Shown: one piece after another, positions 1-64,000 of the stretch
Layout of the letters: every line of letters starts with the position of its first letter
Numbering within the stretch: position 1 is the first letter of the stretch
Assembly (NCBI GenBank): GCA_000091205.1
Contig: AP006501.2
From: Cyanidioschyzon merolae
Taxonomy: Eukaryota
Strand: one strand, 5' to 3'
Length of the DNA: 64,000 nt
Notes under the pieces: model-generated
The model's database searches: none
Seen by the model: the letters and a program-made list of their open reading frames with translations, nothing else
What the model was told of the DNA's origin: nothing
Position numbers and translations under genes: made by a program

Positions 1-657
1 GAAGTCGACACTCTTCTCCGCGAGAAATCGCACGCGATCGCTCTCTACGGCCGCGAAGCAGACCAGAGATGCGTCAATAATGGTCGGCGCGTGGGTAATG
101 ATATACTTTTGACGCTGAAGCACGTCCGCTTCTGCTTCCCGAAACCGACTCTCCGCCTCGTACATGAGATCGCGCAATGGTGCCAATGTCTTCTCATCTG
201 TTTTCGCTCGTTCTTTATCCTCGACGACCGCGCGGCGTGCATCGTAATCCTTAGCAAGCTTCTCCAGCCGGACGGAGCGCTCGCGGCATTCCCGTAAGCG
301 ACTCTGGAATTCTTTGATGTACTGCAGCAAGCGGGTCGATCCTTTCTCGCCCGCCCCAAGATGATGGTTACGCATCTCTTCCGAGATCGTTTTCGCTAGT
401 GAGGCGATACGATCAGCGTGCTCTCTTCGCTCTGAATCACCCTGTTGGCTTTCCGTCTGCTGCAGTTCGTTCGCGTAAAGCACCGTGAGCTCACCGATAC
501 GCACCCAACTCGTCTGAAACTGGTCCAGGAAACGCACCAGTTTGCCAAGTTGGGTCTCGATTTTGTTCACTGTCTTTTTATTTTCCTCATATTCTTTCAA
601 AGGAGTACGGTCGATTCGCGCAAAGTTGCGCTTCCAACAGAAACACGAGCACGCCAT
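1..657 (-). CDS. Partial CDS whose 3' part lies beyond the window start. The N-terminal 219 codons are open in one frame, beginning MACSCFCWKRNFARIDRTPLKEYEENKKTVNKIETQLGKLVRFLDQFQTSWVRIGELTV... It is a BAR/AH-domain-like amphipathic coiled-coil protein. The supplied ORF track does not list it because the frame runs off the edge.
   Basis: Manual reverse-complement translation of 1-657 gives an uninterrupted frame ending exactly at base 1. The composition is K/E/I/L-rich with a heptad-like pattern, unlike the Arg/Ala-rich spurious ORFs around it. The ATG is at 657-655. Confidence 0.45.
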   Translation of the reverse strand, partial: MACSCFCWKRNFARIDRTPLKEYEENKKTVNKIETQLGKLVRFLDQFQTSWVRIGELTVLYANELQQTESQQGDSERREHADRIASLAKTISEEMRNHHLGAGEKGSTRLLQYIKEFQSRLRECRERSVRLEKLAKDYDARRAVVEDKERAKTDEKTLAPLRDLMYEAESRFREAEADVLQRQKYIITHAPTIIDASLVCFAAVESDRVRFLAEKSVDF

Positions 658-1068
658 ATGCGTAGCTGGTTGTTCGCCAGCGCAGCCCCAGCGATGCACG
701 TATCAGTGGGGGCAATGCGTGCGCACAACCCCAATGCGTGTCTGCGTGCGCGCGCGGTGCTGTCCCAATGGGCGATGCGAGGCGTCGGCGCGCCGGCCGC
801 CACGAGGCCACGAGGCATCCAGAATGGTATTTGCGAGAACATGGACAAATGGGATTGCAGCGTCCCGTTCGCCCTGCGTCGTCACGCCCGGTCGCCGTGC
901 ATGTGCTCGTCTCCGGACGGGTTGATGTGCGGCCTGCGCGCTCCGAGCGCGAGTTCGATGGGCGATTCAGGATGCCTTGGGTATTTTTGTTCTATCCAGT
1001 GCAGCATGCAATGGAAAAGGTCGCGTCATTCGGGTGTCCAAGGTAAAGTTTTCGTCTTTTTCGATCTT

Positions 1069-2360
1069 CATGAACACCAGGCTGTGCGGGATTTTTCTCC
1101 AACTGACTCTTTTTCCTCTTTCTCGTATCCGGCATGAAACACGCTGGTCACGGTTTCGCTCCAGCGCCGTTGTAGGCATGCAAACGATGTTGATGGCAGC
1201 GTGCAAGTCCCGATTTCGCCGATGCCGGCTCTCGTTCAAGCATTTCATTCGCACTCAACAATACCGCAAGCAACAGATCCTCTTTGTGTACCGTGTAGAC
1301 GCGCAGCTCGCACCGGTGTCACTCGACTGTGGTCAGGTGTTCCTGGAGGTCCGTCGCAGCGCCTCATGCTTCGAGCGCTGCACACGCGCCGGACCGGTGC
1401 AGAGGCCTCGCTTCGATGCCGTCCTCCGGTTCCGCGCCCGGTGCCGTACCCTGCGATCATGGGCTTCTTCTGGGTAAGACCTTCGGCGAGGACTCTGTCT
1501 GATGCATGCGCACGAGCACGCTGATCCCGTCGATAACGTTTGCGTCGGACGCGATGTTGCTCATGATGAAACAAGCACTGAAATGGAAATCGACGCTCGA
1601 GGATACGTCGACGACTTTTGCGCTGTCTACGCCGCCTCCATGTTGGGCGCTGACGCATGCTCCTTTGTGAGCGATCGCTGCGATGACTCGATTCCGATCC
1701 CAAGGCTCTCGCCGATGCAACCAGAAGCGTCGAGCGTTTCTGTGGGCGCATCCCGTGACAACTGTGATGCTGCTGTCGGAGGCCTTTTCGATGAAGGCCA
1801 CAAAGAAAGAGGCACTTGCGTATCGAACGGAATCGATGTGTTGAGGAGGCGAGCTCCGCGAACGCTCGGCAACAGCTCGTCATACAGTCGCTTACGGACG
1901 ACGGCAGTTCTTTTGTGTCGTCGTCACCATCATCGTCGTCGTCGTCGTCGTCGTCGTCATACCAGCAGCGCAAATCGCAGTGTCCATGAGTTGCTTTGAG
2001 GGACGCGCACCGAATCGCTGCAGAAAGCGTGATTTGACCAGAGCAACCGTTAGGAAACGAAAAGAGTGAACGAGCGTGCGGATACATTGGATCCTGGTAT
2101 CGATTGCTTTACGGTGCCCTGCTCGAAGGTGCCGTATGTTGTTTTCATGACGATGACGGAAGGAATTTCAGCACCAAGGATTCGGAAAAGCACACCCCGA
2201 GAAGACGCCCCAGAGTCTTAAACCTGCGTCTGTATCCGTGAGCCCGTATGGCTGCGCTGCGAATATCGAGGATTGTGATGTAGAAAAGTTCAATGAAAAC
2301 ATCAAGGCAGGAGCAGAGCGCGCACTTCAGTGTTCCCTACAACCCTTATACGAGTGCAGG
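1069..2360 (+). repeat. Copy A1 of a 1.3-kb near-identical direct repeat; its partner is 14733-16031. It contains a (GTC)8 run and low-complexity ORFs and has no recognisable coding content.
   Basis: ORF pairs are almost identical: 1245..2087 versus 14909..15748, 1457..1801 versus 15121..15465, and 1502..1999 versus 15166..15660. By DNA comparison the homology starts at catgaacaccaggctgtgcgg (1069 and 14733) and ends at cgagtgcagg (2360 and 16031). Differences are a 3-bp (GTC) indel and a few substitutions. Confidence 0.8.
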
Positions 2361-2809
2361 GGTATCGGCTCGAGGCGGCAAGCGCATAGATCGCGCAAAG
2401 GTGCCGTCTGCACAATTGGAGGTTGCACAGCGGTGCTGGCGGCTAGAACAAATCGCAAGCAGGCACCAACTTCTAGGCAACCGGCGCTGAGCGCTAGCGC
2501 ACGCCAAAAACCCTGCGGTACTGGCGGCACATGACGGGCTGCAGCGCCTGCATCAGCTGCGGACCCGCACCTATGATGCTGTGGTTGTACAGTGCGCCCG
2601 GAGTGCACCTCTCCCATACCGTTTACTGAACAGCACCTCCCATATGAAAATCATACACGCGAAGAACTATGGTACATGGATAGCGGAGAATAGGCGATGC
2701 AGGAGACCACGGCACGCTGGCGTCATCGAAAAGTAGAGAATGCTGCGTCGCGATGGGTAACGCTGAAACCCTTCTTCGCTGATGCACGACGCGAAGCACC
2801 CGCCCTGAT

Positions 2810-4312
2810 TCACACGTCCAAAACATGAAGGTTACCGGTAACCACGCAGTTCTCGAGCCGAGACCCCGCCGGAATATCAATAGACGCTCCCGGCTGGGCG
2901 ACAATGATGACCGTACCGCTCAGTTTGCAGCGTTTGCCGAAGCGCACACTGCCACTGACAGTTAATGACTCTAATTCTAAAATATCCGGCATACTCTCGA
3001 AACGGCTACTAAAGTCGCTCACTTTTTTGAATTCTGGACCCAACCGAATGACTGGCGTGCCGAGTTCAGCCGGACGCTCCGGATTCATACTAACATACCC
3101 CGAGACGATATTATAGAGATTACTTTGAATCAAGAGCAGATCGGATGTTGTCTTGACGGGCAGGAAACGGCTCCGTGGAACGTTAATACCCATGACGCGC
3201 TGGAAATGGGTAATGGCAGCACCCATAGCCGTCTCGAGCTGCAGCACGGTTTCGCCTTTCACAGTCTTCGTGTTGGGGATAATATCCAGCTCCATGGAGC
3301 CAGGTCCTCTGTCCATGATTCGCTTGAGCGCCTTGAGTTGGATCCACAAACTATTGGTATTGAATACTCGGAATTTGGATATGTTCTGGAAATCTCCCAA
3401 GTGCTCCTTATCGACCTGCGCGACTTCTAGCAACCTCGGCTTGCCTTGGTACGTGATCAGCGTGCCTCCTTTCCGATCGGAGCGAGTTCTCGTTGCCATT
3501 TCGATTGTAAATTCAACCTGATGATCCGCGATTGCTTTGAGAATCCGCGTATCCAAGGACGCTCCAAGGTTGTCACTGTTACTCACGAATATCCATTCCT
3601 TGCCCTCGGCGAGCAGCCGATCCAGCATGCCCGATTGCAGAAGCGCATCATACATGTCGCCGTGACCCGGCGGGTACCAGTCCTCCTTGTCGTACACTTC
3701 AGAGTCGAGGCACAGGGGTCGCAGTGTGTCGCGCACCAGACGCGGATACCTAGACTGCTGAAACGTACGAATCGGAATGAGATCCTCGTACTTTCGAATG
3801 ACTTTCAGTGTATCCGCATCCGTGTTAAAACTATTCATTAGGAGAAGAGGCACCTTGATTTGATACCGCTTGTTGATGGACTCGATCTGCTTCACGATAA
3901 TGTCCAAAAACGTCTGTCCCGAGCGGATTTCGATCACGGACTTGGGGCCCGAGCACCCCATCGAGGTGCCGAGGCCTCCGTTCAGCTTCAGTACAGCGAC
4001 GCGGCTTAGAAGCGCTCGCGCCTCAGTTTCGTTCGGTTCGGGTAGTTCTGCGTAGGGTCGCAATAGCTCCGCCGATGGCGGCTGGATCTGGTCCCAATCC
4101 AGTGCCGCGGACGCACTGGAGCGCGTCTCCAGGTACCGACCCAACAGGTGCACAAAACCCTGTTGTTCTGCTTCGCTCATGCGTGCACGTACGTCAGTCG
4201 CCCTTTCATTGATTTGACGTATTTCCTCCAACAGTGCCTTCTCCAGAGACTTGTCTGTGAGGTGAGCGAAGTTCGCAAAAGAGGCATCGTGGCTGGTTCG
4301 CACCAAAGGCAT
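2810..4312 (-). CDS. UTP--glucose-1-phosphate uridylyltransferase (UDP-glucose pyrophosphorylase), 500 aa, single exon
   Basis: UGPase signature LKLNGGLGTSMGCSGPKSVIEIR and overall UGP-family collinearity over 500 aa. Confidence 0.85.
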   Translation of the reverse strand: MPLVRTSHDASFANFAHLTDKSLEKALLEEIRQINERATDVRARMSEAEQQGFVHLLGRYLETRSSASAALDWDQIQPPSAELLRPYAELPEPNETEARALLSRVAVLKLNGGLGTSMGCSGPKSVIEIRSGQTFLDIIVKQIESINKRYQIKVPLLLMNSFNTDADTLKVIRKYEDLIPIRTFQQSRYPRLVRDTLRPLCLDSEVYDKEDWYPPGHGDMYDALLQSGMLDRLLAEGKEWIFVSNSDNLGASLDTRILKAIADHQVEFTIEMATRTRSDRKGGTLITYQGKPRLLEVAQVDKEHLGDFQNISKFRVFNTNSLWIQLKALKRIMDRGPGSMELDIIPNTKTVKGETVLQLETAMGAAITHFQRVMGINVPRSRFLPVKTTSDLLLIQSNLYNIVSGYVSMNPERPAELGTPVIRLGPEFKKVSDFSSRFESMPDILELESLTVSGSVRFGKRCKLSGTVIIVAQPGASIDIPAGSRLENCVVTGNLHVLDV

Positions 4313-5634
4313 CGTGTTCGGGTAAGAGTGTGGACACCGCTCCAGAGCTCTTCACTCGTTTCAAGCACGCACGACGCTCAAGTAAGTAGACTTGTCTTGA
4401 CCTTGCTTCAAATTAGAGCAGTAAGTCACCAGTAACGAGCTTGCTGGTGCCGTTCACAGTGATACCACCTACTTGAACAACGAAGAACACGTGTGAAGTC
4501 TCCGTCGTCGCCTGCTATTTACCCGGCGCGTGGCGCATTGCGCGCATTATTGCCACACGAGCGCCTTTGGATCGCCGCGCATTCGCTGGCTGCCTGCCTG
4601 CCTGCGTCGCAGCGAATGCCGACACGTATACGCGCCGTACGCAGGCACGCACGTAGACCACACATCGCGCGGCGCCCGAGCGGATCGCCCGCCAGCTGGA
4701 GCGCGCGTTGATCCGCTGAATGCTGGAGCGCGCGCTAAGCGTACCCCGAGCACACCAGTGAACGAGACGTCCATTTCATGTCCGGAACGAGAACGTCACG
4801 TCGTTCTGTCTGCGCTGTGCAGGGCACTGATCGTCGCGGCGAACGGCTGGGATACAAACGAGACATCCACAGTCGTTGAGCGGATGGAATCTCGGACGCC
4901 CGGCTTGCAGACTGATCAGGCGCACGCGGAACGGCAGATTCACTGTGAATGTGCTGTAGGCTTTTGTTTGATTCGCGGGAACATGCATGCATGCATCCAG
5001 GGCATCTCCCTTGGAACACGGACGCTAGACCAAGAACAATCGTAGGCGGGTGCATGCGTGCGCAGTGGCAGCACGCATGGTGCATTGCATGCGTGCATGC
5101 ATTTCCCGCGCAAACGCCTGGAGCCGGGGCATGCCAGCGCTGCGCTCATAGACGCGTTCCGTACAAAGCAGCGCGCTTCAGGGCACTGCACGCTCTCCGG
5201 GGTGCTCGTTGGGGTCATTCCGTCGCGGTATCCTGCTCTTCCCAGCGAGTAGCTGCCCAAAGTCGAATGCCTGCGTGACGTCTACGTGAGTTTTCAGCGG
5301 CAGCGCGTCAGGTGACCTCGGAGCGCGCTGCCTCGAGGGTGCAACGGACAACTTGGCAAGAGGCGCCACTCGCGTCCGGTGCTCGCATCAACAGCTGGGT
5401 TGAAGCTTGAGCGGAGGCGTTTTTATAGCCGCGTAGACAAGAATCAGTGACAACAACACGTCGTTTAGGATGATGCGCGGCTGGCGTGTGTGCAGCCTAA
5501 AGGCGGGGCGTGCACGTTGCACGGGTGCCGGCACCCTCGTGGACGCTTCGATTGCACTCGGACGCGCTTGCTGGTAGCGGTAAGCGCGGACCGCTCCACG
5601 CCGACTTGCACGTTAGCTGGGTACGTGCGCAGCG

Positions 5635-8600
5635 CTACGGGTCAAAGCCCAGGGCCTTGCGATATGCAGCCTCCTCGCGCCAGGTGAGGCGATCACGGAC
5701 CCAGTCGCCGCTGGAAGTGCGACGTCGATATCTCGGACGATTTGTCCCGCCGCCGAAGATATCGACCAGGTCGCAGGTATGGACGCGGGGAAATATGGTG
5801 TCTGGATCGACACGCGTTTGCTCGATTAATGCTCCATAGAGACGATGGCTCCGCGCCCATTCCGGTATGAGGTGCCGCTTAGCAGCGGGCACCGCAGCGC
5901 TCTCATCATCCGAGGCATCCGCCGAGTGGTGTCGCTCCGGAGTCAGCGGGTACTCCGCGGGAGCCTCGTCCGCGGCGGCAGCAGCAGCAGCAGCAGCAGC
6001 GGCAGCAGCTATCTGGGACGCTGGCTTTGTCCCATGCGACTTGAGCAGACCACTCGCTACGACCTGTTGTTGACGGAGCGGCGCAAGACGTGCCTGCTGG
6101 CGCTCGGTCTCCAGTGCGAGCCTTCTTTGATGCTCCAAAATGCGGCGTCGTTTCTCCTCGCGCCGTTGGCGGTATGCGTCCTGGACATCGAGGGGCGCCT
6201 CTGCATCCACGGGAGCTTGCCTTGGAGATGGATTCCCGTTGAGATCGACCAGGGGCTTCACTGCTGTGCGCGAAGGCGTCGCTGAGACAGGCGTAAGCGA
6301 CGTCGTGTCCACTGCTGTGGGTTGTTTCAGCGAAGCTGGGACGCAGTTCGGCGAGGCGCGCTGATCCATCCGACTCTTGAGCGTCTCGGGGCTGGGCGAA
6401 GCCCCGCGCACGCGCTTGCTCGATTGAGGCATTGTGGCTATGACGATCCGGTAACGAGACGGGCTGCTCCTTGCGTGCCCCAGCGTTGCCCATGCTTTGT
6501 TTGGTGACGGTTTCAGCACCGAATTTGTGCCGGTGGCTTGCAGCTCAGTGGCGTTCTGCAGCGGTTCTACTTGCATGCGCGCTGGTGAATGCGTCTGACG
6601 AGTGGAAACCGCTCCAGCGGAAATTGTAGCGGATGCGGTGGCGACGGCAGCGTTCCCCGGCAGACCATAGCCGCTGACATCCTGCTCCAGCGGAGGCGAT
6701 GGCGCAGCTCTCGACGTGGAGCGCCCGGTGCGATGGCGATCCTCGCACATTTCGTGCTGGACCGTCGAGCTTCGGTCGCCGGCAGCTCCCACAGCTTCGA
6801 TCCGACTGGGACTGGGGCACACCGGGAGCGCTCCAGCACGCATCGCGCGCAACCGCTCGATGCGCGTGCGCAGGGCCTCGGTTCTCGAGAGCCTGCTAGA
6901 AACACCGCCAGGAGCACCGCCAGGTCCCGGCTGGCGCTCACCACCAGGCGCAGCTGCAGCGTAGAGGGTATGGTGCGGCATGGGCGTTCCACTGGCGTGC
7001 GCTGGTGGCATGATCGTTTCGTCTACCGCTGCGGGAGCGCGCTTCGGGTCTGCAAGTCGCAGTGCGTGAGCGTCGTAGCCGTCGTATGCGACGCTGGTTG
7101 ACGCTGCCGGCGCCCTACGAACGGAAAGCAGCATCTCCGTCGCAGTTTGCGAGCGCTCGAGCGCATGGAACGACCCGTCTATCGCGTTCGTGGCGTCAGA
7201 TGGACTGCGCGATCGTGAGCGTCTCGCTTGCTGGTCACTTGCACCAGCTGCACTCAATGGCGAGCGAGGACGGCTGGGCCTCGCTAGTTTGGCGTTGGCA
7301 GTCGTCGCCTGGCCGGAATCCGGTACCAGCGACGCTGCCGCTGCCGCTGCCGCTGCTGATGGCGCTAGTTCGACCGGCGCCGCGCAGCTCGGCATCGCTA
7401 CCGAACTGGAGTCGCTCGCCACAGCGGGTTGCTGTGCCGCGTCCGCCGCGCAGTCCGGGTTCCCGACTCGCCCATTCGCTGCATCCTGGCCACATGACCC
7501 AGCTCGGATCGCATCCGCGTTTTCCGCAAGTGCGCCGTTGTCGTCGCTCGGTACTGTGGCCAATTTTGGGTCGCATTCGAGCGTCTGTTCCAGTTGGAAA
7601 ATCTGGCCTTCAATGTCGGTCGCATTCACGAACGAGCCGGGGCCGGATGCGGTTGGCGAAGCGCAGCGCGCGCGATAAACCTGTTCTGGGCTCGCAACCG
7701 AGTCGATTGGCGCCATCGCGAACGCGGCAACTGGCCGATGCGCTGGCGCAGGTGACGCGGACCCACGGCCCGGGTGCATTGTATGCCGCCCGGGGCTCAG
7801 TGAAGCCGAACGCTCGCGTGTACCCTTCATCTGCGCTTGAGATGCCGTCACGCCCTCCATTGTGTAGGCGCTGTTCTCGGGCAGAGCGCTGGACGTGCCC
7901 AGCTGGCGCATCGCCGCCGACGCTTGCGCATCAACAGCCGAAGCTTCCGTGGTAGCATTGCCACTGGCACTCAGGGCATGCTGCGCTCGCGCGAAGGTTG
8001 GCAGCGGCAATGGCGTTATCGGCGCGACAGCTCCTCGATGCACAGACGATCGGCGTCGTGCCCGAACCGTCTCTGTGGCATTCTCCGTGGAAAACGATTC
8101 AGCATGGTCGCTCGGGTGGCATTCGGCGGCGAAGTCGCTGCAGGTGACGCTGCCGGCACGCTGGGCGCCATTCGTCAAGGCCATCATTGTGCGGATCGCC
8201 TCTGGCGCCGCAACCTTTTGGGGTTCGTTGTATTCGAGCTGTGCGCTGTTCCGCTCTGGATCCACTAACGACCGCCGCATTGGCGGTGATTGCGAAAGCA
8301 TTGCGGAGCTACGTCGATTCGGTGCTGTTCGATGCACCGGAGACGATAGATGCGATGCCGGGGTACGCAGTGAGCGCTCCTTGGTCTGGGAGCACGCTGC
8401 CGGTGTTCGGGGCAGGGCCTCATCGCCCGCTTCGGCAGCGTTCATCCGCGGCGAATGCCCTGAAGCGTTATCAAAAGCTGGGCGCGTTGCGAGAGACCCT
8501 GGAGTATGCCACTCGTTGCCAGCAGGGGCCTGTAGCGAAGCCTGAACACCCCTGATGGTCTCTGTGGCAACGTCTTGGCCGGGATTTGTCACAGTGCAAT

Positions 8601-11600
8601 GTGTGCGACTGTTCGCATCGATAGTGACTGATGCGCGCGACATCATCTGGCTCGGCGACATGGTGCCTGACCCTGAGCGATGCTTACGAATCGAGTCAGA
8701 TGGCACATTAGCCGCAAAGCGCGTCTCCTGCAAAGACGCTGCACGGCGTCTGCTGGACATCGATGGCGATACACCGGTTTTTGGTGTCGGCGCTGGCGAC
8801 GCCCTTATCGACATTCGTTGCCATCGCGCTCTATCTGCGATATTCTCGGTGACGTTTTGGAGGCTGGACCGCGGAGCTGCACCACCCCCAGACGCTGCTC
8901 TGGATTCGGCTGGGATTTCGCAACTGCTCGCCACGGTCCCGGTGACTTGCTCGAGCGATGACCTCACTCCTGGACACCGTTCACCCACATCTGGTGCCAT
9001 TCCATCGACGTCGTTCTCGGATGGGGCGTGTTGCGGACTAAAGCGCAGCGCGGCAGGCAACTGACCCTGAATGCACCAAGAGAGAGGGTTCAGTGGTGAA
9101 TCAGCAGCGCTGGGCGATGGCGACTGCGCTGCTGCAGGCTGTTCAGCGGCAGGTGCGGGCATCGATTCGCAGCGAAACGCAGATGACGGATCAGTAGCCA
9201 GAGGTATGCTCGCGGCCTCCGTGCGCATAGCTGTGTCCTCGTCCGCGATGCCATTATCATGCGGTTGTCGCGGTGATGGCGGCGAGACGTCCCCGAGCAC
9301 CAACGAGCGCGTCGGAAGATGCTTGGGGCAGGGACTGCATGCCTCGACTGCTGCCCCGCTGGATGGAATATCGCCGCGCGGCGGCGTCCATTGCCTGTGA
9401 TGCATATCGCTTGGCGGCGTTTCCGACACTGCTGCAGCTTTTTGCGATACGAACGATGATCCGTGAACAGCTAGCCTGGCGCTTTCGACCCGAGGCGTCG
9501 TTGGCGTCGTACTGGGCCCAGGCAGGCGCAGCGCATCGGCCGCTGCGGCTCCAGAGGGATCCACAGATGTCGATTCCGCGGGCGCGAAATTTTCGCCTTG
9601 CGGGTCGCTCAGGGCCGCGGGCGAAGCTGCCAATGCTGCAGCTGGACAAGCACTGGATGTCCCTGAGCCATGTACGGGGTCTGAAGCGGCCTCCGCAGGG
9701 TCCTGCTTCACCAAAGCCGCCGCCGCCGCCGCCGCCGCCAAATCGATACGGGCTTGGCTCGTCGACGGTCGACGTTCTGGATGCGACTCTGAATGTGCAG
9801 CAGATGTCGAGGCCGGGTGATGCACATCGTACCGCGGCGAAGGCAGCGCTTTGCTGGCACTCCCTGCAGCCGATGCCGAATCGTCGGCTTGCGCGGACGT
9901 CCAGTTTGAATGAATCTCTCCAGCAGTGGACGGCTCTATGGGCACCGGCTCCTGCTCGGTTGCTGCTTGCTTCTGATGTATTCCAGCTGACGCATGGGGC
10001 GCATCCGCCGCTCCGTTTCGTGTTCGAATGATGCACGGGCTCGTGAACGAAACGTTGTGCGCATCGCGAATTTGCACTCGAGTCTGAAGCCCTGGCAGGG
10101 CTCCATTGAGACTTTCCGATATTGCCACCGGAAGCGAGGGACGCGATCGATTGCATAGGCGGGCGCTTTTTTCAGGCAGCGAAGCGCTTCGCCTGTTATT
10201 CGCGCCTCGGCCCTGATCCGGTGATATGGTGTCTGGAGCCCTCGATGTTGCGCGCCGAGCACCATGCATCGACTGCTGCCGCTCCGCTCGTTTCGACGAC
10301 GCTGTTCTTGGCGATGCCATGCCTCTGGATACCGGCGGTAGGGACGTGTTCTGCAGAGCGTCTTGGGGACGGCGCCGACGCCGTCGTGTTCGGGTCGGCA
10401 TTCGCTCGGGACTAGCGGGCGCTAGGCGCTTGATTACCGACGACTCCCGCGCTGCTTTGTCCGCACCAGAGCGTGACCTGGACGGCGGCGCCTGCCGTTG
10501 ACGGCGTCTCGGCATTGGCGCTCGCGGTGCTCGTCGCGTTTGCTCTGGAGTGCTCTGGCCCAGCGATATGTTCGTCATGGGCGTCATTCTGCTCGTGTTG
10601 GGTTGGTCGACAGCTGCGCTCAGGTTAGGAGCGCTTGGCGCGCACTTTTCGCAGAACCAATCCTTCTGGGGCACCTGGTCCAGCGGCGGCCTACAGCAGT
10701 ACGTGTGGAAACAGTCATCGCATCGATCACATAGAAGCATCAGATGGGGGTCCTCCATGCCCTTGCATCGTCGGCAGTACGTCTCGTCCTTGTGCGGGGT
10801 TCGATTCTCCGCCTTGGCCCGTGAGAACGGCGACAGTAGCTCTAGGGCCAATGCCCGCGCACGATCTGCAGTGCTTTGCTGATGCCGTCGAGCAGTCGCA
10901 CGGGGTGCTCGTGTGGCGAGGTCGTTCGCGTGCGTCTCAGACGATGGCGCTACTCGAGCCAGACCAGAATCTCGCCGTTTTTTCGGTCGCAACGGTACAG
11001 CGGATGCACCTGAGTCTGCCTCTGCTCCATCAGCGGCACATGTGGAAGAGGGTCGTGAGAAGCGCGCGCTTCCAACGCGCTGCACGGGCGACGCGCGGGC
11101 ACCATGTAAGGCCGGTGCTGCTGCATTTAGCACCGCATCGCGCTTAGGTGAAACGGGTTGCGCTTCCTGCTCAGATGCGTGCTGTGGCGGAGCACGCTTT
11201 CGTTGCACGCGTGACCTTTTGGTGGCTTGCGAGGTGCGACCGGCTGTCTCTCTCGTTGATCGCCCGCAGGCGATACTGAGCGCATCCGTTTCCGCTGGTG
11301 CTGCCCTTTCGGCTGCCTGTATCGAGGGTGACCGGTGAGAGCGGCGGTCTTGGCGCTGTGCGCGCTCTCTTATGCCTCGTCGCTGGTTCGTTTGACGCTG
11401 CCCTGCGTTGGAGGCAGGCGATCCAAGCGGCGACTCTGGCGGTGCAGGTGTGCGCTGCTGTTCTCGGGTGCCAGCGTAACGCTCCGATGGAATGTTGGGG
11501 CGCTCGTCTTGCATGAGCTGTTGATCATTGTTCTCGTCGTGGAACGCGAACTGATCGGATTCTGCTGCAGCGGCACGTTCCAACGATGACGACGACGGCA

Positions 11601-12336
11601 GTGGCGACTGGGCGCCAGACCTGATCGGGTCTGGCTCTTTTCGTGGCGCGTTCAGTACGACCGGTATCTGGGAATTTTGTCTAGAGTCATTGGTTTTGCG
11701 CTCGTGTAGTGCAGTGAGACGACGGCGTCGGCGCGCGCGAGCGTCCAGCATCATGCTCTTTCGCGATGCCGCGGGCGGCCGCACAAGGCCTACGAGCGAA
11801 TGCCGCGGGTCCCAGGTCTTCCATCCCTGGCCGGGTGGCCTCGTGCCCGGTGCGACTGACTCGCACATGCTTGAGATGCTGTGGCTTTCAGCACGACGGA
11901 AGAGCGAGCCGTGTGAGCTGGTGTCTCGACAATCGTCGGACGGAGCAGCAATTGAGGGTGTTTCGCGACTTGGACCTCGACAGCCATCGGATGATTCACT
12001 TGCTGGCAAATGATATGACGCCGCTACCTTGAAGCGTTGCGGTTCTGCTGGCGATGCAGCGGCACTGGCGACGTTGTTCGTGTCGGGCATTGTGGTGTTC
12101 CCCAGCGAGTCAATGGCGTGATCAAGCGCGCTTCTTGCCGCCGCCGCCGCCGCCTCGTGACTGCTAGTCGGAATCTCTGGCAACCTTGTCGCACACGCGC
12201 GAATCGTCCGTTGGAACCGAACGATTTGTGCTTCATATTCGCCCAGTAGAACAGCCTGCTGTTGCTCTGCAATGTAGTGGAGCGCATGAATGGCGTCCAA
12301 AACTGTCCGCTTTCGAAAAGCGTCGCGCGTAGACAT
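5635..12336 (-). CDS. Very large (2233 aa) low-complexity protein with an internal PHD finger and a C-terminal coiled-coil plus INCENP IN-box (Aurora-B-binding); an INCENP-like chromosomal passenger protein
   Basis: PHD C4HC3 spacing is seen in CRRCKGMEDPHLMLLCDRCDDCFHTYCCRPPLDQVPQKDWFCEKC. A charged single-helix region (RQRREEKRRRILEHQRRLALETERQQARLAPLRQQQ) lies just upstream of the IN-box. The C-terminus LIPEWARSHRLYGALIEQTRVDPDTIFPRVHTCDLVDIFGGGTNRPRYRRRTSSGDW matches the IN-box pattern IP.WA...L..A...Q...D.D..F....L...F......RY..RTSS..W. Poly-Ala and poly-Gln tracts come from the (GCA)n run at 5974-6009. Confidence 0.65.
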   Translation of the reverse strand: MSTRDAFRKRTVLDAIHALHYIAEQQQAVLLGEYEAQIVRFQRTIRACATRLPEIPTSSHEAAAAAARSALDHAIDSLGNTTMPDTNNVASAAASPAEPQRFKVAASYHLPASESSDGCRGPSRETPSIAAPSDDCRDTSSHGSLFRRAESHSISSMCESVAPGTRPPGQGWKTWDPRHSLVGLVRPPAASRKSMMLDARARRRRRLTALHERKTNDSRQNSQIPVVLNAPRKEPDPIRSGAQSPLPSSSSLERAAAAESDQFAFHDENNDQQLMQDERPNIPSERYAGTREQQRTPAPPESPLGSPASNAGQRQTNQRRGIRERAQRQDRRSHRSPSIQAAERAAPAETDALSIACGRSTRETAGRTSQATKRSRVQRKRAPPQHASEQEAQPVSPKRDAVLNAAAPALHGARASPVQRVGSARFSRPSSTCAADGAEADSGASAVPLRPKKRRDSGLARVAPSSETHANDLATRAPRATARRHQQSTADRARALALELLSPFSRAKAENRTPHKDETYCRRCKGMEDPHLMLLCDRCDDCFHTYCCRPPLDQVPQKDWFCEKCAPSAPNLSAAVDQPNTSRMTPMTNISLGQSTPEQTRRAPRAPMPRRRQRQAPPSRSRSGADKAARESSVIKRLAPASPERMPTRTRRRRRRPQDALQNTSLPPVSRGMASPRTASSKRAERQQSMHGARRATSRAPDTISPDQGRGANNRRSASLPEKSARLCNRSRPSLPVAISESLNGALPGLQTRVQIRDAHNVSFTSPCIIRTRNGAADAPHASAGIHQKQAATEQEPVPIEPSTAGEIHSNWTSAQADDSASAAGSASKALPSPRYDVHHPASTSAAHSESHPERRPSTSQARIDLAAAAAAAALVKQDPAEAASDPVHGSGTSSACPAAALAASPAALSDPQGENFAPAESTSVDPSGAAAADALRLPGPSTTPTTPRVESARLAVHGSSFVSQKAAAVSETPPSDMHHRQWTPPRGDIPSSGAAVEACSPCPKHLPTRSLVLGDVSPPSPRQPHDNGIADEDTAMRTEAASIPLATDPSSAFRCESMPAPAAEQPAAAQSPSPSAADSPLNPLSWCIQGQLPAALRFSPQHAPSENDVDGMAPDVGERCPGVRSSLEQVTGTVASSCEIPAESRAASGGGAAPRSSLQNVTENIADRARWQRMSIRASPAPTPKTGVSPSMSSRRRAASLQETRFAANVPSDSIRKHRSGSGTMSPSQMMSRASVTIDANSRTHCTVTNPGQDVATETIRGVQASLQAPAGNEWHTPGSLATRPAFDNASGHSPRMNAAEAGDEALPRTPAACSQTKERSLRTPASHLSSPVHRTAPNRRSSAMLSQSPPMRRSLVDPERNSAQLEYNEPQKVAAPEAIRTMMALTNGAQRAGSVTCSDFAAECHPSDHAESFSTENATETVRARRRSSVHRGAVAPITPLPLPTFARAQHALSASGNATTEASAVDAQASAAMRQLGTSSALPENSAYTMEGVTASQAQMKGTRERSASLSPGRHTMHPGRGSASPAPAHRPVAAFAMAPIDSVASPEQVYRARCASPTASGPGSFVNATDIEGQIFQLEQTLECDPKLATVPSDDNGALAENADAIRAGSCGQDAANGRVGNPDCAADAAQQPAVASDSSSVAMPSCAAPVELAPSAAAAAAAASLVPDSGQATTANAKLARPSRPRSPLSAAGASDQQARRSRSRSPSDATNAIDGSFHALERSQTATEMLLSVRRAPAASTSVAYDGYDAHALRLADPKRAPAAVDETIMPPAHASGTPMPHHTLYAAAAPGGERQPGPGGAPGGVSSRLSRTEALRTRIERLRAMRAGALPVCPSPSRIEAVGAAGDRSSTVQHEMCEDRHRTGRSTSRAAPSPPLEQDVSGYGLPGNAAVATASATISAGAVSTRQTHSPARMQVEPLQNATELQATGTNSVLKPSPNKAWATLGHARSSPSRYRIVIATMPQSSKRVRGASPSPETLKSRMDQRASPNCVPASLKQPTAVDTTSLTPVSATPSRTAVKPLVDLNGNPSPRQAPVDAEAPLDVQDAYRQRREEKRRRILEHQRRLALETERQQARLAPLRQQQVVASGLLKSHGTKPASQIAAAAAAAAAAAAADEAPAEYPLTPERHHSADASDDESAAVPAAKRHLIPEWARSHRLYGALIEQTRVDPDTIFPRVHTCDLVDIFGGGTNRPRYRRRTSSGDWVRDRLTWREEAAYRKALGFDP

Positions 12337-13102
12337 TGGCGCTCACAACTCGAAAGCCCACTAGCGTCCTCTTGTACCGCGTAAAAGGTATGTTTCTCCT
12401 GGTCGAAAGCCGGTTGCTTGGACAAGTTCGAAGCACGTCACTCCGAGGCGGCGCCACGGTACTGCTGCCAAGTCCCGATAGCACAGCGAGGTCGAGCGGT
12501 GCTGAAACGACACGCAGCGGCGACGTGCAAACGCGCGGCCTTACACAACTGTCTTGTTCGCTCCCGTGCCCTGATGACTCGGCACACAAAGCTGCCTCTG
12601 ATGTCTGCTGCCCGTTCACGTTACGCTCGTGCTCGGCGAGCAGCGCGATCCCAGGTCGCAGCGTCGAACAGTCCCGGAGCGCAGCGATACGCCCACACGT
12701 GGCGTTGGAAGCGCCGGCTCTCCTGGAGTTTAGCAGGCGGTAAAACAGGGCGATAACGCCCCGGATCAAAGAAGGGCTCTGTCTGGTGCAGATAAACTCG
12801 ACAGGCCCGTTCAGTGGGGGGAGAAGAGCTCGACGCACGCGCTCGATGCCGTCCGAGCGCGGAACGTGGCTCGCCTTCTCGGTGCAGGGACACACTGGGT
12901 GCCGCAGCCGGCAGCGCGAGGCGGCCGTCTCCCACGATGATGCGATCGCGTCGGGAATTCAAATCGACGGATGCGAGGTTCAGGAGAGGGTCTGGTTTAT
13001 TCATTTATGTTCGCTTATGTCTAGTATGCTCCCAGTGATGCGAGGCAGCCGTGGTGGTACGCGTTCAGCGTGGCTGCGTGATCCACGGAGCGCGGGCCGA
13101 TA

Positions 13103-13672
13103 TTTCTGATGACGAAACGATAACCATTGACCATGGATCCCAGAATTCGGGATGGATGGATGTATAATGGCTCTTGAAAAAGTGTCCATGATGAACCACC
13201 TACCTTCAAGTTCCAATAGCTATACTTCCTCTCGGATTTACTGGTCGTTTCGTATGTTCTATCGAGCGCCGAGTGCCTGCTGTGGGCACCCGCCGAAGCG
13301 CTTCCACCGCTGCAGCAGATGCTGCACGGCGACAGAACAGCTTTGCCATACCACTGAGAGCGTCGGCTCGAGACGTGGTTCATTCGATACGGGGCCGGAG
13401 TACATAGTAATTCTGGGAGCCTGCGACAGCGCGAACCGATCTACCAGGAGTCCACTGCGACCAGTGCGATGCCCAGATGCAGCTTTCCTGCGTCTAGTCC
13501 CAGAATGAACTGCTTTGCGAACGAGCTGCGCGGGTCTCTCCACAGCACCTGCCACTGGAGGGAGCATGAAGCACTCGTCTTGCAGACTCGTCCGGCTCGC
13601 GGACCTTCCGCTTAGGAGATTCACGTTCGGCAATGTAGAAAGCTTTCCATTCTTATAACGTTTATCGTAGCG
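13103..13672 (+). repeat. Copy X1 of a roughly 0.6-kb dispersed non-coding repeat family (the other copies are X2, X3 and X4)
   Basis: It aligns by eye with 39612-40206, 52028-52634 (reverse) and 57862-58190 at about 75-85% identity. The 5' end begins ttt(c/t)(c/t)gat(g/a)ac...ccatggatcccag, and the 3' end is ...agctttccattcttataacgtttatcgtagcg. Spurious ORFs that share SRIYWSFRMF..PSACC (13152..13508 and 52378..52662) are what revealed the family. Confidence 0.7.
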
Positions 13673-14732
13673 CGACCCGATGTCGTTGGTGGTACTGGCG
13701 CTGCCAAGCCCCGGAGTCCCGACTGCTGCCCCGGTATTTTCGGGACGACGGGGATCGATATTCAAGGAGCATCTGCAGTGTGATCATGATTTTGAACAGC
13801 GAGCCTGGCAAGGCCGCTTTCGAAGTGCCCCCAGCCGCTGCACCGTGGCACGGCTCGCGAATCGGCCGCTCCAGACGTTGCCTCTGGAGGTTGCGTTGAA
13901 TAAAAAACCGCAGTTCCTGTCCAATATCCTGAGAAAATCAGGATTATCACGAATCGCATGTATGGTTGCGTACAGAGGCGCTTGACGCAGTGTTCGGCGA
14001 CTGCTCCTGCGTCGTCGTGGACCTAAGAAGCGACGTTCGCAGCGCCTACCGCCGCGACTAGTATGGATACGCATCCGGCAGAGCGATGAATCCCTCGTAT
14101 ACGGGTAATCGCCAGCCAGCGGCCGGGATCCAATCATTACGATGCTTTTGCAGTCGACTCCTGTGGGCGCTCCCAGGGTTCGCATGCACTGTGTATCGTG
14201 CACATGCCCCGGTGCTGATGAGCGCTGGAGATGCCAGCAACTGGCAGCGTCCATGCATGCAAGGCATTCTGATCAGATTCAAGTATTTTTGGAAGATGTG
14301 CGGTTGCGGAATCGAACGGGGGATCTGCAGGTGCGCGATCTTTATCGGCATCGAGGGAGGCATCTATCATGCAGCAGTAGCGCAGAGTTTCATGGATCAC
14401 CACCTAGGCTTCCACTCGAAAAACATAGTCCATTCATACAAGCTTGTAGGTGCCGAGCCGACGATGAGTGCGTATAAAGACGCCAGTAGCACCGTTCAGG
14501 ACACTGCACGGAAGCGGAAGGGTTTTGGCGTTCCCGCGCTGGTGCGTCATCTCAAAGAGATGCGCGGATCCTATGTTGTAAACGTGACTGTGCAAGTATC
14601 GCAGCAGTTTAGGCCAGCAAACGGAACGACACGCGCGACTTTCGAGCATTTACACCCATACCAGATAAGAATGGTATGGGTAGATTCAATTCACAAGGGC
14701 ATCTACGCTAGAGTCCGGTCTCCAAGCATTGT

Positions 14733-16031
14733 CATGAACACCAGGCTGTGCGGGATTTTTCTCCAACTGACTCTTTTTCCTCTTTCTCGTATCCGGCATG
14801 AAACACGCTGGTCACGGTTTCGCTCCAGCGCCGTTGTAGGCATGCAAACGATGTTGATGGCAGCGTGCAAGTCCCGATTTCGCCGATGCCGGCTCTCGTT
14901 CAAGCATTTCATTCGCACTCAACAATACCGCAAGCAACAGATCCTCTTTGTGTACCGTGTAGACGCGCAGCTCGCACCGGTGTCACTCGACTGTGGTCAG
15001 GTGTTCCTGGAGGTCCGTCGCAGCGCCTCATGCTTCGAGCGCTGCACACGCGCCGGACCAGTGCAGAGGCCTCGCTTCGATGCCGTCCTCCGGTTCCGCG
15101 CCCGGTGCCGTACCCTGCGATCATGGGCTTCTTCTGGGTAAGACCTTCGGCGAGGACTCTGTCTGATGCATGCGCACGGGCACGCTGATCCCGTCGATAA
15201 CGTTTGCGTCGGACGCGATGTTGCTCATGATGAAACAAGCACTGAAATGGAAATCGACGCTCGAGGATACGTCGACGACTTTTGCGCTGTCTACGCCGCC
15301 TCCATGTTGGGCGCTGACGCATGCTCCTTTGTGAGCGATCGCTGCGATGACTCGATTCCGATCCCAAGGCTCTCGCCGATGCAACCAGAAGCGTCGAGCG
15401 TTTCTGTGGGCGCATCCCGTGACAACTGTGATGCTGCTGTCGGAGGCCTTTTCGATGAAGGCCACAAAGAAAGAGGCACTTGCGTATCGAACGGAATCGA
15501 TGTGTTGAGGAGGCGAGCTCCGCGAACGCTCGGCAACAGCTCGTCATACAGTCGCTTACGGACGACGGCAGTTCTTTTGTGTCGTCGTCACCATCATCGT
15601 CGTCGTCGTCGTCGTCGTCATACCAGCAGCGCAAATCGCAGTGTCCATGAGTTGCTTTGAGGTACGCGCACCGCATTGCTGCAGAAAGCGTGATTTGACC
15701 AGAGCAACCGTTAGGAAACGAAAAGAGTGAACGCGTGTGCGAATACATTGGATCCTGGTATCGATTGCTTTACGGTGCCCTGCTCGAAGGTGCCGTATGT
15801 TGTTTTCATGACGATGACGGAAGGAATTTCAGCACCAAGGATTCGGAAAAGCACACCCCGAGAAGACGCCCCAGAGTCTTAAACCTGCGTCTGTATCCGT
15901 GAGCCCGTATGGCTGCGCTGCGAATATCGAGGATTGTGATGTAAAAAAGTTCGATGAAAACATCAAGGCAGGAGCAGAGCGCGCACTTCAGTGTTCCCTA
16001 CAACCCTTATACGAGTGCAGGCCTGCGTTAC
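14733..16031 (+). repeat. Copy A2 of the 1.3-kb direct repeat; it carries (GTC)7
   Basis: See A1. The coordinate offset to A1 is 13664 at the start and 13671 at the end. Confidence 0.8.
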
Positions 16032-16585
16032 AAAGCACCCTTGCATCACGCAACGGAAAGGATATGGAGTATCCACTAGTTAAAGGCTCTTTTAGCGATC
16101 TTGAGAAGAATGTTTTCACTGATGTAAAAGCTCGGTTACGGTAAGGCATTTTCTATCAATTTGACGAGCTATTGGAATATCTGCAGCTGAAAAGGGAAAC
16201 ACGCTGAAATCCGGCATGCAAGACCGCGTTTCCAAAATCGTTAGCTATGATACAGGATGAGAAATCCTCACAATCAATGATGACAACTACCCTCTGCACT
16301 CATCGACATACCAAGGGACTGTCACGAATTGAGTGAGCCTATGGGAGTCGCGGACAGGCCTGCTCGGCCTGGTCCGGGTCATATTCACGTGCTTTCAGAA
16401 ATATGTTACGAGCTGGTGCCAACACGTATCCAGGCAAAGCTCCAAGCGCATGAGCAATATCTCACGAAAGCGCGGGGCACCTGGATGTCGGTAAGGTCGC
16501 GCCCTGCACGCCCCGGTCATGCACTGACGATTTTGCCGTTCACGGGCGTTCTCGCATGCAGACCAAGTCAACAAAACAGGAGCAC

Positions 16586-17536
16586 TTAGCTATGATCAGT
16601 CGGTACGATGCCCTCTACCGATACAGGTTTTCCGTCGCAGGTGGCGGCTTCGGCGGTCCGCTCTCGCTCACAGGACGCAAGCTCGCTCTTGCGTACGAAA
16701 CGGCCCTTGTAACGCGGTCGAGCCTCTGCTAGCTCTTTGCGGCAAACGTAGCGAACAGTTTTCCAACATTTCCGTTGCCGTTTCTTCTCACGATACCGGA
16801 TGTACGCTCGGTAACGATGTTCTCGAGCAGTCCATGGGCCGCCCACACGACTACTGCTGTCCACTCTGGGTACCAAGGACCGAGCCTGCTCGCTGCCGTC
16901 CGCAACGTCTCCGCTGCCGTGACATGGTCGACCGTTCTCAGCCGAAAAACATGAGATCGATGCAGCCGTGTAACTTCGACGTGACTCGCCGTCCGAGGCA
17001 CCTGAATCTAAAGGCGCCGAACTGAACGAACGGTCCCCTTCAACGACGCCGGCTACAGCGGAGCTCACGAGCTCGTCAAGCAACGGCGAAGTTGGCGCTA
17101 GCCAAGGCACTTGCTCGAGACTGAGCGGCGAGAAGCCCCTGCGGTCCATTCCACTTCCTTCAGGTTGCGCGTCGTCGGCACGTACCTGCGAGCGCGGAGA
17201 TCCCTCGACGCTGACGAGGCTCGCGTAGCTACCGGCTGTCGGACGCGCAGCTGCGCGTTCCAGTGCATGACTCTGAGAAGTTAGTCCTTGTGAGGGTTTC
17301 TGGTTGGCTCCGGGTCCACTGGACTCATGCAACACAGGCCCAGCGGTGCCCTGGTTGTCTCCGGGCAAAAAAAGCGACTCCAGGTCCGCCCAGTCAAAGT
17401 TTCCGGTGTCAACACGTGGTGTGAGGAAGTCGTCGAACCCCGTAGGCGTTATCCACATGTTACCCCAGTGATCGTGCTTGCGTTCGGTACCAGGAAGCAG
17501 CACTTGCGTTCTCCCGTAGTGAGCAGGGCGTTGCAC
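16586..17536 (-). CDS. CCT-motif (CONSTANS/CO-like/TOC1-type) domain protein, 316 aa; the N-terminal boundary is uncertain
   Basis: The C-terminal REHRYRAYIRYREKKRQRKCWKTVRYVCRKELAEARPRYKGRFVRK matches the CCT consensus R....RY.EK...R.F.K.IRY..RK..A..RPR.KGRF.K. No B-box or receiver domain is seen in the upstream part. Confidence 0.6.
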   Translation of the reverse strand: MQRPAHYGRTQVLLPGTERKHDHWGNMWITPTGFDDFLTPRVDTGNFDWADLESLFLPGDNQGTAGPVLHESSGPGANQKPSQGLTSQSHALERAAARPTAGSYASLVSVEGSPRSQVRADDAQPEGSGMDRRGFSPLSLEQVPWLAPTSPLLDELVSSAVAGVVEGDRSFSSAPLDSGASDGESRRSYTAASISCFSAENGRPCHGSGDVADGSEQARSLVPRVDSSSRVGGPWTAREHRYRAYIRYREKKRQRKCWKTVRYVCRKELAEARPRYKGRFVRKSELASCERERTAEAATCDGKPVSVEGIVPTDHS

Positions 17537-19002
17537 AGTGTACCAGCGCCTGCCGCTACGTCAGAGGCCTCCAGACGCGTTGACCCCTGGGCCGCGTGCT
17601 GCTGCGCAGCAGGTTGCGCAGGGGCGTGTGTCGCGATGTCACGGAAGCGATCCGAGGAGTCACATTCGCGTTGAATCTGGCTGTTGAGCGACGTTGTACA
17701 TAAGGGACACAGCGTCGTCCGCACGCAAGCAGGCGTATCGAGCGCAGCGGAATTAATTTTACGCCCCGATGGGCGTTCAGTGCCAGCTCTTTGAAGAACA
17801 CGGTATGAAACTGAACTTTTTTGTCCTGATCCTGGTGACAGTCCTCTGGTACACGATTCATCTGAAAAACGGTATCATCATGCACATTCTTGGTCGTGAT
17901 CCTGGGCGCAGTCGCCCGGTCTACGATCCTATTTGATACAGTGCTGCCAGCAGCGGTCTTTGGTCTGCCATCCGACTCGTCGAAACGCACGCCGGGCCGA
18001 CGTATCAAGATCGTCCGGTGATATCGCTGCTGGTGCAGTCATGGTGCATGCATCCGCGCGTACTGGTCGGCATAGGAGGTTCGGTCGCTGCGTCTCTGAC
18101 GTTTACGGACGAATATAGGTCAAGTGGTGATTCGAAGAATCTTCTGGCGGAAAACACGTGCCTTCAACGGGACGTCTCTCGATGTGGGTTACCTTTGTGC
18201 GAAGCTATTCGTATGGATGCTGTTCTTCGCCAATCCTTGTGCAAGGAATCTGCGCTTATCGTGCAACGATGCAAGGACGGTTCGCGACCTGTATGTGCGG
18301 ATTTCGTCCACAGACGCTTGCACGCTGAACCACATCAATGGAAACTGCGGTTGCGACAAATGTGCACCAACTGAGCCGCGTGGTGCTCATGGTCAGGCCC
18401 CTGGAACCCTGGACGATCAAGATGATCCTATTTGGTGACAGGTTGATATCCAGCGCATCTCTTTGCGCGAGAATGACTTGGTGGCACTTGCATGAGGCAC
18501 GCTAAACGTAATCGTTCGCGGGAATCCAGTCAGTTGGACGTGCTGAATTTCGAAGCAGGACACTATGCAAAACGAAGCAAGTTCAGGTGTTCGGTTGTAG
18601 ATCAGGACGACACACGAAACATGGGTGCTGCATCGCACACGTATCTACTCTGTGGCAGCCTTGGACAAGAGTCGCCATTGGTTTAGCGTGATTGCTAGAG
18701 AGCGCTTGGATTACCAGGATGCCGTAGCCGGCATTCGTTGCTCCATCGAAGGTACACGGCTGGATTTCGCCAAGGCATTTTGCGGAGGCTGCGCTCCCGG
18801 CTCTTGACCCGCGAGCAGCGAAATGAAACAGCGAAACCGGTGATAATGGCCTGTTTGAGACCTGTGTAACAGACGCTGCTGGGAGCAACGCGGCAAGGCG
18901 GCCTCCTGCAAAATTCAAGCACCGATTCTGGTTGTGCGTCGAAGAGCTGACGAAGAAGTTTCTATGTATTCTTTGCGCACATGAAGCATACGGCATCCAC
19001 AG

Positions 19003-19645
19003 GGAAGGAGACCAAGGCTCAGATACACGAAAAGCATCGCATAGTGTACCCATAATGCATACCGTTTAGAAAATAGAGGAGATCAAGGCTCAGGTGCACG
19101 AAAAGCATCGCATAGTGTACCCATAAAGCATACCGTATAGAAAATAGAGGAGATCAAGGCTCAGGTGCACGAAAAGCATTGCATAGTGTACCCATAAAGC
19201 ATACCGTATAGAAAATAGAGGAGACCAAGGCTCAGGTGCACGAAAAGCATTGCATAGTGTACCCATAAAGCATACCGTATAGAAAATAGAGGAGATCAAG
19301 GCTCAGGTGCACGAAAAGCATTGCATAGTGTACTCATAAAGCATACCGTTTAGAAAATAGAGGAGATCAAGGCTCAGGTGCACGAAAAGCATCGCATAGT
19401 GTACCCATAAAGCATACCGTATAGAAAATAGAGGAGACCAAGGCTCAGGTGCACGAAAAGCATCGCATAGTGTACCCATAAAGCATACCGTATAGAAAAT
19501 AGAGGAGATCAAGGCTCAGGTGCACGAAAAGCATCGCATAGTGTACCCATAAAGCATACCGTATAGAAAATAGAGGAGATCAAGGCTCAGGTGCACGAAA
19601 AGCATCGCATAGTGTACCCATAAAGCATACCGTTTAGAAAATAGA
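19003..19645. repeat. Tandem array of about 9 copies of a 71-bp unit (gatcaaggctcaggtgcacgaaaagcatcgcatagtgtacccataaagcataccgtatagaaaatagagga), located upstream of the ABC1 kinase gene
   Basis: The period of 71 is read directly from the sequence (gatcaaggc at 19081, 19152 and so on). Copies differ by single substitutions. ORFs 19090..19299 and 19303..19512 are periodic artefacts of this array. Confidence 0.85.
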
Positions 19646-19873
19646 GCATAGAGGCGATCGCGCTGCCTCCCGAATGGCAGCGTTACGCCCGGCGATGAGC
19701 CTCATGTTCTTATGAGTGCTGATCCAGGATTGCCGAGGAACCTCCTCCTGAGCCAACACCGGCGTTTGCACTACTTGCCCTTGTACGTCTGAAAACGGAT
19801 GGGCTGCTGAATTGCACATGAAGGTAGCATTTCTCAAAATCTGTAGGATAGCTAGGACGTTTGTGGCTGTTTT

Positions 19874-21778
19874 GTGGGCAACACTGCCTCGAACGCCTGC
19901 ATGACTGCAAGCTTACTCTCTCCGGGTATACGCAGGCTTGCGTACTTCGTTTCCGTCGGAGCGCCCTTGATTACTGGTTACTTGTGGGCAGACTCTCGGA
20001 AAAAGGCCTACGGCGAGGCGAGCGTGACAAGTCATCGGTTGGAACCGTCGTACGATACCTCTGTGTTCGGAGCGTATCGCAGGTTCGCGCGCTCTGCGAT
20101 AACGGCGGCAGCGATCGTTGCCGACTATAAGCTCACGCTGGCGCGACTGCCCCCGGAAAATGAACATGACGAATTTGCTGTAACGTTGCGCGGGGAGAAA
20201 CTGGAGGCGACGCATCGGCGTGCCGCTGCAAAGATTCTCGAGCTCTGCGAGCGCAACGGTGGCATCTACATCAAGCTGGGCCAACATCTCGCGCAGATGG
20301 ATTACCTGCTTCCTGACGCTTATTGTGAGGCGCTCAGGCCACTGCTGAACGCCTGTCCGATACAGGAGTTTGCCGTGGTTGAACGGACACTATGCGAGGA
20401 CCTGCAGGTGGAGCGCCTGTCGGAGGTGTTCTCGTTCATTGAACCTACACCCGTTGCTTCAGCGAGTCTTGCGCAGGTGCATCGCGCTCGCTTGCGCACC
20501 GATTACAGGGAGCAGACGCAGCGGATGCTCTCTCCAAGAGAGCGAGCCTGGCTCGAGGAGCAGGAGCGCCTCGCACCCGAGGGGCCACTCGTCGCCGTCA
20601 AGGTGCAACATCGCGGTCTAGCGGAAGCGCTCCAGGGCGATATCGCTACGGTGCAGTTTCTCGTAAGCGCAGCCGAGCGCCTTTTCCCGGGCAACTTTGA
20701 CATGCAGTGGCTGGTAAATGAGATTCGAGAGAATCTTCCAAAGGAGCTAGACTTTGAACACGAGCTTCAAAATGGGGAGCGCTGCCGCACATATCTCGCG
20801 AGCGGCTGTGGAGCCAAGGGCCAGCGTTGCGCTCGACCACGCCTGAACGTCCTTGTGCCAACGTTTTTGACGAGTTTGTCGACGCATCGAGTACTGACCA
20901 TGTCGTACGAGACGGGAGTCGTAGCCAACGATGTTGCGGGGATTCGGCATCTCGGCCTGCGACCGCGCGACGTCGCATCCATAATCGATGACGTGTTCAC
21001 AGACCAGATTTTTTGCTTCGGTTTCGTTCATAGCGATCCGCACCCGGGAAACATTCTAGTGCGACCGAGCCAGGAAGACGCTTCAAAACCGCTGGTGGTT
21101 CTGCTGGATCACGGCTTGTATCGCGAGCTGGACGATGCTTTCCGCTTAGCATACGCTGCGCTGTGGCAAGGCATCGTTGAGGGCGATGGCGCCAGCATTC
21201 GTCGGGAAGCCCTAAGGATGGGGGTGCCCCCAGAGGACGTCGAGCTGTTTACAGCCATGTTAACTATGCGTTCATGGCAAGATGTGGTGGACCAGACCGA
21301 ACAACGAGGCGATCGCGGGCTACGTCTCTCCAATGAGCGGACGTCTGCGAACAAGCGGCGCGTGCAGGACTATGTGCGAGCCCATATCATGGCGATGAAT
21401 CGTCTGCTTGGTCGCATTCCAAGGCCCTTGCTGCTGTTACTAAAAACGAATGACTGTTTACGAGCGCTCGATCGTCGCCTCGGTGCGACGTCCCTCATGG
21501 TGGAGATGATTGCGCGAAAGACGACCGCAATACTCGCGGAGCACCAGCACACACAGTGGATGGAGCCGTTGCACGCGCAGCGGCACCAAGGGCTTGTCCG
21601 CGGCCCCATGTATTCGTTCTGGGAGCGAATACGACTATCGTGGCGCAGGGTACGTCTGGAGCTGCGTCTACTCATGTTTCGCTTGCTGGTGTGGTGGCAC
21701 CAATTGCGCAGGTCAGGAGATGCGCTTCTGCAGCGCTTCCAGGCCACGTTCCGCTCAAAAAGCCCGGATATACGCTGA
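19874..21778 (+). CDS. ABC1/ADCK (UbiB-family) atypical kinase, 634 aa
   Basis: Motifs PVASASLAQVHRA, VAVKVQHRGL, DFEHELQNGE, HSDPHPGNILV and DHGLY are characteristic of ABC1/aarF-domain kinases. Confidence 0.85.
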   Translation: MGNTASNACMTASLLSPGIRRLAYFVSVGAPLITGYLWADSRKKAYGEASVTSHRLEPSYDTSVFGAYRRFARSAITAAAIVADYKLTLARLPPENEHDEFAVTLRGEKLEATHRRAAAKILELCERNGGIYIKLGQHLAQMDYLLPDAYCEALRPLLNACPIQEFAVVERTLCEDLQVERLSEVFSFIEPTPVASASLAQVHRARLRTDYREQTQRMLSPRERAWLEEQERLAPEGPLVAVKVQHRGLAEALQGDIATVQFLVSAAERLFPGNFDMQWLVNEIRENLPKELDFEHELQNGERCRTYLASGCGAKGQRCARPRLNVLVPTFLTSLSTHRVLTMSYETGVVANDVAGIRHLGLRPRDVASIIDDVFTDQIFCFGFVHSDPHPGNILVRPSQEDASKPLVVLLDHGLYRELDDAFRLAYAALWQGIVEGDGASIRREALRMGVPPEDVELFTAMLTMRSWQDVVDQTEQRGDRGLRLSNERTSANKRRVQDYVRAHIMAMNRLLGRIPRPLLLLLKTNDCLRALDRRLGATSLMVEMIARKTTAILAEHQHTQWMEPLHAQRHQGLVRGPMYSFWERIRLSWRRVRLELRLLMFRLLVWWHQLRRSGDALLQRFQATFRSKSPDIR

Positions 21779-21859
21779 GATGCGACATCGCCGATGCAAT
21801 TCACTCCAGTTCGAGCTGAGCTTCCATGTAGGTGCTCTGTTCTCGGGTATGCGTCTAGT

Positions 21860-23281
21860 TCAAGGTGTCATCGTACGCTCAATGGTTACGGGTGATCGTA
21901 TCAATCGAACACCGAGCGTTGCGAACACAATTGCGAAACCGAAACGGAGCACCGACTCATCGACGAGCATGGCAGCTCGACTGCCGATTGCCGCACCGGT
22001 CAGCGTGCCGAGGATGACACCCGGCAGGTGGAGGAAACTCACCTGACCTCGTCGGGCGTAACCAATCCCAGCAGCAGCAGCCGGGAACACCATCGCAAAC
22101 ATGGACGTTCCGATGATCGTGCGCACGCCGTGCTTCTCTGGGTGCGCAGCTGCAGGAGCGGAGGGTACGGCGGCATCGTTACGGTCGCTTCTAGCAACCC
22201 GTTCTCTGTCCCTGTCTCGTGATGCGTACAAAAGCGCTAGTGACGGGGTGTATAGCGTGCCACCGGACACTCCGAGAAGGCCAGAGAGAAACCCGACACA
22301 GGTTCCAGTCCAGAGCAGCGCCTGGTCAACGTTTGTCGTGATAATTGCCAGCAGGCTCTGTGTCTCTTGATCAGCACGCGACCACGCACGCTGACTCGCG
22401 GGCGATCGAGAGCCTGACACTGCTGTGTGCCCTGCAGGGGCCGCATCAGACGCAGCGCAGTTCGTGGATGTATTCGAGGTACCAGTGAAGTTCGCGCCAG
22501 CAATGGGGTCTGTGGGTGCCACTGCGGAAAGCAGACGATCTCGCAACGGCACCAACGGTGCAAGCAGGATCAGTAAAATACCGAGTCCTCGCCGCAAAAG
22601 ACTCGCGTTTACTCGCTGACCAACGGCGACACCGATCGGCGCCATGATTATACTGCACACCATGAGCTGCAGCGCAGCAGGCAGGTCGACACAGCCCGCT
22701 GCCGCATAGTTGTACGCACTAGACGTTGCTGTTCCGCAGGATGCAAGCAGTGCCGTGCCCTGTGCAACTCGCTGTGGAAGATTGACGTACCGCACCAAAG
22801 CCGGAATCATGAAGATCGCGCCACCGGCACCGGCACAGGCGCCCCCGAAGCCTGCAGCGAAACCGATGGGAAACGCCGGCACCAGGTTGCGCCACCACTG
22901 CGGACGTCGCGGTGGCACTGCAGTGGTGCCAACAGCCGATGGACTCTTCGTTGCACGTGGACTGCTACCACTACTGCTGCTGATACTGCTATTAGGGCGC
23001 TTCAAACACGAACCAGAAGCCCTTGCACGGTACTCACAAAGCGTGCCTGCACCGAGTCTGGCAGCTAGAGCGTTCGACGCCGTAGCCGCGCTTCCGGAAC
23101 CTCGAAACAAACTGTGGAGAAAGCACTGCCCTGTGCGGACAGCGCAATTCCCAAGAGGATGCCTTATTACGTGCGCAAGGCAACCCGACGGCATCGAGGA
23201 ACCTAGGAACGTGGCGAGTATGCAGAGGATGCCTTCCCAGAGGCCGTGCGCATCCAGAATTTGCGGCTGCGCAATGCGCAT
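21860..23281 (-). CDS. TauE/SafE (TSUP) family membrane permease-like protein, 473 aa
   Basis: There are multiple hydrophobic helices with Gly-rich motifs (GFAAGFGGACAGAGGAIFMIPAL; LSGLLGVSGGTLYTPSLALL) typical of TSUP/TauE permeases. The N-terminal region is low complexity. Confidence 0.5.
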   Translation of the reverse strand: MRIAQPQILDAHGLWEGILCILATFLGSSMPSGCLAHVIRHPLGNCAVRTGQCFLHSLFRGSGSAATASNALAARLGAGTLCEYRARASGSCLKRPNSSISSSSGSSPRATKSPSAVGTTAVPPRRPQWWRNLVPAFPIGFAAGFGGACAGAGGAIFMIPALVRYVNLPQRVAQGTALLASCGTATSSAYNYAAAGCVDLPAALQLMVCSIIMAPIGVAVGQRVNASLLRRGLGILLILLAPLVPLRDRLLSAVAPTDPIAGANFTGTSNTSTNCAASDAAPAGHTAVSGSRSPASQRAWSRADQETQSLLAIITTNVDQALLWTGTCVGFLSGLLGVSGGTLYTPSLALLYASRDRDRERVARSDRNDAAVPSAPAAAHPEKHGVRTIIGTSMFAMVFPAAAAGIGYARRGQVSFLHLPGVILGTLTGAAIGSRAAMLVDESVLRFGFAIVFATLGVRLIRSPVTIERTMTP

Positions 23282-23307
23282 TGCGGCATCGCGATACGCG
23301 CATGCGG

Positions 23308-24300
23308 ATCGACTGATCTGGAATGCTAGTGACCTGGTATTTTATCGATTAATTGATTGATTGATCAGGTACTAGATAAACTGATGAATGGATACATGGA
23401 TCAGGTATTCGATCGATTGCTAATGTATTCGATGATTCGATTGATTGATCATGTACTAGATAAACTGATGAGTGGATACATGGATCAGGGATTCGATCGA
23501 TTGATCCAGAATGCTAGTGACCTGGTATTTTATCGATTGATTGATTGATTGATCAGGTACTAGATAAACTGATGAATGGATACATGGATCAGGTATTCGA
23601 TCGATTGCTAATGTATTCGATGATTCGATTGATTGATCATGTACTAGATAAACTGATGAGTGGATACATGGATCAGGGATTCGATCGATTGATCCAGAAT
23701 GCTAGTGACCTGGTATTTTATCGATTGATTGATTGATTGATCATGTACTAGATAAACTGATGAATGGATACATGGATCAGGAATTCGATCGATTGCTAAT
23801 GTATTCGATGATTCGATTGATTGATCATGCACTAGATAAACTGATGAATGGATACATGGATCAGGGATTCGATCGACTGATCCAGAATGCTAGTGACCTG
23901 GTATTTTATCGATTGATTGATTGATTGATCATGTACTAGATAAACTGATGAATGGATACATGGATCGGGGATTCGATCGACTGATCCAGAATGCTAGTGA
24001 CCTGGTATTTTATCGATTGATTGATTGATTCATCATGTACTAGATAAACTGATGAATGGATACATGGATCGGGGATTCGATCGGTTGATCTGGAATGCTA
24101 GTGACCTGGTATTTTATCGATTGATTGATTGATTCATCATGTACTAGATAAACTGATGAATGGATACATGGATCGGGGATTCGATCGGTTGCTAATGTAT
24201 TCGATGATTCGATTGATTGATCATGTACTAGATAAACTGATGAATGGATACATGGATCGGGGATTCGATCGACTGATAAACGATTCGGCTGATCGATTCT
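23308..24300. repeat. Tandem array of roughly 1 kb: about 5 copies of a 188-bp unit, each unit built from two related 94-bp sub-repeats, plus (TTGA)n. It sits in the divergent intergenic region between the TauE-like and MFS genes
   Basis: In-frame periodic ORFs 23357..23548, 23545..23736 and 23733..23924 start exactly 188 bp apart and have identical translations. The sub-units are tgatca[gt]gtactagataaactgatga[ag]tggatacatggatcagg.... Confidence 0.85.
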
Positions 24301-24703
24301 AGGATCGCTATACGCGAATGCCGGGTACCGGTGACCCGGAAAAGTGTTACAGTTCCTCTTCGGGTGCTTCTGCTTTCCAATAACCCCGCAGCAGCATGTC
24401 CTTCATGAAAACGTACTTGAGCGCTCTGGAAAGTCTTCGGCCGCTGTACAGAGCTGACACGGTTCAGTGGTGTCTTTGTAAGCGTCGACACGACCACAAT
24501 AGCAGTGGACAGACTCGCGTCTCGCGGACGGGCTCCAGGGCGCACACGCCAACATCCGAGACAACCCTTGAGCGGATGCGGTGCATCCACATGTCGATGC
24601 TATACAGGCGTCACCATAGGCACACGAGTTCGCGAACCACAGCGCTGCGACAGCGCTGCGGTGCACAGGGTGTCGCATCAGCGAGTGCCCTGAACAAGGA
24701 CAA

Positions 24704-26782
24704 GTGCTCAATCTGCCTTCTATGTCTCAGAGAAAGACGACGCTGTGGACTAACCTTTTTGTAACATCGCCTTTCCCGAGGACGATAGAGGTCGTTTCCA
24801 CAGTTTCCCCTAATATAGGCGCATCGCGGGTGAATCTTGCTCGATTCGTCGTTCTCCGTAGCACCACCACCACCACCACCACCACCACCACCACCACTGA
24901 GCTATCCTGCGCATCGCTGCCACAGAATCGGGCGCATCGCGACGGACGCGACGCCACGAATGCGTTGCTAGAGTTATTCTTCTTGCACTGGATGACTGTG
25001 TTGGACCTGCGGAGCCATACTGGCGAAAGTGCTGAGCGAACTGGAACCAATGAAGCTGTTGCATACTCTAGGTTGAGTGCAGAGGAAGATAAGTACGGGG
25101 TATTTGTGGATGTATCTAAGCGCGTTTCGGAGGCAAACGGGGTTCACGCGCTGAGCGCACCGCGACTGGACGAGCCGCTGAGCGCTGCTGCCGCTGCACC
25201 CGCCCCGTCCAGCAACCGTGAAGAAACGCTTCCATGCGGCGAGCCGCAGGAGAGCCACTGGCACCAGTACGTTCCGCGACGCACCGTACTCTTGTTGTAC
25301 GCACTGGTGGCCTCAGATGCATGCACGCTCATGGTAATTGGGCCCTTCTTACCTGCTTTCGTGGAGCAACGACTTGGTGTGCCGCTGCGGAACGGTGCTT
25401 CCACGGTGGGTATCATCAGTGGTGCGTACAACTTTGGGAATAGTTTGCTGGCACCACAGCTGGGAAATCTGAGCGATCACCACGGACGCAGGCCCTATTT
25501 ATTGTTCAGCGTGGTCGTTTCGGCGACGCTGACTTGTTGTTTTCCGTTCACACGGCGAGCCTGGGCAGCAGCGGCGCTGCGCTTTACCACCGGCGTGCTC
25601 AATGCGTCGAGCACTGTGAGCAAGGCCTATCTCGCGGACCTAACGAATGCTGAGCGCGGTGTGCCAGCCAGCGAGCGAGCGTTACTCTTCGGCTACTTCG
25701 GTGCGGTGTGGGCGATTGCACGAAGCACCGGCTCAGCGGTAAGTGGCGCGCTCACTGGAGTCTCACTACCTCTCCTCGGGATCGATGCGAGCGCGAATCC
25801 TTTCATTACTCCGTGCCTGGTGATGTCCACCTTCCTGGGAATGGTCTTCCTGGTGGCAGTGGTTGCCCTGCCAGAGTCACGGACGCCGACTGAGCGCCGT
25901 CCTCGACGAGCGACGGACGTTGTCGGTCTCCTACCGCGGGCTCGTGTGATTTTCGAGGTCGGCGGCCCGTCCTTGCGAAGACTGCTCCTATGTAATGCTA
26001 TTCATCAATTCTGCAACGGCGGGCTGCTCATTATCCTGGTGTTGTTTGGTTCCGAGAGCCGCCTGCGAGGCGGTATGGGGTTTGGCCCCAATGCCGTCGG
26101 CATAAGCTTCTCTTACTTTGGGCTCACTGGTGTTCTATTCCAGCTAACGTTCTTCCGTCGCGTGTTGCGACGCCTTGGTTCGCGCCGCATGTACCTGCTC
26201 GGTACAAGCCTTCTTGCGATAGGTACCTCTCTGGTGCCAGCTGCGCTGCCTCTGAGCGAAGGCGTTCGGCACCTGTTGGGCGCAGCGGCCGTTGCAGACA
26301 CGCGAGCGTCCTCCATTGGTACCCAAATGAGTGACTGGCTCCCTCTGCTGGTATTGCTAACGCCTATAGGAGGCGGTTTCATGGCCGGCTTGCCGATTCT
26401 GAATACACTGGTTGCGAACGCTGCCCCGCTCGAAGTGCAAGGGCTTGCCCAAGGGCTATCGCAGTTCTCGGGTGGTATCCTGCGGACGCTGGGCCCCGTG
26501 CTCACGGGCACTGCGTTCGGTTACCTGGCCGCACGCGCACACCTCTGGTTCAGTTTCTTTGGCCTGTCGCTTCTCTATGTGCTTTGTGGGACAATTGTTG
26601 CATCACTGCCGCCAACCATTGAGCGCAGCTACGAGGAAGCTGCTCAGATACATGCCGAAGAACAAGCACTGCGCCTAGCTGTTCGTGAGCACGACGCCGC
26701 TCCGAACGCAGCTGCGGGTGACTCGGTGCAAAAAGGCACTGTGGTTGAGGCATCTGCGACGTCAGTGCGAGTTGCCATGTAA
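24704..26782 (+). CDS. Major facilitator superfamily (MFS) transporter. The annotated first ATG gives 692 aa. The true start is more likely the Met at about 24992, downstream of a (CCA)11 tract at 24863-24897 that would encode poly-Thr
   Basis: MFS loop signature LSDHHGRRPYLL (the G-x3-D/N-R/K-x-G-R-R motif), about 12 predicted TM segments, and VIGPFLPAFVE. Confidence 0.7.
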   Translation: MLNLPSMSQRKTTLWTNLFVTSPFPRTIEVVSTVSPNIGASRVNLARFVVLRSTTTTTTTTTTTTELSCASLPQNRAHRDGRDATNALLELFFLHWMTVLDLRSHTGESAERTGTNEAVAYSRLSAEEDKYGVFVDVSKRVSEANGVHALSAPRLDEPLSAAAAAPAPSSNREETLPCGEPQESHWHQYVPRRTVLLLYALVASDACTLMVIGPFLPAFVEQRLGVPLRNGASTVGIISGAYNFGNSLLAPQLGNLSDHHGRRPYLLFSVVVSATLTCCFPFTRRAWAAAALRFTTGVLNASSTVSKAYLADLTNAERGVPASERALLFGYFGAVWAIARSTGSAVSGALTGVSLPLLGIDASANPFITPCLVMSTFLGMVFLVAVVALPESRTPTERRPRRATDVVGLLPRARVIFEVGGPSLRRLLLCNAIHQFCNGGLLIILVLFGSESRLRGGMGFGPNAVGISFSYFGLTGVLFQLTFFRRVLRRLGSRRMYLLGTSLLAIGTSLVPAALPLSEGVRHLLGAAAVADTRASSIGTQMSDWLPLLVLLTPIGGGFMAGLPILNTLVANAAPLEVQGLAQGLSQFSGGILRTLGPVLTGTAFGYLAARAHLWFSFFGLSLLYVLCGTIVASLPPTIERSYEEAAQIHAEEQALRLAVREHDAAPNAAAGDSVQKGTVVEASATSVRVAM

Positions 26783-27040
26783 AGCTCTGTGTGTATCCAG
26801 ATAGATGCAATGATCCAACGTCAATACTGATGCTTCCGTGACCCTATATTCATATAATTCTATAAACTAGGCGTACAACTTGCCAACAAACAAAGACAAT
26901 GATCCAGCGTCTTGTGCAAAAGCACGGCCTGTGCAGGCCTCCGCGCGACTAGCCATTTGGTGCACATCCAGGGATTGACGTTCTTTTGAGGTGACGCACG
27001 GTTGTGCGGATCCTCTCTCGAAAGCGAATACTTCTAGCTC

Positions 27041-28504
27041 GTGTACAAACTGGTAACTGGTATGTTTGTAGGGCCTAGCGGTGCGTTCGCTCCAGGAGTT
27101 CCCGGAGAGCGCTTGAGGCGGCAACGCCTGCGACCTGAAAAGCTACTTGGCTGTGAGCGACGGTATCGAGAGGGCTTTGCCACGTTCGAGCTTCCAACAG
27201 CAAATGCGTTCTACAGAGCCGCGTCGAAGCCAGTTCGCGACCTTGGCGTACTTGCCGCACTGGTCTGGAGCGAGGCAATAGGTGAACGTCTTCGAATAGC
27301 CGACCTCCTCGCTGGACCAAGTGCGGTGCGCGCCCTGCGCTATGCCACAGAGACTAACGCGAGAGCGGTGCTGGTGAACGATGCAATATCGGGGCCCGGT
27401 CGAACAGTGCTTGAGAGGAACACCACGGGAGTCAGCGAAGATACGGTGTGGATTCGTCGTCACGATAACCTTTTCGAACTCGCGCAAAGCGAGGAATGGA
27501 TTCACTCCTTCGACCTCATTGATCTTGATGCTTTCGGCACCGGTGCTGATGAAGTCGCCAGTGGTGTCCTGAATATGCTTCGCTGTCGGCGAATGAAGAC
27601 CGCATGGAGCGGAAACGACGACTCCGCGGCTGAGAAGGATGCAACTGCTGGAGCGCTCTTATACTGCTGCTCGACTGCATCGGTGACTGCAGCGGGTCTG
27701 AACCCCGGTAAGGCACAAAAGACGTATGGAGCGGCACTGGTGCGTCATGCGGCAGTCCATGAACAGGGTTTACGACTCCTGATCACTGTCGTTCGGAAAC
27801 ACGCCCAACAAAGCGGATTCATAGCGCAACCGTTGTTCTCATACTTCCATCGTGCTGGTGGGACGTTTCGCGTCATGTTCCGCATCCTGCAACCAAGGCA
27901 CGATGAGCTGGCGTTAGCGTCGACCGCAGCTGCGGATACAGGGCTCCTGCATCTTTGTCAGCAATGTGGGCAGCTCTGGTGTGTAACATCAACGATCAAG
28001 GATGCAGTAGCGAGCTCCGTCTGCCCGGGCTGTGGCAACGACGCCGCTGCACCACAGGTACGCACGAGTGGACCCTTCTACATGGGACCTCTTCACGACG
28101 GTGATTTCGTGGAGCGTATGCTTACCGTCAGTCGTGAAGCACCGGCCGGTCACTTCGATCGGGCAGCGATTGCAGCTCTCAAGCTCATGATTCATGAGAC
28201 GAGACTCAATGCGCATCCGTTTTATTACCGCGTGGGTGATCTAGCTCGACGAGCTCGCCGTTCTCCGCCGCCGATTTCGAAACTCATAGAGCGTCTTCAA
28301 TGGTACGAGCGTACCTATCGTGAAACCAGGCGCATGCCCGAAGCAGTTGTTCGGGCCCAGTGGCAGGCTGCTCGCGCCTCCGTGGACCCCCAAGGCGTTC
28401 GTACCGGTTTGCCGATACCGGCGATTCTCTCGGCCGTAGCGGAGGCGAGTGCCTTCCGACAGCAGCAGCAGCAGCAGCAGCAGCGTTCTCGGGCTTTGCT
28501 TTGA
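27041..28504 (+). CDS. TRM1: tRNA (guanine26-N2)-dimethyltransferase TRM1-like, 487 aa, ending in a (CAG)8-encoded poly-Gln
   Basis: Conserved blocks: FDLIDLDAFGT (cf. the D-L-D-P-[FY]-G-S SAM-binding region), LLYCCSTASVTAAG (cf. the L-C-[IV]-T-A-T-D-x-A-V-L block), and the Cys4 cluster CQQCGQLWCV...CPGCGN typical of TRM1. Confidence 0.7.
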   Translation: MYKLVTGMFVGPSGAFAPGVPGERLRRQRLRPEKLLGCERRYREGFATFELPTANAFYRAASKPVRDLGVLAALVWSEAIGERLRIADLLAGPSAVRALRYATETNARAVLVNDAISGPGRTVLERNTTGVSEDTVWIRRHDNLFELAQSEEWIHSFDLIDLDAFGTGADEVASGVLNMLRCRRMKTAWSGNDDSAAEKDATAGALLYCCSTASVTAAGLNPGKAQKTYGAALVRHAAVHEQGLRLLITVVRKHAQQSGFIAQPLFSYFHRAGGTFRVMFRILQPRHDELALASTAAADTGLLHLCQQCGQLWCVTSTIKDAVASSVCPGCGNDAAAPQVRTSGPFYMGPLHDGDFVERMLTVSREAPAGHFDRAAIAALKLMIHETRLNAHPFYYRVGDLARRARRSPPPISKLIERLQWYERTYRETRRMPEAVVRAQWQAARASVDPQGVRTGLPIPAILSAVAEASAFRQQQQQQQQRSRALL

Positions 28505-28994
28505 AACGGACAGCTCAGGCAAAAGTGCTCGCTACCCGCGGCAGCACCCATGCGCCTCTGGCTGCTGGGTGTGCACGGCAGCAGGAAGCTGGGTAAACGG
28601 AGCCGTCGCCAAGAAAACGGCAATGGCTTCACTGACGACTTGGATGGCGGTGGTGACTCCTGGCGTTGGTCACGTCGCAACTGCTGGAGCATGTTCGCCA
28701 CATCGCGCTCGTCGATGCCAAGCATGCTGCGTAGGCTCCAGATGCATGCCCCCCAGCCGTAGAGGAAGAAGCCCCAGCCAAACCCGACCTGAAGCCCACA
28801 ACCAACGCCCACGGAGAGCTGAACCGAGGGCACGTAGAAGGCTCCGAACGTCTTGCCGACGCCGACCCCACAACCCACATAAAACCCAGAACCGACACCC
28901 AGTCCCGAGAACACAGTTGTGGCCGGCTCGTCACGGTACCGTACTTGGCTAGTCATGCAACCTGCCGGTATGCAGCCCGCTCAAACACCTGCCC

Positions 28995-29375
28995 GGTACC
29001 CGCCACTACCAGTAGTTTGCGCTGATTCGTCTTGTGGTTCAAAGCCTCGGCCGAGCAGAATTTCCAAGTACCACGTGTATCCTAGGGTACTTTCCGCCAC
29101 TACCGGTAGTTTGCGCTGATTCGTCTTGTGGTTCAAAGCCTCGGCCGAACAGAGTTTCCAAGTACCACGTGTATCCTAGGGTACTTTCCGCCACTACCAG
29201 TAGTTTGCGCTGATGCGTCTTGTGGTCCAAAGCCTCGGCCGAGCAGAGCTCTCACGTACCACGTGTATCCTAGGGTACTTTCCGCCACTACCGGTAGTTT
29301 GCGCTGATTCGTCTTGTGGTTCAAAGCCTCGGCCGAGCAGAGTTTCCAAGTACAACGCTTGTTTCAAAGTACTCT
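28995..29375. repeat. Tandem array of 4 copies of a 95-bp unit (ccgccactaccagtagtttgcgctgattcgtcttgtggttcaaagcctcggccgagcagaatttccaagtaccacgtgtatcctagggtactttc). It lies about 440 bp outside the left inverted-repeat arm
   Basis: Unit starts are at about 29001, 29093, 29188 and 29282, giving 95% or higher identity between copies. Confidence 0.85.
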
Positions 29376-29809
29376 CTGTCGCTCGCTGCGCGTGCTGGCC
29401 AGGTACTAGGACATCTAGTGCATGTTGCGGTACGCGAGTTCCGTTGACAAGTGCAAGATGAATGTATTCGATCAGAGTTCATCAGGAGGTTACGCATGCG
29501 GTTTCAAAGGTGTCGCACTCATGTACTGGACCAGAGTGTACCATGAAATGGAAACCTTGCCCAAAGCAGGGCAGGGACCTCAGTTCATTCAGACGCATGC
29601 AGGATTGATGAAATCCGACAGCGTCTTTCCCTCGGGAACAGGGGCCGGCCGCAGTGTGCAGCTACGACTACGACTACTACTACAGCAGCAGCAGCTGCTG
29701 CTGCTGCTACTGCTGCATGTGCCAGTACCGCAGTAATGGAGCAGCATCGCAACTGGTGTTGACATCAACACCTCCCGGTGCCATTTCATGACAAAATGGA
29801 ATGAGTCTG

Positions 29810-31150
29810 ATCAGGTAAGTCGCTCGAGAGCAGACGGTAAAGTCTGGGTACCTTTTCAGTATGATCGATACCTGCTTCCGCCGGCTATCTCTGCAGCTTG
29901 TGCGTTTTGCGCGCTCTGTGCTCCATCTTTCCTCATGCCGAGTGCTGCCGCTACCTCAACTCTATTGTCAACAGGCGAAGCATGGTGATGCCCACATGAA
30001 ATTCCCATTTTCGCAGCTATGGACTGCTATTCACGCATTTCATGCACAGGTGAAAGTTGCCATGCACACGTCGCCTGCCAAATTCATCTTCTCTGTCGAT
30101 CGAGTCGATGCACCCTTTGCGGCCATGATCCTTGCCTGCGATCAAGTGCGCTCCTGTGTCCGACGCACATGCTTCACCAAGGGCCGCTCTGTTGCACAAG
30201 AGCGCTCGCTTCACTGCTCGTTACGTGCACATGGTGGGTACGTAGCGCGCGACTCCATGTCGTGCTCGGGTTCCATATCCGGTGACGCACGCTACGATGA
30301 CGGGCATCTTCAGCGGAATCCCACGGCGAGCGGTTCTTCTCTGTTGCACACGCAAGCGAACGCTATTCCATTCGAAAGGGCGTTTGTAGAACGCGATCAT
30401 GGCCATGATAAAATAGGTTCCGGAAGGAAGACTCGGGCTCGAGAACAAGTCGCGCGTGCGCAATCCATCGACGCTCCGCCGGTGCGAAGCGGTAAATGAA
30501 CGGATGTATTCCGGAGGTGATCTCTGTGTGGTGACTCGAGTCCGACTCCAAGCCTCATTCCCATACATACAGAAGAGACGGCATCCTCTGGGCGCAAATC
30601 CTGTGACAGGTACGATGCGACTGCGGAACGCGCCTTCGACGTCAACCAGAAAGAGCGGAACATGCTTCTATCGAAGCAAATCGATTACTTGAGGAGACGC
30701 GTTGCGTGCACTTTCGGCATGAGCTTCTCTACGCACTGTCATAGGGTGGTATCGGGTTTTCTGTTGTTTCATCGTCGTTCCAGCGTCGCGAATCGCTTCG
30801 CTGTCGAGTAGCCTTGAACCGGAAAGATCGAACACGTGCAGCAGGCGTGATTTGAGGACGCTCGGCCTAGGGACAAGAGACGAGTGAAGGCCTCTACGTA
30901 TGCACCGCATCATGATATCGGTTATTTTAGGATCCGTTGTTGCGTAGTGTCGCGAAGCATCTTGGTTCGCGGGACGTCATCAGGATCATCGGCAAAGCGT
31001 CGAAGGTACCGCTCCGAAATGACGACCGAGCTAGAAGCCCTAAAAGCTACGTATGCACCCGTGAGCCTTCGCTGCTATATTTTGAATGTCAGGGCGGAAT
31101 ACCTATGAAAAGTTCCGGATATATTGACGGGGAGAAATACAGCGAGCTGT
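29810..31150 (+). repeat. IR-L, the left arm of a 1.34-kb inverted repeat that is near-identical (about 99%) to 45637-46975
   Basis: ORFs 29861..30499 and 30937..31329 are mirrored by 46288..47022(-) and 45389..45850(-). Position pairs sum to 76787 (29861+46926; 30937+45850). Direct DNA comparison puts the outer edge at aagtcgctcgagagcagacgg and the inner edge at ggggagaaatacagcga. There are about 5 amino-acid-changing substitutions across the arm. Confidence 0.8.
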
Positions 31151-31344
31151 TCTATTGCTCATTTCCATGTAACTCGTGTGGATGCAATACGAGTCACCAA
31201 CAACCGTTGCGCCTAGAACGGTCTTGGAACTGTTGCGCGCGGCTACAGTCCAGCGCAGCTACTCAGCTACCGCGAACGTTACGCTTGGCACGTATCGAGG
31301 CGAGTGATGCAGTCAACTTCGCCCTGTAGATAAAAGGAAAGGAT

Positions 31345-32148
31345 ATGGAGAGAGCGCGTAACACGTCAAAGGGCAAAAGAACGGCGTCGGGGTCGATGCC
31401 AGCGGCAAGCTCACTGGATCCCGCTTACGCCGTCATTCTCCCGACGTACAACGAACGGGAAAACTTGCCGTTTGTAGTTGAGTTGATACACCAAGCGTTC
31501 TCAAGCGTTAGTCTTGCGGATCGCTATCACCTTGTCATCGTGGACGACAACTCACCGGACGGCACGCTACAAGTTGCCCGGGCGCTGCAAAAGCTCTACG
31601 GGGAAGAGCGTCTGACGCTTGCCCCACGCAGCGGCAAACTCGGCCTAGGGACAGCGTATCGTCACGGACTACAAAGAGCACCGACGGCTTGCAGCAGGAT
31701 ATTTTTGTTCGACGCGGACCTTTCCCATAATCCACTCGCAATACCCGCCTTCATAGCGTGCATGGATAAGACCCAGGCGGATATCGTGACCGGTACGCGC
31801 TACCTGGGCACCGGTGGCGTCTGCGGCTGGGGCTGGAAGCGGAAAATCACCTCGAGCGCAGCGAACCTGCTCACGCAGTGGCTCTTGGACCCCGGTGTTA
31901 GCGATGTGACTGGAAGCTTTCGCCTTTATCGTCGCGAGGCATTGGAGCAACTCCTGGAGGCGGTGCACTCGCGAGGCTATGTGTTTCAAATGGAGGCCAT
32001 GGTTCGGGCGACTCGCCAGTTTCAATACCATGTCGCTGAGGTGCCCATTGTTTTCGTCGATCGAATGTGGTACGGCCAGAGCAAACTCGGCTACCGGGAA
32101 ATCGTCGAGTACCTTCTGACGTTGTGGCAACTCGTGTGGCTCGCGTGA
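31345..32148 (+). CDS. DPM1: Dolichol-phosphate mannosyltransferase catalytic subunit (GT2 family, short soluble type), 267 aa
   Basis: YAVILPTYNERENLP, VDDNSPDGT, DADLSHNP, and collinearity with the short form of DPM1 throughout. Confidence 0.85.
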   Translation: MERARNTSKGKRTASGSMPAASSLDPAYAVILPTYNERENLPFVVELIHQAFSSVSLADRYHLVIVDDNSPDGTLQVARALQKLYGEERLTLAPRSGKLGLGTAYRHGLQRAPTACSRIFLFDADLSHNPLAIPAFIACMDKTQADIVTGTRYLGTGGVCGWGWKRKITSSAANLLTQWLLDPGVSDVTGSFRLYRREALEQLLEAVHSRGYVFQMEAMVRATRQFQYHVAEVPIVFVDRMWYGQSKLGYREIVEYLLTLWQLVWLA

Positions 32149-32557
32149 ACGTCGCCTCTCTGCACTCGAACGTGATGCAGTTGCCGCATGCTGCCCTGGA
32201 ATCGAAGCACTGCGAGGCATGCTGGGATACCACATACAGCAGCGCGACGCCTATTCGTGGATTCGTGGACCGTACGGTCATCACTGACGCACCCATGAAG
32301 ACTGTACGATTCGGAGTCGGAGCGAGGCCTGGACGTCGCGTTCGTGGACTGCGCTTCGAACGTGACCGATGTAAGCGCGCGCCACCCGGACCGCCACTGC
32401 TTGCTGATGAGTTCCCAAGCGGCTCGTGTTCGGCCTTGGTTACGCAAGAGGCAGCCGGCAAGCGATCCTACAGACACGTCGCAGAGGTGAGAGGCTCGCC
32501 ACAGCGCTCTCGAGCGTGCACGCCGCCGCCTCCGCCGCCGCCGCGGCCTCCGGAGTT

Positions 32558-34162
32558 TCAAAGATGCAGCGTATCGTCTTGATCGATACGCTCACGTCCG
32601 TATCTTGTGCGCTGCAGCGCCTGGATGAGTGCTGAAAACGTGCTTCCTTGAGAGAGCACCAGTTTCTGCGCTCTTGAACAGGTCGCGAGATCGAAGAGCG
32701 TCGATCCCAAGTCGAAAGGCAAATTTCGTAACGTAGCCGGAATCGCCTGCTTCTCGAACAGCTCCGAAGATAGGATCACTTTTGAGGCCAGCTTGGCTGT
32801 TACGAGCGCTCGTTGAATAGACCTCGCCTCTGAGCGCGGCATATCTGTGACGAGCATCACCGGTAGACGATTTGTACGCAACGATTCACGCAGTCCAAGC
32901 GCGTCCAGAGCCGCTTCCACATCGTGCTGCTTCTTTGCGTTCTGGAATGCCTCGCGGAGGCGCGTGCGAAAAGCACCATCGCCACCGCGGAGGTGCACAC
33001 ATACAAACGCCGGGGATAGATGCCTCCACGAGTGCAACGTACGCCGCAGCAGTGCTTCTGCGATTTGCTCCGCCAGGTAGCCGTAGCGACCCCCGAGTCG
33101 CGGTGACATAAAGTCCAGGCGTCCACCGAAAGCACGCGAAGCAAGCGGCAGCTGCCATCCGCCGGTCCACGGTGCAAGCGTTCCAGCGTAATTCACGAAA
33201 TGAAACACCGAACCGAGGGCAATGACGGGTTCGTCACGGAGTCGTCGTTCGCCGTCGACACCGTTATGTAGCATCTCACAGACGCCATGAATCTGGGGTA
33301 CAGGGGCCTCTACGTGCTGGCGGCTCCGCAGCATCATTCGCCATGTCGCTGCAAAGGCACTGGGTGGTATCCAGTCGGGGGCTCCGGCCTGCTCGGCATC
33401 TGCACAGGTTAGCAGGCCGTGCGGCACATCGATGACAATGCGTACCTCGTGGCAACTGAAAGGCCACGCCCAGGTGCTGCGCTCCGCTTGTTTCATCCAG
33501 TCTCTGGCTTCTACTGCGCCCGCAAGGCTGCACCGCCTACGTTCCCATGCCACTGCCCGAGCGAGTGTTTGCGCTCCATCGACGCGACACGATGGAGACG
33601 CCGGGCCCGCGAACAGGTCCGACAAGTCGAAAATATCCCCGAATGCAATGTAGGTTCCCTTGCGATCCAGGTCCTCCCAGATCCTTCTATTCTGCTTGCG
33701 AAGAAAGGCGGCGCTGGCAACCGGCGCTACTTGCTCGCAAGACCCTAATTTGAGGGCAAAATGAGGCAGCACAGGTGGCACCACCAGTGTCCTATTCAGC
33801 ACCCGAGCAACATCAAACGCCGACACCAACTCCATAAACTGGTTTGCTAGTCCCGAGTGCGGAGCGTACGTCAGGAAACGCGTCGGAACGAAGGGCAGCG
33901 TAGGTTGACTTTGCGGCGCTGGAGTTGGCCCCTTGAGGTGCAGCAGGCCAGCGAGCACGTTTCCCTTCCTCGGTGCCTCCAGTCGAGGTTGCTGCTTCAA
34001 TACCAGAACTAGGCATAGAAAGCAGCCGACGATCGCCCCGAGGCTGTGGAGCAGCCGAGATCGTCGACCGAGACGCTCCCACAGGAGTCGTCGGAAACGC
34101 AGCTGCGTCCGCACTCGAGCCATGTGCAGGAGAAAACAAATGCTAGGCTCAACGACTTGCAC
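32558..34162 (-). CDS. O-fucosyltransferase-family (PF10250-like, plant-type GDP-fucose protein O-FucT) glycosyltransferase, 534 aa
   Basis: An N-terminal TM segment, then FLTYAPHSGLANQFMELVSAFDVARVLNRTLVVPPV, which matches the family hallmark NGGLNQ.R..I.D.V.VAR.LNATLV.P. Confidence 0.6.
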   Translation of the reverse strand: MQVVEPSICFLLHMARVRTQLRFRRLLWERLGRRSRLLHSLGAIVGCFLCLVLVLKQQPRLEAPRKGNVLAGLLHLKGPTPAPQSQPTLPFVPTRFLTYAPHSGLANQFMELVSAFDVARVLNRTLVVPPVLPHFALKLGSCEQVAPVASAAFLRKQNRRIWEDLDRKGTYIAFGDIFDLSDLFAGPASPSCRVDGAQTLARAVAWERRRCSLAGAVEARDWMKQAERSTWAWPFSCHEVRIVIDVPHGLLTCADAEQAGAPDWIPPSAFAATWRMMLRSRQHVEAPVPQIHGVCEMLHNGVDGERRLRDEPVIALGSVFHFVNYAGTLAPWTGGWQLPLASRAFGGRLDFMSPRLGGRYGYLAEQIAEALLRRTLHSWRHLSPAFVCVHLRGGDGAFRTRLREAFQNAKKQHDVEAALDALGLRESLRTNRLPVMLVTDMPRSEARSIQRALVTAKLASKVILSSELFEKQAIPATLRNLPFDLGSTLFDLATCSRAQKLVLSQGSTFSALIQALQRTRYGRERIDQDDTLHL

Positions 34163-35306
34163 GGCGGCGACTCGTCCAGTTTCGTGAGCGGTTAACCAGT
34201 TGCTGTTGCTGTTGTTGCTGTTGGCTCGGGGACTGCAAGTCGACGCTTTTATGGATATTTCAGAGTTGACCTGGGTATGATGGGCACAAAAGCGCTTGCC
34301 CGTGCAAGACCTGGCATCGGTGGAAGGCTCGATACCTGTCGCCTCGCACAGCGGAGCCGCTGCTCCTCGGGCGACGATCGCTTGGTGGCCTTTCCCGCTT
34401 TGGTGACAGCTGCAGAACGTTATGGAGAGAGGTTACATGGGAATCGCGGGCGACGGCGGTGGCGGCTTGTTGTTGTTGCTGCTGCTGCTGCTGCTGTTCA
34501 CGAGCAGTGCATACACGCCTGGCACCAGCGCGTTGGCGTTACAGTTGTCATCGCCCGCGGAGCTGCGTTCACTTTGAAGTAACCGCTGGTCCTGTTGTTG
34601 CTGTTCTCGAGGCACATCATCGGCTGGTGACCTGCCCAATCCGACCGGTGCCGTCGCTGGAAGGGTAAGAGTCAGCGACGTGGAGCGCTGATGGTGCCTC
34701 GCGAAACGCTAGCCAGCAGCGCACGTGCTGCGTTTGTGCCTGGCAGGATCGTTTTCATGACGTATGATGAAGCAGTTGTCGCTGCTTCTAGGAAGGTGGA
34801 TGCCTGCGTGCAGCTTCGCAGCTCGAGCACACTTGTTCGCCACAGACGACAAGCCGTTCGCACCAGGGATGACGCGTTGTCGCTGGTGCCTGTTGCAAAG
34901 CGTCGGTACACGTGCAACTGCTGATCGTGCTTTCGAAACTCGTTTGATGAAGGTTCTGGGTATTGCGGTGAAAAAAACACCCGAGTTCGATGCTACATCT
35001 TGAAACGACTGCATACTTGTTGTCGTCGACATGAAGCTGATGCGTGAATACAAGTACGCGACCCAAGCAGTTGCCAAAGCCGGAGCACCTGATCGAAAGC
35101 ATTCGCTTCCGCGTTGCAAGTCTGCAAGATGGACACGCGAATGGGTCTTGTTGGACTCGAAGCTCGCGTCGTCCATGACGGTGCGTAAACAGCGGGAGCT
35201 CAGGGCGCTTGTCAAGCTCGTCGATGGACGCACTTAGAGACTGCTGCACTCCGAGCAGCGTGCAAGCAGGATGTATGGAGCCTTGCGTCTTGGTTATATA
35301 GAGACG

Positions 35307-35324
35307 GGTGTGTGTGTGTGTGTG
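35307..35324. repeat. (GT)9 microsatellite just downstream of the ankyrin-RING gene
   Basis: gtgtgtgtgtgtgtgtgt is read directly from the sequence. Confidence 0.9.
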
Positions 35325-35401
35325 ACGCCTTGCATGCAACAGGCAGGTAGCGAGCTGGTGTATAGCAGGTTCTCGCGGTCCAGTTACGCGTTCGAGTCGC
35401 T

Positions 35402-38400
35402 TTACAGATACAGACGAATTCGCGATGTGATGGTCACTCGACACATGGGACACTCCGAGAGTTGCTCTGCGCATGGTTGACAAGTACAGTGTCCACAATT
35501 GTAAACAGTCCATTGAACGCATGGACCAGAATCAGCACACACGGCACATTCAGGTTCCATGTGTGCTCGAGTGTTATCGGCTTCGATGCTATGCGTCGAA
35601 CGCATGATGTCGGACTCGTCTAGCACCAGAACGCTGTCTGCCGCGGAGCGTGAACTATCAAACGGTGCCGAAGGGGCAGCAGATATCTCGGAATAAATGT
35701 CGCTACTGCTGCTTGCCCTCGAGTGGTGGAGGAGGCGGGAATCCTCGTCCTGGTCGGCACCTTCGGTATCCAGCGGTGGTGCACTTGCAGTTGCAGTAGA
35801 GCGCACCGGCCACCAGTCTCTGCTCAAGAGCCGGGGTAAAAACGCTGAACGTCGGTAGCTGGACGGCTGCGCACCGCTCTGGCGAAGCGACGTCGGCAAA
35901 AGCGTATCACCGTCGTCACCAGATAGCGCCGTCAGCTGGTTATCGAGCGATACCTCATTCGCGGCGGCAGGAGCGCAAATCGATGATGACGATGACGACG
36001 TCGACGGCGACAAGTGCTGGTGCGCAGCGCTTGCGGTTCTCGTGCTCGCCGAGGTGAGCACAGTCGCGGTGATACCATAACCATCAACACCACCACCAGT
36101 TACTTCCACATGAGATGATGTTTCCATCGAGTCGCCACCGCTCTGTGACGTGCTCGCGTTGGTGATTTGGGAGAACAGCGCACTGTTGTTGCTCGGCGGC
36201 GCAGGTGCGTCATCAGCAAGTTGTTGTTGCATCACAAGCGGATCGCTCTCAGCAGACCTGTTGTACCTGAATTCCACCATTGAGTCCCGATAAATCGGTG
36301 CTGTACTGAGCGAGGTCATGCTGGACCCTGTCGAGCTGGTGCCCCGCGCAGCCGACGGGGTGCGTTTGCGCAACAGCGGCGGCTGTGTGCTCGACGAGGT
36401 GCCTGCGTTAGCCTCGAACACGCCTTCGAACGTCCGATCCCCAAGATGAATGCTCCGCTCGTAGGCAAACGAGTTGCCGGTTTTCGTATCGGGCGTCGTC
36501 GCGTCCATGTTCTTGTACACATGAGAAGCCGATGCCGTCGGCTTCGACGTTTCTCCCGCTGAAACACCGTCGACGACGCCCATGCGAGCGCTGTATGCCG
36601 CGGCAAGTCGATGATTAGGTTCCCCAGCCAGCGCTGGAAATGCATTCTCGCAACCCGCTTGCCGGGCCTGACGCGTCCCCAACAACGAGGTCAGCACAAG
36701 GTGCGCCTGCGTCTGGCCGGTTTCGCGGGCGATATCCAGCGGGGTCGCCCCGCGGCTGTCGCGAGCGTATACCAGATCGCCTCGGGGAGCACCGAGCTCC
36801 ACAAGCGCCCGTAGCACGCTTTCCTGGGCGCCAGCTGCCGCTGCGACATGAAGTGGCGTCCGTCGGCGTCGATCACGAGCCCAGGGGTTGCTGCCTGCTC
36901 GTAGCAGCGCGAGGACAGTTGCGGCACCTGCATCCTGCTGCGCCAGCGCACAAGCGTAGTGCAGCGGCGTCTCGCCTCGGGTACCAAGGCCAATGGTGGC
37001 CGTTTCGAGCGCGAGCGCCCCTTGTTGACCGCCCCCAACAGCTTGTACAAACGCCTCGACGCCCTCGGCGTTTGCAAGCGCTGCAGCGGTATGCAGCGGC
37101 GTTCCGCCGTCAAGCTTGCGCCGGATATTCACATCAATACCCAGTGACACCAGACGACGAATGCAGACAACTGTGGCAAGGAAGTGACGATCCGGGCTCT
37201 CGTCGAGAACGCCGCTCAGCACTGCAAGTGAGCGGAGCTGCGCCTCGACAAGCGCCGCTCCAGGCGGCCGCACAAGGGCCGTGTTATTGGTGCTGGTATT
37301 GGTATTGGGATTGTTCGCGATGCTAGACTCCCACCAGCGCGTCGCCAGATGATGCATCAGTTTCCGCCCGATCACGAGGCGGCGCTGATCTTGAGGCAAG
37401 CGGGCTCCAAGCTGGAGAAGCCACAAGGCGAGGTCATAACGCTTTGCTGAAAACGCGATGGTTAGCGCAGTTTCACCGCTGTGGCTCGCCTGATCGATGA
37501 GCTTCGTTGGTGACAATGAAACCAGCAGGTTGCAGATGTCGGCGCGATTGCAGGTCGCTGCTGTATGCAGAGCGGTACGACCGGCACAGTCTTGCTGGAA
37601 CGGTGAGACGCCCGCCTCGGTCACGAGCCATAAAACGATGTCCGAATGCCCATACCGAGCAGCAACGTGCAGCACAGACGTGCCGTCGTGACGCGCGATG
37701 CTAGGCTTCGTCTTGCCCTCTTCGACCAGGAGACGCAACGCGACGAGGTGGCCAAACTTTGCCGCTGCATGCAGGGGCGTCCATCCTTCACCATTTGCGG
37801 CGCTTGGATCAGCACCATGCTGTAAAAGAAGTCGAATCATCTCGATGGAACCCTGCTCAGCAGCAATGTGCAACGGCGTCCATCCGCGGCGGGCACGAAC
37901 GTGTTGTGGACGGATTTTGCCCACTTCCAGAAGCAACCCGACAATCCCCAGCTGGTTTCCAGACACCGCAACCATGAGCGGCGTCCAGTCGTTGTGGTCA
38001 CGAGCGCGCGGGTCCGCGCCCGCTGCAAGCAGCATCCGACAGACCGCTTCGTGCCCGTTCCACGCCGCGATAAACAGCGGCGTCCAGCCGATGCTCGTGC
38101 GGCAGTTCACATCGGGCGGCGGTGCCGACTGATTGCGCTGCTCTGGGGAACGATATCGCAGCATCGCACGCAAGGTCGCAATGTGATCATTTTGCGCTGC
38201 TAAATAGAGTGCCGACGGGATGGCTCTTTCGCTTTCATCGAGCGTTGTGCTGGGTACGTCTCCTCTGCGCACTAGGCTAGGAATCATGCCAGACCTTCGC
38301 GAATTGTCGGTCGGCCCCGTCGTCACAGCGAGCTCTTTCCAAGCACCGAACTCGAGCAGCAGCTCCACAGCAAGCGTGTTACCGAAATATGCTGCCTGCT

Positions 38401-38935
38401 TGAGCGCGGTCCAGCCCGTCCTGGCTTTGTCTGCGCCCGGTTCGTTTCGATCCCATTCTCTGGTGAACGCTTCTAGGTTATCTCGAATCCAGCTGCGCAG
38501 CTCGGCGGCATCGGCAGGGCTGCTCGCTCGCTGCAATAAACCAGTCCAGCGGGGCGGTGCTTTGAGGGCGCTGCCCTCACCAGATGAAGGTTTGCGCAAG
38601 TCGTCACATGTCGAGGAGTGTTCCGCATCAGCAGCGTCATTCCTGCCATTTGAAGAGGCTCTATGCACGCCCTCGACCCGCAGACGTTGATCTTCACGTG
38701 TCTGGCGCCAGTTCGAAGGCTGCTGCGTCCGATCTGGTTGGGTTCGGTGCCACCAACGGAGACCCTGCGTGCGAAGAGGCTCCGCCCGCGAGTCCCGTCT
38801 CAGCGTTCCAGCACGCGGTCTTCGCGAGAGACCCTGCTCGGTGCGAGGCACCTCGGAGTCCGCTTCGTCTGTTGGCGCAAGAAGCTCGCGCCAGCGCAAA
38901 CAACGAAACATGGCCGGCGACGTGTCAAAGGTCAA
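35402..38935 (-). CDS. Ankyrin-repeat protein with a C-terminal C3HC4 RING finger (XBAT-like E3 ubiquitin ligase), 1177 aa
   Basis: More than 15 ankyrin repeats (G.TPLH.AA..GH...V..LL..GA motifs repeated). The C-terminal ECAVCADSGPCVQWTVYNCGHCTCQPCAEQLSECPMCR is a RING. Confidence 0.75.
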   Translation of the reverse strand: MTFDTSPAMFRCLRWRELLAPTDEADSEVPRTEQGLSRRPRAGTLRRDSRAEPLRTQGLRWWHRTQPDRTQQPSNWRQTREDQRLRVEGVHRASSNGRNDAADAEHSSTCDDLRKPSSGEGSALKAPPRWTGLLQRASSPADAAELRSWIRDNLEAFTREWDRNEPGADKARTGWTALKQAAYFGNTLAVELLLEFGAWKELAVTTGPTDNSRRSGMIPSLVRRGDVPSTTLDESERAIPSALYLAAQNDHIATLRAMLRYRSPEQRNQSAPPPDVNCRTSIGWTPLFIAAWNGHEAVCRMLLAAGADPRARDHNDWTPLMVAVSGNQLGIVGLLLEVGKIRPQHVRARRGWTPLHIAAEQGSIEMIRLLLQHGADPSAANGEGWTPLHAAAKFGHLVALRLLVEEGKTKPSIARHDGTSVLHVAARYGHSDIVLWLVTEAGVSPFQQDCAGRTALHTAATCNRADICNLLVSLSPTKLIDQASHSGETALTIAFSAKRYDLALWLLQLGARLPQDQRRLVIGRKLMHHLATRWWESSIANNPNTNTSTNNTALVRPPGAALVEAQLRSLAVLSGVLDESPDRHFLATVVCIRRLVSLGIDVNIRRKLDGGTPLHTAAALANAEGVEAFVQAVGGGQQGALALETATIGLGTRGETPLHYACALAQQDAGAATVLALLRAGSNPWARDRRRRTPLHVAAAAGAQESVLRALVELGAPRGDLVYARDSRGATPLDIARETGQTQAHLVLTSLLGTRQARQAGCENAFPALAGEPNHRLAAAYSARMGVVDGVSAGETSKPTASASHVYKNMDATTPDTKTGNSFAYERSIHLGDRTFEGVFEANAGTSSSTQPPLLRKRTPSAARGTSSTGSSMTSLSTAPIYRDSMVEFRYNRSAESDPLVMQQQLADDAPAPPSNNSALFSQITNASTSQSGGDSMETSSHVEVTGGGVDGYGITATVLTSASTRTASAAHQHLSPSTSSSSSSICAPAAANEVSLDNQLTALSGDDGDTLLPTSLRQSGAQPSSYRRSAFLPRLLSRDWWPVRSTATASAPPLDTEGADQDEDSRLLHHSRASSSSDIYSEISAAPSAPFDSSRSAADSVLVLDESDIMRSTHSIEADNTRAHMEPECAVCADSGPCVQWTVYNCGHCTCQPCAEQLSECPMCRVTITSRIRLYL

Positions 38936-39511
38936 GCCTCTGGGGTCAGATGCAGTTCCCCTGTGCAGCTGGACGGAACGTACGCCCTAAAGCACGATTT
39001 TGACGCGTTCAAGCGGTTGCTTTCGACGCTGTGGATACTGGCAACAGCCACGGCAACGCTCGCGCACCGCAAGAGGCAGCCTCCAGCGCCGTCACGCTCC
39101 AGCTCTGAGTCGTGATAGCTCGGTGATGATTACTCGACCGTACTCAACGTGCACAGCGGCCTCCAACTTTGATCGAATCAAACGCCAGGTAGCAATCAGC
39201 GACAACGTCTGGAGGCAACGCACAAACCTGTCGATAACTGCGCTCACCTTTGTGGACTCGACTGAACACCTGAATAACAAACACCAGCTATCAGTCAACG
39301 GCACTTCCCGGACACAAGGTACAAAGTACTCGATAAGCGGCGCCACCGGGTGCCAAGTCCGATTCGAACCTGGATCAATAAATACCAGATAAGAGAGGCA
39401 AAGTTTTTGCAAGCACAACGATCAAAGTGCTCGATAATAATAATGATAACGATGAGAATGATGGGAATGATGGGAATGGACCTCACTGATTGCCTCGGAT
39501 TCGAAACTGGA

Positions 39512-39579
39512 CGCCCGCGGCCGCGCCGCGGGCGGATGACACGCAGCGCGCGCCGCGAGCGTTCCCCCGCGGGGGGAAC
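39512..39579. other. Two strong GC hairpins that lie outside the repeat homology, at the GC-to-AT composition transition
   Basis: The first is cgcccgcgg-ccgcg-ccgcgggcg (9-bp stem, 39512-39534); the second is gttccccc-gcg-gggggaac (8-bp stem, 39561-39579). Both are perfect palindromes read directly from the sequence, and they lie 30-100 bp 5' of repeat copy X4. Confidence 0.5.
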
Positions 39580-39611
39580 CCCGGGTGCCGTGCGACGCCC
39601 ACGAAGTGATC

Positions 39612-40206
39612 TTTTTCGATAACAAGACGTTTATATGGACCATGGATCCTTTGTTGCTGGATCGGTAATGATATTCGAAAGAGCATCGATCGTAGTGATG
39701 CAGATCATTTCCAAGTTCCATTACTTTTACTTCCTTTCCGATATAATGGTCGTTTGTGCGTTTTCGCGTACCGCGAGTACCTGCAGTATGCATCCGCTTT
39801 AGCGCTTATAGCGCAGGTCAGGATACAGCACGGAGACAGAAGGGCTTTTCCGTACCACGAAGGGCGTCGGCTGGAGGTCTAGTTTGCCCGACACGGTGTT
39901 GGAGTCCATGATCATGCTGGGAGCCTGCAAGCTGCGCAGACGGACGCACTGCATGCGGCAGCGTGAATGGATATCGTAGGGGTCCACTACGACCAGGGCG
40001 AAACCTAAACGCAGATTACCTGCTCCTAGTCGCTGAAAGAACAGCGTTGCGAATGAGTTGCGCACATCTCTCCACAGCACCTGCCACTGGTCGGGAGCAC
40101 GAAGCACAAGCTCGGCTGACTCGTCCGGCTCGCGAGACCTTCGGCCTAGAGGGTAAACATTCGACAATATGGTAATCGTTTCCCCCGTTTAACGTATATC
40201 GTAACT
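39612..40206 (+). repeat. Copy X4 (full length, 595 bp) of the dispersed repeat family. It directly abuts (23 bp) the start of the island ORF
   Basis: It aligns along its whole length with X1 and X2, for example ccatggatcctttgttgctggatcggtaatg against ccatggatcccagaattcgggatggatggatg, and gggagcctgcaagctgcgcagacgg against gggagcctgcaagcttcgcagatag. Its 3' end is gtttaacgtatatcgtaactgg. Confidence 0.7.
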
Positions 40207-40228
40207 GGGGAAATAAATTGGTATTGGA

Positions 40229-41983
40229 TTGCCAGATAGTAGTGAGTTTCGGTTCTTTGTTCGATACAGTGCGGTCGACAGGCGCACCTGGGAGATCTGG
40301 CAGTCACGAGGGAACGAAAGCCACGCAGATTACCGCCTCAACGGTACTCGATACAGAGATAACGGGGATATTTATGCCTGCGGGGCGATTGAGTGCGTCA
40401 CGTACCTGAAGAAACATTTGACCATGAACCCCGAACGTTTCATGATACGCTCCATCTTTGCACTCTACCCAGGTCTCGTTCGCAAAGGGATATGGATTAT
40501 CGTCGATGGCATCTTTAACGATAGTAAGAATGAAGAGAAGATCGAATTCGTCGACGAGAAGGCATCAAGCAGGCGAAGGAATGAGGCTTCTGTAATCTGT
40601 GCGGCTGTTCAAGAGCATCGTGAAGTCTTGGGGCTGGCCAATCCAACAGAAGAGATATCAGAGTTGAAAAACGATGAAGAAAGATACCATCCCCTCATCC
40701 TGTGCTATTTCGTGTTTTTGGACGGAGAACTCGAACGCGAGTCCGAAACGGAGCTGGGCGTGCGGAAAAATGAACTGTCGGAGAGACGAAAGGCTCCGCT
40801 TCTGGGGAACCACGTCAGTGTCGTTCCGTTATACAGCATCAACTCGCACGTTGTGTCTATCAGTTCCAGAGTCCTTCATGGCATTATCAGGGAGATCTGT
40901 TCGGAATTCAGCGTAAGCAGGGAGGAGTTCACCGGCGAAAATCGGGAGACGTACTGGAAGAACATCTTCGATTCCAGACGTCAGAAAGTTAGCAAGCAAA
41001 AGGTATTTACTGGGATGATCGAAACCGATGGGGTAGCCATTTGTGTACACCATCGACACTTGAAGGTGGATCGTTCTATTATGTCTTCGGCTTCGCCCGT
41101 GACGACGAATGAAGATGAGAAGGGGGCGGGTCCTGCGACGCAGAAAGTGCATAAAAACGACTTTGTCGTTGGTGCGGCGAAGCATGAAGATGAGAAGGAG
41201 GCGGCTCCTGCGACGCAGAAAGTGCATAAAAACGAGTTTGTCGTTGGCGTGGACCCTGGGACTACGAATATCATAACCATCGCAGAATCCAAGCGTGCAG
41301 AAGATGGTATTTACGGCAACCTACGTCAGAAAGACATGCGTCTGTTGAGGTTCTCGAGAGCGAGATAGTATCGAGAATCGGGAAACATGAATGCGAGGAA
41401 GAAAATTGCTGCATGGAATGCAGGAATGAAGGAGCACCTGGAAGCTATGAGCAAGGTGACGAGCCGCGGAGCGGACTTTGACGCTTTTCGGGAGTTCATG
41501 GAAGTTCGCATTGCGCATTGGGATGCGCTGTGGGAGGAGTATACAAAGCCCCGGTGGGCTCGTTTGCGTATGAACCTGTACTGCGGGAGGCAGCGTGCAT
41601 TTGCGAATTTTTTCAATGCGTTGAGCGCCTTGAAGGAGGACGAAAGTCAGAGGCTCGTAGTAGCGTACGGAGCAGGGCGCTGGAAGACCCAAAAAGGGAC
41701 TAGGCCAGCTCCAACGACAAGAACGTACAAGGAATGTGCACGGCGTTTTGCTACGATACCGATCGATGAGTTCCGAACATGGTATACACACCATGAACTG
41801 GGGCGTACAATTCAGAGGGTCAAGATGGAAACGTGTCAGCGGAGCCCTGAGGATATAGCAAAGTACGGACCGCTGACGGAGGAGCAAATGGAAAGGCGAG
41901 CGAAAGTGCGAGGGCTACTTACATCAGTAAGTACAACCAACGACGGCAAGAAACGTATGGAGTTTGGGAATCGTGAATTTTAA
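40229..41983 (+). pseudogene. 585-codon reading frame in a lower-GC island, split by a single in-frame TAG at 41366-41368 (ORFs 40229..41368 and 41387..41983 are in the same frame). The product has a tandemly duplicated 23-aa segment followed by [15 protein letters not shown], a candidate RuvC/RNase-H-fold nuclease first strand of the TnpB/Fanzor, IS110 or RuvC kind. It is either a pseudogene or a readthrough gene; the family is unverified
   Basis: The ORF is about 48-50% GC against 60-65% in the flanks, and its amino-acid usage is K/E/N/I-rich. The segment [52 protein letters not shown] fits G-[IV]-D-x-G-x-x-N (RuvC GIDPG; TnpB GIDLG; Cas12a GIDRGERN). Downstream, QRLVVAYGAGRW is beta-4-like but has no Glu. 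No CxxC..CxxC ribbon and no D-x-NAA motif was found. Confidence 0.4.
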
Positions 41984-42292
41984 CTCCGCTATCAATATAA
42001 AGAGATGTGCGGTGATGGAAACAAGACCTCCGGCGTTGACACGAAGGAGTTTTGTGGGACAACCTCTCAAAGTGGAACTATATGAGAAAAAATTGAAGCC
42101 AATTGTAGGTAGCCAATCCAAAAAAGCGGGGAGGCGTCTGCACCTCAGTTGGAGACGTTTTATCTGAAGCGCGTTTGCCGCCACTACCGCATACCGCTGC
42201 GGCCAGTGTTTTTCTTTTGAGAGACGTTTGTTTTCAGGGGTGCTGTCCCTAGCATTCCGTTTCGGGAGCCGTTCGTAAGATAGGTACGTTCT

Positions 42293-43306
42293 ATGGACGA
42301 GGAGGTTGGTTCTGCTCGCGATGGCGACGTTACGGCACTGCTCCGTGAGAGCTATGCGCTCCTACATCAGGCGACGCTCGTGACCGCGGACGAGCGGCGG
42401 AAGTGCGCAGAGGCATTCACAGAGTGGGCATTGTCAACACATCGGTCAACGCCCGCAGGCACTGGGACACCAGCCTCAGGGGGTCACAGCCGTCTGGAAC
42501 CAACCCGCTCAGTCGAGGGGTTAGTTCCCGTGCTCAGGCGTCAAAATTCTTTACCGAGAAACGTAGGACTTGGGCGCGGCGTACGCCCACAGCAGAGCAG
42601 CAGACGTGTCCGGCTCCGAGGTCGTGGCAACGGTGACGGCTCGCCGCTTCAGGAACGCTCGGCACACGGGGCGCAACCGCCGCGAGCCTTGGAGCAAGCT
42701 TCAGAGTCTGATAGCTTCATCAGCGACACTGGGGCCCAGAGCGACCATGACACTTCCAGCTACGAGAGCGACTCGAGCGCGGTTTCCGCGGGCGTGCGCA
42801 TACCTAGAAGGAACGACCCCGGTTTCACTGCAACGCGCCCCTGCAGGGCGGAGACAGTGCACCAGCGACGTCTCCCGCACGCACCAGCATTGCGTACTAC
42901 GAGCGCTGTCGCAGCACAGCGTGGGTACAGCACACCTGACCAGCGGCAAGTGCCGTCGGATCGAGGACGAGCCTACAACGCCGCCCGCGAACTGCGTCCA
43001 GCAACGTTGCTTGAGGATTTCGCAGCCGCAGGTGACTCTCTGGGGACGACGCAAGCGGAGAATGCTCGCGCAGCAGCCGCAGCAGTGCAAGCGCCGGCAG
43101 CACTGGCGGCAAATCCCTCCATAGAATGTCTCGCACGAAGGCGCCAGTTGCCTGGACTTGACGTCGGATCAAGCGCGCTGGATGAGTCTGCGCCGCCAGC
43201 AACCAGAACAGTTTCTCTCGGTGCTGACTGGCTCCTGGCGAGTTTTACGGGCGCTAGCTCCAGCTCGTATGTGGACAAGAGCCCAAGTCGTCACTTGCCG
43301 CGATAG
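42293..43306 (+). CDS. Hypothetical Ser/Ala/Arg-rich, likely disordered protein, 337 aa
   Basis: The ORF opens with a protein-like N-terminus (MDEEVGSARDGDVTALLRESYALLHQATLVTADERRKCAEAFTEWAL). The remainder is low complexity and no domain was recognised. Confidence 0.3.
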   Translation: MDEEVGSARDGDVTALLRESYALLHQATLVTADERRKCAEAFTEWALSTHRSTPAGTGTPASGGHSRLEPTRSVEGLVPVLRRQNSLPRNVGLGRGVRPQQSSRRVRLRGRGNGDGSPLQERSAHGAQPPRALEQASESDSFISDTGAQSDHDTSSYESDSSAVSAGVRIPRRNDPGFTATRPCRAETVHQRRLPHAPALRTTSAVAAQRGYSTPDQRQVPSDRGRAYNAARELRPATLLEDFAAAGDSLGTTQAENARAAAAAVQAPAALAANPSIECLARRRQLPGLDVGSSALDESAPPATRTVSLGADWLLASFTGASSSSYVDKSPSRHLPR

Positions 43307-43961
43307 AGGTGCGCACGCCTGAGCATCGCACCGGTGCAACCTAGGCCTGGTCCGAGAACACGAGCTTACCTCTGCGTCGGAGTTGAGCGCTTGCCCACAT
43401 ACGACTGCGGTGCTCTACATGGGCATAATATGCCGCAGACAGGGACCAAAATCGTTCCAAACATCAATGTAGCTTGTTCGGTTGCTGTGGTGCCGCGCGA
43501 CAAGGCGACGTCGCTATCCGGCTCCTTCGAGGCCCTGGCAGTCTGGGCGTTTACGCAGACGCAGCATTTTCTTCGATGGATGGGAACAGATGTGAAACGC
43601 CTTTGCGATCGCGGTGTGGACTCTCGTCGAGCGCCTGTGTGATGTCGAAATCGTGCATGCTGGAGCGCATGCATTGGCTCGTGCTGCTGAACGCATAGGA
43701 GCGCCTTTGGCGTAAAACACTTTGGAAAAGGAGTCGATGACGCTTTCTTTTCTTCGAATCAGTCGTCTAGATGAGCGTGGCGGCATCGGCTGCGACCTGC
43801 AACCGGTTCAGGCTCGTGGTCGCTGCAGTGCGACCGGCTGGAATGCCAGACACCCTTCGAGCGTGCTCAGCGCTGAACTTTTCAGCGCCGGTGCTGCCAA
43901 CATCGCGTGTACCTCTGTCAGAAACGACAAATACCAACGCGCCCAAACATCTGCAAAGCTC

Positions 43962-44852
43962 CTATCCTGAGGCGGGACTATTACAGAGGAGTTGCTCAAT
44001 GAGGTCCGGAGAGGGCGGCTCCAGCGGTGGTAGCTGCAAGTGCGCTGCGCGCAGGCTGATCCAATGGCAACAGGTTTCGTGTCCGACAGCGTCGCTACAG
44101 TCGCGCAGGCAAACCAGGTGCTGGTCCCGACACACGTCGTACTCGCGAACGTAGACCGCCTGCCAAACCCGCAGCCGTGCCAGCCAGAGATGCAGATGCT
44201 GTCCAGTGAGCGACTGGCGCTCCAGCGGACGTACCACCTCCGGGCCCGATGCGGCCTGCCTCGAACCTGGAGGAGTAGCGACGACCGCTGATCCGTTCGA
44301 GGGCGCCAGGGGCACCGGCGCGCACCCTGCGGCGCGTCCACCAGGCGCGCAGTGCGCTGCTGCTGATGAAGCGTCCGCGTTCGACATGCGTACGCGGTTC
44401 TTGCGGCAGAAAACGCGTTTGGGTCGGCAGTGCCCCAGGGCATGCTCGGCGTGGAGCAACTCGTCACGGGATACGTGCCCCCATTTTACGAGCGCGCTAG
44501 CCCGATGGCTGCATGAGCGCGAGCAGTACCGGCCCGCGCCGAACGTGCCTGCATGCATCGTTCCGCAGACAACACATGCACGGCTACCTGGCCCAAGACG
44601 CGGAAGCCTGCGTCCACGCGCTGCTGCTGGGGCGCGTGCTGTACGCTTCCGCTGCTTTTCGCGATGTTTCCGCGGCTGCTTGCGCCGGTTCTCCATGGGT
44701 GCTGGTGCAGAGCTCTGCTGAGAGTGCGTCGGAGAGGCCCCGGCGACGAACCAGATGTCGCGTTCAACAGCATCGCACAAGCTTTCATCCTGATAAGCAT
44801 CCAACCATTGTTCCACTGGAGTCTGATCTGTAATGGGCGTTGCACGTGACAT
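43962..44852 (-). CDS. Hypothetical protein with a small zinc-finger-like cluster (zf-HIT/FCS-like spacing), 296 aa
   Basis: CVVCGTMHAGTFGAGRYCSRSCSHR has the spacing C-x2-C-x10-Y-C-S-x2-C-x-H. The N-terminus is protein-like (MSRATPITDQTPVEQWLDAYQDESLCDAVERDIWFV). Confidence 0.35.
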   Translation of the reverse strand: MSRATPITDQTPVEQWLDAYQDESLCDAVERDIWFVAGASPTHSQQSSAPAPMENRRKQPRKHREKQRKRTARAPAAARGRRLPRLGPGSRACVVCGTMHAGTFGAGRYCSRSCSHRASALVKWGHVSRDELLHAEHALGHCRPKRVFCRKNRVRMSNADASSAAAHCAPGGRAAGCAPVPLAPSNGSAVVATPPGSRQAASGPEVVRPLERQSLTGQHLHLWLARLRVWQAVYVREYDVCRDQHLVCLRDCSDAVGHETCCHWISLRAAHLQLPPLEPPSPDLIEQLLCNSPASG

Positions 44853-45636
44853 ATGTGAATCCTATAGAAGACAAAACACAGGAAGAGATACGCGCGCGCG
44901 CTCGGAACCTGCATGTCGTCCGCAGGGGTGCACGCATGTTGTGCGCGTCACGGATCGTGCTGTGATGGCGCCATCTGCGTGTAGATTGCGAACGTGACAT
45001 ACGGATGATACGCTTTCAGCTCAATTGTATTCCGCATACGTGTGTGTGTGTGTCATGAAATGCTTTTTCATTGTGTACGGCAGATGCCATGAAACTGGGA
45101 TCATTTGGTGAAATAAAGTCTTAGGGAGGGGTACGGACATCAAAGTCGGGGATCCTGGAGAACCCGGCGTTGCCGGCTGCCAGAAAAACAAGGGAAGAAT
45201 CGTCATTTTGTCGAGTATCGAGCGAAGAAGAGCAAGTGAAGGAAAAGACGCAGAGGGGAAATATGCGAGAAAAAGTGTTTGCCCGACATGACGGTGACGA
45301 GACTCCAAAGGTACAGAGAGCGCGAATTCTAGCAATCCTTGCACTGGTTTGTTGAAATAGAAGCATGAAACGCAAGAAGTTGGTGAAGCTAGACGTCAAC
45401 GCCACAATCAATACAAGACAGTGTGCTTTGCTGAAGACGAGATCCGCGGAGCTGAGGCGGTCCAGCTTCGTGGGACATCCTCTGATACTCGAAGCGGGCC
45501 TGGAGAGAAAGTGAAGCGGATACCACGCGGCAATTCAAAAGAGGCTGAGAGGCGTCTGCGCCTCGGTATTCATTTATCCTCCATGTTCGTGATCTATTCT
45601 TTGTTTCATTGACATGTCTATAGGATAGAACACGCA

Positions 45637-46975
45637 GACGTTCGCTGTATTTCTCCCCGTCAATATATCCGGAACTTTTCTTAGGTATTCCGCCCTGACA
45701 TTCAAAATATAGCAGCGAAGGCTCACGGGTGCATACGTAGCTTTTAGGGCTTCTAGCTCGGTCGTCATTTCGGAGCGGTACCTTCGACGCTTTGCCGATG
45801 ATCCTGATGACGTCCCGCGAACCAAGATGCTTCGCGACACTACGCAACAACGGATCCTAAAATAACCGATATCATGATGCGGTGCATACGTAGAGGCCTT
45901 CACTCGTCTCTTGTCCCTAGGCCGAGCGTCCTCAAATCACGCCTGCTGCACGTGTTCGATCTTTCCGGTTCAAGGCTACTCGACAGCGAAGCGATTCGCG
46001 ACGCTGGAACGACGATGAAACAACAGAAAACCCGATACCACCCTATGACAGTGCGTAGAGAAGCTCATGCCGAAAGTGCACGCAACGCGTCTCCTCAAGT
46101 AATCGATTTGCTTCGATAGAGGCATGTTCCGCTCTTTCTGGTTGACGTCGAAGGCGCGTTCCGCAGTCGCATCGTACCTGTCACAGGATTTGCGCCCAGA
46201 GGATGCCGTCTCTTCTGTATGTATGGGAATGAGGCTTGGAGTCGGACTCGAGTCACCACACAGAGATCACCTCCGGAATACATCCGTTCATTTACCGCTT
46301 CGCACCGGCGGAGCGTCGATGGATTGCGCACGCGCGACTTGTTCTCGAGCCCGAGTCTTCCTTCCGGAACCTATTTTATCATGGCCATGATCGCGTTCTA
46401 CAAACGCGCTTTCGAATGGAATAGCGTTCGCTTGCGTGTGCAACAGAGAAGAACCGCTCGCCGTGGGATTCCGCTGAAGATGCCCGTCATCGTTGCGTGC
46501 GTCACCGGATATGGAACCCGAGCACGACATGGAGTCGCGCGCTACGTACCCACCATGTGCACGTAACGAGCAGTGAAGCGAGCGCTCTTGTGCAACAGAG
46601 CGGCCCTTGGTGAAGCATGTGCGTCGGACACAGGAGCGCACTTGATCGCAGGCAAGGATCATGGCCGCAAAGGGTGCATCGACTCGATCGACAGAGAAGA
46701 TGAATTTGGCAGGCGACGTGTGCATGGCAACTTTCACCTGTGCATGAAATGCGTGAATAGCAGCCCATAGCTGCGAAAATGGGAATTTCATGTGGGCATC
46801 ACCATGCTTCGCCTGTTGACAATAGAGTTGAGGTAGCGGCAGCACTCGGCATGAGGAAAGATGGAGCACAGAGCGCGCAAAACGCACAAGCTGCAGAGAT
46901 AGCCGGCGGAAGCAGGTATCGATCATACTGAAAAGGTACCCAGACTTGACCGTCTGCTCTCGAGCGACTTCCCTG
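45637..46975 (-). repeat. IR-R, the right arm of the 1.34-kb inverted repeat; it is the reverse complement of 29810-31150
   Basis: See IR-L. The SGF29 gene start (47088) lies about 110 bp outside its outer edge. Confidence 0.8.
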
Positions 46976-47087
46976 GATCCTTGCTTTCGTGGACTGGCAT
47001 AGGTGTGTGAAAATCGTGTCATTGCTTTGCGAGCCCGCTGGGTGCGCGCAATAGAAGTCGCACCCGCACTTGCTGCAGCGCTGAAGT

Positions 47088-48905
47088 TTGCAGCACAGTC
47101 GAGCTTGCAGGACGGAAACTAGACCAGAGTTGCCTCCAAGTGAGTCGCGCCCTACTGGCCGGGCTGCAACTGCTTGTCCGCCGTTCACAGCTCGCAGGTT
47201 CGCTGCGGCTATGAACGCAGAGGACGGACCCAGAAGAGCGCCGTTGCCCGGGACTCCAGGTGGCGTCGCTCGAGAGCCCAGCGGGTCAGCTGCACTGTCG
47301 TTCCAACTGGCGTCGCTGCCGATGGGGTCACGAGGCGCCGGAGTAGCTCCTCCGCAGCCGCCACCACAGCAGCCCTGGGCCGTGCCCAAGCATCAGGAGA
47401 GCTTTGTGCCGTCTGGGGAGTACGTGTCGGCGGGGGTACCGTTTTGGGCGGCGATACCGCCGGAGCCCCCAATGGCGGGCTCCCTCACCTGGTGGGCTCC
47501 GGACGCATCAACCGCCACAGCGCCTCCCTTCGCGTTAAGAACTGGAGCCTACGCGAACTTGCAGGGCTATCCGGTGCCGTCAGTTGCCGTCGAACCGGCG
47601 GGGTGGTACTGGCCACCGCCACCGCCCCCGCCACCGCCACCGCCACCGCCTCTGTCTGAGGCTGGCTTTCCGGGCGGAGCGCCAGACTGGGAAGAAGAAG
47701 AACGCCGAGTCGTCGCGTTTGCTTTGCTCGGTCTGCGTGACGGCGCAGCAGTGAGCACGGAGCTAGCATGGACGGCTGCTGCACTTTTGCCTCGCAGCGC
47801 CTACTCGTCGACCAGGATGCAGCACCGCCAGAGTCGCCGGCGCCTTCGCGAAGCGCAGCGCCTTTATCGCGGCGATGCCCCGCTTTTTGGTGTACCTTAT
47901 GGCCTACCTGGTGTCTTCTGGCATGCATCAGCTCCAGACGCGTCCGACACGGCTGCGGATGACCACGGCATCGACGACGCGGATGGCAACGCAGCAGCTA
48001 CGGAAACACGCAAATGCCCCGCACCCGCCGAAACTGCACAGCTCAAAATACTCTGGCGGGAGGAGGCCAATCGACGAACGATGCCAGGCCGTGGCTTTCT
48101 CACGGTATTTCGGATCCTCGGCGGACAGGGAGAGTTTCTGCGGCTCTTTGAAGATATCCCCGATTGGGCCGTAACCGACGAGGCGCCTGGATCACGAGAT
48201 GTGAGCGAACCTCCCGAACCCGACGAACGCGATACGTACCCGGTACCCGAGGCGGGTGTGCCGCCACCGCCAGTGCCCAAGTCTGGCGCTGGCGGGCGGC
48301 GTCGGGTGCCAAACCCGGCACCCTCGGGAACAGCGCCAGCGGCCGTCCGCGGCCGTGGCGGCAACCTAGAGCGACTCCTGGGGCCTGGCACCGATGTTGC
48401 TTTCCGAGTCAAAGACGAAGAAGGCGAGTGGAACTGGATCCTAGGCACTGTTTGCAGTTATCTGCCAGAGGAACGGAAGTACCGCATTGCGGACCGAGGC
48501 GAAGAGATGGTCGAGGCATTCGAGCAGCGCGGTGAGGAGCTGAGCCAGCCAAAGCACCGCCTGGACAGCGGCAAGTATCGGCTTTATCAGGTTGCCCGTT
48601 CTCGCGTTCGTCCGCTACCATCTGCGGCAGCCGCCAATCTCCGCCTTCGCCCATCGATGAAAGTGCTGGCCCTGTATCCAGGGACAAGTGCGCTCTATCC
48701 AGCAACGGTCGTGGAGTCAGCAGAAACGGTTATGCAGGAAACAGATGCTCCCCACGGCATGGCATACAAGCTTATTTTCGAAAATGAGGACGAAGAAGAG
48801 GGATCTGAGAGCGAGCATTCTGGCGAAGAGCTGGGATCTAGGGATCTCATGGAGGCTGTTCCCTACAAGTACGTGCATGCGCGTTTTGTTCTACCACTGC
48901 TTTGA
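47088..48905 (+). CDS. SGF29: SAGA-associated factor 29 (SGF29)-like protein with a C-terminal tandem Tudor domain, 605 aa. The N-terminus is Pro-rich and its start is uncertain
   Basis: The first Tudor is DVAFRVKDEEGEWNWILGTVCSYLPEERKYRIADRGEE. The second is MKVLALYPGTSALYPATVVE...YKLIFENEDEEE...VPYKYV, matching the SGF29 pattern VLALYP.TT.FY.A.V. Confidence 0.65.
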   Translation: MQHSRACRTETRPELPPSESRPTGRAATACPPFTARRFAAAMNAEDGPRRAPLPGTPGGVAREPSGSAALSFQLASLPMGSRGAGVAPPQPPPQQPWAVPKHQESFVPSGEYVSAGVPFWAAIPPEPPMAGSLTWWAPDASTATAPPFALRTGAYANLQGYPVPSVAVEPAGWYWPPPPPPPPPPPPPLSEAGFPGGAPDWEEEERRVVAFALLGLRDGAAVSTELAWTAAALLPRSAYSSTRMQHRQSRRRLREAQRLYRGDAPLFGVPYGLPGVFWHASAPDASDTAADDHGIDDADGNAAATETRKCPAPAETAQLKILWREEANRRTMPGRGFLTVFRILGGQGEFLRLFEDIPDWAVTDEAPGSRDVSEPPEPDERDTYPVPEAGVPPPPVPKSGAGGRRRVPNPAPSGTAPAAVRGRGGNLERLLGPGTDVAFRVKDEEGEWNWILGTVCSYLPEERKYRIADRGEEMVEAFEQRGEELSQPKHRLDSGKYRLYQVARSRVRPLPSAAAANLRLRPSMKVLALYPGTSALYPATVVESAETVMQETDAPHGMAYKLIFENEDEEEGSESEHSGEELGSRDLMEAVPYKYVHARFVLPLL

Positions 48906-49494
48906 TCTGCCTTGCTTTTCCCGCTCATGGACTGGGCATCTAAACGCCGTACGAGCCTGCCAGATTTTGTTGTTGTTGTTTTTGGTTCTGGGTACGGGCT
49001 CCACCGCTGTATACAAGACAAACTCGATCACGTGCATCAGGGGCATGCATGCAGTGCCCCGAACTGCGTCCATTCCCTAATCGGGTAAAATTACTATTTT
49101 TGGCGAGAGAACGTTTTCAGTAGAAGCGAAGATGATTTCCGACCGAGGAAGCACGCGGAACTGCGACGCTTTCCGCCGGACTACTGAGCGGCGCGCAAAG
49201 CAGCTGGCGACGCCCGCTTGGCGCCTTTGGGACGCACGAAGCAATGCGTGTAGACGCGAGTGCATGCACGGATGTATGTACGAACGAATCTATGCATATC
49301 TGCTCTTTTCGGACAGACAAATGCATGGATGCATGATCAATGCTTCTCTGCACGGATCTATGTACGAACGAATTTATATGTTTTTCGTCTTTCGGGACAT
49401 CGGAATACAATTACGTTCGAATATACGCACGAACGCATGCATTTCTGTATGTATCTATGCACGAATGTATCTATGCCGCGGACGCCATCAACGG

Positions 49495-50400
49495 TCACGC
49501 TCCGGTGTCGATATCCAGCCAGTCGCCGTACTTGTCACGCATAGCCGTCCAGGCGGCAATAGCCGATGCTCGAAGGCGCTGTCTATCCACGTCGACTGCA
49601 ACCGAGGATGCATCGGGACCGTCCACAATCATATTGAGGATGATGTTATCATCGGCATCTAGCCACCGGATGCTGAAAACTGTGGCGTCTTCGGCACCTC
49701 CATTGGGGTCAGCGGTCTCGCCAGCGCCGCGGGCGTGATGTGCGCGCTCCGTCGTTCCTCTGGGTCGTGTTTCTCGAACAAACTGCACCGACTTAACCCG
49801 AGAACTGTCTAGGTGTAGCTCGAAGTTTCGGTCTGGAGTGAGCACGCTCACCACTTGACTTGTCGTGGGATCGCCGCCAGCGTCTCGGTTGATAACCGTT
49901 TCGAACGTACGCACGTGGGCGCCCTCCGCCAAGAGTGGAAATGTGGTCTCCAGGACAGCTGCCCCGGTTTTGCCTGTTGCTGATACGATACGCACCTGGT
50001 CGAAAGAGAGCACTATCTCGGTGACGAGGTCTGTGATGGCCACTCGTTGACGGCGCGTCCCGACCTGAGCGACAACGTTGCAATATCGTGTGTTGGGTGT
50101 ACGCGCACGCCGCCTACAACGAGCAGCTCTGAACCCTGTATTCGTGCTGTATAGTGTTTGAGGAGCAAACGAAACGAACAGCATCAGGTTCGACGAACCC
50201 GGTCTGAGCACGGAGCCCCAAGCCTCGCAGCAAGCGTGTCGACACCTGCGAGATACGCGGAAGCATTCTGACGAACGCAATCGAAGCGTCGCCCTGTCGG
50301 TCCATCGAGGCGCCGTGGAGCGCGACGTTCGTGTACGGGGCGCGCCTGCGATCCCGCCGTCTGGGCGTTCTCGTGTCGAGACGGGATGCACGCGATGCAT
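49495..50400 (-). CDS. Hypothetical protein; possibly only the C-terminal ~200 aa are real. It has a PH/GRAM-like beta-rich region
   Basis: The C-terminal half is protein-like (RVAITDLVTEIVLSFDQVRIVSATGKTGAAVLETTF...FSIRWLDADDNIILNMIVDGPDA...WTAMRDKYGDWLDIDTGA). The N-terminal third is Arg-rich and probably spurious. Confidence 0.35.
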   Translation of the reverse strand: MHRVHPVSTRERPDGGIAGAPRTRTSRSTAPRWTDRATLRLRSSECFRVSRRCRHACCEAWGSVLRPGSSNLMLFVSFAPQTLYSTNTGFRAARCRRRARTPNTRYCNVVAQVGTRRQRVAITDLVTEIVLSFDQVRIVSATGKTGAAVLETTFPLLAEGAHVRTFETVINRDAGGDPTTSQVVSVLTPDRNFELHLDSSRVKSVQFVRETRPRGTTERAHHARGAGETADPNGGAEDATVFSIRWLDADDNIILNMIVDGPDASSVAVDVDRQRLRASAIAAWTAMRDKYGDWLDIDTGA

Positions 50401-51214
50401 CGATGCATATTACTACGGGTGCTCGATACGTGATGGTTTTACGGGGACTATTGACGGCTCTTCTCTTGACATGCCTCAATTCCGTAAAGCACAGACGAAA
50501 CGTATTGGCGGGAATGGGGATCTGCATACTGAGCAATGCCGTGTGTGTGTATGCGTGTTTGTGTATGCAGAGCCTCCCGTGAGCGCCGTCCATGGCGGCT
50601 GGATGCGCCGCGTTCATCGACGCGGTTCCTGCGTCATCGCCAGTGGATGTGCAGTAGAGCGGAAAAACACCCCCAATGGAGCTGTGTTGCTTCGTGTGGT
50701 TAGCGGTAGCAATCGTGTGGGTGGCGAGTGGCGAGTGGCGGATCGTCATCCAAAGGAACTCGTTGCTTGTATGAAATGGAATGGATAGCATCAGTGACTC
50801 AGCCCGAGCCAAACCGGCCGAGTCGCGCTCTGGATAACAGAGACGTCATGTTGACGGAGGCGGCGGTGGCGGCGTATCTGACGTGCTTTCGTCATCGCCA
50901 TAATGGAAGGCAACGGATAAAGACGCGCACCATGGGGCGCTGGCACCGCTGAGGTGCAGCTTTACAGGCCGCGGCGCCACGCATACGCATGCACGGCTGT
51001 AGATGCGCAGTAGATGCTGCATATTGTGGTGCGTTGCTCCATTCATGGGATCGTTTCTGGCGGAACGGTCGCTTGGTAGTGGACCCCATCGCATGCACTG
51101 GATGCGACGGATGCCGGTCCATGGGCGTGCCATTGCCCCAGCGGGAGCTTGGCGGATGTAGCGGGTGCTGAAGTGAAACAGCGCCGTTTTCTGGCTTGTA
51201 GCGTGTTCCCGCTT

Positions 51215-51237
51215 CACACACACACACACACACACAC
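51215..51237. repeat. (CA)11 microsatellite
   Basis: cacacacacacacacacacacac is read directly from the sequence. Confidence 0.9.
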
Positions 51238-52027
51238 GAACAGAACACTGTACGCAATTGGGTGGATACAGCTCCTGGACACCGGCGAAGAACCTGACGA
51301 GAAACGTGCACAACGATTTGGATGCGGGGCAGCGCATTTGCAGCTCGCTGCATCTGTGCGAGCGCTGCAGTGCGCTTGGATTCGAGAAGCGGTGCGGCGC
51401 TCTGCGATATCAGGTACGGTACACCGGGGTCTTGGTGTCTCCCAGCGTCAAGTGAATGGTGAAAGATTCATATCCCGAGTGTCGCACGTACCTGCGTTGA
51501 GACAGGATCGCTCAGCAGCAGTGGGAGCACCGAGCATCGACATCGTGCAAGTTGTCTTCGGCGCCCGTGTTGCCAGATACAAGTGTACTCTGACGTGTGC
51601 TCCGCATGGACCATGCACAAATGTTTGGAGTGGTATAGCGTACATGGAGTCAAGGGAACGACGCTGCCCGCATTCATATGGAAAGCGTGTTTTAGAGGAG
51701 TGCAGCTGAAAAGGCACCGAGGCATACGCAGTTCTGTGTGTTGCTTACTGGGATGCGTCGCAGGGCTCCGTACCGCATGGCGTATTCTTGGAGATATTCG
51801 GACAAGTATATTTTTTCTCAGCATGTCATGCAGAGATCGTGACGTCACAACATACGCTGAGATATTCTCTATATCAGCATTTGCACAGTAGATAGGTTAA
51901 GAGAGATCTGCGTGATGAAAAGCAGCTCTACGTATTCTTGTCGTCAGCATTTGCGCAGTAGGGTATTCTAGGTGTATAAAAAAAGAACAGAAAATAACCT
52001 CTAACTGGCAATGCGACAACAGTGTCG

Positions 52028-52634
52028 CTCGACCTCTGTGGTAAGCGTTGAAAGAGGGAAAGGTTTCTATATCTTCGAAAGTTTACCCTCCAGGCAGAAT
52101 GTCCCGCGAGTCGGACGAGTCTGCCAGACCAGTGCTTCATGCTCTCCCTCAGTTGCGGGCGCTGTTGTGAGATCTACGCAGCTTGTCCGCAGCGCAGTTT
52201 ATTCTGGGACTTGGAGCGGGTAGCGTGCTTTTAGGCTTCGCCCTGGTCGCAGTGGACTCCTAGTGGATCGCTTCGCGCTGCCGCAGGCAGGGCGTCTATC
52301 TGCGAAGCTTGCAGGCTCCCAAAATGATTCTGTACTCAGACACCGTGTCGCGCAAACTACGCCTCGGGCCGATGTCGTCAGTGGTACGGGAAAGCCGTTC
52401 TCTCTCGGTGAAGCATCCGCAACAGCGGTTTGTGCAGCGATCGCGGACGATCACAGCAGGCACTCGGCACACAAGAGAACATACGAAACGACCAGTATAT
52501 CCGAGAATAACTATAAGTAATGGAAGTCCGAGGTAGGTGCAGCTTCATAGAAACTTTCCCGAAAGCCAGTATCCATCGATCCTGCAATCTGGGGTCTACG
52601 GTCAATGGATACCATGTTGTTGATTGAGAAAAAC
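52028..52634 (-). repeat. Copy X2 of the dispersed repeat (607 bp, reverse orientation), about 100 bp upstream of the TPS ORF. A short degenerate ~70-bp tandem duplication lies at 51800-51970 in an adjacent AT-rich patch
   Basis: Its reverse complement aligns with X1 and X4 along the full length, for example ggagtccactgcgaccagggcgaagcc, cccagaataaactgcgc and agcatgaagcactggtctggcagactcgtccgactcgcggga. Confidence 0.7.
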
Positions 52635-52732
52635 GGCGACCTCCTGGTCGCCACCAATACATTCAGAGCGTTCTCGTGGACTACACTTTACAGTGGACTC
52701 AGCGTTTCTATAAACACCAGGCTTGATCCGAT

Positions 52733-55700
52733 TTGGTTCCACATTTGCATGGGTCTCTCATGACAGGACCACTCGAGACGACAGACCTCAGTTCAGAGTC
52801 TTGGTTAGCGACTCGCGAGCAAGAGCTCTTAGCGGTACTGGAACAGCTCCAAAAGAAACTTGATGCTTTGCGGCGATCGCAGCACTTTGGGCGTCACCCT
52901 CGGTTATGGAAAGAACGCGTCGCGTCGATGCTGGCATCGCCAGAGCGGAATACTTTGTTCCGCTCCAGCTCCGAGGGAATAGAGAACACCACCGAGGGCG
53001 GCCTCGAAACAAAGCTGTACCCGATCCAACGAATCATTTTCGTGTCGCTGCACCTGCCTTCAAAAGCTGAAGTCGACCTCAATCGAGCACTATCCGTCAC
53101 AGCGCGGGTTACAAGCGCCATTTTGACGGTGCTGGCGAGCGATCCAGAGGTGCCAGTCGTCTGGGTGGGTCTCGAGCCGCCCACCGGGGACGCACCACCC
53201 GAGACGCCGGGCGCCGGCACACTCACGAGCTATGCTTTGACAGATGCTTTGCAATTGACCGGAAGAGTGACGCATTCGCCACAACTCGCTCGAACGTTTG
53301 TATGCGTGCCCATGGAGCCCGCACTAGCCAGTGCCTTTGTAGCTTTTGCCGAAGAGCAGCTATGGTCACTTCTACACTATGATTTTGCGGGCCTCTTCTG
53401 CGGAGATCTCTCTATTCAAGATGGGTGGCGAGCGTACTGTACGGCAAACGCGCTCTTTGCCGATACCATCAGGGGCCTCGATATCGGTCCGGGTGATCTT
53501 CTCTGGATACACGACTATCCACTGATGATGCTGCCGGGGCTGGTGCGCCGTCACCTCCCCCATGCACGTATCGGTTTCTATCTGCATACCTGTTTCCCGT
53601 CGACGGAGATCTTTCGTATTTTCCCGTATCGGCGTGAGATGCTTGAGTCGCTGCTCCAGAGCAACCTGATTGGCTTCCAGGCGTTTGGGTATGCGCGGCA
53701 CCTGGTGACCGCCTCGACGCGATTGCTTGGAGTCGAAGGCACCTACGAAAAAATCGTCATCGAACAGCGACCTGCGCATGCCTGTTTTCTGAGCATCTAT
53801 CCTTTGGGAGCTGGAGTCCGTATGGTGAACACCATCCTCGAGAGTCGTGCAGCTCGCCGTCGCATTGCCGAGTTAAAGGAACGTTTCCAGGGTCGGCGAA
53901 TTATTGTGGGTCTGGAGCGGCTTGATGATCGTTTCGGGGGCATCGACTTGAAGCTTGCCGCATTTGAAGAATTCCTAGCACGGAATCCTCTCATGCGTAA
54001 CCAGTGCGTTCTCGTGCAGGTTGCCGTGCTCGAGGCGCACGGTCATCGTGGTAAGGGGCGCTCGGCCTTGCCCGCTGAACGCAACAGCATCGACCCCAGT
54101 GTGTTTGCCACGAGTGTTTCGACGTCGAAGCGTCTTCGACATGGAGCGCAGGCCCCGAGCACCCGCTCTGGGTTCGGTGCTGGTGGCGATCATCATCGAC
54201 CAATTCTGTCGCAGGGGAACGGACAATTCAAAGCGAACCGCTCCCGCACAAGCACGGGCCTTGTTGCCGACGAGGACGGCCGCCGGCAACTCATCCGCAC
54301 GGTTTGCTCCCTGGTTGGGCGCATCAACGCAGTGTACGGCTCTCTGGACGCATCGCCAGTGCATTTCGTGAACTACGAGCCGAGTTATGAGGAGCTTCTC
54401 GCACTGTTCGCAGTCGCCGATGTATGTCTGGTATCCTCAGTGCGTTCGGTGATGACCCCAGTCGCCTACGAGTGGACACTGTGCCAACACGGGCGCGGCG
54501 AGGGTCCGCTCGTTCTTAGCGAGTTCAGCGGTGCGAATCGAACCTTTCCCTCGGCGATGCTGGTCAATCCGTATGACATTGAGGGCGTGGCGTTCGCACT
54601 CCAAGAGGCACTTAGCCTGGACGCCCGCGAACGCAAAGTCCGGCATGAGATCGCGTACCAGTATGTGATGCAGAATACCGTCAAGACGTGGTTCGATAAC
54701 TTTGTGGAGGATCTGCAAGTTGCCGCCGCCACGGATCACCAGCATGCGAACGACCCAGTGCCGCTATCTGTGTCCGAGTCGCAGGTTGCCGGGTCGCTGG
54801 CGGCAGCCCGCCTGCCGTCTCCGGAAGCTTCCTCAGCGGACATGCACCCGGAGGCTGTGCTGTGCTCGGGTGCGGCAGGAGAGCGTGCAGAGATTGCGGT
54901 GGTCGCACGGCTCCTTGAGCTGAGCCAAAAGAAAAGGCTTTTTATCCTCCAGCACGACGGAGCGTTGATGCCGTTCCAGGCTATCGCGGAGCTGGCGGGG
55001 CCGCATCCGAACGTGCTTCGCATCGTCAGTGTCTTGGCAACGGACCCGCGCAATGTCGTGTATCTGTGTAGTGGCCGTACGCGAAGGATTGTAACCGAAT
55101 GGTATCAGCCGTATGCCCACAAATTTGGTTTCATTTGTGAGTTTGGATTGTTTCTGCGTGCGCCTGGAGCAAACAACATCTGGACGGTGAATGCCGAAGG
55201 CGAACTGTCCGATCCCGACGAATGGAAACCGCTGATGCTGCCGCTGATGCGGACGTTTGCGGATCGAACACCTGGAGCGATTGTCGAGGAAGCTGAACAC
55301 ACACTCGTTTGGCACTATCGGGACGCGGATCCGGATTTCGGCAAGTGGCAAGCGCTCGAGCTCATGGAGGAATTGGGACGTATTCTGCGCTCGCCCCAGA
55401 ACAATGGACTCTCTCTGGAGGTCGTCCACTATGAAGCTGTCCATGCAACGGGCGGCAAATGGGTCCGGGTTGGACCACGGGGGGTGCGCAAGGCCCGCAC
55501 AGTCGAGCGGCTTCTCTCGGAGCTATCCCTGCGTGAGTTCGATTTTGTGCTGGCGTGCGGCGAGGATCGCCACGACGACGAGATGTTCGAGACGCTCCAG
55601 CACCGCACGAGCATGTCGAGCGTTCTGGTACGTATCGGCCGCTCATCCAGTGGACGTTCGCGAGCTGCGAACCTGCAGCTAGACTCGTGCCGCGAGTGGC

Positions 55701-56056
55701 TCGATGCACTCCAGCAGATCGTTCTCGGAACGCCAGGTAACGCGCCGCTGGTGTCGACTGCAGCGCTTTCGCCACGTCGCCAGGAGTCACTACCGCAGTT
55801 TGCGAGCGCTGAGCCAGTCCAGTCAGGCGAAGCGACGGATCCGAACGTCGCATCATCCGCGGATACCCTGGTGTACCGGAGGAGTGTTTCGGAACCGCGA
55901 ATCGGGTCTGCGGAATCAGAGCCGTCTACGAGCACCGCAGTCACAGCATTGCTGGCCGTAGCGTCGAGCGCGAGCGGAGCTGCCGGGCCGAAGCGACCGC
56001 CGTCGCTGCCCCGGATTCAGGAATACGAGACCCAGAGCGAAACCGAGTCATCCTGA
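52733..56056 (+). CDS. Bifunctional-type trehalose-6-phosphate synthase (GT20) with a C-terminal trehalose-phosphatase-like domain, 1107 aa. The true start may be a downstream Met
   Basis: The TPS core is LWIHDYPLMMLP...IGFYLHTCFPSTEIFRIFPYRREMLESLLQSNLIGFQAF...RIIVGLERLD..GI. The C-terminal region with LFILQHDGALMP and VLACGEDRHDDEMF is TPP-like. Confidence 0.9.
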   Translation: MVPHLHGSLMTGPLETTDLSSESWLATREQELLAVLEQLQKKLDALRRSQHFGRHPRLWKERVASMLASPERNTLFRSSSEGIENTTEGGLETKLYPIQRIIFVSLHLPSKAEVDLNRALSVTARVTSAILTVLASDPEVPVVWVGLEPPTGDAPPETPGAGTLTSYALTDALQLTGRVTHSPQLARTFVCVPMEPALASAFVAFAEEQLWSLLHYDFAGLFCGDLSIQDGWRAYCTANALFADTIRGLDIGPGDLLWIHDYPLMMLPGLVRRHLPHARIGFYLHTCFPSTEIFRIFPYRREMLESLLQSNLIGFQAFGYARHLVTASTRLLGVEGTYEKIVIEQRPAHACFLSIYPLGAGVRMVNTILESRAARRRIAELKERFQGRRIIVGLERLDDRFGGIDLKLAAFEEFLARNPLMRNQCVLVQVAVLEAHGHRGKGRSALPAERNSIDPSVFATSVSTSKRLRHGAQAPSTRSGFGAGGDHHRPILSQGNGQFKANRSRTSTGLVADEDGRRQLIRTVCSLVGRINAVYGSLDASPVHFVNYEPSYEELLALFAVADVCLVSSVRSVMTPVAYEWTLCQHGRGEGPLVLSEFSGANRTFPSAMLVNPYDIEGVAFALQEALSLDARERKVRHEIAYQYVMQNTVKTWFDNFVEDLQVAAATDHQHANDPVPLSVSESQVAGSLAAARLPSPEASSADMHPEAVLCSGAAGERAEIAVVARLLELSQKKRLFILQHDGALMPFQAIAELAGPHPNVLRIVSVLATDPRNVVYLCSGRTRRIVTEWYQPYAHKFGFICEFGLFLRAPGANNIWTVNAEGELSDPDEWKPLMLPLMRTFADRTPGAIVEEAEHTLVWHYRDADPDFGKWQALELMEELGRILRSPQNNGLSLEVVHYEAVHATGGKWVRVGPRGVRKARTVERLLSELSLREFDFVLACGEDRHDDEMFETLQHRTSMSSVLVRIGRSSSGRSRAANLQLDSCREWLDALQQIVLGTPGNAPLVSTAALSPRRQESLPQFASAEPVQSGEATDPNVASSADTLVYRRSVSEPRIGSAESEPSTSTAVTALLAVASSASGAAGPKRPPSLPRIQEYETQSETESS

Positions 56057-56421
56057 GGGCTCGTCGGCGTCTCTGTTGGGTCTGTGTATGCGCTGCGTAC
56101 CTGGCCCTGCATCGAATACGGTACTTGGACTGTGTGGACGCACCAGCGCTTTCTCGTGTTATTCGCCGACGAGCGCATCCATGGATCGCTGTTTCGCGTT
56201 GCGGTATCGGGAAAGGCGGCCACGATCCGCATCACGACCTGTTCGAATGGACGCCTGAGACGAGTCTCGGCTATAGCCAGCATAGAGGCATCTCGAACGA
56301 AGCATCTCTGGAGCAGCAGCGGAGTGGCATCGCAGCACACCAGCATCTGTCTCATCCTTAAGCAGACGTGCCGCGAGACGACACGAAACGACACGATGCT
56401 TGCAAGTGCATGGGAGCATAA

Positions 56422-57519
56422 TTAGTCGAGTTTTACCACAAGGCAGGATACGTTATCGGTGGAGCCGTCTTCGAGGGCCCGCCGAACGAGGCGCTCTGCA
56501 GCATACTGAGCGTTTTCGCGCATCCGCGTGTCGCTCAGAATCATTTGCGCAACCTGTTCGTCACTTAGGACGTCGAAGAGCCCGTCGCACGCCAAAACGA
56601 CATGCGTATCGACGCCCTCTTCGATGACATGCGTACTGGTAAAGGGTTCGGAGATCACCACGTGTTTCATCGCAAAATCACCAAACGCCCGACTCACAGC
56701 CAGAACACCTAGCACCCGATGGCAGACCACGAAACCACCCGAGTCACTCACCCGGCGCGCCTCGTTCTCGTCGCTCGCCTTGTGGTCGTAGGAGAGCCGC
56801 AGCGCGTTTCCGTCACGGCGAACGAGGATGGCTCGCGAGTCGCCGGCGTTCGCCGTGTGCAGGTACCGTCGTCCATCCTCGTCGCGCCGCAGCAAACAAG
56901 TGATGGACGTTGAACCAACGTAGAGACAGCGTTGCGTTTCTAGCTCACTATCCATTCGCGCGTATGCTCTCTGAAAGCAACGCTCGGGATAGCGCGTACG
57001 TTCCAGAGACAACGGCGGCGACGCTGCGCTCGAGCCGCTCGCTCCCTCCACCGCTTGCCGTTCCCTGGAGAGCTCCTCGGCGAAAACCTCGTGAAACCTG
57101 CGCTCTACTTCGGAGACGGCTTCCCGTCCGCCGTGGCCGTCGTAGATAGCGAAGAACATATCGTCGGCTCGACCAGCGAACCCGAAAATGAACTTGTGTC
57201 CGTCTTCGTTGGTTCGCCTGTATCGCTCGTTGGTGTCCTCGGCGAACCCGTAACTCAGGGTGCCCAGCGTCATGGCTGGCGTCAGGCCGTCGCCACTGCT
57301 CGTGGCGGGTGTCACCGGCACCGGTGCCGCAGCTGCAGTGCGCTCGACCTGGACGGTGTCGCCCGCACGCCTTGGCAGGCTGCTGGGCGGGCGACTTCGA
57401 CCACCCACACCGACCTGCGTTTCCTTGTACTCGACGCCGTCAAACTCGACGGCCTGCTTCCGATCCTCCACCGCATCCATACCAGCTTCAGCTTGGGTTC
57501 CAAAACCCTTCACCAACAA
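56422..57519 (-). CDS. Protein phosphatase 2C (PPM family), 365 aa
   Basis: FFAIYDGHGG, TANAGDSRAIL, VLACDGLFDVLS and DNVSCLVVKL are the PP2C motifs. Confidence 0.9.
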   Translation of the reverse strand: MLVKGFGTQAEAGMDAVEDRKQAVEFDGVEYKETQVGVGGRSRPPSSLPRRAGDTVQVERTAAAAPVPVTPATSSGDGLTPAMTLGTLSYGFAEDTNERYRRTNEDGHKFIFGFAGRADDMFFAIYDGHGGREAVSEVERRFHEVFAEELSRERQAVEGASGSSAASPPLSLERTRYPERCFQRAYARMDSELETQRCLYVGSTSITCLLRRDEDGRRYLHTANAGDSRAILVRRDGNALRLSYDHKASDENEARRVSDSGGFVVCHRVLGVLAVSRAFGDFAMKHVVISEPFTSTHVIEEGVDTHVVLACDGLFDVLSDEQVAQMILSDTRMRENAQYAAERLVRRALEDGSTDNVSCLVVKLD

Positions 57520-57795
57520 GCCAATAGCTTGGTGCAGCGGCCTATTCGCCCAGAAAGGAAACGTGGCTTTTCACGCTACGTTATGATTCAAGCGCTGCTG
57601 CTGCTGCTGCTGCTGCCCCTACTGCCCCTGCTGTGAATGGATCGCCTGGTACAGCCTTCGCGACAGCGGCCGTCTGAGATGCGTGCGCGCGCGCGCGCAC
57701 GCACACGCGTACCACACCGCCCGGATGGCCGCGGCAGCGCACAGCGTGATGCGCCCGCGCTCGAGACAGCGCATTGCGTGCATGGATACGTGCAA

Positions 57796-57824
57796 TGCGT
57801 GCGTGCGTGCGTGCGTGCGTGCGC
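57796..57824. repeat. (GCGT)7 microsatellite, with an adjacent (GC)n/(GCAC)n low-complexity stretch at 57670-57720 and (CTG)n at 57592-57636
   Basis: gcgtgcgtgcgtgcgtgcgtgcgtgcg is read directly from the sequence. Confidence 0.9.
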
Positions 57825-57861
57825 ATCTCAGGCGCTTCAGCCGCGATGATGATTGTCTTCT

Positions 57862-58190
57862 TTTCCGATGACACAACACATTCACAGTGACCACGGATTC
57901 CAGACTTCGAACTGGATATTGACATTCGGGAAAGCGTCCATCATGTTGCCACACCTTACCTCCAAGTTCTATGATGCATACTTTCTTTCGGACGTGCTGG
58001 TCGTTTTTGTGCGTCCTATCGCGCGCCTAACCCTCTTTGAGCACCCGCCCCAGCACCTAATCCGCCAGAGCAGATACATCATGGAGACAGAACCGCTTTG
58101 CCATACCACGGACGATATCGTCTCGATGGTGCGGAAACCGAGGCGGTTTCCATTGGCCCGCACCCAGGTTGCAGCGGGTGCTGTTCTTCA
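57862..58190 (+). repeat. Copy X3, a 5' fragment of about 330 bp of the dispersed repeat. It is truncated near the 3' end of the downstream gene
   Basis: ttttccgatgacacaacacattcacagtgaccacggattccag aligns with the X1 5' end, and gaaccgctttgccataccac aligns with gaacagctttgccataccac. Confidence 0.6.
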
Positions 58191-58352
58191 ATAAAATTGG
58201 ACCCAAGGCAACGCGTTCACTTGCAGATGAAAATTAAGTTTAGATCGCGCATAGGGATCCGAGACCTCGACCCATGCCTCGGAATCGTCCAGATCAAACA
58301 GAGTGAGCGGTGCATGGGCCCGCGGTGGTGCCAGCGCGTTCTTACCGCCGCG

Positions 58353-60512
58353 CTACATGAGTTCGGCGATACTGCAACGCACACCGCCGCCGCCAACTAC
58401 TTCAATCGTGCGAATATCGGCGTGAACCAAATCATCTAGATGTTCACGAAGAACCTGGCGCTGCTCTGGTGTGAATGCGTGGTAAGCACCTGTGCTCATC
58501 GCCATCACCGGTCGTCCGTAGCGCGACTCGATCTCCAGCACATTGCCGCAAAAGTGACACATCTGTTCACGGGTTATGGTGACGACCTCATGACCGGTGG
58601 AACGGAGCCGGTCCAGAATGAGTGCCCGCTCCCGTGAATCCTCCACCGATTCCGCACAGAAGACGGCGACGTGCGTTCCGATACACATCATCACGTTGGT
58701 GTGGTAAATTGGGCGCCCGTGGCCGTCCGTTGCGTGGAATGGAATCACTTCGTAGCCCATGACCCTGGCCCAGGTACGGGCAAGTTTCTGGTCGGATCGC
58801 TCACTGATCGCCATGTATGCAGTTCGATGGGGTCGGTCGAGGACCAGCGAGCCGGTGCCCTCGAGGTAGCGCGGCGTCTTGCTGACTTCCTCTCTCGTCA
58901 GGTCGTAGACATGCGTATACCGCCGGAAAGAGTGTAAGCGCGAAAGAAACTCTGGTCGACGCTCACGGCGACGATTCGGGGATTTCATGGGATAGAGCAC
59001 GAGGGTGCACTCGCCGACCTCTAGATCCGTGTGCGTGCTGAACCAGTTATTCGGAAACACCGAGTCCGGTGCATCGTGGTATTTGTCGTGGGTGAAAAGG
59101 TGAACTCGGGCCCCGATTTTCTGCACGATTTGGTAATAGAGCTGCGCGAATTCATTCAATACCTGACGACGGATCGAGACGAGTTTGTCCTGTGCACCAG
59201 TGGTGCTGGTGGTCTGCTCTGCATCATCAGGCTGGTGTTTCAATCCAGCGACCACGGCGCTCGGATCATGCATGAAGTAATTATCATGTGCTGCGTATAG
59301 ATTCGGCTCAAAGGCAGTTGGCGCAACCATAAGCAGATGATTGGTCGACTGCTGAATGGGAATCGTTGCTGGCTCCATCTGGTCCAGCTCCGTCTTGTTC
59401 TCCACGGGCACAATCCTGATGCCCAACTCGTGAAGATATTCCACGAAATCTACATCATGTCGGCCGAGAATAAACTCTCCCATGTGCGGAGTATTTAGCG
59501 GCCCGCTCTGATCCGAGAGAAAGCGCGCGGCATCCGTCATTAAGTCTGCATCGTTCGGCGTTTGTTCTGCAACAGTCGGCGCCGCGTTTTCTTGCCCCGC
59601 TGCGTCTAGCGAAGAAGATGCCGAATGCTGTCGCGATGGCAGCGGCGTCAGGTTCGCTGGAAGCATGTAATCGTTCACTAGCCGCGCTTGCGGAGGTTCC
59701 TGTATGGAGGTCAGCATCGCAGCAACGTCATCGGTGACGATTTTGAACACGTCCTGCAGCGTGGCGCGGTCTTTCGTGTTGCGGTCGAAGATGTCCCGCA
59801 CTGCAGCAACTCGTCGAGCTCGGTAGAGGCGGCGCGACATGGCATACCGGAAACCGGCAAAGTTTGTCAAGAGTCCGACACCAACGAAGCAGAGGTCGTC
59901 CGAGACCCACACGACATCGCGTGCCTCGAGCCGACAATGAGGTGGCAGTTCTTCGTGCATGATACGGCGGATTTGATTTTCTATTCGAGCCTGCTCCTGA
60001 CGCCGCCGGGCCTCACCCGTGGTGCCCCCCGCGAGCGACAGCGCCTCGGTTTCAAACTGCGCCCGCTGCAGAATCGCATCAACGACTGCAGCGGACGTTG
60101 GAGAGCCGCCCCCTGGTTCCCGATCCCAGAGCGTCCCGATGCGCGACGTCTCCGAAGCGTTCTGAGGCACCGGGCCCGAGCTCTCGACGGAGGATGCGCT
60201 TTGATCAGAGCCCTCTGGGGTTGACGTCGAAAACGCCGCCCTGCAGAGCCCACGTGGCGGCGAAAACACGCGCCTCCACACTGCACCGCGTAGCCCAAAG
60301 ACCGACCCCTCGAGCACACCACCAAAGCGGCAACCGAGCATAGTGCTCATGACACGCCACGCTGCCGCGGACTCGCTGCGATGAGGGTGCGGGTCAGAAC
60401 CCGACGCCAGCAGCTTGCGGGCGCTCCTCCTAGGCAGTGGTGGCGGGGTAGCTCGAGAATGAGACGTCTGCGCCCGGCTCGCGAAATGGACCGCTCCTAG
60501 AAAGCGGTCCAT
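58353..60512 (-). CDS. Amidinotransferase-superfamily protein (arginine deiminase / DDAH / agmatine deiminase-like C-terminal domain) with a long N-terminal extension, 719 aa
   Basis: The C-terminal region HTNVMMCIGTHVAVF...GGGGVRCSIAELM has the Gly-Gly-Gly-x-x-Cys active-site end typical of the guanidino-group-modifying enzyme fold. The N-terminal ~330 aa are unassigned. Confidence 0.55.
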   Translation of the reverse strand: MDRFLGAVHFASRAQTSHSRATPPPLPRRSARKLLASGSDPHPHRSESAAAWRVMSTMLGCRFGGVLEGSVFGLRGAVWRRVFSPPRGLCRAAFSTSTPEGSDQSASSVESSGPVPQNASETSRIGTLWDREPGGGSPTSAAVVDAILQRAQFETEALSLAGGTTGEARRRQEQARIENQIRRIMHEELPPHCRLEARDVVWVSDDLCFVGVGLLTNFAGFRYAMSRRLYRARRVAAVRDIFDRNTKDRATLQDVFKIVTDDVAAMLTSIQEPPQARLVNDYMLPANLTPLPSRQHSASSSLDAAGQENAAPTVAEQTPNDADLMTDAARFLSDQSGPLNTPHMGEFILGRHDVDFVEYLHELGIRIVPVENKTELDQMEPATIPIQQSTNHLLMVAPTAFEPNLYAAHDNYFMHDPSAVVAGLKHQPDDAEQTTSTTGAQDKLVSIRRQVLNEFAQLYYQIVQKIGARVHLFTHDKYHDAPDSVFPNNWFSTHTDLEVGECTLVLYPMKSPNRRRERRPEFLSRLHSFRRYTHVYDLTREEVSKTPRYLEGTGSLVLDRPHRTAYMAISERSDQKLARTWARVMGYEVIPFHATDGHGRPIYHTNVMMCIGTHVAVFCAESVEDSRERALILDRLRSTGHEVVTITREQMCHFCGNVLEIESRYGRPVMAMSTGAYHAFTPEQRQVLREHLDDLVHADIRTIEVVGGGGVRCSIAELM

Positions 60513-60721
60513 TTCGTCTGTCCGTTATGTCAAGAAACGACTGGTTGATACTCGCGCACTCATGGAGCCGCCCGCCAGCGTCCGATCCGCATGCTGCCGC
60601 TGGCGCTGCGCACACGTATGCAACGCCAGGATGCGATCCTCGCAATCAATTTACGCAAAAGCGCATTGCCTTGCGCTTGCCAGCGCGCTCGCTCTCCAGT
60701 AGCGTCTTGTAAGGGACCAGG

Positions 60722-61408
60722 GTGATCGCTCGAGAGCCTGCTCTGATGTCGACAGACGGAGAAACGCGCAAGCTAGCGTTTATCCTAGCGCCTCTGTTGC
60801 GAACAGGCCAGTGGCAACTTGCGCTGAGAACTGCTCCGCGTTGCCGGCTGCGCGCTGGCGGCTGGAAGCGTTCGGCGGGACGGGGTGCACTCCGTGCGAG
60901 TCTCAGTCCTGAGTCTAGCGCATCCGAAAGCGGAGGCTCAACGCGTAATGGTTCGCAGGGAACCGAGGGTCTGCTGCAAGACAAATCAACGGACGGGACG
61001 GGGGCGCAGCCGGCCACCGACCTGAGCCCCGCAGAGGCTGAACAGCTGCGCAAGAAGCAGGAAGCGGACGCGCTGCGTGCAGCAGAACGCTTCATGGAAC
61101 GAGACGAGGGCAACTTTGCGTGCACCTCTTGCGGCTATGTCTATACGCCCCAGACTGGGGAGACGTTTCTAGGTATACCGCCGGGCACGCAGTTTGAGGA
61201 TATCGATGCGGGAACGTTCCGTTGTCCCGTGTGCCGCTCGCCAAAGAGCGCGTTCCAGCCGGCACGAACAGTGGTCGCAGGTTTTGCGGTCAATCAGAAA
61301 TATGGAATCGGTGCGAATGCGCTGACGCCGGCGCAGAAAAATGCGCTCATATTCGGGGGACTTTTCGCCGCCTTTCTCTTGTTGCTTTCGGGCTATCTGA
61401 TGAGCTGA
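60722..61408 (+). CDS. Membrane-anchored rubredoxin (RubA/RBD1-like; a rubredoxin domain plus a C-terminal TM helix, with an N-terminal presequence), 228 aa. The start is uncertain
   Basis: The rubredoxin motif pair is FACTSCGYVY...FEDIDAGTFRCPVCRSPK (CxxCG ... CPxC). The C-terminal hydrophobic anchor is LIFGGLFAAFLLLLSGYLMS. Confidence 0.8.
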   Translation: MIAREPALMSTDGETRKLAFILAPLLRTGQWQLALRTAPRCRLRAGGWKRSAGRGALRASLSPESSASESGGSTRNGSQGTEGLLQDKSTDGTGAQPATDLSPAEAEQLRKKQEADALRAAERFMERDEGNFACTSCGYVYTPQTGETFLGIPPGTQFEDIDAGTFRCPVCRSPKSAFQPARTVVAGFAVNQKYGIGANALTPAQKNALIFGGLFAAFLLLLSGYLMS

Positions 61409-62857
61409 ATCGGCATGAGCGCGAGTGCAGGCCTCATCATCGAATTCTTGTCGTTTTCAGACGTGCGATGCGTATCTCAGCGATCGACGGGATGAAGCGA
61501 ACGCATCGCAGCCGGGTAGCAAGGCAGTGCTCGAAGCGTCGCAGATACTATGTGATCCAGAACTGATTGTGGACGTTGGATTGGCGTCGAGCACACGCGA
61601 AGGTGGCGGTCGCAAAACGCACCTTCATCGGAGATGGCGGTTTGTTGGGTTTTCATCAGAATATGTAAAGCGAAATACGACTGGTCGTGCGGGATGAGAT
61701 GCTTCACCATTGCTGCGGAGCGTTGGATGACACGCCGACTTTGGACGTGCGCAAACTCTAAAAGGAGTACTTGCGCTGGTGCGCGGCAGCAGCGCGAGTT
61801 TTGTTTGCATATGATTAGGGTAGCGCTGGCAATAGTATAGGGTAGCACCCAGATGCTGGAACGTGTTAGAATGGAGCGCCTCTGCCATAAATTGACCAAC
61901 TTGTATGCGCAGACAGTCTCCATTGTGAATCACGCCACCTGCTGCAGGCGCTGCAATTCAGCAGCTCGTTGGTGCCGAGGCACTGTCGCCTGATCGACCC
62001 CGCCGGGCGGTTCCCGACTGCGTGCCCCGCTGTGCACCACTCGGATTTGTCCAGCGGCACGTACCGTGCGGTCAACGTCCAAGACGACCACCAGGGTCCA
62101 GACGGATCGCAACCTCACATATAGGGTGTTTCCGTGCCGTGGACATGATGCAGAACGGCTGCCACTGGCGATGCCACATAAGCGAGACCTCATGAGAACG
62201 CAGTGTGCGATGCGATTACAGAAGGCGGCGAGTGCCTTGTCTGATTTTGATTGATGCACGCACGAAAACTGCTTTGCCGAAGAGACGCTGGTCACCAGAT
62301 ATATCTCCGGGAGCGATAACACGGAGAAAGAGTTCCGCCAGGATATCGATATGCCGTGGACACGACGGAAAGCATGCCGATCACCTGAACGTGCATCGGC
62401 CGATTCCTCGTCTTTTGTGTTTCCCAGGATTTCCAGCTGCTTCACAGTGCTTGCGTCTGAGACGATACCATGATCGCATGATTGAGCAGGTCTTGTCGAC
62501 GGGACGAGCATCGTCCCATGCGTTTACGTTGAATCACGCCAGCTCGACCATCGCCGCTGGCAGACGTCCGTAAACAGGAAACCGCAGCATCAACAATACG
62601 CGTGAACCCATAGGACAGATACGAAATCGACCAAGGCGCTGCGTTCTGACGATGGAGAGCGCCCGACCGGCGCCCGTTCCAGAGGCGTCCAGCGGTTGGA
62701 CCGATTATTGGAGCCGCGCGCTGCGGATCCGCAGCGCATCCAGCGCCGAGCAGCGCGTTCCCCCAAGCCAGTGCAGCATCAGCTGCAACAGGTCACAAGG
62801 CAAGCGATCTTCCAACAAGAACGCGCGTAAAACAACCTCAACGCGCGTGCTCTCTGT

Positions 62858-63325
62858 TTGAAGGCTTTGATGGCGTCCGTCGCGAAGAAGCGTCGACGCG
62901 CGGTGCTTCGTTTCCAACAACGCAGAGTTTTCCTTAGGGAGAGGTTGTGTAAGAAACCTTCGCCGCAGGCGGCACAGCGTGCTGGACGCCGCGCAGCTGA
63001 TGAAAAAGCGCATGAGAATTCGACCAAGCCCCGCAGTTCTGCACTTACAACAACGTTCGATGCAATCAACGATGCATTGAACTTGATCCAGGAAGCGCAG
63101 CGTGCGACACAGGTCACGTTGGACGGTGCCGCTTCGGCTGCGCGGGCAGCGAGTCGCGGGTCCGAGCTAGGGTGGCGCGTAGGCACGCGCGGGACAGTGC
63201 CTGTGCGTTCGTCTGAGCACGATGCGCGGGCCAGTTTGGACCCTATCCAAGCTCTTATGAATTCGGAACGCTTTCGTGTGGACCCATTCAGAGCGTTGAC
63301 TGAAACGCTACAAACGCGGGACTGA
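62858..63325 (+). CDS. Possible small hypothetical protein, 155 aa
   Basis: It is more protein-like than the overlapping antisense ORFs (K-containing; DAINDALNLIQEAQRATQVTLDGAAS; PIQALMNSERFRVDPFRALTETLQ), but no domain was recognised. Confidence 0.25.
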   Translation: MKALMASVAKKRRRAVLRFQQRRVFLRERLCKKPSPQAAQRAGRRAADEKAHENSTKPRSSALTTTFDAINDALNLIQEAQRATQVTLDGAASAARAASRGSELGWRVGTRGTVPVRSSEHDARASLDPIQALMNSERFRVDPFRALTETLQTRD

Positions 63326-64000
63326 GCAAGGACGACGTGCTCTCTTTTCCTCCGAGTTCCGCCACTGCGCACGACTGGAAGAGCGCCGCTCGGCACGCTT
63401 CGCGGATATCAGCGTTTCCGCGCACCGACTTTGAAGCGCAACGGTATGATATCGACTGAGCGTGCCCAGCGCGCGACGATTCTTGCGTCGCCAGGTGTCG
63501 ACCATGGACGAAAGTGAAACACCTTGTTCGAATCAACCATGGGACAAACGAGAACGATTCTGTGGCCTGTTTCGCAGAGCATCCTTGGATTATGGGTCTT
63601 AGGTGGCATGAGAGCGATAACAACGCCGCAACCGGCATGTCGTATCGAACGGACGCTGCACTGGGCGCTTTGGACGATAGCAGCGGTGTCGAATGCAGGC
63701 GTGTCGTTCAGATGCTGGCTGGCTGGCTGGCTGGCGCGACACGCATGCTCCGGATGCTTCGCGCGTGCGTGCAAATGCCGCTGGCCGGCCGATGCGTGCA
63801 CGCGTTCGTGGCGAACACACGAGATTTATGATCCTCTCGTGGAGTGCGCGAAAGACTCGAGGCAAAGGATGCGAGCGAGTGTTCGCGCCTGGGTATTGCT
63901 TGCTGCTTTCCGCGAAGCGCTGTTTCGGGCGAGACATGACAAACTCGCTCTAAGCCTGGGGCGAGATACCTTCCATCTATGAACATGGTTTTCTGCACGG

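What the first reader, a model, noticed from the sequence alone, without database searches (positions are those of the whole stretch)
5635..12336. Giant INCENP-like chromosomal-passenger protein that also carries a PHD finger
The 2233-aa product ends in a textbook IN-box, including the RTSS Aurora-B phosphorylation site (RYRRRTSSGDW), preceded by a charged single-alpha-helix segment. This is the defining architecture of INCENP. About 700 residues earlier it has a canonical C4HC3 PHD finger (CRRCKG..CDRCDDCFHTYC..CEKC). PHD fingers are histone-tail readers and are not part of canonical INCENPs, which use an N-terminal Survivin/Borealin-binding helix for centromere targeting. A PHD-containing INCENP would suggest a direct histone-mark-reading route for CPC localisation in this lineage. 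Much of the rest is low-complexity Ala/Ser/Pro-rich sequence.
Basis: partly seen in the sequence, partly recalled or inferred. Interest (0 to 1): 0.5.

Follow-up and report, generated by a model that had tools for sequence, protein, structure and literature searches.

The report
Red-algal INCENP carrying a PHD finger
This gene encodes the scaffold protein that activates the cell-division kinase Aurora. In one ancient group of hot-spring red algae it has picked up a histone-tail-reading PHD finger, which may explain how the complex finds chromosomes where its usual histone reader is missing.

Summary
Window 5635-12336 (-) is one uninterrupted 2233-codon ORF. It has a Pfam-significant C-terminal IN-box (aa 2140-2194, RRTSS at 2205-2209) and a C4HC3 PHD finger (aa 521-565).

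It is one gene, not two. The frame stays open in five independent same-species assemblies, in a divergent sister species (L006) and in Galdieria partita. The split Cyanidiococcus model is explained by assembly frameshifts, one of them inside the IN-box.

Among 50 long IN-box proteins from across eukaryotes, only the cyanidiophyte one has a PHD. The red algae Porphyridium and Rhodosorus lack it. The fusion is therefore a conserved, cyanidiophyte-specific INCENP variant.

The PHD is closest to fingers I know as readers of the unmodified H3 N-terminus (BAZ2A/B, KDM5 PHD1, UHRF1, ATXR5, CHD4). Komaki et al. 2022 report that red-algal Survivin homologues are helix-only, with no reader domain. My inference, untested, is that the PHD gives the chromosomal passenger complex its direct H3-tail contact. 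I found no paper describing this.

Verdict: new variant of a known kind, moderate interest.

The parts
5635..12336 (-). Complete intron-less gene encoding the 2233-aa PHD-INCENP (stop codon included)
   Evidence: Same ORF in L007, L008/L011, L010, L012 and in L006.
12172..12336 (-). N-terminal amphipathic helix, aa 1-55. Candidate Borealin/Survivin-binding (CEN-box-like) helix.
   Evidence: 48-55% identical to the Cyanidiococcus and L006 sequences over the first 60 aa. Aligns in register with the N-termini of other INCENPs: hhalign P=0.0047, probability 7.5%. No Pfam INCENP_N hit.
11692..11817 (-). Conserved basic motif, aa 174-215: TWDPRHSLVGLVRPPAASRKSMML.ARARRRRRLTALHERK. Function unknown; possibly an NLS or a nucleosome/DNA contact.
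   Evidence: Near-identical in Cyanidiococcus and L006, not recognisable in Galdieria.
10639..10854 (-). Conserved pre-PHD extension (LELLSPFSRAKAE.RTP.KDETY) plus C4HC3 PHD finger, aa 495-566 (Pfam PHD 521-565).
   Evidence: No non-synonymous polymorphism. Conserved in Galdieria.
10579..10602 (-). PNTSR[MI]TP motif just after the PHD, aa 579-586.
   Evidence: Shared with Cyanidiococcus and L006.
6904..10578 (-). Long Ala/Ser/Pro/Arg-rich low-complexity linker, aa 587-1811, probably disordered. Enriched in [ST]P sites.
   Evidence: Composition and [ST]P counts: 60 in the whole protein against 38.5 expected. pN/pS 0.7-0.96 with only in-frame indels. Barely alignable with L006, yet open in both.
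6829..6903 (-). Conserved helix SRLSRTEALRTRIERLRAMRAG, aa 1812-1836.
   Evidence: Present in L006 and Cyanidiococcus. Similar motifs seen by eye in Galdieria (AAELRSKIQRLR) and Porphyridium (GDLRSKIAKLRS).
6490..6507 (-). SPNKAW motif, aa 1944-1949.
   Evidence: Shared with L006 and Cyanidiococcus.
6061..6192 (-). Short charged helix or coiled coil (QRREEKRRRILEHQRRLALETERQQARL), aa 2049-2092, in the position of the INCENP single alpha-helix.
   Evidence: R 22%, Q 16%, E 12%. Near-identical in L006 and Cyanidiococcus. The Galdieria equivalent is about 130 aa.
5638..5952 (-). Acidic stretch plus extended IN-box, aa 2129-2233 (Pfam 2140-2194). Includes the Aurora-contact W2160 and F2194, and the C-terminal DRLTWREEAAYRKALGF extension.
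   Evidence: 83% identical to Cyanidiococcus. pN/pS 0-0.07.
5710..5718 (-). TSS motif (T2207, S2208, S2209): the Aurora phosphorylation site of the IN-box.
   Evidence: Aligned to human RTSS in 4af3_D. The two serines (S2208, S2209) are nearly invariant in the 30-sequence IN-box alignment.

Best explanation
[quoted passage not shown] It is encoded by one intron-less gene.

Shown:
- The extreme C-terminus is a bona fide IN-box with the conserved W, F and TSS positions.
- A PHD finger sits in the N-terminal quarter.
- The two are joined in a single ORF that is kept across cyanidiophytes (Cyanidioschyzon-like, Cyanidiococcus-like, Galdieria).
- The PHD is absent from the INCENPs of other red algae and of green-lineage species sampled here.

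Inferred:
- The IN-box binds and activates the organism's single Aurora kinase, and Aurora phosphorylation of the TSS motif completes activation.
- The N-terminal helix joins the helices of Borealin and of the helix-only Survivin homologue.
- The PHD belongs to the cage-less subclass that reads the free, K4-unmethylated H3 N-terminus. It docks the complex directly on H3 tails.
- This gives the CPC the chromatin contact that BIR-Survivin (animals, fungi) or FHA-BORI (plants, stramenopiles) supplies elsewhere, and it places Aurora next to its substrate H3S10.
- The roughly 1,200-residue disordered, [ST]P-rich linker acts as a flexible, probably phospho-regulated tether.
For: Domains. All eight invariant IN-box columns are present. 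The exhaustive search found 989 IN-box homologues at E<=1e-3.

One gene:
- Frame statistics.
- Intact ORFs of 2228-2233 codons in the window, L007, L008/L011, L010 and L012, differing only by in-frame indels.
- An uninterrupted ORF with all modules in the divergent L006.
- Conserved synteny TauE-ABC1-CCT-gene-UDPGP.
- The Cyanidiococcus break inside the IN-box is a 1-nt indel flanked by mostly third-position substitutions.
- The Galdieria partita gene is bounded by neighbours 100-200 bp away, and one 699-codon exon runs from the PHD to the coil.

Selection: pN/pS is 0 for the PHD and 0-0.07 for the IN-box.

Lineage restriction:
- 1 of 50 long IN-box proteins has a PHD.
- Porphyridium and Rhodosorus INCENPs lack it.
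- Of 29 metagenomic PHD loci, only the 3 same-species loci have an IN-box.

PHD subclass: the best solved relatives are BAZ2B (3e-12), ATXR5, KDM5B/KDM5A PHD1, Lid, UHRF1/2 and CHD4. From my own knowledge these are H3K4me0 / H3-N-terminus readers. The sequence shows Cys (Ala in Galdieria) where K4me3 readers have the cage Trp before the zinc-ligand His. It also shows acidic E528/D529 before the LMLLCD strand.

Context: red-algal Survivin/BORI homologues are helix-only (PMC9680938). C. merolae has one Aurora kinase, on the spindle, and H3S10 is phosphorylated in M phase (PMC6925296).
Against: There is no experimental or transcript evidence.

The N-terminal helix is only weakly similar to other INCENP N-termini (hhalign probability 7.5%), and there is no Pfam INCENP_N hit.

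The AlphaFold model of the PHD region was low-confidence (pLDDT 60), and its fold search was uninformative.

From my own knowledge, PHD fingers of this subclass are generally repelled by H3T3 phosphorylation and bind a very common chromatin state. A PHD alone therefore does not explain mitosis-specific or centromere-specific targeting.

Whether cyanidiophytes have Haspin, Bub1 or Shugoshin could not be tested here.

I could not search the whole genome for a second IN-box protein.
Confidence: 0.6

Rival explanations
1. The PHD finger is real but is not a chromatin-localisation module. It binds a non-histone partner with an H3-like N-terminus or internal motif, or it folds back on the protein for autoregulation. 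CPC targeting would then rely on other subunits.
For: No binding data exist. The conserved pre-PHD extension (LSPFSRAKAE.RTP) is unusual and could form an extra interface. The PHD's predicted ligand state, unmodified H3, is not specific to centromeres or to mitosis.
Against: The closest solved relatives are all histone H3-tail binders. The strand-forming LLCD motif, the acidic residues and the P..DW loop are all conserved. In red algae the CPC otherwise lacks a recognisable reader domain.
Confidence: 0.2
2. The protein is a chromatin-resident Aurora activator and not a true CPC scaffold. The PHD tethers it to H3 so that Aurora phosphorylates H3S10/S28 for condensation. The N-terminal helix does not bind Borealin or Survivin.
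For: Homology of the N-terminal helix is weak. PHD binding of H3 residues 1-6 would place the kinase beside S10. C. merolae's single Aurora has many roles.
Against: The overall order is that of INCENP: N-terminal helix, long linker, charged helix, C-terminal IN-box. Only one IN-box cluster was seen per cyanidiophyte lineage among the top hits. The helix aligns in register with the INCENP N-terminus of another red alga, Rhodosorus, including a WL in Cyanidiococcus.
Confidence: 0.15
3. The 2233-codon ORF is two adjacent genes (a PHD protein and an INCENP) that happen to be in frame, or an assembly artefact.
For: Public gene models split it: Cyanidiococcus F1559_002421 stops at 1449 aa with the PHD only, and JGI models of 932 and 223 aa cover only the C-terminus. 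No RNA data are available.
Against: The truncated models are explained by assembly frameshifts, one of them inside the 83%-identical IN-box, by internal-Met choices and by short contigs. The ORF is intact in six independent assemblies from two species. The fusion recurs in Galdieria. The chance of 2233 open codons is negligible.
Confidence: 0.03

Closest known systems
INCENP / Sli15 / Pic1 / WYRD (CPC scaffold, Pfam PF03941 IN-box family)
   Same: C-terminal IN-box with the W, F and TSS positions. A charged helix precedes it, a long disordered middle lies upstream, and there is an N-terminal helix. The extended DRLTW.EE..YK..MGF tail is shared with non-metazoan INCENPs.
   Different: It carries a PHD finger plus a conserved pre-PHD extension. 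The charged helix is very short (about 40 aa). It is unusually long at 2233 aa. There is no Pfam INCENP_N match.
Survivin (BIR) and plant/stramenopile BORI (FHA): reader subunits of the CPC (Komaki et al. 2022, PMC9680938)
   Same: The proposed role is the same: a domain added to a CPC subunit that contacts the histone H3 N-terminus. Like BIR, the PHD is a small zinc-binding module that (own knowledge) recognises a free N-terminal Ala.
   Different: The domain sits on INCENP and not on Survivin. The fold is PHD, not BIR or FHA. The predicted ligand is unphosphorylated, K4-unmethylated H3 and not H3T3ph.
H3K4me0 / H3-N-terminus-reading PHD fingers (BAZ2A/B, KDM5A/B PHD1, UHRF1, ATXR5, CHD4 PHD2, AIRE, BHC80)
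   Same: Best sequence matches in the PDB, E from 3e-12 to 1e-6. C4HC3 spacing, the LLLCD.CD strand, upstream acidic residues, the VP..DW.C loop, and no cage Trp.
   Different: The host protein is a mitotic kinase scaffold, not a chromatin remodeller or modifier. It has an unusual HT[YF]CC signature and a conserved 25-residue N-terminal extension.
SAP-domain-containing INCENPs (8 of 50 long IN-box proteins)
   Same: Another case of an accessory nucleic-acid or chromatin-binding domain added to the N-terminal part of an INCENP.
   Different: The domain is SAP (DNA-binding) and not PHD. The lineage was not identified here.

Membership tests
INCENP (CPC scaffold) | IN-box (Aurora-binding region) matching the family profile above the curated threshold | tested here: met
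   PF03941: 42.5 bits against a cut-off of 22, E=6.3e-11. Human INCENP IN-box structures hit at E=5e-5. 989 homologues at E<=1e-3.
INCENP (CPC scaffold) | Conserved Aurora-contact Trp (IP.WA) and Phe (D.IF), and the TSS phosphorylation motif | tested here: met
   W2160, F2194 and T2207-S2208-S2209. The W and F columns are invariant and the two serine columns nearly invariant in the 30-sequence alignment A2. Aligned to the human residues.
INCENP (CPC scaffold) | IN-box at the extreme C-terminus, preceded by a charged helix (SAH or coiled coil) | tested here: met
   The IN-box ends 39 residues before the stop. The R/Q/E-rich helix at aa 2049-2092 is judged by composition only and is short. The Galdieria orthologue has a helix of about 130 aa.
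INCENP (CPC scaffold) | N-terminal helix that forms the three-helix bundle with Borealin and Survivin | tested here: inconclusive
   A conserved N-terminal helix exists. It aligns in register with other INCENP N-termini at P=0.0047, but hhalign probability is 7.5%. No PF12178 hit and no PDB sequence hit. The partner proteins were not available.
INCENP (CPC scaffold) | Physical binding and activation of Aurora kinase; passenger localisation (centromere to midzone) | not testable with these tools
   Needs biochemistry and imaging in C. merolae or Galdieria.
INCENP (CPC scaffold) | Sole or orthologous IN-box protein of the genome | not tested
   Only one IN-box cluster per cyanidiophyte lineage appeared among the 150 best hits. 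The whole genomes could not be searched.
PHD finger | C4HC3 zinc-ligand pattern with canonical spacing, matching the family profile above threshold | tested here: met
   PF00628: 37.2 bits against a cut-off of 24. 84 PDB PHD sequences at E<=0.01. The ligand positions are invariant in four cyanidiophyte sequences.
PHD finger, H3K4me0 / free H3 N-terminus reader subclass | No aromatic cage (no Trp before the zinc-ligand His), acidic residues before strand beta1, the LLCD.CD strand and the P..(D/G)W.C N-terminus pocket | tested here: met
   Read directly from the alignments with BAZ2B, ATXR5, KDM5B, Lid and UHRF2 and from A5. The meaning assigned to these positions comes from my own knowledge of the published PHD-H3 structures.
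PHD finger, H3K4me0 / free H3 N-terminus reader subclass | Measured binding to the unmodified H3 tail and sensitivity to K4me3, R2me and T3ph | not testable with these tools
   Needs peptide binding assays. The AF2 model was too poor to analyse.

The most novel reading that the evidence does not exclude
In cyanidiophyte red algae the CPC reads chromatin through a PHD finger on INCENP itself. This would be a fourth, independent acquisition of an H3-tail reader by the complex, but on a different subunit and with a different ligand logic: the unmodified H3 N-terminus and not Haspin-made H3T3ph. If so, CPC chromosome targeting in this lineage is wired independently of the Haspin-Survivin axis. T3 phosphorylation might even release the complex instead of recruiting it.
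Probability: 0.35. Interest if true: 0.65.

Novelty: new variant of a known kind. Interest (0 to 1): 0.5.

Why it matters
Komaki et al. 2022 showed that the CPC acquired phospho-histone readers on Survivin several times (BIR, and FHA twice). They left open how lineages with helix-only Survivin, red algae among them, attach the complex to chromatin.

A PHD finger conserved on INCENP throughout the cyanidiophytes is a concrete candidate answer. It extends the idea of differential domain acquisition to a second CPC subunit.

It is also directly testable. C. merolae has one Aurora kinase, almost no introns and efficient gene targeting, so PHD point mutants and tagged alleles are feasible.

In addition, the analysis corrects several truncated public gene models: Cyanidiococcus F1559_002421 and the JGI fragments.

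Tried and rejected
- Full-length search of the 5.8-billion-protein word index found only the truncated Cyanidiococcus model. An IN-box-only search found one unrelated metagenomic fragment.
- A profile search with a 30-sequence IN-box alignment returned only short fragments under about 200 aa and gave no architecture information.
- AlphaFold2 of the pre-PHD+PHD region from a 3-sequence alignment gave pLDDT 60. The Foldseek PDB search on it returned nothing at E<=0.001, so it was discarded. The PHD call rests on sequence.
- The N-terminal 230 aa have no PDB sequence match even at E<=10.
- Literature searches for Haspin in Cyanidioschyzon and for INCENP+PHD found nothing relevant.
- The metagenome scan with the PHD signature added no new cyanidiophyte species, only three more same-species contigs.
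- I considered and rejected pseudogenisation in Cyanidiococcus. The substitution pattern around the frameshift is dominated by third-position changes, and the IN-box is 83% identical.
- I considered and rejected the two-genes-in-frame reading (see the rival explanations).

Full report
**Observation**

Window 5635-12336 on the minus strand is a single ATG-to-stop ORF of 2233 codons.

- Pfam places INCENP_ARK-bind at aa 2140-2194: E=6.3e-11, 42.5 bits against a gathering score of 22.
- Pfam places a PHD finger at aa 521-565: E=3.1e-9, 37.2 bits against 24.
- The last 200 residues hit the human INCENP IN-box chains 4af3_D and 6gr8_B at E=5e-5. IPEWARS aligns to IPTWARG, and RPRYRRRTSS aligns to KPRYHKRTSS.
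- The eight PHD zinc ligands are C521, C524, C536, C539, H544, C547, C562 and C565.
- The protein is 17% Ala, 12% Ser, 10% Arg and 10% Pro.

The PHD lies about 1,600 residues upstream of the IN-box, not about 700. The charged helix in front of the IN-box is only about 40 residues long (aa 2049-2092).

**Is it one gene?**

In every 200-codon block the reading frame has no stop, while each of the other five frames has 0-9 (typically 2-8). In 200 shuffles of the gene the longest open run was 401 codons.

The only hit of the full-length protein in the 5.8-billion-protein index was Cyanidiococcus yangmingshanensis F1559_002421. That model is 1449 aa, has a PHD only, and is 37% identical over residues 1-690. 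On its face, this supports two genes.

Its locus (L001) shows otherwise. The 4.3 kb downstream of that model has no annotated gene. It carries the rest of the orthologue on the same strand, split over three frames. This includes an IN-box 83% identical to the window's. One break lies inside the IN-box. It is a single extra base, and the substitutions on both sides are mostly at third codon positions. These are therefore assembly indels, and the real gene spans about 6.64 kb, against 6.70 kb here.

The exhaustive HMMER search with the IN-box led to near-identical metagenomic proteins of 2229 and 2147 aa. Their contigs, plus three more found with the PHD signature, all carry the same ORF from the same Met to the same stop. 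They differ from the window by point changes and in-frame poly-Ala indels only.

A more divergent species on a 287 kb contig (L006) has an uninterrupted 2188-codon ORF containing every conserved module. The JGI gene caller had annotated only its last 223 residues.

Gene order (TauE, ABC1, CCT-motif protein, this gene, UDP-glucose pyrophosphorylase) is the same in the window, L001 and L006.

**Deeper conservation**

Galdieria partita GJQ13227.1 is 1131 aa and is named only "PHD-type domain-containing protein". It has a PHD at 208-252 and an IN-box at 1036-1088. It also shares these features:

- the pre-PHD motif (LSPYSRAIAQGRSPTKYETYC against LSPFSRAKAENRTPHKDETYC);
- the unusual HT[YF]CC signature;
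- an N-terminal helix;
- a helix of the form ELRSKIQRLR;
- a long charged helix.

Its gene is bounded by neighbours 100-200 bp away, and one 699-codon exon runs from within the PHD to the charged helix.

**Distribution outside the cyanidiophytes**

- A PHD regex over all 161 proteins held at that point found the motif only in the cyanidiophyte proteins.
- Pfam on 50 long IN-box proteins found the IN-box in 50, a PHD in 1 (Galdieria) and a SAP domain in 8.
- The INCENPs of the red algae Porphyridium purpureum and Rhodosorus marinus have no PHD. Neither do those of Mesostigma, Chara, a liverwort, a lycophyte and Auxenochlorella.

The fusion is therefore a conserved character of the cyanidiophyte lineage.

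**Source organism**

No tool names the window's organism. Its closest named relative in the searchable data is Cyanidiococcus, and the genes are intron-less. From my own knowledge this fits Cyanidioschyzon merolae or a close relative.

**Anatomy (alignment A4; coordinates)**

| Module | Residues |
|---|---|
| N-terminal helix | 1-55 |
| Basic motif WDPRHSLVGLVRPP...RRRRRL (clade-specific) | 174-215 |
| Pre-PHD extension plus PHD | 495-566 |
| PNTSRMTP | 579-586 |
| Ala/Ser/Pro/Arg-rich linker | 587-1811 |
| Helix SRTEALRTRIERLR | 1812-1836 |
| SPNKAW | 1944-1949 |
| Charged helix | 2049-2092 |
| Acidic stretch plus extended IN-box | 2129-2233 |

The whole protein has 60 [ST]P sites, against 38.5 expected from composition.

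Polymorphism against two metagenomic variants gives these pN/pS values:

- PHD region: 0;
- coil plus IN-box: 0-0.07;
- linker: 0.7-0.96.

The two domains are under strong constraint. The linker is constrained mainly to stay open.

**N-terminal helix**

Pfam INCENP_N does not hit, and no solved structure matches the first 230 residues by sequence.

Many full-length INCENPs nevertheless start with a helix of the pattern hydrophobic-xx-hydrophobic-xx-L, followed by polar residues and then W-L. The cyanidiophyte helix fits this pattern, and Cyanidiococcus even has the WL.

hhalign aligns the two profiles in register over 36 columns, with P=0.0047 but a calibrated probability of only 7.5%. I treat this as suggestive and not proven.

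**PHD subclass**

The best solved relatives are BAZ2B (3e-12), ATXR5, KDM5B PHD1, Lid, UHRF2/UHRF1, KDM5A PHD1, CHD4, BAZ2A, and further down AIRE and BHC80/PHF21A. From my own knowledge, all of these bind the H3 N-terminus with K4 unmethylated.

The sequence shows directly:

- Cys (Ala in Galdieria) at the position just before the zinc-ligand His, where K4me3 readers have the cage Trp;
- acidic residues E528/D529 before the LMLLCD strand;
- the VP..DW.C loop.

An AlphaFold model from three sequences was too poor to use (pLDDT 60), and its fold search was empty.

**Mechanism**

Shown: this is an IN-box protein with INCENP topology plus a conserved PHD, encoded by one gene.

Inferred from the family:

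- The IN-box wraps around and activates Aurora. C. merolae has a single Aurora kinase, CmAUR, which sits on the spindle and phosphorylates H3S10 in vitro; H3S10 is phosphorylated in M phase in vivo (PMC6925296).
- Phosphorylation of the TSS motif completes activation.
- The N-terminal helix bundles with Borealin and Survivin-type helices.

Komaki et al. 2022 found that Survivin/BORI proteins gained a BIR or FHA phospho-H3T3 reader independently in several supergroups. They also found that Rhodophyta have short, helix-only homologues (PMC9680938).

I therefore propose that in cyanidiophytes the PHD on INCENP supplies the H3-tail contact of the complex and places Aurora next to H3S10.

The weak point is specificity. 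Unmodified H3 tails are everywhere, and this PHD subclass is usually repelled by T3 phosphorylation (my own knowledge). Centromere and mitosis specificity would therefore need other inputs. I could not determine whether these algae have Haspin, Bub1 or Shugoshin.

**Novelty**

None of my searches of PubMed Central and bioRxiv (INCENP with "PHD finger", with PHD and Galdieria, or with Cyanidioschyzon) turned up a description of a PHD-bearing INCENP. Automatic pipelines do already record both Pfam domains on the metagenomic proteins.

This is a new variant of a known kind: a known scaffold with a lineage-specific reader domain. It is of moderate interest because it bears directly on an open question in CPC evolution and can be tested in C. 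merolae.

Noticed in passing
L001 14350-16641 (Cyanidiococcus yangmingshanensis VWRR01000018.1): The public gene model F1559_002421 (1449 aa, 'PHD-type domain-containing protein') is truncated. The C-terminal third of the gene, including the IN-box, lies unannotated downstream across at least three frame breaks that look like assembly indels.
   Followed up: yes
L005 423-3221; L006 10001-10672: The JGI metagenome gene calls for this gene (932 aa and 223 aa) start at internal Met codons. In L006 the full ORF (4106-10672) is open upstream of the called gene; L005 is only a 3.7 kb contig and was not checked upstream.
   Followed up: yes
Alignment A3 (50 long IN-box proteins), e.g. P0017, P0023, P0049, P0062, P0076, P0078: Eight of 50 long INCENP-type proteins carry a SAP domain, N-terminal in the example sequences. 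This is another accessory DNA/chromatin-binding domain on INCENP. The lineage was not identified.
   Followed up: partly
window 6829-6903 (-), aa 1812-1836: The helix SR[TA]E.LR[TS][RK]I[EQ][RK]LR, about 300 residues before the IN-box, is conserved in L006 and Cyanidiococcus. Similar motifs are seen by eye in Galdieria (AAELRSKIQRLR), Porphyridium (GDLRSKIAKLRS) and an unnamed protein, P0005. Function unknown.
   Followed up: partly
window 11692-11817 (-), aa 174-215: The motif WDPRHSL[VL]GLV[RQ]PP.ASRKS.ML.ARARRRRRLTAL is almost invariant in the Cyanidioschyzon/Cyanidiococcus clade but not recognisable in Galdieria. It could be an NLS or an arginine-anchor nucleosome contact.
   Followed up: no
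window 47088-48905 (+): Encodes a protein with an SGF29 tudor-like domain (Pfam E=5e-16). From my own knowledge this is the H3K4me2/3 reader of SAGA. It suggests that H3K4 methylation is in use in this organism, which matters for a K4me0-selective PHD.
   Followed up: no
P0008 (Porphyridium purpureum KAA8492377.1), around aa 750: By eye, the Porphyridium INCENP has a C2H2-like motif (CIVTDCAKSYSSHYTLRRHIKEKH). No zinc-finger family appeared in the Pfam scan at E<=1e-3.
   Followed up: no
window 35402-38935 (-): Large ankyrin-repeat protein with a C-terminal RING finger (zf-C3HC4_3). The other neighbours are ordinary housekeeping genes: MFS transporter, TRM1, TPS/TPP, PP2C and DDAH.
   Followed up: no

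Follow-up and report, generated by a model that had tools for sequence, protein, structure and literature searches.

The 16.5-Mb genome of the alga Cyanidioschyzon merolae carries hundreds of copies of Fanzor1, a class of nuclease that is now drawing practical interest as a compact eukaryotic tool for genome editing, and almost no other transposons. The genome paper reports a 3.2-kb element in 253 transcribed copies, which has a truncated WSV486-related ORF and amounts to ~5% of the genome, as well as 26 non-LTR retrotransposons, three of them with an intact reverse transcriptase (RT), eight relics related to bacterial transposases, and no LTR elements (Nozaki 2007, PMC1955436). From the same species, Bao and Jurka described CMe-1A, a Fanzor1-encoding family of ~150 copies that are ~80% identical to a consensus of ~3 kb (3169 bp), the 5' 635 bp of which is 95% identical to the whole of another family, TE-N2_CMe, with ~70 copies. 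No inverted repeats were found in CMe-1A, its target duplications could not be determined, and both families were left unclassified (Bao & Jurka 2013, Mob DNA 4:12, PMC3627910). A statistical association of Fanzor1c with LINEs has been reported (Jiang 2023), and the guide RNAs known for Fanzor and TnpB nucleases originate at the gene's 3' end or at the element's right end (PMC10432273, PMC10530073).

We analyzed a stretch of 64,000 nucleotides (the window) from chromosome 19 of C. merolae 10D, which has ~57% G+C and long, intronless ORFs on both strands with eukaryotic domains (UDPGP, ABC1, ankyrin/RING, SGF29, TPS/TPP and DDAH); at 2810-4312 on the minus strand, an ORF for UDP-glucose pyrophosphorylase encodes a product that shares 100% identity with its C. 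merolae 10D counterpart. A sequence-only reading of the window had noticed four copies of a non-coding repeat of roughly 0.6 kb, referred to here as X, and had proposed that one of them is fused to the 5' end of an ORF. The copies were checked by four-way alignment, self-BLAST and profile search. In a search of the window, a profile built from X1-X3 returned the long copies at E values of 1e-189 to 1e-204 and X4 at 3e-41, and a degenerate 24-nt block matched exactly the four X sites with 0 matches expected by chance, so that the four dispersed copies are real and lie essentially where they had been placed. Their identity to one another had been overestimated at 75-85%; measured pairwise it is 67-74%, with 78-80% to the published consensus. 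The features discussed in the following are, in order of position:

13090-13101, no strand: candidate target-site duplication of X1, left copy GCGCGGGCCGAT, 10/12 identical to 13670-13681
13103-13669, minus strand as proposed RNA, plus strand in Repbase orientation: X1, solo TE-N2_CMe-type copy, CMe-1A consensus 2-582
13670-13681, no strand: candidate target-site duplication of X1, right copy GCGCGACCCGAT, abutting the element end
39610-40264, minus strand: X2, X module of a CMe-1A copy, consensus 1 to ~640, profile E 4e-199
40265-42235, plus strand: Fanzor unit of the CMe-1A copy, consensus ~645-3178
40314-42167, plus strand: Fanzor1 pseudogene without ~142 N-terminal codons, from translation, tblastn and homologue alignment
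41100-41253, plus strand: tandem repeat within the ORF, 2 copies of 77 nt, consensus 2120-2196, seen as overlapping blast segments
42156-42165, plus strand: 10-nt motif ACGTTTTATC, a copy of ACGTTTTGTC, upstream of a GC hairpin at 42177-42205
45143-45567, plus strand: second CMe-1A remnant, heavily deleted, consensus 916-960 and 2890-3092
51978-52633, plus strand as RNA, minus strand in Repbase orientation: X3, solo full-length TE-N2_CMe-type copy, consensus 18-644
57856-58126, minus strand as RNA: X4, shortened copy, 254-nt fragment, consensus 1-254

In order to place these copies within the described families, we took the 3169-bp CMe-1A consensus from the supplement of Bao and Jurka and aligned it to the window by blastn. 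X1 matches at 78% (13108-13670 to consensus 2-582; profile E 6e-189), X2 together with the start of the sequence that follows it at 78% (39617-40310 to 1-687), X3 at 80% (52607-51975 to 18-644; profile E 4e-204) and X4 at 78% (57866-58126 to 1-254). To the right of X2 the alignment continues through the rest of the consensus, at 83% (40314-41177 to 1333-2196) and 88% (41176-42226 to 2120-3169). X is thus the catalogued TE-N2_CMe, and the stretch 39610-42235 is a decayed copy of CMe-1A, the family known from Nozaki as the 3.2-kb interspersed element. The window copies resemble the published families in species, in identity (78-88% over the whole consensus length), in the lack of inverted repeats and in architecture, the 635-bp module standing either alone or as the first part of a Fanzor1 element. 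Nothing essential differs and the copies are members of these families, apart from a 645-bp deletion private to the CMe-1A copy of the window, a right end that we place 9 nt further than published, and a T-run that we count inside the element. The repeat family itself is already known, and the homology of X to a LINE tail is the one new lead.

The right-hand limit that had been drawn for X1 stands, with the copy ending ...ATCGTA at 13669, whereas the homology of X2 and X3 extends ~55-60 bp beyond the limits given for them, up to a T-rich run, and reaches ~40264 and ~51978, respectively. The start of the ORF at 40229, a TTG, thus falls within the repeat and is an artefact; the copy located 23 bp upstream of this start is the second of those listed (39612-40206), not the fourth. 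That X is non-coding is borne out by the published consensus, in the first 905 bp of which no stop-free frame exceeds 118 codons and neither strand has a long ORF, and hidden coding capacity was rejected on these grounds. Rfam and tRNA searches of X returned no matches (for Rfam, none at E <= 1 in X2 or X3). The predicted fold of X1 RNA is no better than that of its shuffles (z = -1.2), and X as a structured RNA was accordingly rejected. X also has no terminal inverted repeats, in agreement with the earlier inspection, and its far ends are variable, for which reasons a MITE was rejected. A very weak fifth X-like fragment is seen at 14357-14534 (profile E 5e-5).

A homology search with the ORF next to X2 yielded 71 homologues, all of them metagenomic, with intact members of 580-750 aa. 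Sequence-profile searches of the ORF against Pfam and PDB were both empty, and the Pfam OrfB zinc-ribbon has no match in the ORF family. When an AlphaFold model of the intact relative P0063 (pLDDT 75) was submitted to Foldseek, it matched the solved Fanzor1 structures from Spizellomyces, Guillardia and Parasitella at E 1e-15 to 6e-17 and TM 0.5-0.7, in the order SpuFz (9ceu, E 5.6e-17, TM 0.59/0.67; also 8gkh), then GtFz and PpFz, followed by Cas12f. These matches identify the ORF as a Fanzor1 gene, and on the evidence of the modelled fold the family belongs to Fanzor1, the eukaryotic TnpB-like RNA-guided RuvC nucleases. The aspartate of DPG, the glutamate of DEFRT and the aspartate of NRDFN are invariant in the 9 aligned family members. 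The best structural match, SpuFz1 of Spizellomyces punctatus (PDB 8GKH/9CEU; E 6e-17, TM 0.6-0.7), shares with the C. merolae family the RuvC D-E-D triad and a basic N-terminus, but sequence identity is only 14-16%, the C. merolae family has no obvious four-cysteine zinc finger, and SpuFz1, unlike the C. merolae family, resides in a terminal-inverted-repeat element with TA duplications. From the [TS][TS]-x-x-C4 zinc finger that Bao and Jurka place between RuvC-II and RuvC-III, the TS is present (DEFRTSYTHHELGC...), but only two conserved cysteines follow.

The window copy of this gene is dead. The Fanzor unit, which starts with (AT)CAGTGCGGTCGAC... and ends with ...GAGAGACGTTTGTTTTC, has lost 645 bp at 40310/40314, corresponding to consensus 688-1332; the reading frame is further interrupted by an in-frame TAG at 41366-41368 and by a 1-nt frameshift that falls within the NRD(F)NSAINI motif (~41975-41985). 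The ORFs 40229-41368 and 41387-41983 lie in a common frame with one stop codon between them, and the RuvC motifs, including NR(D)FN, can still be recognized in the broken frame. The 77-nt tandem repeat within the ORF is present in 1-4 copies at other loci. What had been described as an island ORF is this Fanzor1 gene, disabled by deletion, stop codon and frameshift, and not a transposase.

This result bears on the proposal that an autonomous element of IS200/IS605, IS110 or Helitron type has X as its recognized end and encodes, in the ORF, the transposase mobilizing X1, X3 and X4. Such an arrangement would account for the repeated joining of X to the same ORF and for asymmetric ends without inverted repeats, and the ORF is indeed of the TnpB lineage, which is resident in IS200/IS605 elements. 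We nevertheless regard it as very improbable, since the ORF encodes a Fanzor1 nuclease rather than a transposase, TnpB is dispensable for transposition (PMC3627910), and Fanzor is the single long ORF of the consensus, which contains no TnpA (Y1 HUH), serine-recombinase or DEDD gene; Pfam searches brought up no other domain. Moreover, solo X copies do not possess the right end of the long element and thus cannot be its two-ended derivatives; when the far end of X was compared with the right end of CMe-1A, we observed a weak T-rich likeness that is not significant, and the origin of solo X as a two-ended deletion derivative was rejected.

X could also be envisaged as a structured guide or scaffold RNA (omega-RNA-like), or as a promoter or 5'UTR serving Fanzor, in which case the solo copies would be RNA genes. 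Its position directly upstream of the gene, its non-coding nature and its conserved length are in line with this idea, to which we attach hardly any weight: the known Fanzor and TnpB guides derive from the opposite side of the gene, as described above, and X1 folds at z = -1.2; a slightly better fold relative to shuffles (z = -2.5), a weak sign of a guide RNA, is seen for the last 275 nt of the consensus. In addition, X has no Rfam match and is LINE-derived, and between it and the ORF lies a leader of 260 nt, which is part of the Fanzor unit and also occurs without X. By analogy with other Fanzor1 proteins, the C. merolae nuclease would use a guide RNA from its own 3' end, predicted at consensus ~2950-3178 plus flank further downstream, and not X.

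To assess how X and Fanzor are arranged at other sites, we scanned metagenome contigs with an X block, which gave 80 loci, and added six loci around Fanzor homologues, resulting in 36 unique X loci. Several of these are >=97% identical to the window's own copies, indicating that the same species is present in those hot-spring metagenome samples. X is followed by a Fanzor ORF in the same orientation at 13 of the 36 loci, stands alone at full length at 9 and is represented by shorter fragments at the remainder. The view that X is a conserved terminal module of a longer, ORF-bearing repeat to which the ORF-less copies are related, and the expectation that it would be found beside the same ORF elsewhere, are both supported by these 13 loci. 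Where no internal deletion intervenes (11 of the 13 loci), the ORF begins ~990-1075 nt downstream of the first position of X. The sequences of solo and composite X offer no diagnostic columns by which to separate them, and their distances are star-like. On the consensus, the far ends of X fall into discrete classes at 254-256, 267-270, 534, 581-582, 628-644 or 3169, and the end point of X4 (254-256) recurs at two other unique loci. Composite copies all reach the far (Fanzor) end, with 0 copies shortened between 650 and 2900 nt.

The Fanzor part (consensus ~645-3178) behaves as a unit of its own. Its left terminus is fixed (ATCGCGGTCGATACGCGCACC), and what lies to the left of it varies: the far end of X in antiparallel orientation, which is the arrangement termed CMe-1A, an antiparallel LINE truncated at ~1.3 kb (locus L004), the 5' end of a full-length LINE, likewise antiparallel (L002), or, in 5 diverged loci with an identical junction, the poly(A) end of a LINE in parallel orientation. 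The right end is conserved for 9 nt past the published consensus (...GAAAGGCGTTTGTTGTC) and has no A-run; a poly(A) at this end of the unit, which a sense-strand retrocopy would need, was not found.

LINE copies bearing an RT with an RVT_1 domain were found at L081, L035 and L002/L005, and no LINE reverse-transcriptase sequences were found in the window itself. Downstream of the LINE ORF there is a 3'UTR of ~390 nt, to which X aligns in reverse complement. The match to the 3'UTRs of L081 and L035 is 78-79% over ~200 nt (E 8e-42 and 3e-41), and two further colinear blocks as well as the terminal GTAAACGTTTTGTCA..(A)6 also align, the LINE ending ...GTAAACGTTTTGTCAATGG(A)6 and X ...GTAAACGTTTTGTCATCG(A)n. 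Each X copy of the window matches the LINE tail on its own, at E values of 1e-10 to 8e-29, the latter for X1. A T-run of 3-12 nt lies just outside CGATGACAAAACGTTT in 21 of 23 unique X copies, and LINE copies end in A5-A8. In the window the run is TTTC in X1 (13103-13106), where it is short and corresponds to the A-tail, TCTTTTT in X2 (39610-39616) and TCTTCTTTTC in X4 (57856-57865), and in X3 it occupies 52626-52633. The T-run of X is the counterpart of the LINE poly(A).

Read in this manner, X seems to have been taken backwards, its true orientation most likely being the reverse. What had been described as a 5' end with likeness to IS200/IS605, IS110 or Helitron termini is a T-run with homology to a LINE 3'UTR and poly(A), to which such termini are a poorer fit, and the earlier interpretation as a whole is half right. 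The suggestion that X might be a SINE-like independent repeat with an A-tail comes closer, although the pairing with the ORF is recurrent and not accidental, and neither tRNA nor Rfam searches revealed a Pol III-type head (tRNA, 5S, 7SL). X would therefore be SINE-like in mechanism only and not a classical SINE.

The candidate target-site duplications of X1 adjoin both ends of the copy, enclosing the T-run as well as the truncated far end. Repeats of 10/12 that abut the junctions occur in 2 of 22 copies versus 0.4% of control (mismatched) flank pairs; the locus L009 shows a 13-nt repeat (11/13) in the same position as in X1. Individually, the candidates of X1 and L009 are convincing, and those of L062 and L052 are plausible. 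When pooled over all copies, the tests for target duplications are not significant (p = 0.1 and p = 0.57), which counts against a LINE route. We also considered a GC hairpin followed by a T-run as a target upstream of X: compared with random genomic 45-mers, the flanks have the better folds (p = 0.001), but dinucleotide shuffles of the flanks themselves give a mean z of 0.0, which points to an effect of composition, and this candidate was rejected.

The explanation that we favor overall, with a probability of roughly 0.7, is that the locus holds members of a known Fanzor1 family in which X is a LINE-dependent retroposon and the composite would be copied through an antisense RNA. X itself is probably non-autonomous, a retroposon relying on the non-LTR (LINE) retrotransposon resident in the alga. 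The 5' end as originally claimed (T-run plus CGATGACAAAACGTTT...) would then be the 3' end of an RNA intermediate (...AAACGTTTTGTCATCG plus poly(A)). The sequence of its last ~300 nt is homologous to the LINE 3'UTR, with a common terminal motif followed by an A-run; the LINE reverse transcriptase would recognize the tail and copy the RNA into a nicked target by target-primed reverse transcription. Several properties of X would follow from such a process, namely the absence of inverted repeats together with a T-run of variable length, the nested truncation of the far end (254, 270, 582 and ~640 nt) and the candidate target duplications of 12-13 nt that border some copies, X1 among them. The RNA expected under this mechanism would be polyadenylated, end in ...GTTTTGTCATCG, belong to the strand antisense to Fanzor, and have 5' ends at the reverse complement of ...CGTTTGTTGTC.

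In its LINE-like 3' tail, terminal motif and A-run, as well as in its truncation at the other end and the candidate variable-length target duplications of some copies, X resembles the LINE-dependent retroposons, such as SINEs with LINE-derived tails and HAL1. It differs from LINE-dependent SINEs by having no tRNA-, 5S- or 7SL-type head, and the missing recognizable Pol III head counts against the proposal. The long form, CMe-1A, departs from these retroposons in that it carries a protein gene in antisense.

A different reading of the same ends regards X and CMe-1A as non-autonomous rolling-circle (Helitron2-like) elements inserted after TTTT, with the T-run as fixed start, alternative 3' hairpins as termini that generate the nested 3' ends, and the likeness to the LINE as the outcome of sequence capture. 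The Fanzor1 elements of Chlamydomonas provide the precedent, as they are non-autonomous Helitron2 elements that insert after TTTT, are truncated at one end and show 7-19-bp duplications on truncated copies only (PMC3627910). The C. merolae family resembles these elements (CRe-1/2/3) in carrying a Fanzor1 gene on a non-autonomous element, in having one end that is nearly always intact and another that is truncated, in the TTTT run beside the insertion, and in variable candidate duplications confined to truncated copies. Nearly all copies have the T-run directly before the conserved end, and composite copies always keep both ends. Furthermore, the 10-nt motif just upstream of the GC hairpin near the right end, ACGTTTTGTC, repeats the X terminus GACAAAACGT in inverse orientation and is identical to the motif at the 3' terminus of the LINE; on the CMe-1A consensus, the score of this 10-nt inverted repeat was reached by 4 of 2000 shuffles. 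Such a repeat, placed ahead of a hairpin close to the right end, would suit a DNA element of the Helitron2 type as well, which counts against the LINE route.

We consider the rolling-circle reading unlikely, for several reasons. In X1 and L009 the T-run lies inside the candidate duplications and would belong to the insert and not to the target. The spacing is outside the Helitron2 definition: the 5' repeat is set back 4-5 nt from its end where the definition has 0-2, and the 3' repeat 62-71 nt where it has 20-30. Over some 300 nt, X runs colinear with the LINE 3'UTR, and the two have the end motif and poly(A) in common. In contrast to the Chlamydomonas elements, the intact end is LINE-like and the T/A-run falls inside the candidate duplication. 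No Helitron partner is known in C. merolae, and the genome paper has only eight bacterial-like transposase relics (PMC1955436). Helitron2 was defined by Bao and Jurka in the very paper in which they assigned this family to no class (PMC3627910).

Within the LINE-dependent reading, the weakest step concerns the composite. In CMe-1A, the same retroposon tail and a discrete Fanzor transcription unit of 2.5 kb would be joined head-to-head, and an RNA antisense to Fanzor, with the X tail at its end, could serve as template for the whole. The join itself may stem from RT template switching or from a chimeric retrocopy; a junction whose Fanzor side is constant while its LINE side varies recalls chimeric retrocopies. 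The same combination is seen in template-switch retrocopies of the U6-L1 type, the variable partners in C. merolae being X (640 nt) and a LINE, either full-length or truncated at 1.3 kb, but the C. merolae parts are mostly arranged head-to-head, which simple template switching does not produce, and this is an analogy only. Four observations on the composites stand against LINE-mediated copying: 0 of 10 composite copies have a detectable target duplication; none is truncated in the Fanzor part, which is unusual, though not unknown, for this mode of copying; X in composites is indistinguishable by sequence from solo X; and the parallel arrangement of LINE poly(A) and Fanzor at 5 loci is impossible by the antisense-RNA route.

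We put forward as a tentative proposal, with the odds somewhat against it, that the Fanzor1 genes reached 150-250 copies, or ~5% of a very compact genome, by hitch-hiking on the LINE and not as a DNA transposon, either as an antisense-RNA retroposon or through repeated chimeric retrocopies, with the ACGTTTTGTC motif allowing the sense RNA to be primed as well. If true, a TnpB-type nuclease would have spread in a eukaryote independently of DNA transposition and of RNA-guided homing, the family would be the first case worked out in which reverse transcription propagates a TnpB-family gene, and the long-unclassified CMe-1A and TE-N2_CMe would gain a class. The homology to the LINE tail offers a testable class, that of a LINE-dependent retroposon, for a family that has been unclassified since 2013.

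Further to the right in the window, the second CMe-1A remnant aligns by blastn in two separate blocks, 45143-45188 to consensus 916-960 (85%) and 45363-45567 to consensus 2890-3092 (68%), and is matched by tblastn to the Fanzor C-terminus at 45314-45499.

Among the metagenome contig loci carrying sequence related to the non-coding repeat X, to Fanzor or to the resident non-LTR retrotransposon (LINE), one junction recurs: a LINE 3' end with A5-A8 directly abuts the left terminus of the Fanzor unit, both in the same orientation. The junction copies are 77-94% alike, and none of the models that we considered accounts for this same-orientation arrangement. It was found at the following loci:

L081, 2700-2760: LINE 3' end-Fanzor unit junction
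L053, L012, L068, L040 and L030: the same junction

Locus L040 additionally carries, at 12287-13384, a LINE derivative with a big internal deletion that keeps about 640 nt of the 5' leader and the 300-nt tail, and therefore non-autonomous LINE deletion derivatives exist in this species.

Within the Fanzor ORF, a tandem repeat with a unit of 75-87 nt is present in one to four copies depending on the element copy, at these positions:

Consensus of the published element CMe-1A, 2117-2197: repeat unit, about 26-29 aa
Window, 41100-41253: in-ORF tandem repeat
L081, 4298-4528: in-ORF tandem repeat
L034 and L004: in-ORF tandem repeat

A second, much deleted remnant of CMe-1A lies at 45143-45567 of the window, 3 kb downstream of the first copy, and retains a short segment from the start of the ORF together with the C-terminal Fanzor region. 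Low G+C (0.50-0.52) and a purine skew characterize the stretches 18000-20000 and 22000-24000, whose composition resembles that of the Fanzor island; similarity searches of these stretches for Fanzor, X and the LINE reverse transcriptase found none.

The X loci of the window itself are present at an identity of at least 97% on environmental contigs (loci L007-L086) from the JGI samples Ga0078972, Ga0080006, Ga0123519, Ga0207433 and others, which indicates that an organism very closely related to C. merolae 10D is abundant in those metagenomes. These contigs are a possible source for empty-site comparisons. A very weak X-like fragment at 14357-14534 (profile E 5e-5, profile positions 85-258) has a conserved counterpart at the corresponding position in L056 and L060; BLAST against the consensus and against the LINE tail gave no significant match.

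Around the X copies, an Rfam match to the histone 3' stem-loop at 52630-52677 is sub-threshold (16 bits, gathering score 34; E 0.23) and coincides with the hairpin GGCGACCAGGAGGTCGCC adjoining the T-run of the copy X3; this match is probably due to chance. Just upstream of the copy X4, at about 57790-57830, lies a (GCGT)n microsatellite (GTGCGTGCGTGCGTGC...). The minus strand carries a low-complexity ORF of 2233 aa (5635-12336) with a PHD-type zinc finger and a high content of Ala, Ser, Pro and Arg; about 770 bp separate its end from the copy X1.

Follow-up and report, generated by a model that had tools for sequence, protein, structure and literature searches.

A lower-GC island of Cyanidioschyzon merolae as a degenerate, internally deleted copy of the Fanzor1 element CMe-1A

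The window analyzed here, a stretch of 64,000 nucleotides (64 kb) of Cyanidioschyzon merolae DNA, carries an island of lower GC content with a broken reading frame, which raises the question of what gene this frame belonged to and how it came to lie between GC-rich neighbors. GC content is 0.49–0.55 over about 39.0–42.3 kb vs 0.60–0.65 in the flanking genes, as a sequence-only reading of the window had reported. The frame at 40229–41983 indeed has the 585 codons and the single in-frame TAG (41366–41368) described there, and its K/E/N/I-rich composition, said to be unlike that of host ORFs, is borne out by residue percentages (K 6.3 vs 2.0%, E 9.9 vs 5.4%, N 4.6 vs 2.5% and I 5.5 vs 3.1%). Elsewhere in the window, a homology search matched the ORF at 2810–4312 (minus strand) to the UTP-glucose-1-phosphate uridylyltransferase of Cyanidioschyzon merolae 10D with 100% identity across 500 aa. 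TnpB has a eukaryotic descendant in Fanzor1, an RNA-guided DNA endonuclease with a RuvC fold and a D-E-D catalytic triad, whose function and structure were established in 2023–2024. The guide RNA (omega/reRNA) comes from the 3′ end of the element, its transcript running on into flanking DNA, and characterized relatives cut guide-matching DNA beside a short target-adjacent motif. The island is almost certainly a broken, internally deleted and dead copy of CMe-1A, an element whose only gene encodes Fanzor1; the family, the gene and their occurrence in the Cyanidioschyzon merolae genome have been known since 2013.

We compared the island with the CMe-1A consensus from supplementary file 2 of PMC3627910; all coordinates below are on the plus strand unless stated otherwise. 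Positions 39617–42226 are collinear with the 3169-bp consensus from its first base to its last at 78–88% identity (blastn and base-level alignment), and both published termini are kept. In blastn, consensus 1–687 corresponds to 39617–40310 (78%), consensus 1333–2196 to 40314–41177 (83%) and consensus 2120–3169 to 41176–42226 (88%). The published description gives a length of 3169 bp, ∼150 genomic copies at ∼80% identity to the consensus, no terminal inverted repeats (TIRs) and a single-exon Fanzor1 gene for a protein of 734 aa, CMe-1; the 5′ 635 bp equal TE-N2_CMe (Bao & Jurka 2013, Mob DNA 4:12, PMC3627910). The family had been thought possibly undescribed, and it proves to be one published for this same genome. 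The window copy shares with the consensus the TE-N2_CMe 5′ module and the absence of TIRs, none being detected between its ends by a repeat search. Its 5′ non-coding module occupies 39617–40310, the first ∼635 bp corresponding to the non-autonomous element TE-N2_CMe (blastn); what had been taken for a dispersed-repeat copy fused to the 5′ side is thus the element's own 687-bp module. The start had been placed at 39100, but 39100–39616 is unique intergenic DNA. An antisense ORF of 122 aa in the 5′ module (39799–40167) was rejected as a gene, being closed in the consensus. Behind the deletion junction at 40310–40314 follows the Fanzor1 pseudo-ORF, with a first frame at 40314–41983 that matches CMe-1 residues 143–673 (tblastn, 74% identity) and the C-terminal 62 codons in the +1 frame at 41982–42167, ending in a TGA at 42165–42167 (tblastn, CMe-1 residues 672–734, 75% identity). 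When the frame is repaired, 457 of 617 positions (74%) are identical to CMe-1 residues 143–734 (BLASTP).

The copy is one of several traces of the family in the window, and a check of copy number proposed with the sequence-only reading returned a multicopy element with four more fragments here. Solo 5′ modules resembling TE-N2_CMe lie at 13108–13670 (consensus 2–582, 78%) and, on the minus strand, at 51975–52607 (consensus 18–644, 80%), and a truncated 5′ module lies at 57866–58126 (consensus 1–254, 78%). An older, heavily decayed remnant of the Fanzor1 C-terminus at 45314–45567 matches consensus 2890–3092 (blastn, 68%) and CMe-1 residues 645–705 (tblastn, 46%). The inverted repeats of 1.34 kb at 29812–31145 and 45642–46975, proposed as the bounds of the element, were rejected as such: they are present in two copies, have no CMe-1A match and are unrelated to the termini, and 14.5 kb of host genes lie between them. 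Scanning the window for Rfam families and tRNAs gave no match.

The window copy is unable to make Fanzor1 protein. The lost consensus segment 688–1332 held the 5′ UTR, the ATG (consensus 906) and codons 1–142, and the missing N-terminus is present in the homologues P0002, P0041 and P0051. Base-level alignment shows that the premature stop at 41366–41368 replaces a TAC (Tyr) codon of the consensus by TAG, a change also found in L001/P0005. Furthermore, the RuvC-III motif is broken by a 1-nt insertion in the T-run at 41978–41981, which shifts the frame by +1, and the codon of the RuvC-III catalytic Asp has changed from GAC to GAA (Glu). Other conserved positions are altered as well: the Ser of RTSY is replaced by Trp and the Cys of HHELGC by Arg. 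Compared with the consensus, the copy thus differs by the missing 688–1332, a second 75-bp unit, the TAG, the frameshift and the RuvC-III Asp codon. An active Fanzor1 needs an intact D-E-D triad in an open reading frame, and the window copy has neither; the earlier suggestion of an inactive gene was right. With both termini kept, the window copy is a typical deletion derivative or relic; further deletion derivatives with both termini were found at L025, L064 and L062/63. The deletion of 688–1332 may have occurred before or after insertion.

The motif GVDPGTTN at 41246–41269, which had been singled out as a RuvC/RNase-H-fold motif, is the 'DPG' motif of Fanzor RuvC-I, with the catalytic Asp codon at 41252–41254 corresponding to the invariant D484 (P0002 numbering). 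The catalytic Glu of RuvC-II lies within IDEFRTWYTHH (codon 41768–41770, the invariant E656); it occupies the alternative position of Fanzor1, D-E-[FY]-x-T-[ST], six residues ahead of the first zinc-finger position, and IDEFRTW aligns with LIDEFRTS of PpFz and LLDEYKTS of SpuFz1 in profile alignments. The disrupted RuvC-III motif (41975–41999) has the R-D-x-N-x-A-x-N motif in the homologous form NREF / NSAINI, where homologues read VNRDFNAAINI. A RuvC-II Glu, a D-x-NAA motif and a CxxC..CxxC ribbon had all been reported as not seen; the first two are in fact present and were overlooked because of the +1 frameshift, whereas CxxC..CxxC is truly absent, from the window frame as from the whole clade. 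At this place the sequence is THHELG[C/R]...C in window and consensus alike, and in 55 of 56 clade members the stretch from RuvC-II to RuvC-III contains no CxxC. The 'TDG' motif of the WED domain is present as IETDGVA. Its D359 and G360 are invariant across 38 diverse members, as are D484, E656, R724, N727, A729 and N731, and T358 and D725 are almost so. DPG in RuvC-I, the alternative placement of the Glu and 'TDG' in the WED domain are hallmarks of Fanzor1 (PMC10711439). A CCCC zinc finger is common to SpuFz1 and TnpB (PMC10432273), and because it is absent here we regard the CMe-1 family as atypical Fanzor1. Just upstream of the RuvC-I strand lies a tandem repeat of 75 bp (25 aa) in two copies (41103–41252; units 41103–41177 and 41178–41252). 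This is the internal duplication of 23 aa reported earlier, which is real but not perfect: the unit is 25 aa long, the copies are 91% identical at the DNA level, and 17 of 20 residues agree in the block that was quoted. Family members have 1 to 6 units, and a disordered linker is predicted here (pLDDT <50 at residues 375–471 of the P0002 model).

The assignment to Fanzor1 is further supported by the wider family. We found 63 close homologues, all of them open through the lesions of the window copy and carrying the motifs GADPGNTN, VDEFRTSYTHH and VNRDFNAAINI, no fewer than 320 copies among JGI metagenome contigs, and 1805 cluster representatives with E ≤ 1e-3. A narrow family profile (A1) had no real match among PDB sequences; this search worked only when diverse relatives were added to the family. 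The resulting profile (A3) matches Parasitella Fanzor1 9cf0 (3.5e-19), SpuFz1 8gkh (2.4e-14) and GtFz1 9cer (1.8e-7), and the D, E and RD motifs line up in these alignments. For structure prediction we modelled the intact homologue P0002 in place of the window copy; it is 61% identical to the repaired window product at 90% query coverage. An earlier AlphaFold run with a shallow alignment (A2) reached a pLDDT of 44.6 and was discarded; the final model has a pLDDT of 79.4 and a pTM of 0.76. In a Foldseek search of the PDB every one of its top seven matches is a Fanzor1 (E from 2.5e-16 to 1.2e-13, TM as high as 0.75, probability 1.00); Cas12 proteins and Fanzor2 rank next, and the model shows the WED, REC, RuvC and NUC architecture of Fanzor1. 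The structural check proposed earlier therefore came out in favor of Fanzor1, and the view of a degenerate RuvC/RNase-H-fold nuclease gene on a mobile element, with a eukaryotic TnpB/Fanzor-like protein as one option, agrees with the consensus alignment, the A3 profile and the Foldseek result. The Pfam models suggested alongside (OrfB, RuvC and IS110 types) did not match the window product, and curated Pfam gave no match for this product, its pieces or six intact homologues. One distant relative came in under the Pfam threshold with PF07282 (E = 0.0023, 18.5 bits vs a cut-off of 26.3), and the only precomputed label of the homologues is DUF8286. Our literature search yielded no functional study of a Cyanidioschyzon merolae Fanzor and no paper naming DUF8286.

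At the 3′ end, a terminal hairpin GTTTTTC-tttt-GAGAGAC (42208–42225) stops one base short of the published end of the element. Folded copy by copy, nearly all of 20 sequences form it, and its two sequence variants show compensatory changes; it might belong to the guide-RNA scaffold or act as a signal for transposition. The 17 nt past 42226 (TTTGTTTTCAGGGGTGC) are common to the unrelated copies L015 and L070. From this comparison, the true 3′ end of CMe-1A is probably 10–17 bp past the published consensus end, and the window element may extend to ∼42243. Applied to the terminal 300 nt in 21 copies, RNAalifold gave a weak consensus fold (−11.6 kcal/mol, 2 compensatory pairs) and no convincing conserved omega-RNA fold. 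Among 13 copies, 9–12 have T at positions −7 to −2 of the 5′ flanks. The non-redundant ends, 13 on the left and 22 on the right, defined no target-site duplications, and inspection of the CMe-1A ends by eye revealed no convincing asymmetric terminal inverted repeats of the Helitron2 type.

Could the island be something other than a resident CMe-1A relic? An IS110-like (DEDD) or other non-Fanzor transposase of the RNase-H fold, working with a bridge-RNA-type partner, was among the early suggestions, and G-V-D-P-G has a superficial likeness to the GIDxS/GIDxG first-strand motifs. It is scarcely credible: there is no Pfam match to DEDD_Tnp_IS110 or another transposase, the profile and fold searches return no IS110 structure, and RuvC-II and RuvC-III are of the TnpB/Fanzor type. 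We give just as little credence to an ordinary single-copy host gene in a local fluctuation of base composition. The locus does recur in a second sample, where metagenome contig L001 is 99.3% identical to it along all 6 kb including the flanks; because this identity runs through the flanks, L001 represents the same population or organism and not a diverged orthologue. Moreover, the sequence is multicopy, with hundreds of copies beyond the window, and its ORF carries a truncation, a stop and a frameshift. Recent horizontal acquisition of the island from a donor of lower GC, along the lines of the sequence-only reading, would account for a GC content of 0.506 in the element vs 0.60–0.62 in neighboring genes (0.604 and 0.619 for the flanking ORFs; 0.574 for the window), and yet it is very improbable. 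GC3 of the frame is 0.571 and falls inside the host range of 0.52–0.69, the deficit resides in codon positions 1 and 2 of a K/E/N/I-rich protein, and non-genic DNA of the window has a GC content of 0.545. We therefore attribute the low GC of the copy to its K/E/N/I-rich coding sequence and not to foreign origin. The ∼150 diverged genomic copies, the metagenomic copies in related contigs and the 12–22% divergence of the window copy from the consensus also speak for an old resident.

An exapted relic deserves more thought but is still unlikely. Its 3′ part would act as promoter or 5′ UTR of the downstream gene, or give an omega-RNA-like transcript used in trans by an intact CMe-1 Fanzor from elsewhere. 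The copy is intergenic, between two divergently transcribed host genes and in the orientation of the downstream ORF, a gene of 337 aa whose ATG (42293) lies 50–67 bp beyond the end of the copy; the 3′ end with its hairpin is intact, and the same copy persists in the independent contig L001. However, the near-identity of L001 reflects one population and is no sign of selection, and in the base-level alignment the disabling changes pile up as in neutral DNA.

A dead CMe-1A copy being the preferred reading, its gene can be compared with known systems. The CMe-1 clade has the same fold as the solved Fanzor1 proteins SpuFz1 (8gkh, 9ceu–9cez), Parasitella PpFz (9cf0–9cf3) and Guillardia GtFz1 (9cer) and shares with them the RuvC motifs DPG, D-E-[FY]-[RK]-T-S and N-R-D and the WED 'TDG', although sequence identity is only 13–15%. 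In contrast to these proteins it lacks the CCCC of the NUC/TNB domain, having HHELGC...C and then no second Cys pair, and carries the 25-aa tandem-repeat linker of variable length before RuvC-I. By homology, CMe-1 would be guided by an omega-RNA and cleave dsDNA as the solved Fanzor1 do. Bacterial TnpB (IS200/IS605, IS607; e.g. ISDra2 TnpB) represents the ancestral RuvC D-E-D nuclease with a guide RNA from the right end of the element; CMe-1 differs from it in that a TnpA partner and a zinc ribbon are absent, the REC/WED insertions are much larger and the Glu takes the alternative position. The Pfam OrfB models (OrfB_IS605 / Cas12f1-like_TNB) stay below threshold on the CMe-1 family. The Fanzor1 elements CRe-1/2/3 of Chlamydomonas reinhardtii are non-autonomous Helitron2 (PMC3627910). 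They resemble CMe-1A in being Fanzor1-only and without TIRs, in their 3′ hairpin and in the frequency of truncated or deleted copies; they insert after TTTT, and the 5′ flanks of CMe-1A are T-rich. Their genes have 5–10 exons vs one in CMe-1, and CMe-1A differs further in having no demonstrated RepHel partner or asymmetric terminal inverted repeats of Helitron2. We also found relatives of the CMe-1 clade in the chlamydomonad algae Tetrabaena and Haematococcus.

Because no transposase is known for CMe-1A, hairpin-dependent mobilization or homing was considered. It is a long shot that the CMe-1 lineage and its large algal clade represent a zinc-finger-less Fanzor1 variant on a TIR-less, Fanzor-only, T-run-preferring element with a 3′ hairpin, which would move by a hairpin-dependent (Helitron2- or HUH-like) route or by Fanzor-mediated homing and whose relic here would still give a guide-RNA-like transcript or promoter function. 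For discovery the window copy matters little, family, gene and genome all having been published in 2013. It is useful as a calibration, in that a DPG-type RuvC-I strand was spotted from raw sequence while the two other motifs were hidden by a frameshift. For curators, it points to a clade without the canonical CCCC zinc finger that Pfam labels only as DUF8286, and to an element, CMe-1A, whose published 3′ end and insertion-site preference are open to refinement.

The low-GC island of the window holds a Fanzor-like mobile nuclease gene, as the sequence-only reading had listed among its possibilities, and alignment to the published consensus identifies it as a copy of CMe-1A at 39617–42226 (+). 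CMe-1A was described from the red alga Cyanidioschyzon merolae as a transposable element of 3169 bp with ~150 copies of ~80% identity to the consensus; it encodes a single-exon Fanzor1 protein of 734 aa (CMe-1), has no TIRs and undetermined TSDs, and its 5′ 635 bp correspond to the element TE-N2_CMe (Bao & Jurka 2013, PMC3627910). When the consensus DNA given in that publication (supplementary file 2) was aligned to the window, consensus 1–687 matched 39617–40310 (78% identity), 1333–2196 matched 40314–41177 (83%) and 2120–3169 matched 41176–42226 (88%), the overlap of the last two alignments being an extra 75-bp repeat unit. The conceptually repaired product matches CMe-1 at 457/617 positions (74%) over residues 143–734. 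Independent confirmation of the organism came from a UDP-glucose pyrophosphorylase ORF at 2810–4312 (−), which shows 100% identity over 500 aa with the NCBI entry from C. merolae strain 10D. The island copy is a dead member of a family that had been reported from the C. merolae genome before.

Several observations of the sequence-only reading were reproduced. The composition profile shows a GC trough of 0.49–0.55 at ~39.0–42.3 kb vs 0.60–0.65 in the flanks, and the frame 40229–41983 comprises 585 codons with a single in-frame TAG (41366–41368) and carries GVDPGTTN at 41246–41269. Compared with 19 long host ORFs in the window, the frame is indeed rich in K (6.3 vs 2.0%), E (9.9 vs 5.4%), N (4.6 vs 2.5%) and I (5.5 vs 3.1%). 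The low GC is no evidence of the foreign origin that had been read from it: the GC3 of the frame (0.571) lies inside the host range (0.52–0.69) and GC amounts to 0.545 in non-genic window DNA and 0.523 in the CMe-1A family consensus.

Using the repaired 645-aa product as query, 63 homologous proteins were matched (E down to 2e-259), nearly all of them JGI metagenome gene calls. They bear ~140–170 extra N-terminal residues that are absent from the window copy, and their alignment is uninterrupted across the TAG, where they have Tyr, and across the frameshift. The alignment displays three motifs, GADPGNTNIITIA, VDEFRTSYTHHELGC and FVNRDFNAAINIRKCAV, which were found verbatim in the CMe-1 supplementary protein (PMC3627910). 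The RuvC-II Glu and the D-x-NAA-type motif, which the sequence-only reading had not seen, therefore do exist: the Glu lies at 41768–41770 in IDEFRTW, and a D-x-NAA-type motif at 41969–41999 reads N-R-E-F and, in the shifted frame, N-S-A-I-N-I. After the TAA at 41981–41983 the +1 frame runs on as NSAINIKRCAV... to a TGA at 42165–42167, which suggested that the RuvC-III motif is frameshifted in the window copy. The sole precomputed Pfam label among these homologues (P0001–P0063) was PF26935 (DUF8286), which seems to cover a portion of a Fanzor1 protein; a literature search found no mention of DUF8286. A metagenome scan, in which a few samples yielded at least 320 related stretches, suggested an organism with many copies.

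The family was not detected in a Pfam scan with a model set without PF26935, and a narrow family profile had no match in the PDB. An exhaustive profile search returned 1805 cluster representatives at E ≤ 1e-3, with named matches in the green algae Tetrabaena and Haematococcus. In 38 diverse members D484 (DPG), E656 (DEF) and R724/N727/A729/N731 are invariant and D725 nearly so (numbering of the intact homologue P0002); these columns are the context of the D-E-D triad. The profile built from the 38-member alignment matched the solved Fanzor1 proteins of Parasitella (9cf0, 3.5e-19), Spizellomyces (SpuFz1, 8gkh, 2.4e-14) and Guillardia (9cer, 1.8e-7), and the three catalytic motifs were aligned in these matches. 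An initial AlphaFold model, built on a shallow alignment, was poor (pLDDT 44.6) and was left unused. With a diverse alignment P0002 was modelled at pLDDT 79.4 and pTM 0.76, with disorder only in the tandem-repeat linker (residues 375–471). In a Foldseek search of the PDB with this model, Fanzor1 structures took the first seven places (E from 2.5e-16 to 1.2e-13, TM at most 0.75); Cas12 variants and Fanzor2 ranked next. Yoon et al. 2023 (PMC10711439) list as Fanzor1 hallmarks a RuvC-I DPG, a ‘TDG’ motif in the WED domain and a Glu at an alternative position that precedes the first zinc-finger position by six residues; all three are present. In contrast to SpuFz1 and TnpB, which share a CCCC zinc finger (PMC10432273), the CMe-1 clade (P0001–P0210, including the Tetrabaena and Haematococcus relatives) is devoid of it: no CxxC was found between RuvC-II and RuvC-III in 55 of the 56 members in which both of these motifs occur. 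The ribbon that the sequence-only reading had likewise not seen is indeed missing from the corresponding stretch, 41759–41999; since the clade as a whole lacks it, this copy did not lose it through decay.

The window copy retains both termini of the published element. Consensus 688–1332 is deleted, and with it the 5′ UTR and codons 1–142 including the ATG (consensus 906); by our reading of the sequences the breakpoints share CACGA microhomology. Furthermore, TAC is changed to TAG at 41366–41368, the RuvC-III Asp codon GAC to GAA, and one extra nucleotide in the T-run 41978–41981 shifts the frame, while conserved residues are replaced in RTSY (Ser to Trp), in HHELGC (Cys to Arg) and before DPG (Ala to Val). 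With these lesions the window copy is a pseudogene. Metagenome contig L001 carries the same lesions and matches at 99.3% identity across 6 kb; it stems from the same population and is no diverged orthologue. Further independent deletion derivatives with both termini were found (L025, L064 and L062/63); full copies measure 3318–3442 bp with 2–5 repeat units and contain no additional gene. The internal duplication described as perfect is real but imperfect: the 75-bp tandem units 41103–41177 and 41178–41252 are 91% identical, and 17/20 residues match in the quoted block. This 25-aa repeat directly precedes the RuvC-I strand; among the sequences compared, which included P0013 and P0002, its number ranges from one copy (consensus) to ~6 (P0009), and it is predicted to be a disordered linker in the AlphaFold model (P0002 residues 375–471).

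By homology, intact CMe-1 proteins would be RNA-guided dsDNA endonucleases, and their guide RNA would derive from the 3′ end of the element and reach into the flank. The 59 nt downstream of the stop codon end in an 8–10-bp hairpin (predicted fold, 42208–42225) whose 3′ arm stops at the published terminus. Of 20 copies, nearly all are predicted to form it, in two sequence variants, CGTTCGA-ctt-TCGAACG and CGTTTTTC-tttt-GAAAG[GA]CG, and with compensatory changes (e.g. GTTCTA/TAGAAC); over the last 300 nt the copies gave a weak consensus fold. Comparison of window 42208–42243 with loci L008, L015, L017, L024, L027, L045, L056, L063 and others showed that unrelated copies stay similar for 10–17 nt beyond the published end (TTTGTTGTYG or TTTSTTTYCAGGGGTRC), so that the true 3′ terminus probably lies slightly further out, at ~42243 in the window. 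The 5′ flanks (window 39605–39616 and 13 non-redundant copies) carry TTTTT[TC] directly before CGATGAC, with T in 9–12/13 non-redundant copies at −7 to −2 and in 7/13 at −1 (background 0.22); at the 3′ side T occupies +1 and +2 in 20–21/22 copies. These T-rich 5′ and TT-starting 3′ flanks suggest a T-run insertion preference or a TAM. No TSD was definable from the 5′ flanks of 13 and the 3′ flanks of 22 copies. The flank and 3′-end features resemble those of the Helitron2-borne Fanzor1 elements of Chlamydomonas (PMC3627910).

The 1334-bp inverted duplication (29812–31145 and 45642–46975, 99.5% identical), which the sequence-only reading had taken to strengthen a mobile-element interpretation, is unrelated to the element: these repeats occur in only two copies in the data examined, enclose 14.5 kb of host genes and have no similarity to CMe-1A. 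The remains of another, far older Fanzor1 C-terminus lie at 45314–45567 (46% aa identity to CMe-1 residues 645–705), in another low-GC patch (44.75–45.75 kb) adjoining the inverted-repeat arm start at 45642. Tandem arrays were found at 18909–19776 (71-nt period), 23307–24378 (84/104-nt spacing) and 28906–29469 (94-nt period), and a direct-repeat pair (1068–2219 vs 14732–15880, 97–100% identical) is spaced ~13.66 kb apart.

The dispersed repeat described as fused to the 5′ side is the element's own 5′ module. Solo, TE-N2_CMe-like copies of it are located at 13108–13670, 51975–52607 (−) and 57866–58126; three such copies within 64 kb show that the module moves or is duplicated independently. The element itself resides in a divergent intergenic region (38936–42292) between an ankyrin-RING gene starting at 38935 on the minus strand and a 337-aa ORF with its ATG at 42293. 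Just upstream of it, 39420–39600 contains a short microsatellite, AT-rich and (AATGAT/GGGAATGAT)-like, as well as the GC-rich palindromes CGCCCGCGGCCGCGCCGCGGGCGG and CCCCCGCGGGGGG; the surrounding intergenic DNA is otherwise unique. As the 3′ end of the element is only 50–67 bp from the ATG of the 337-aa ORF, part of the promoter or 5′ UTR of this gene may lie inside the relic.
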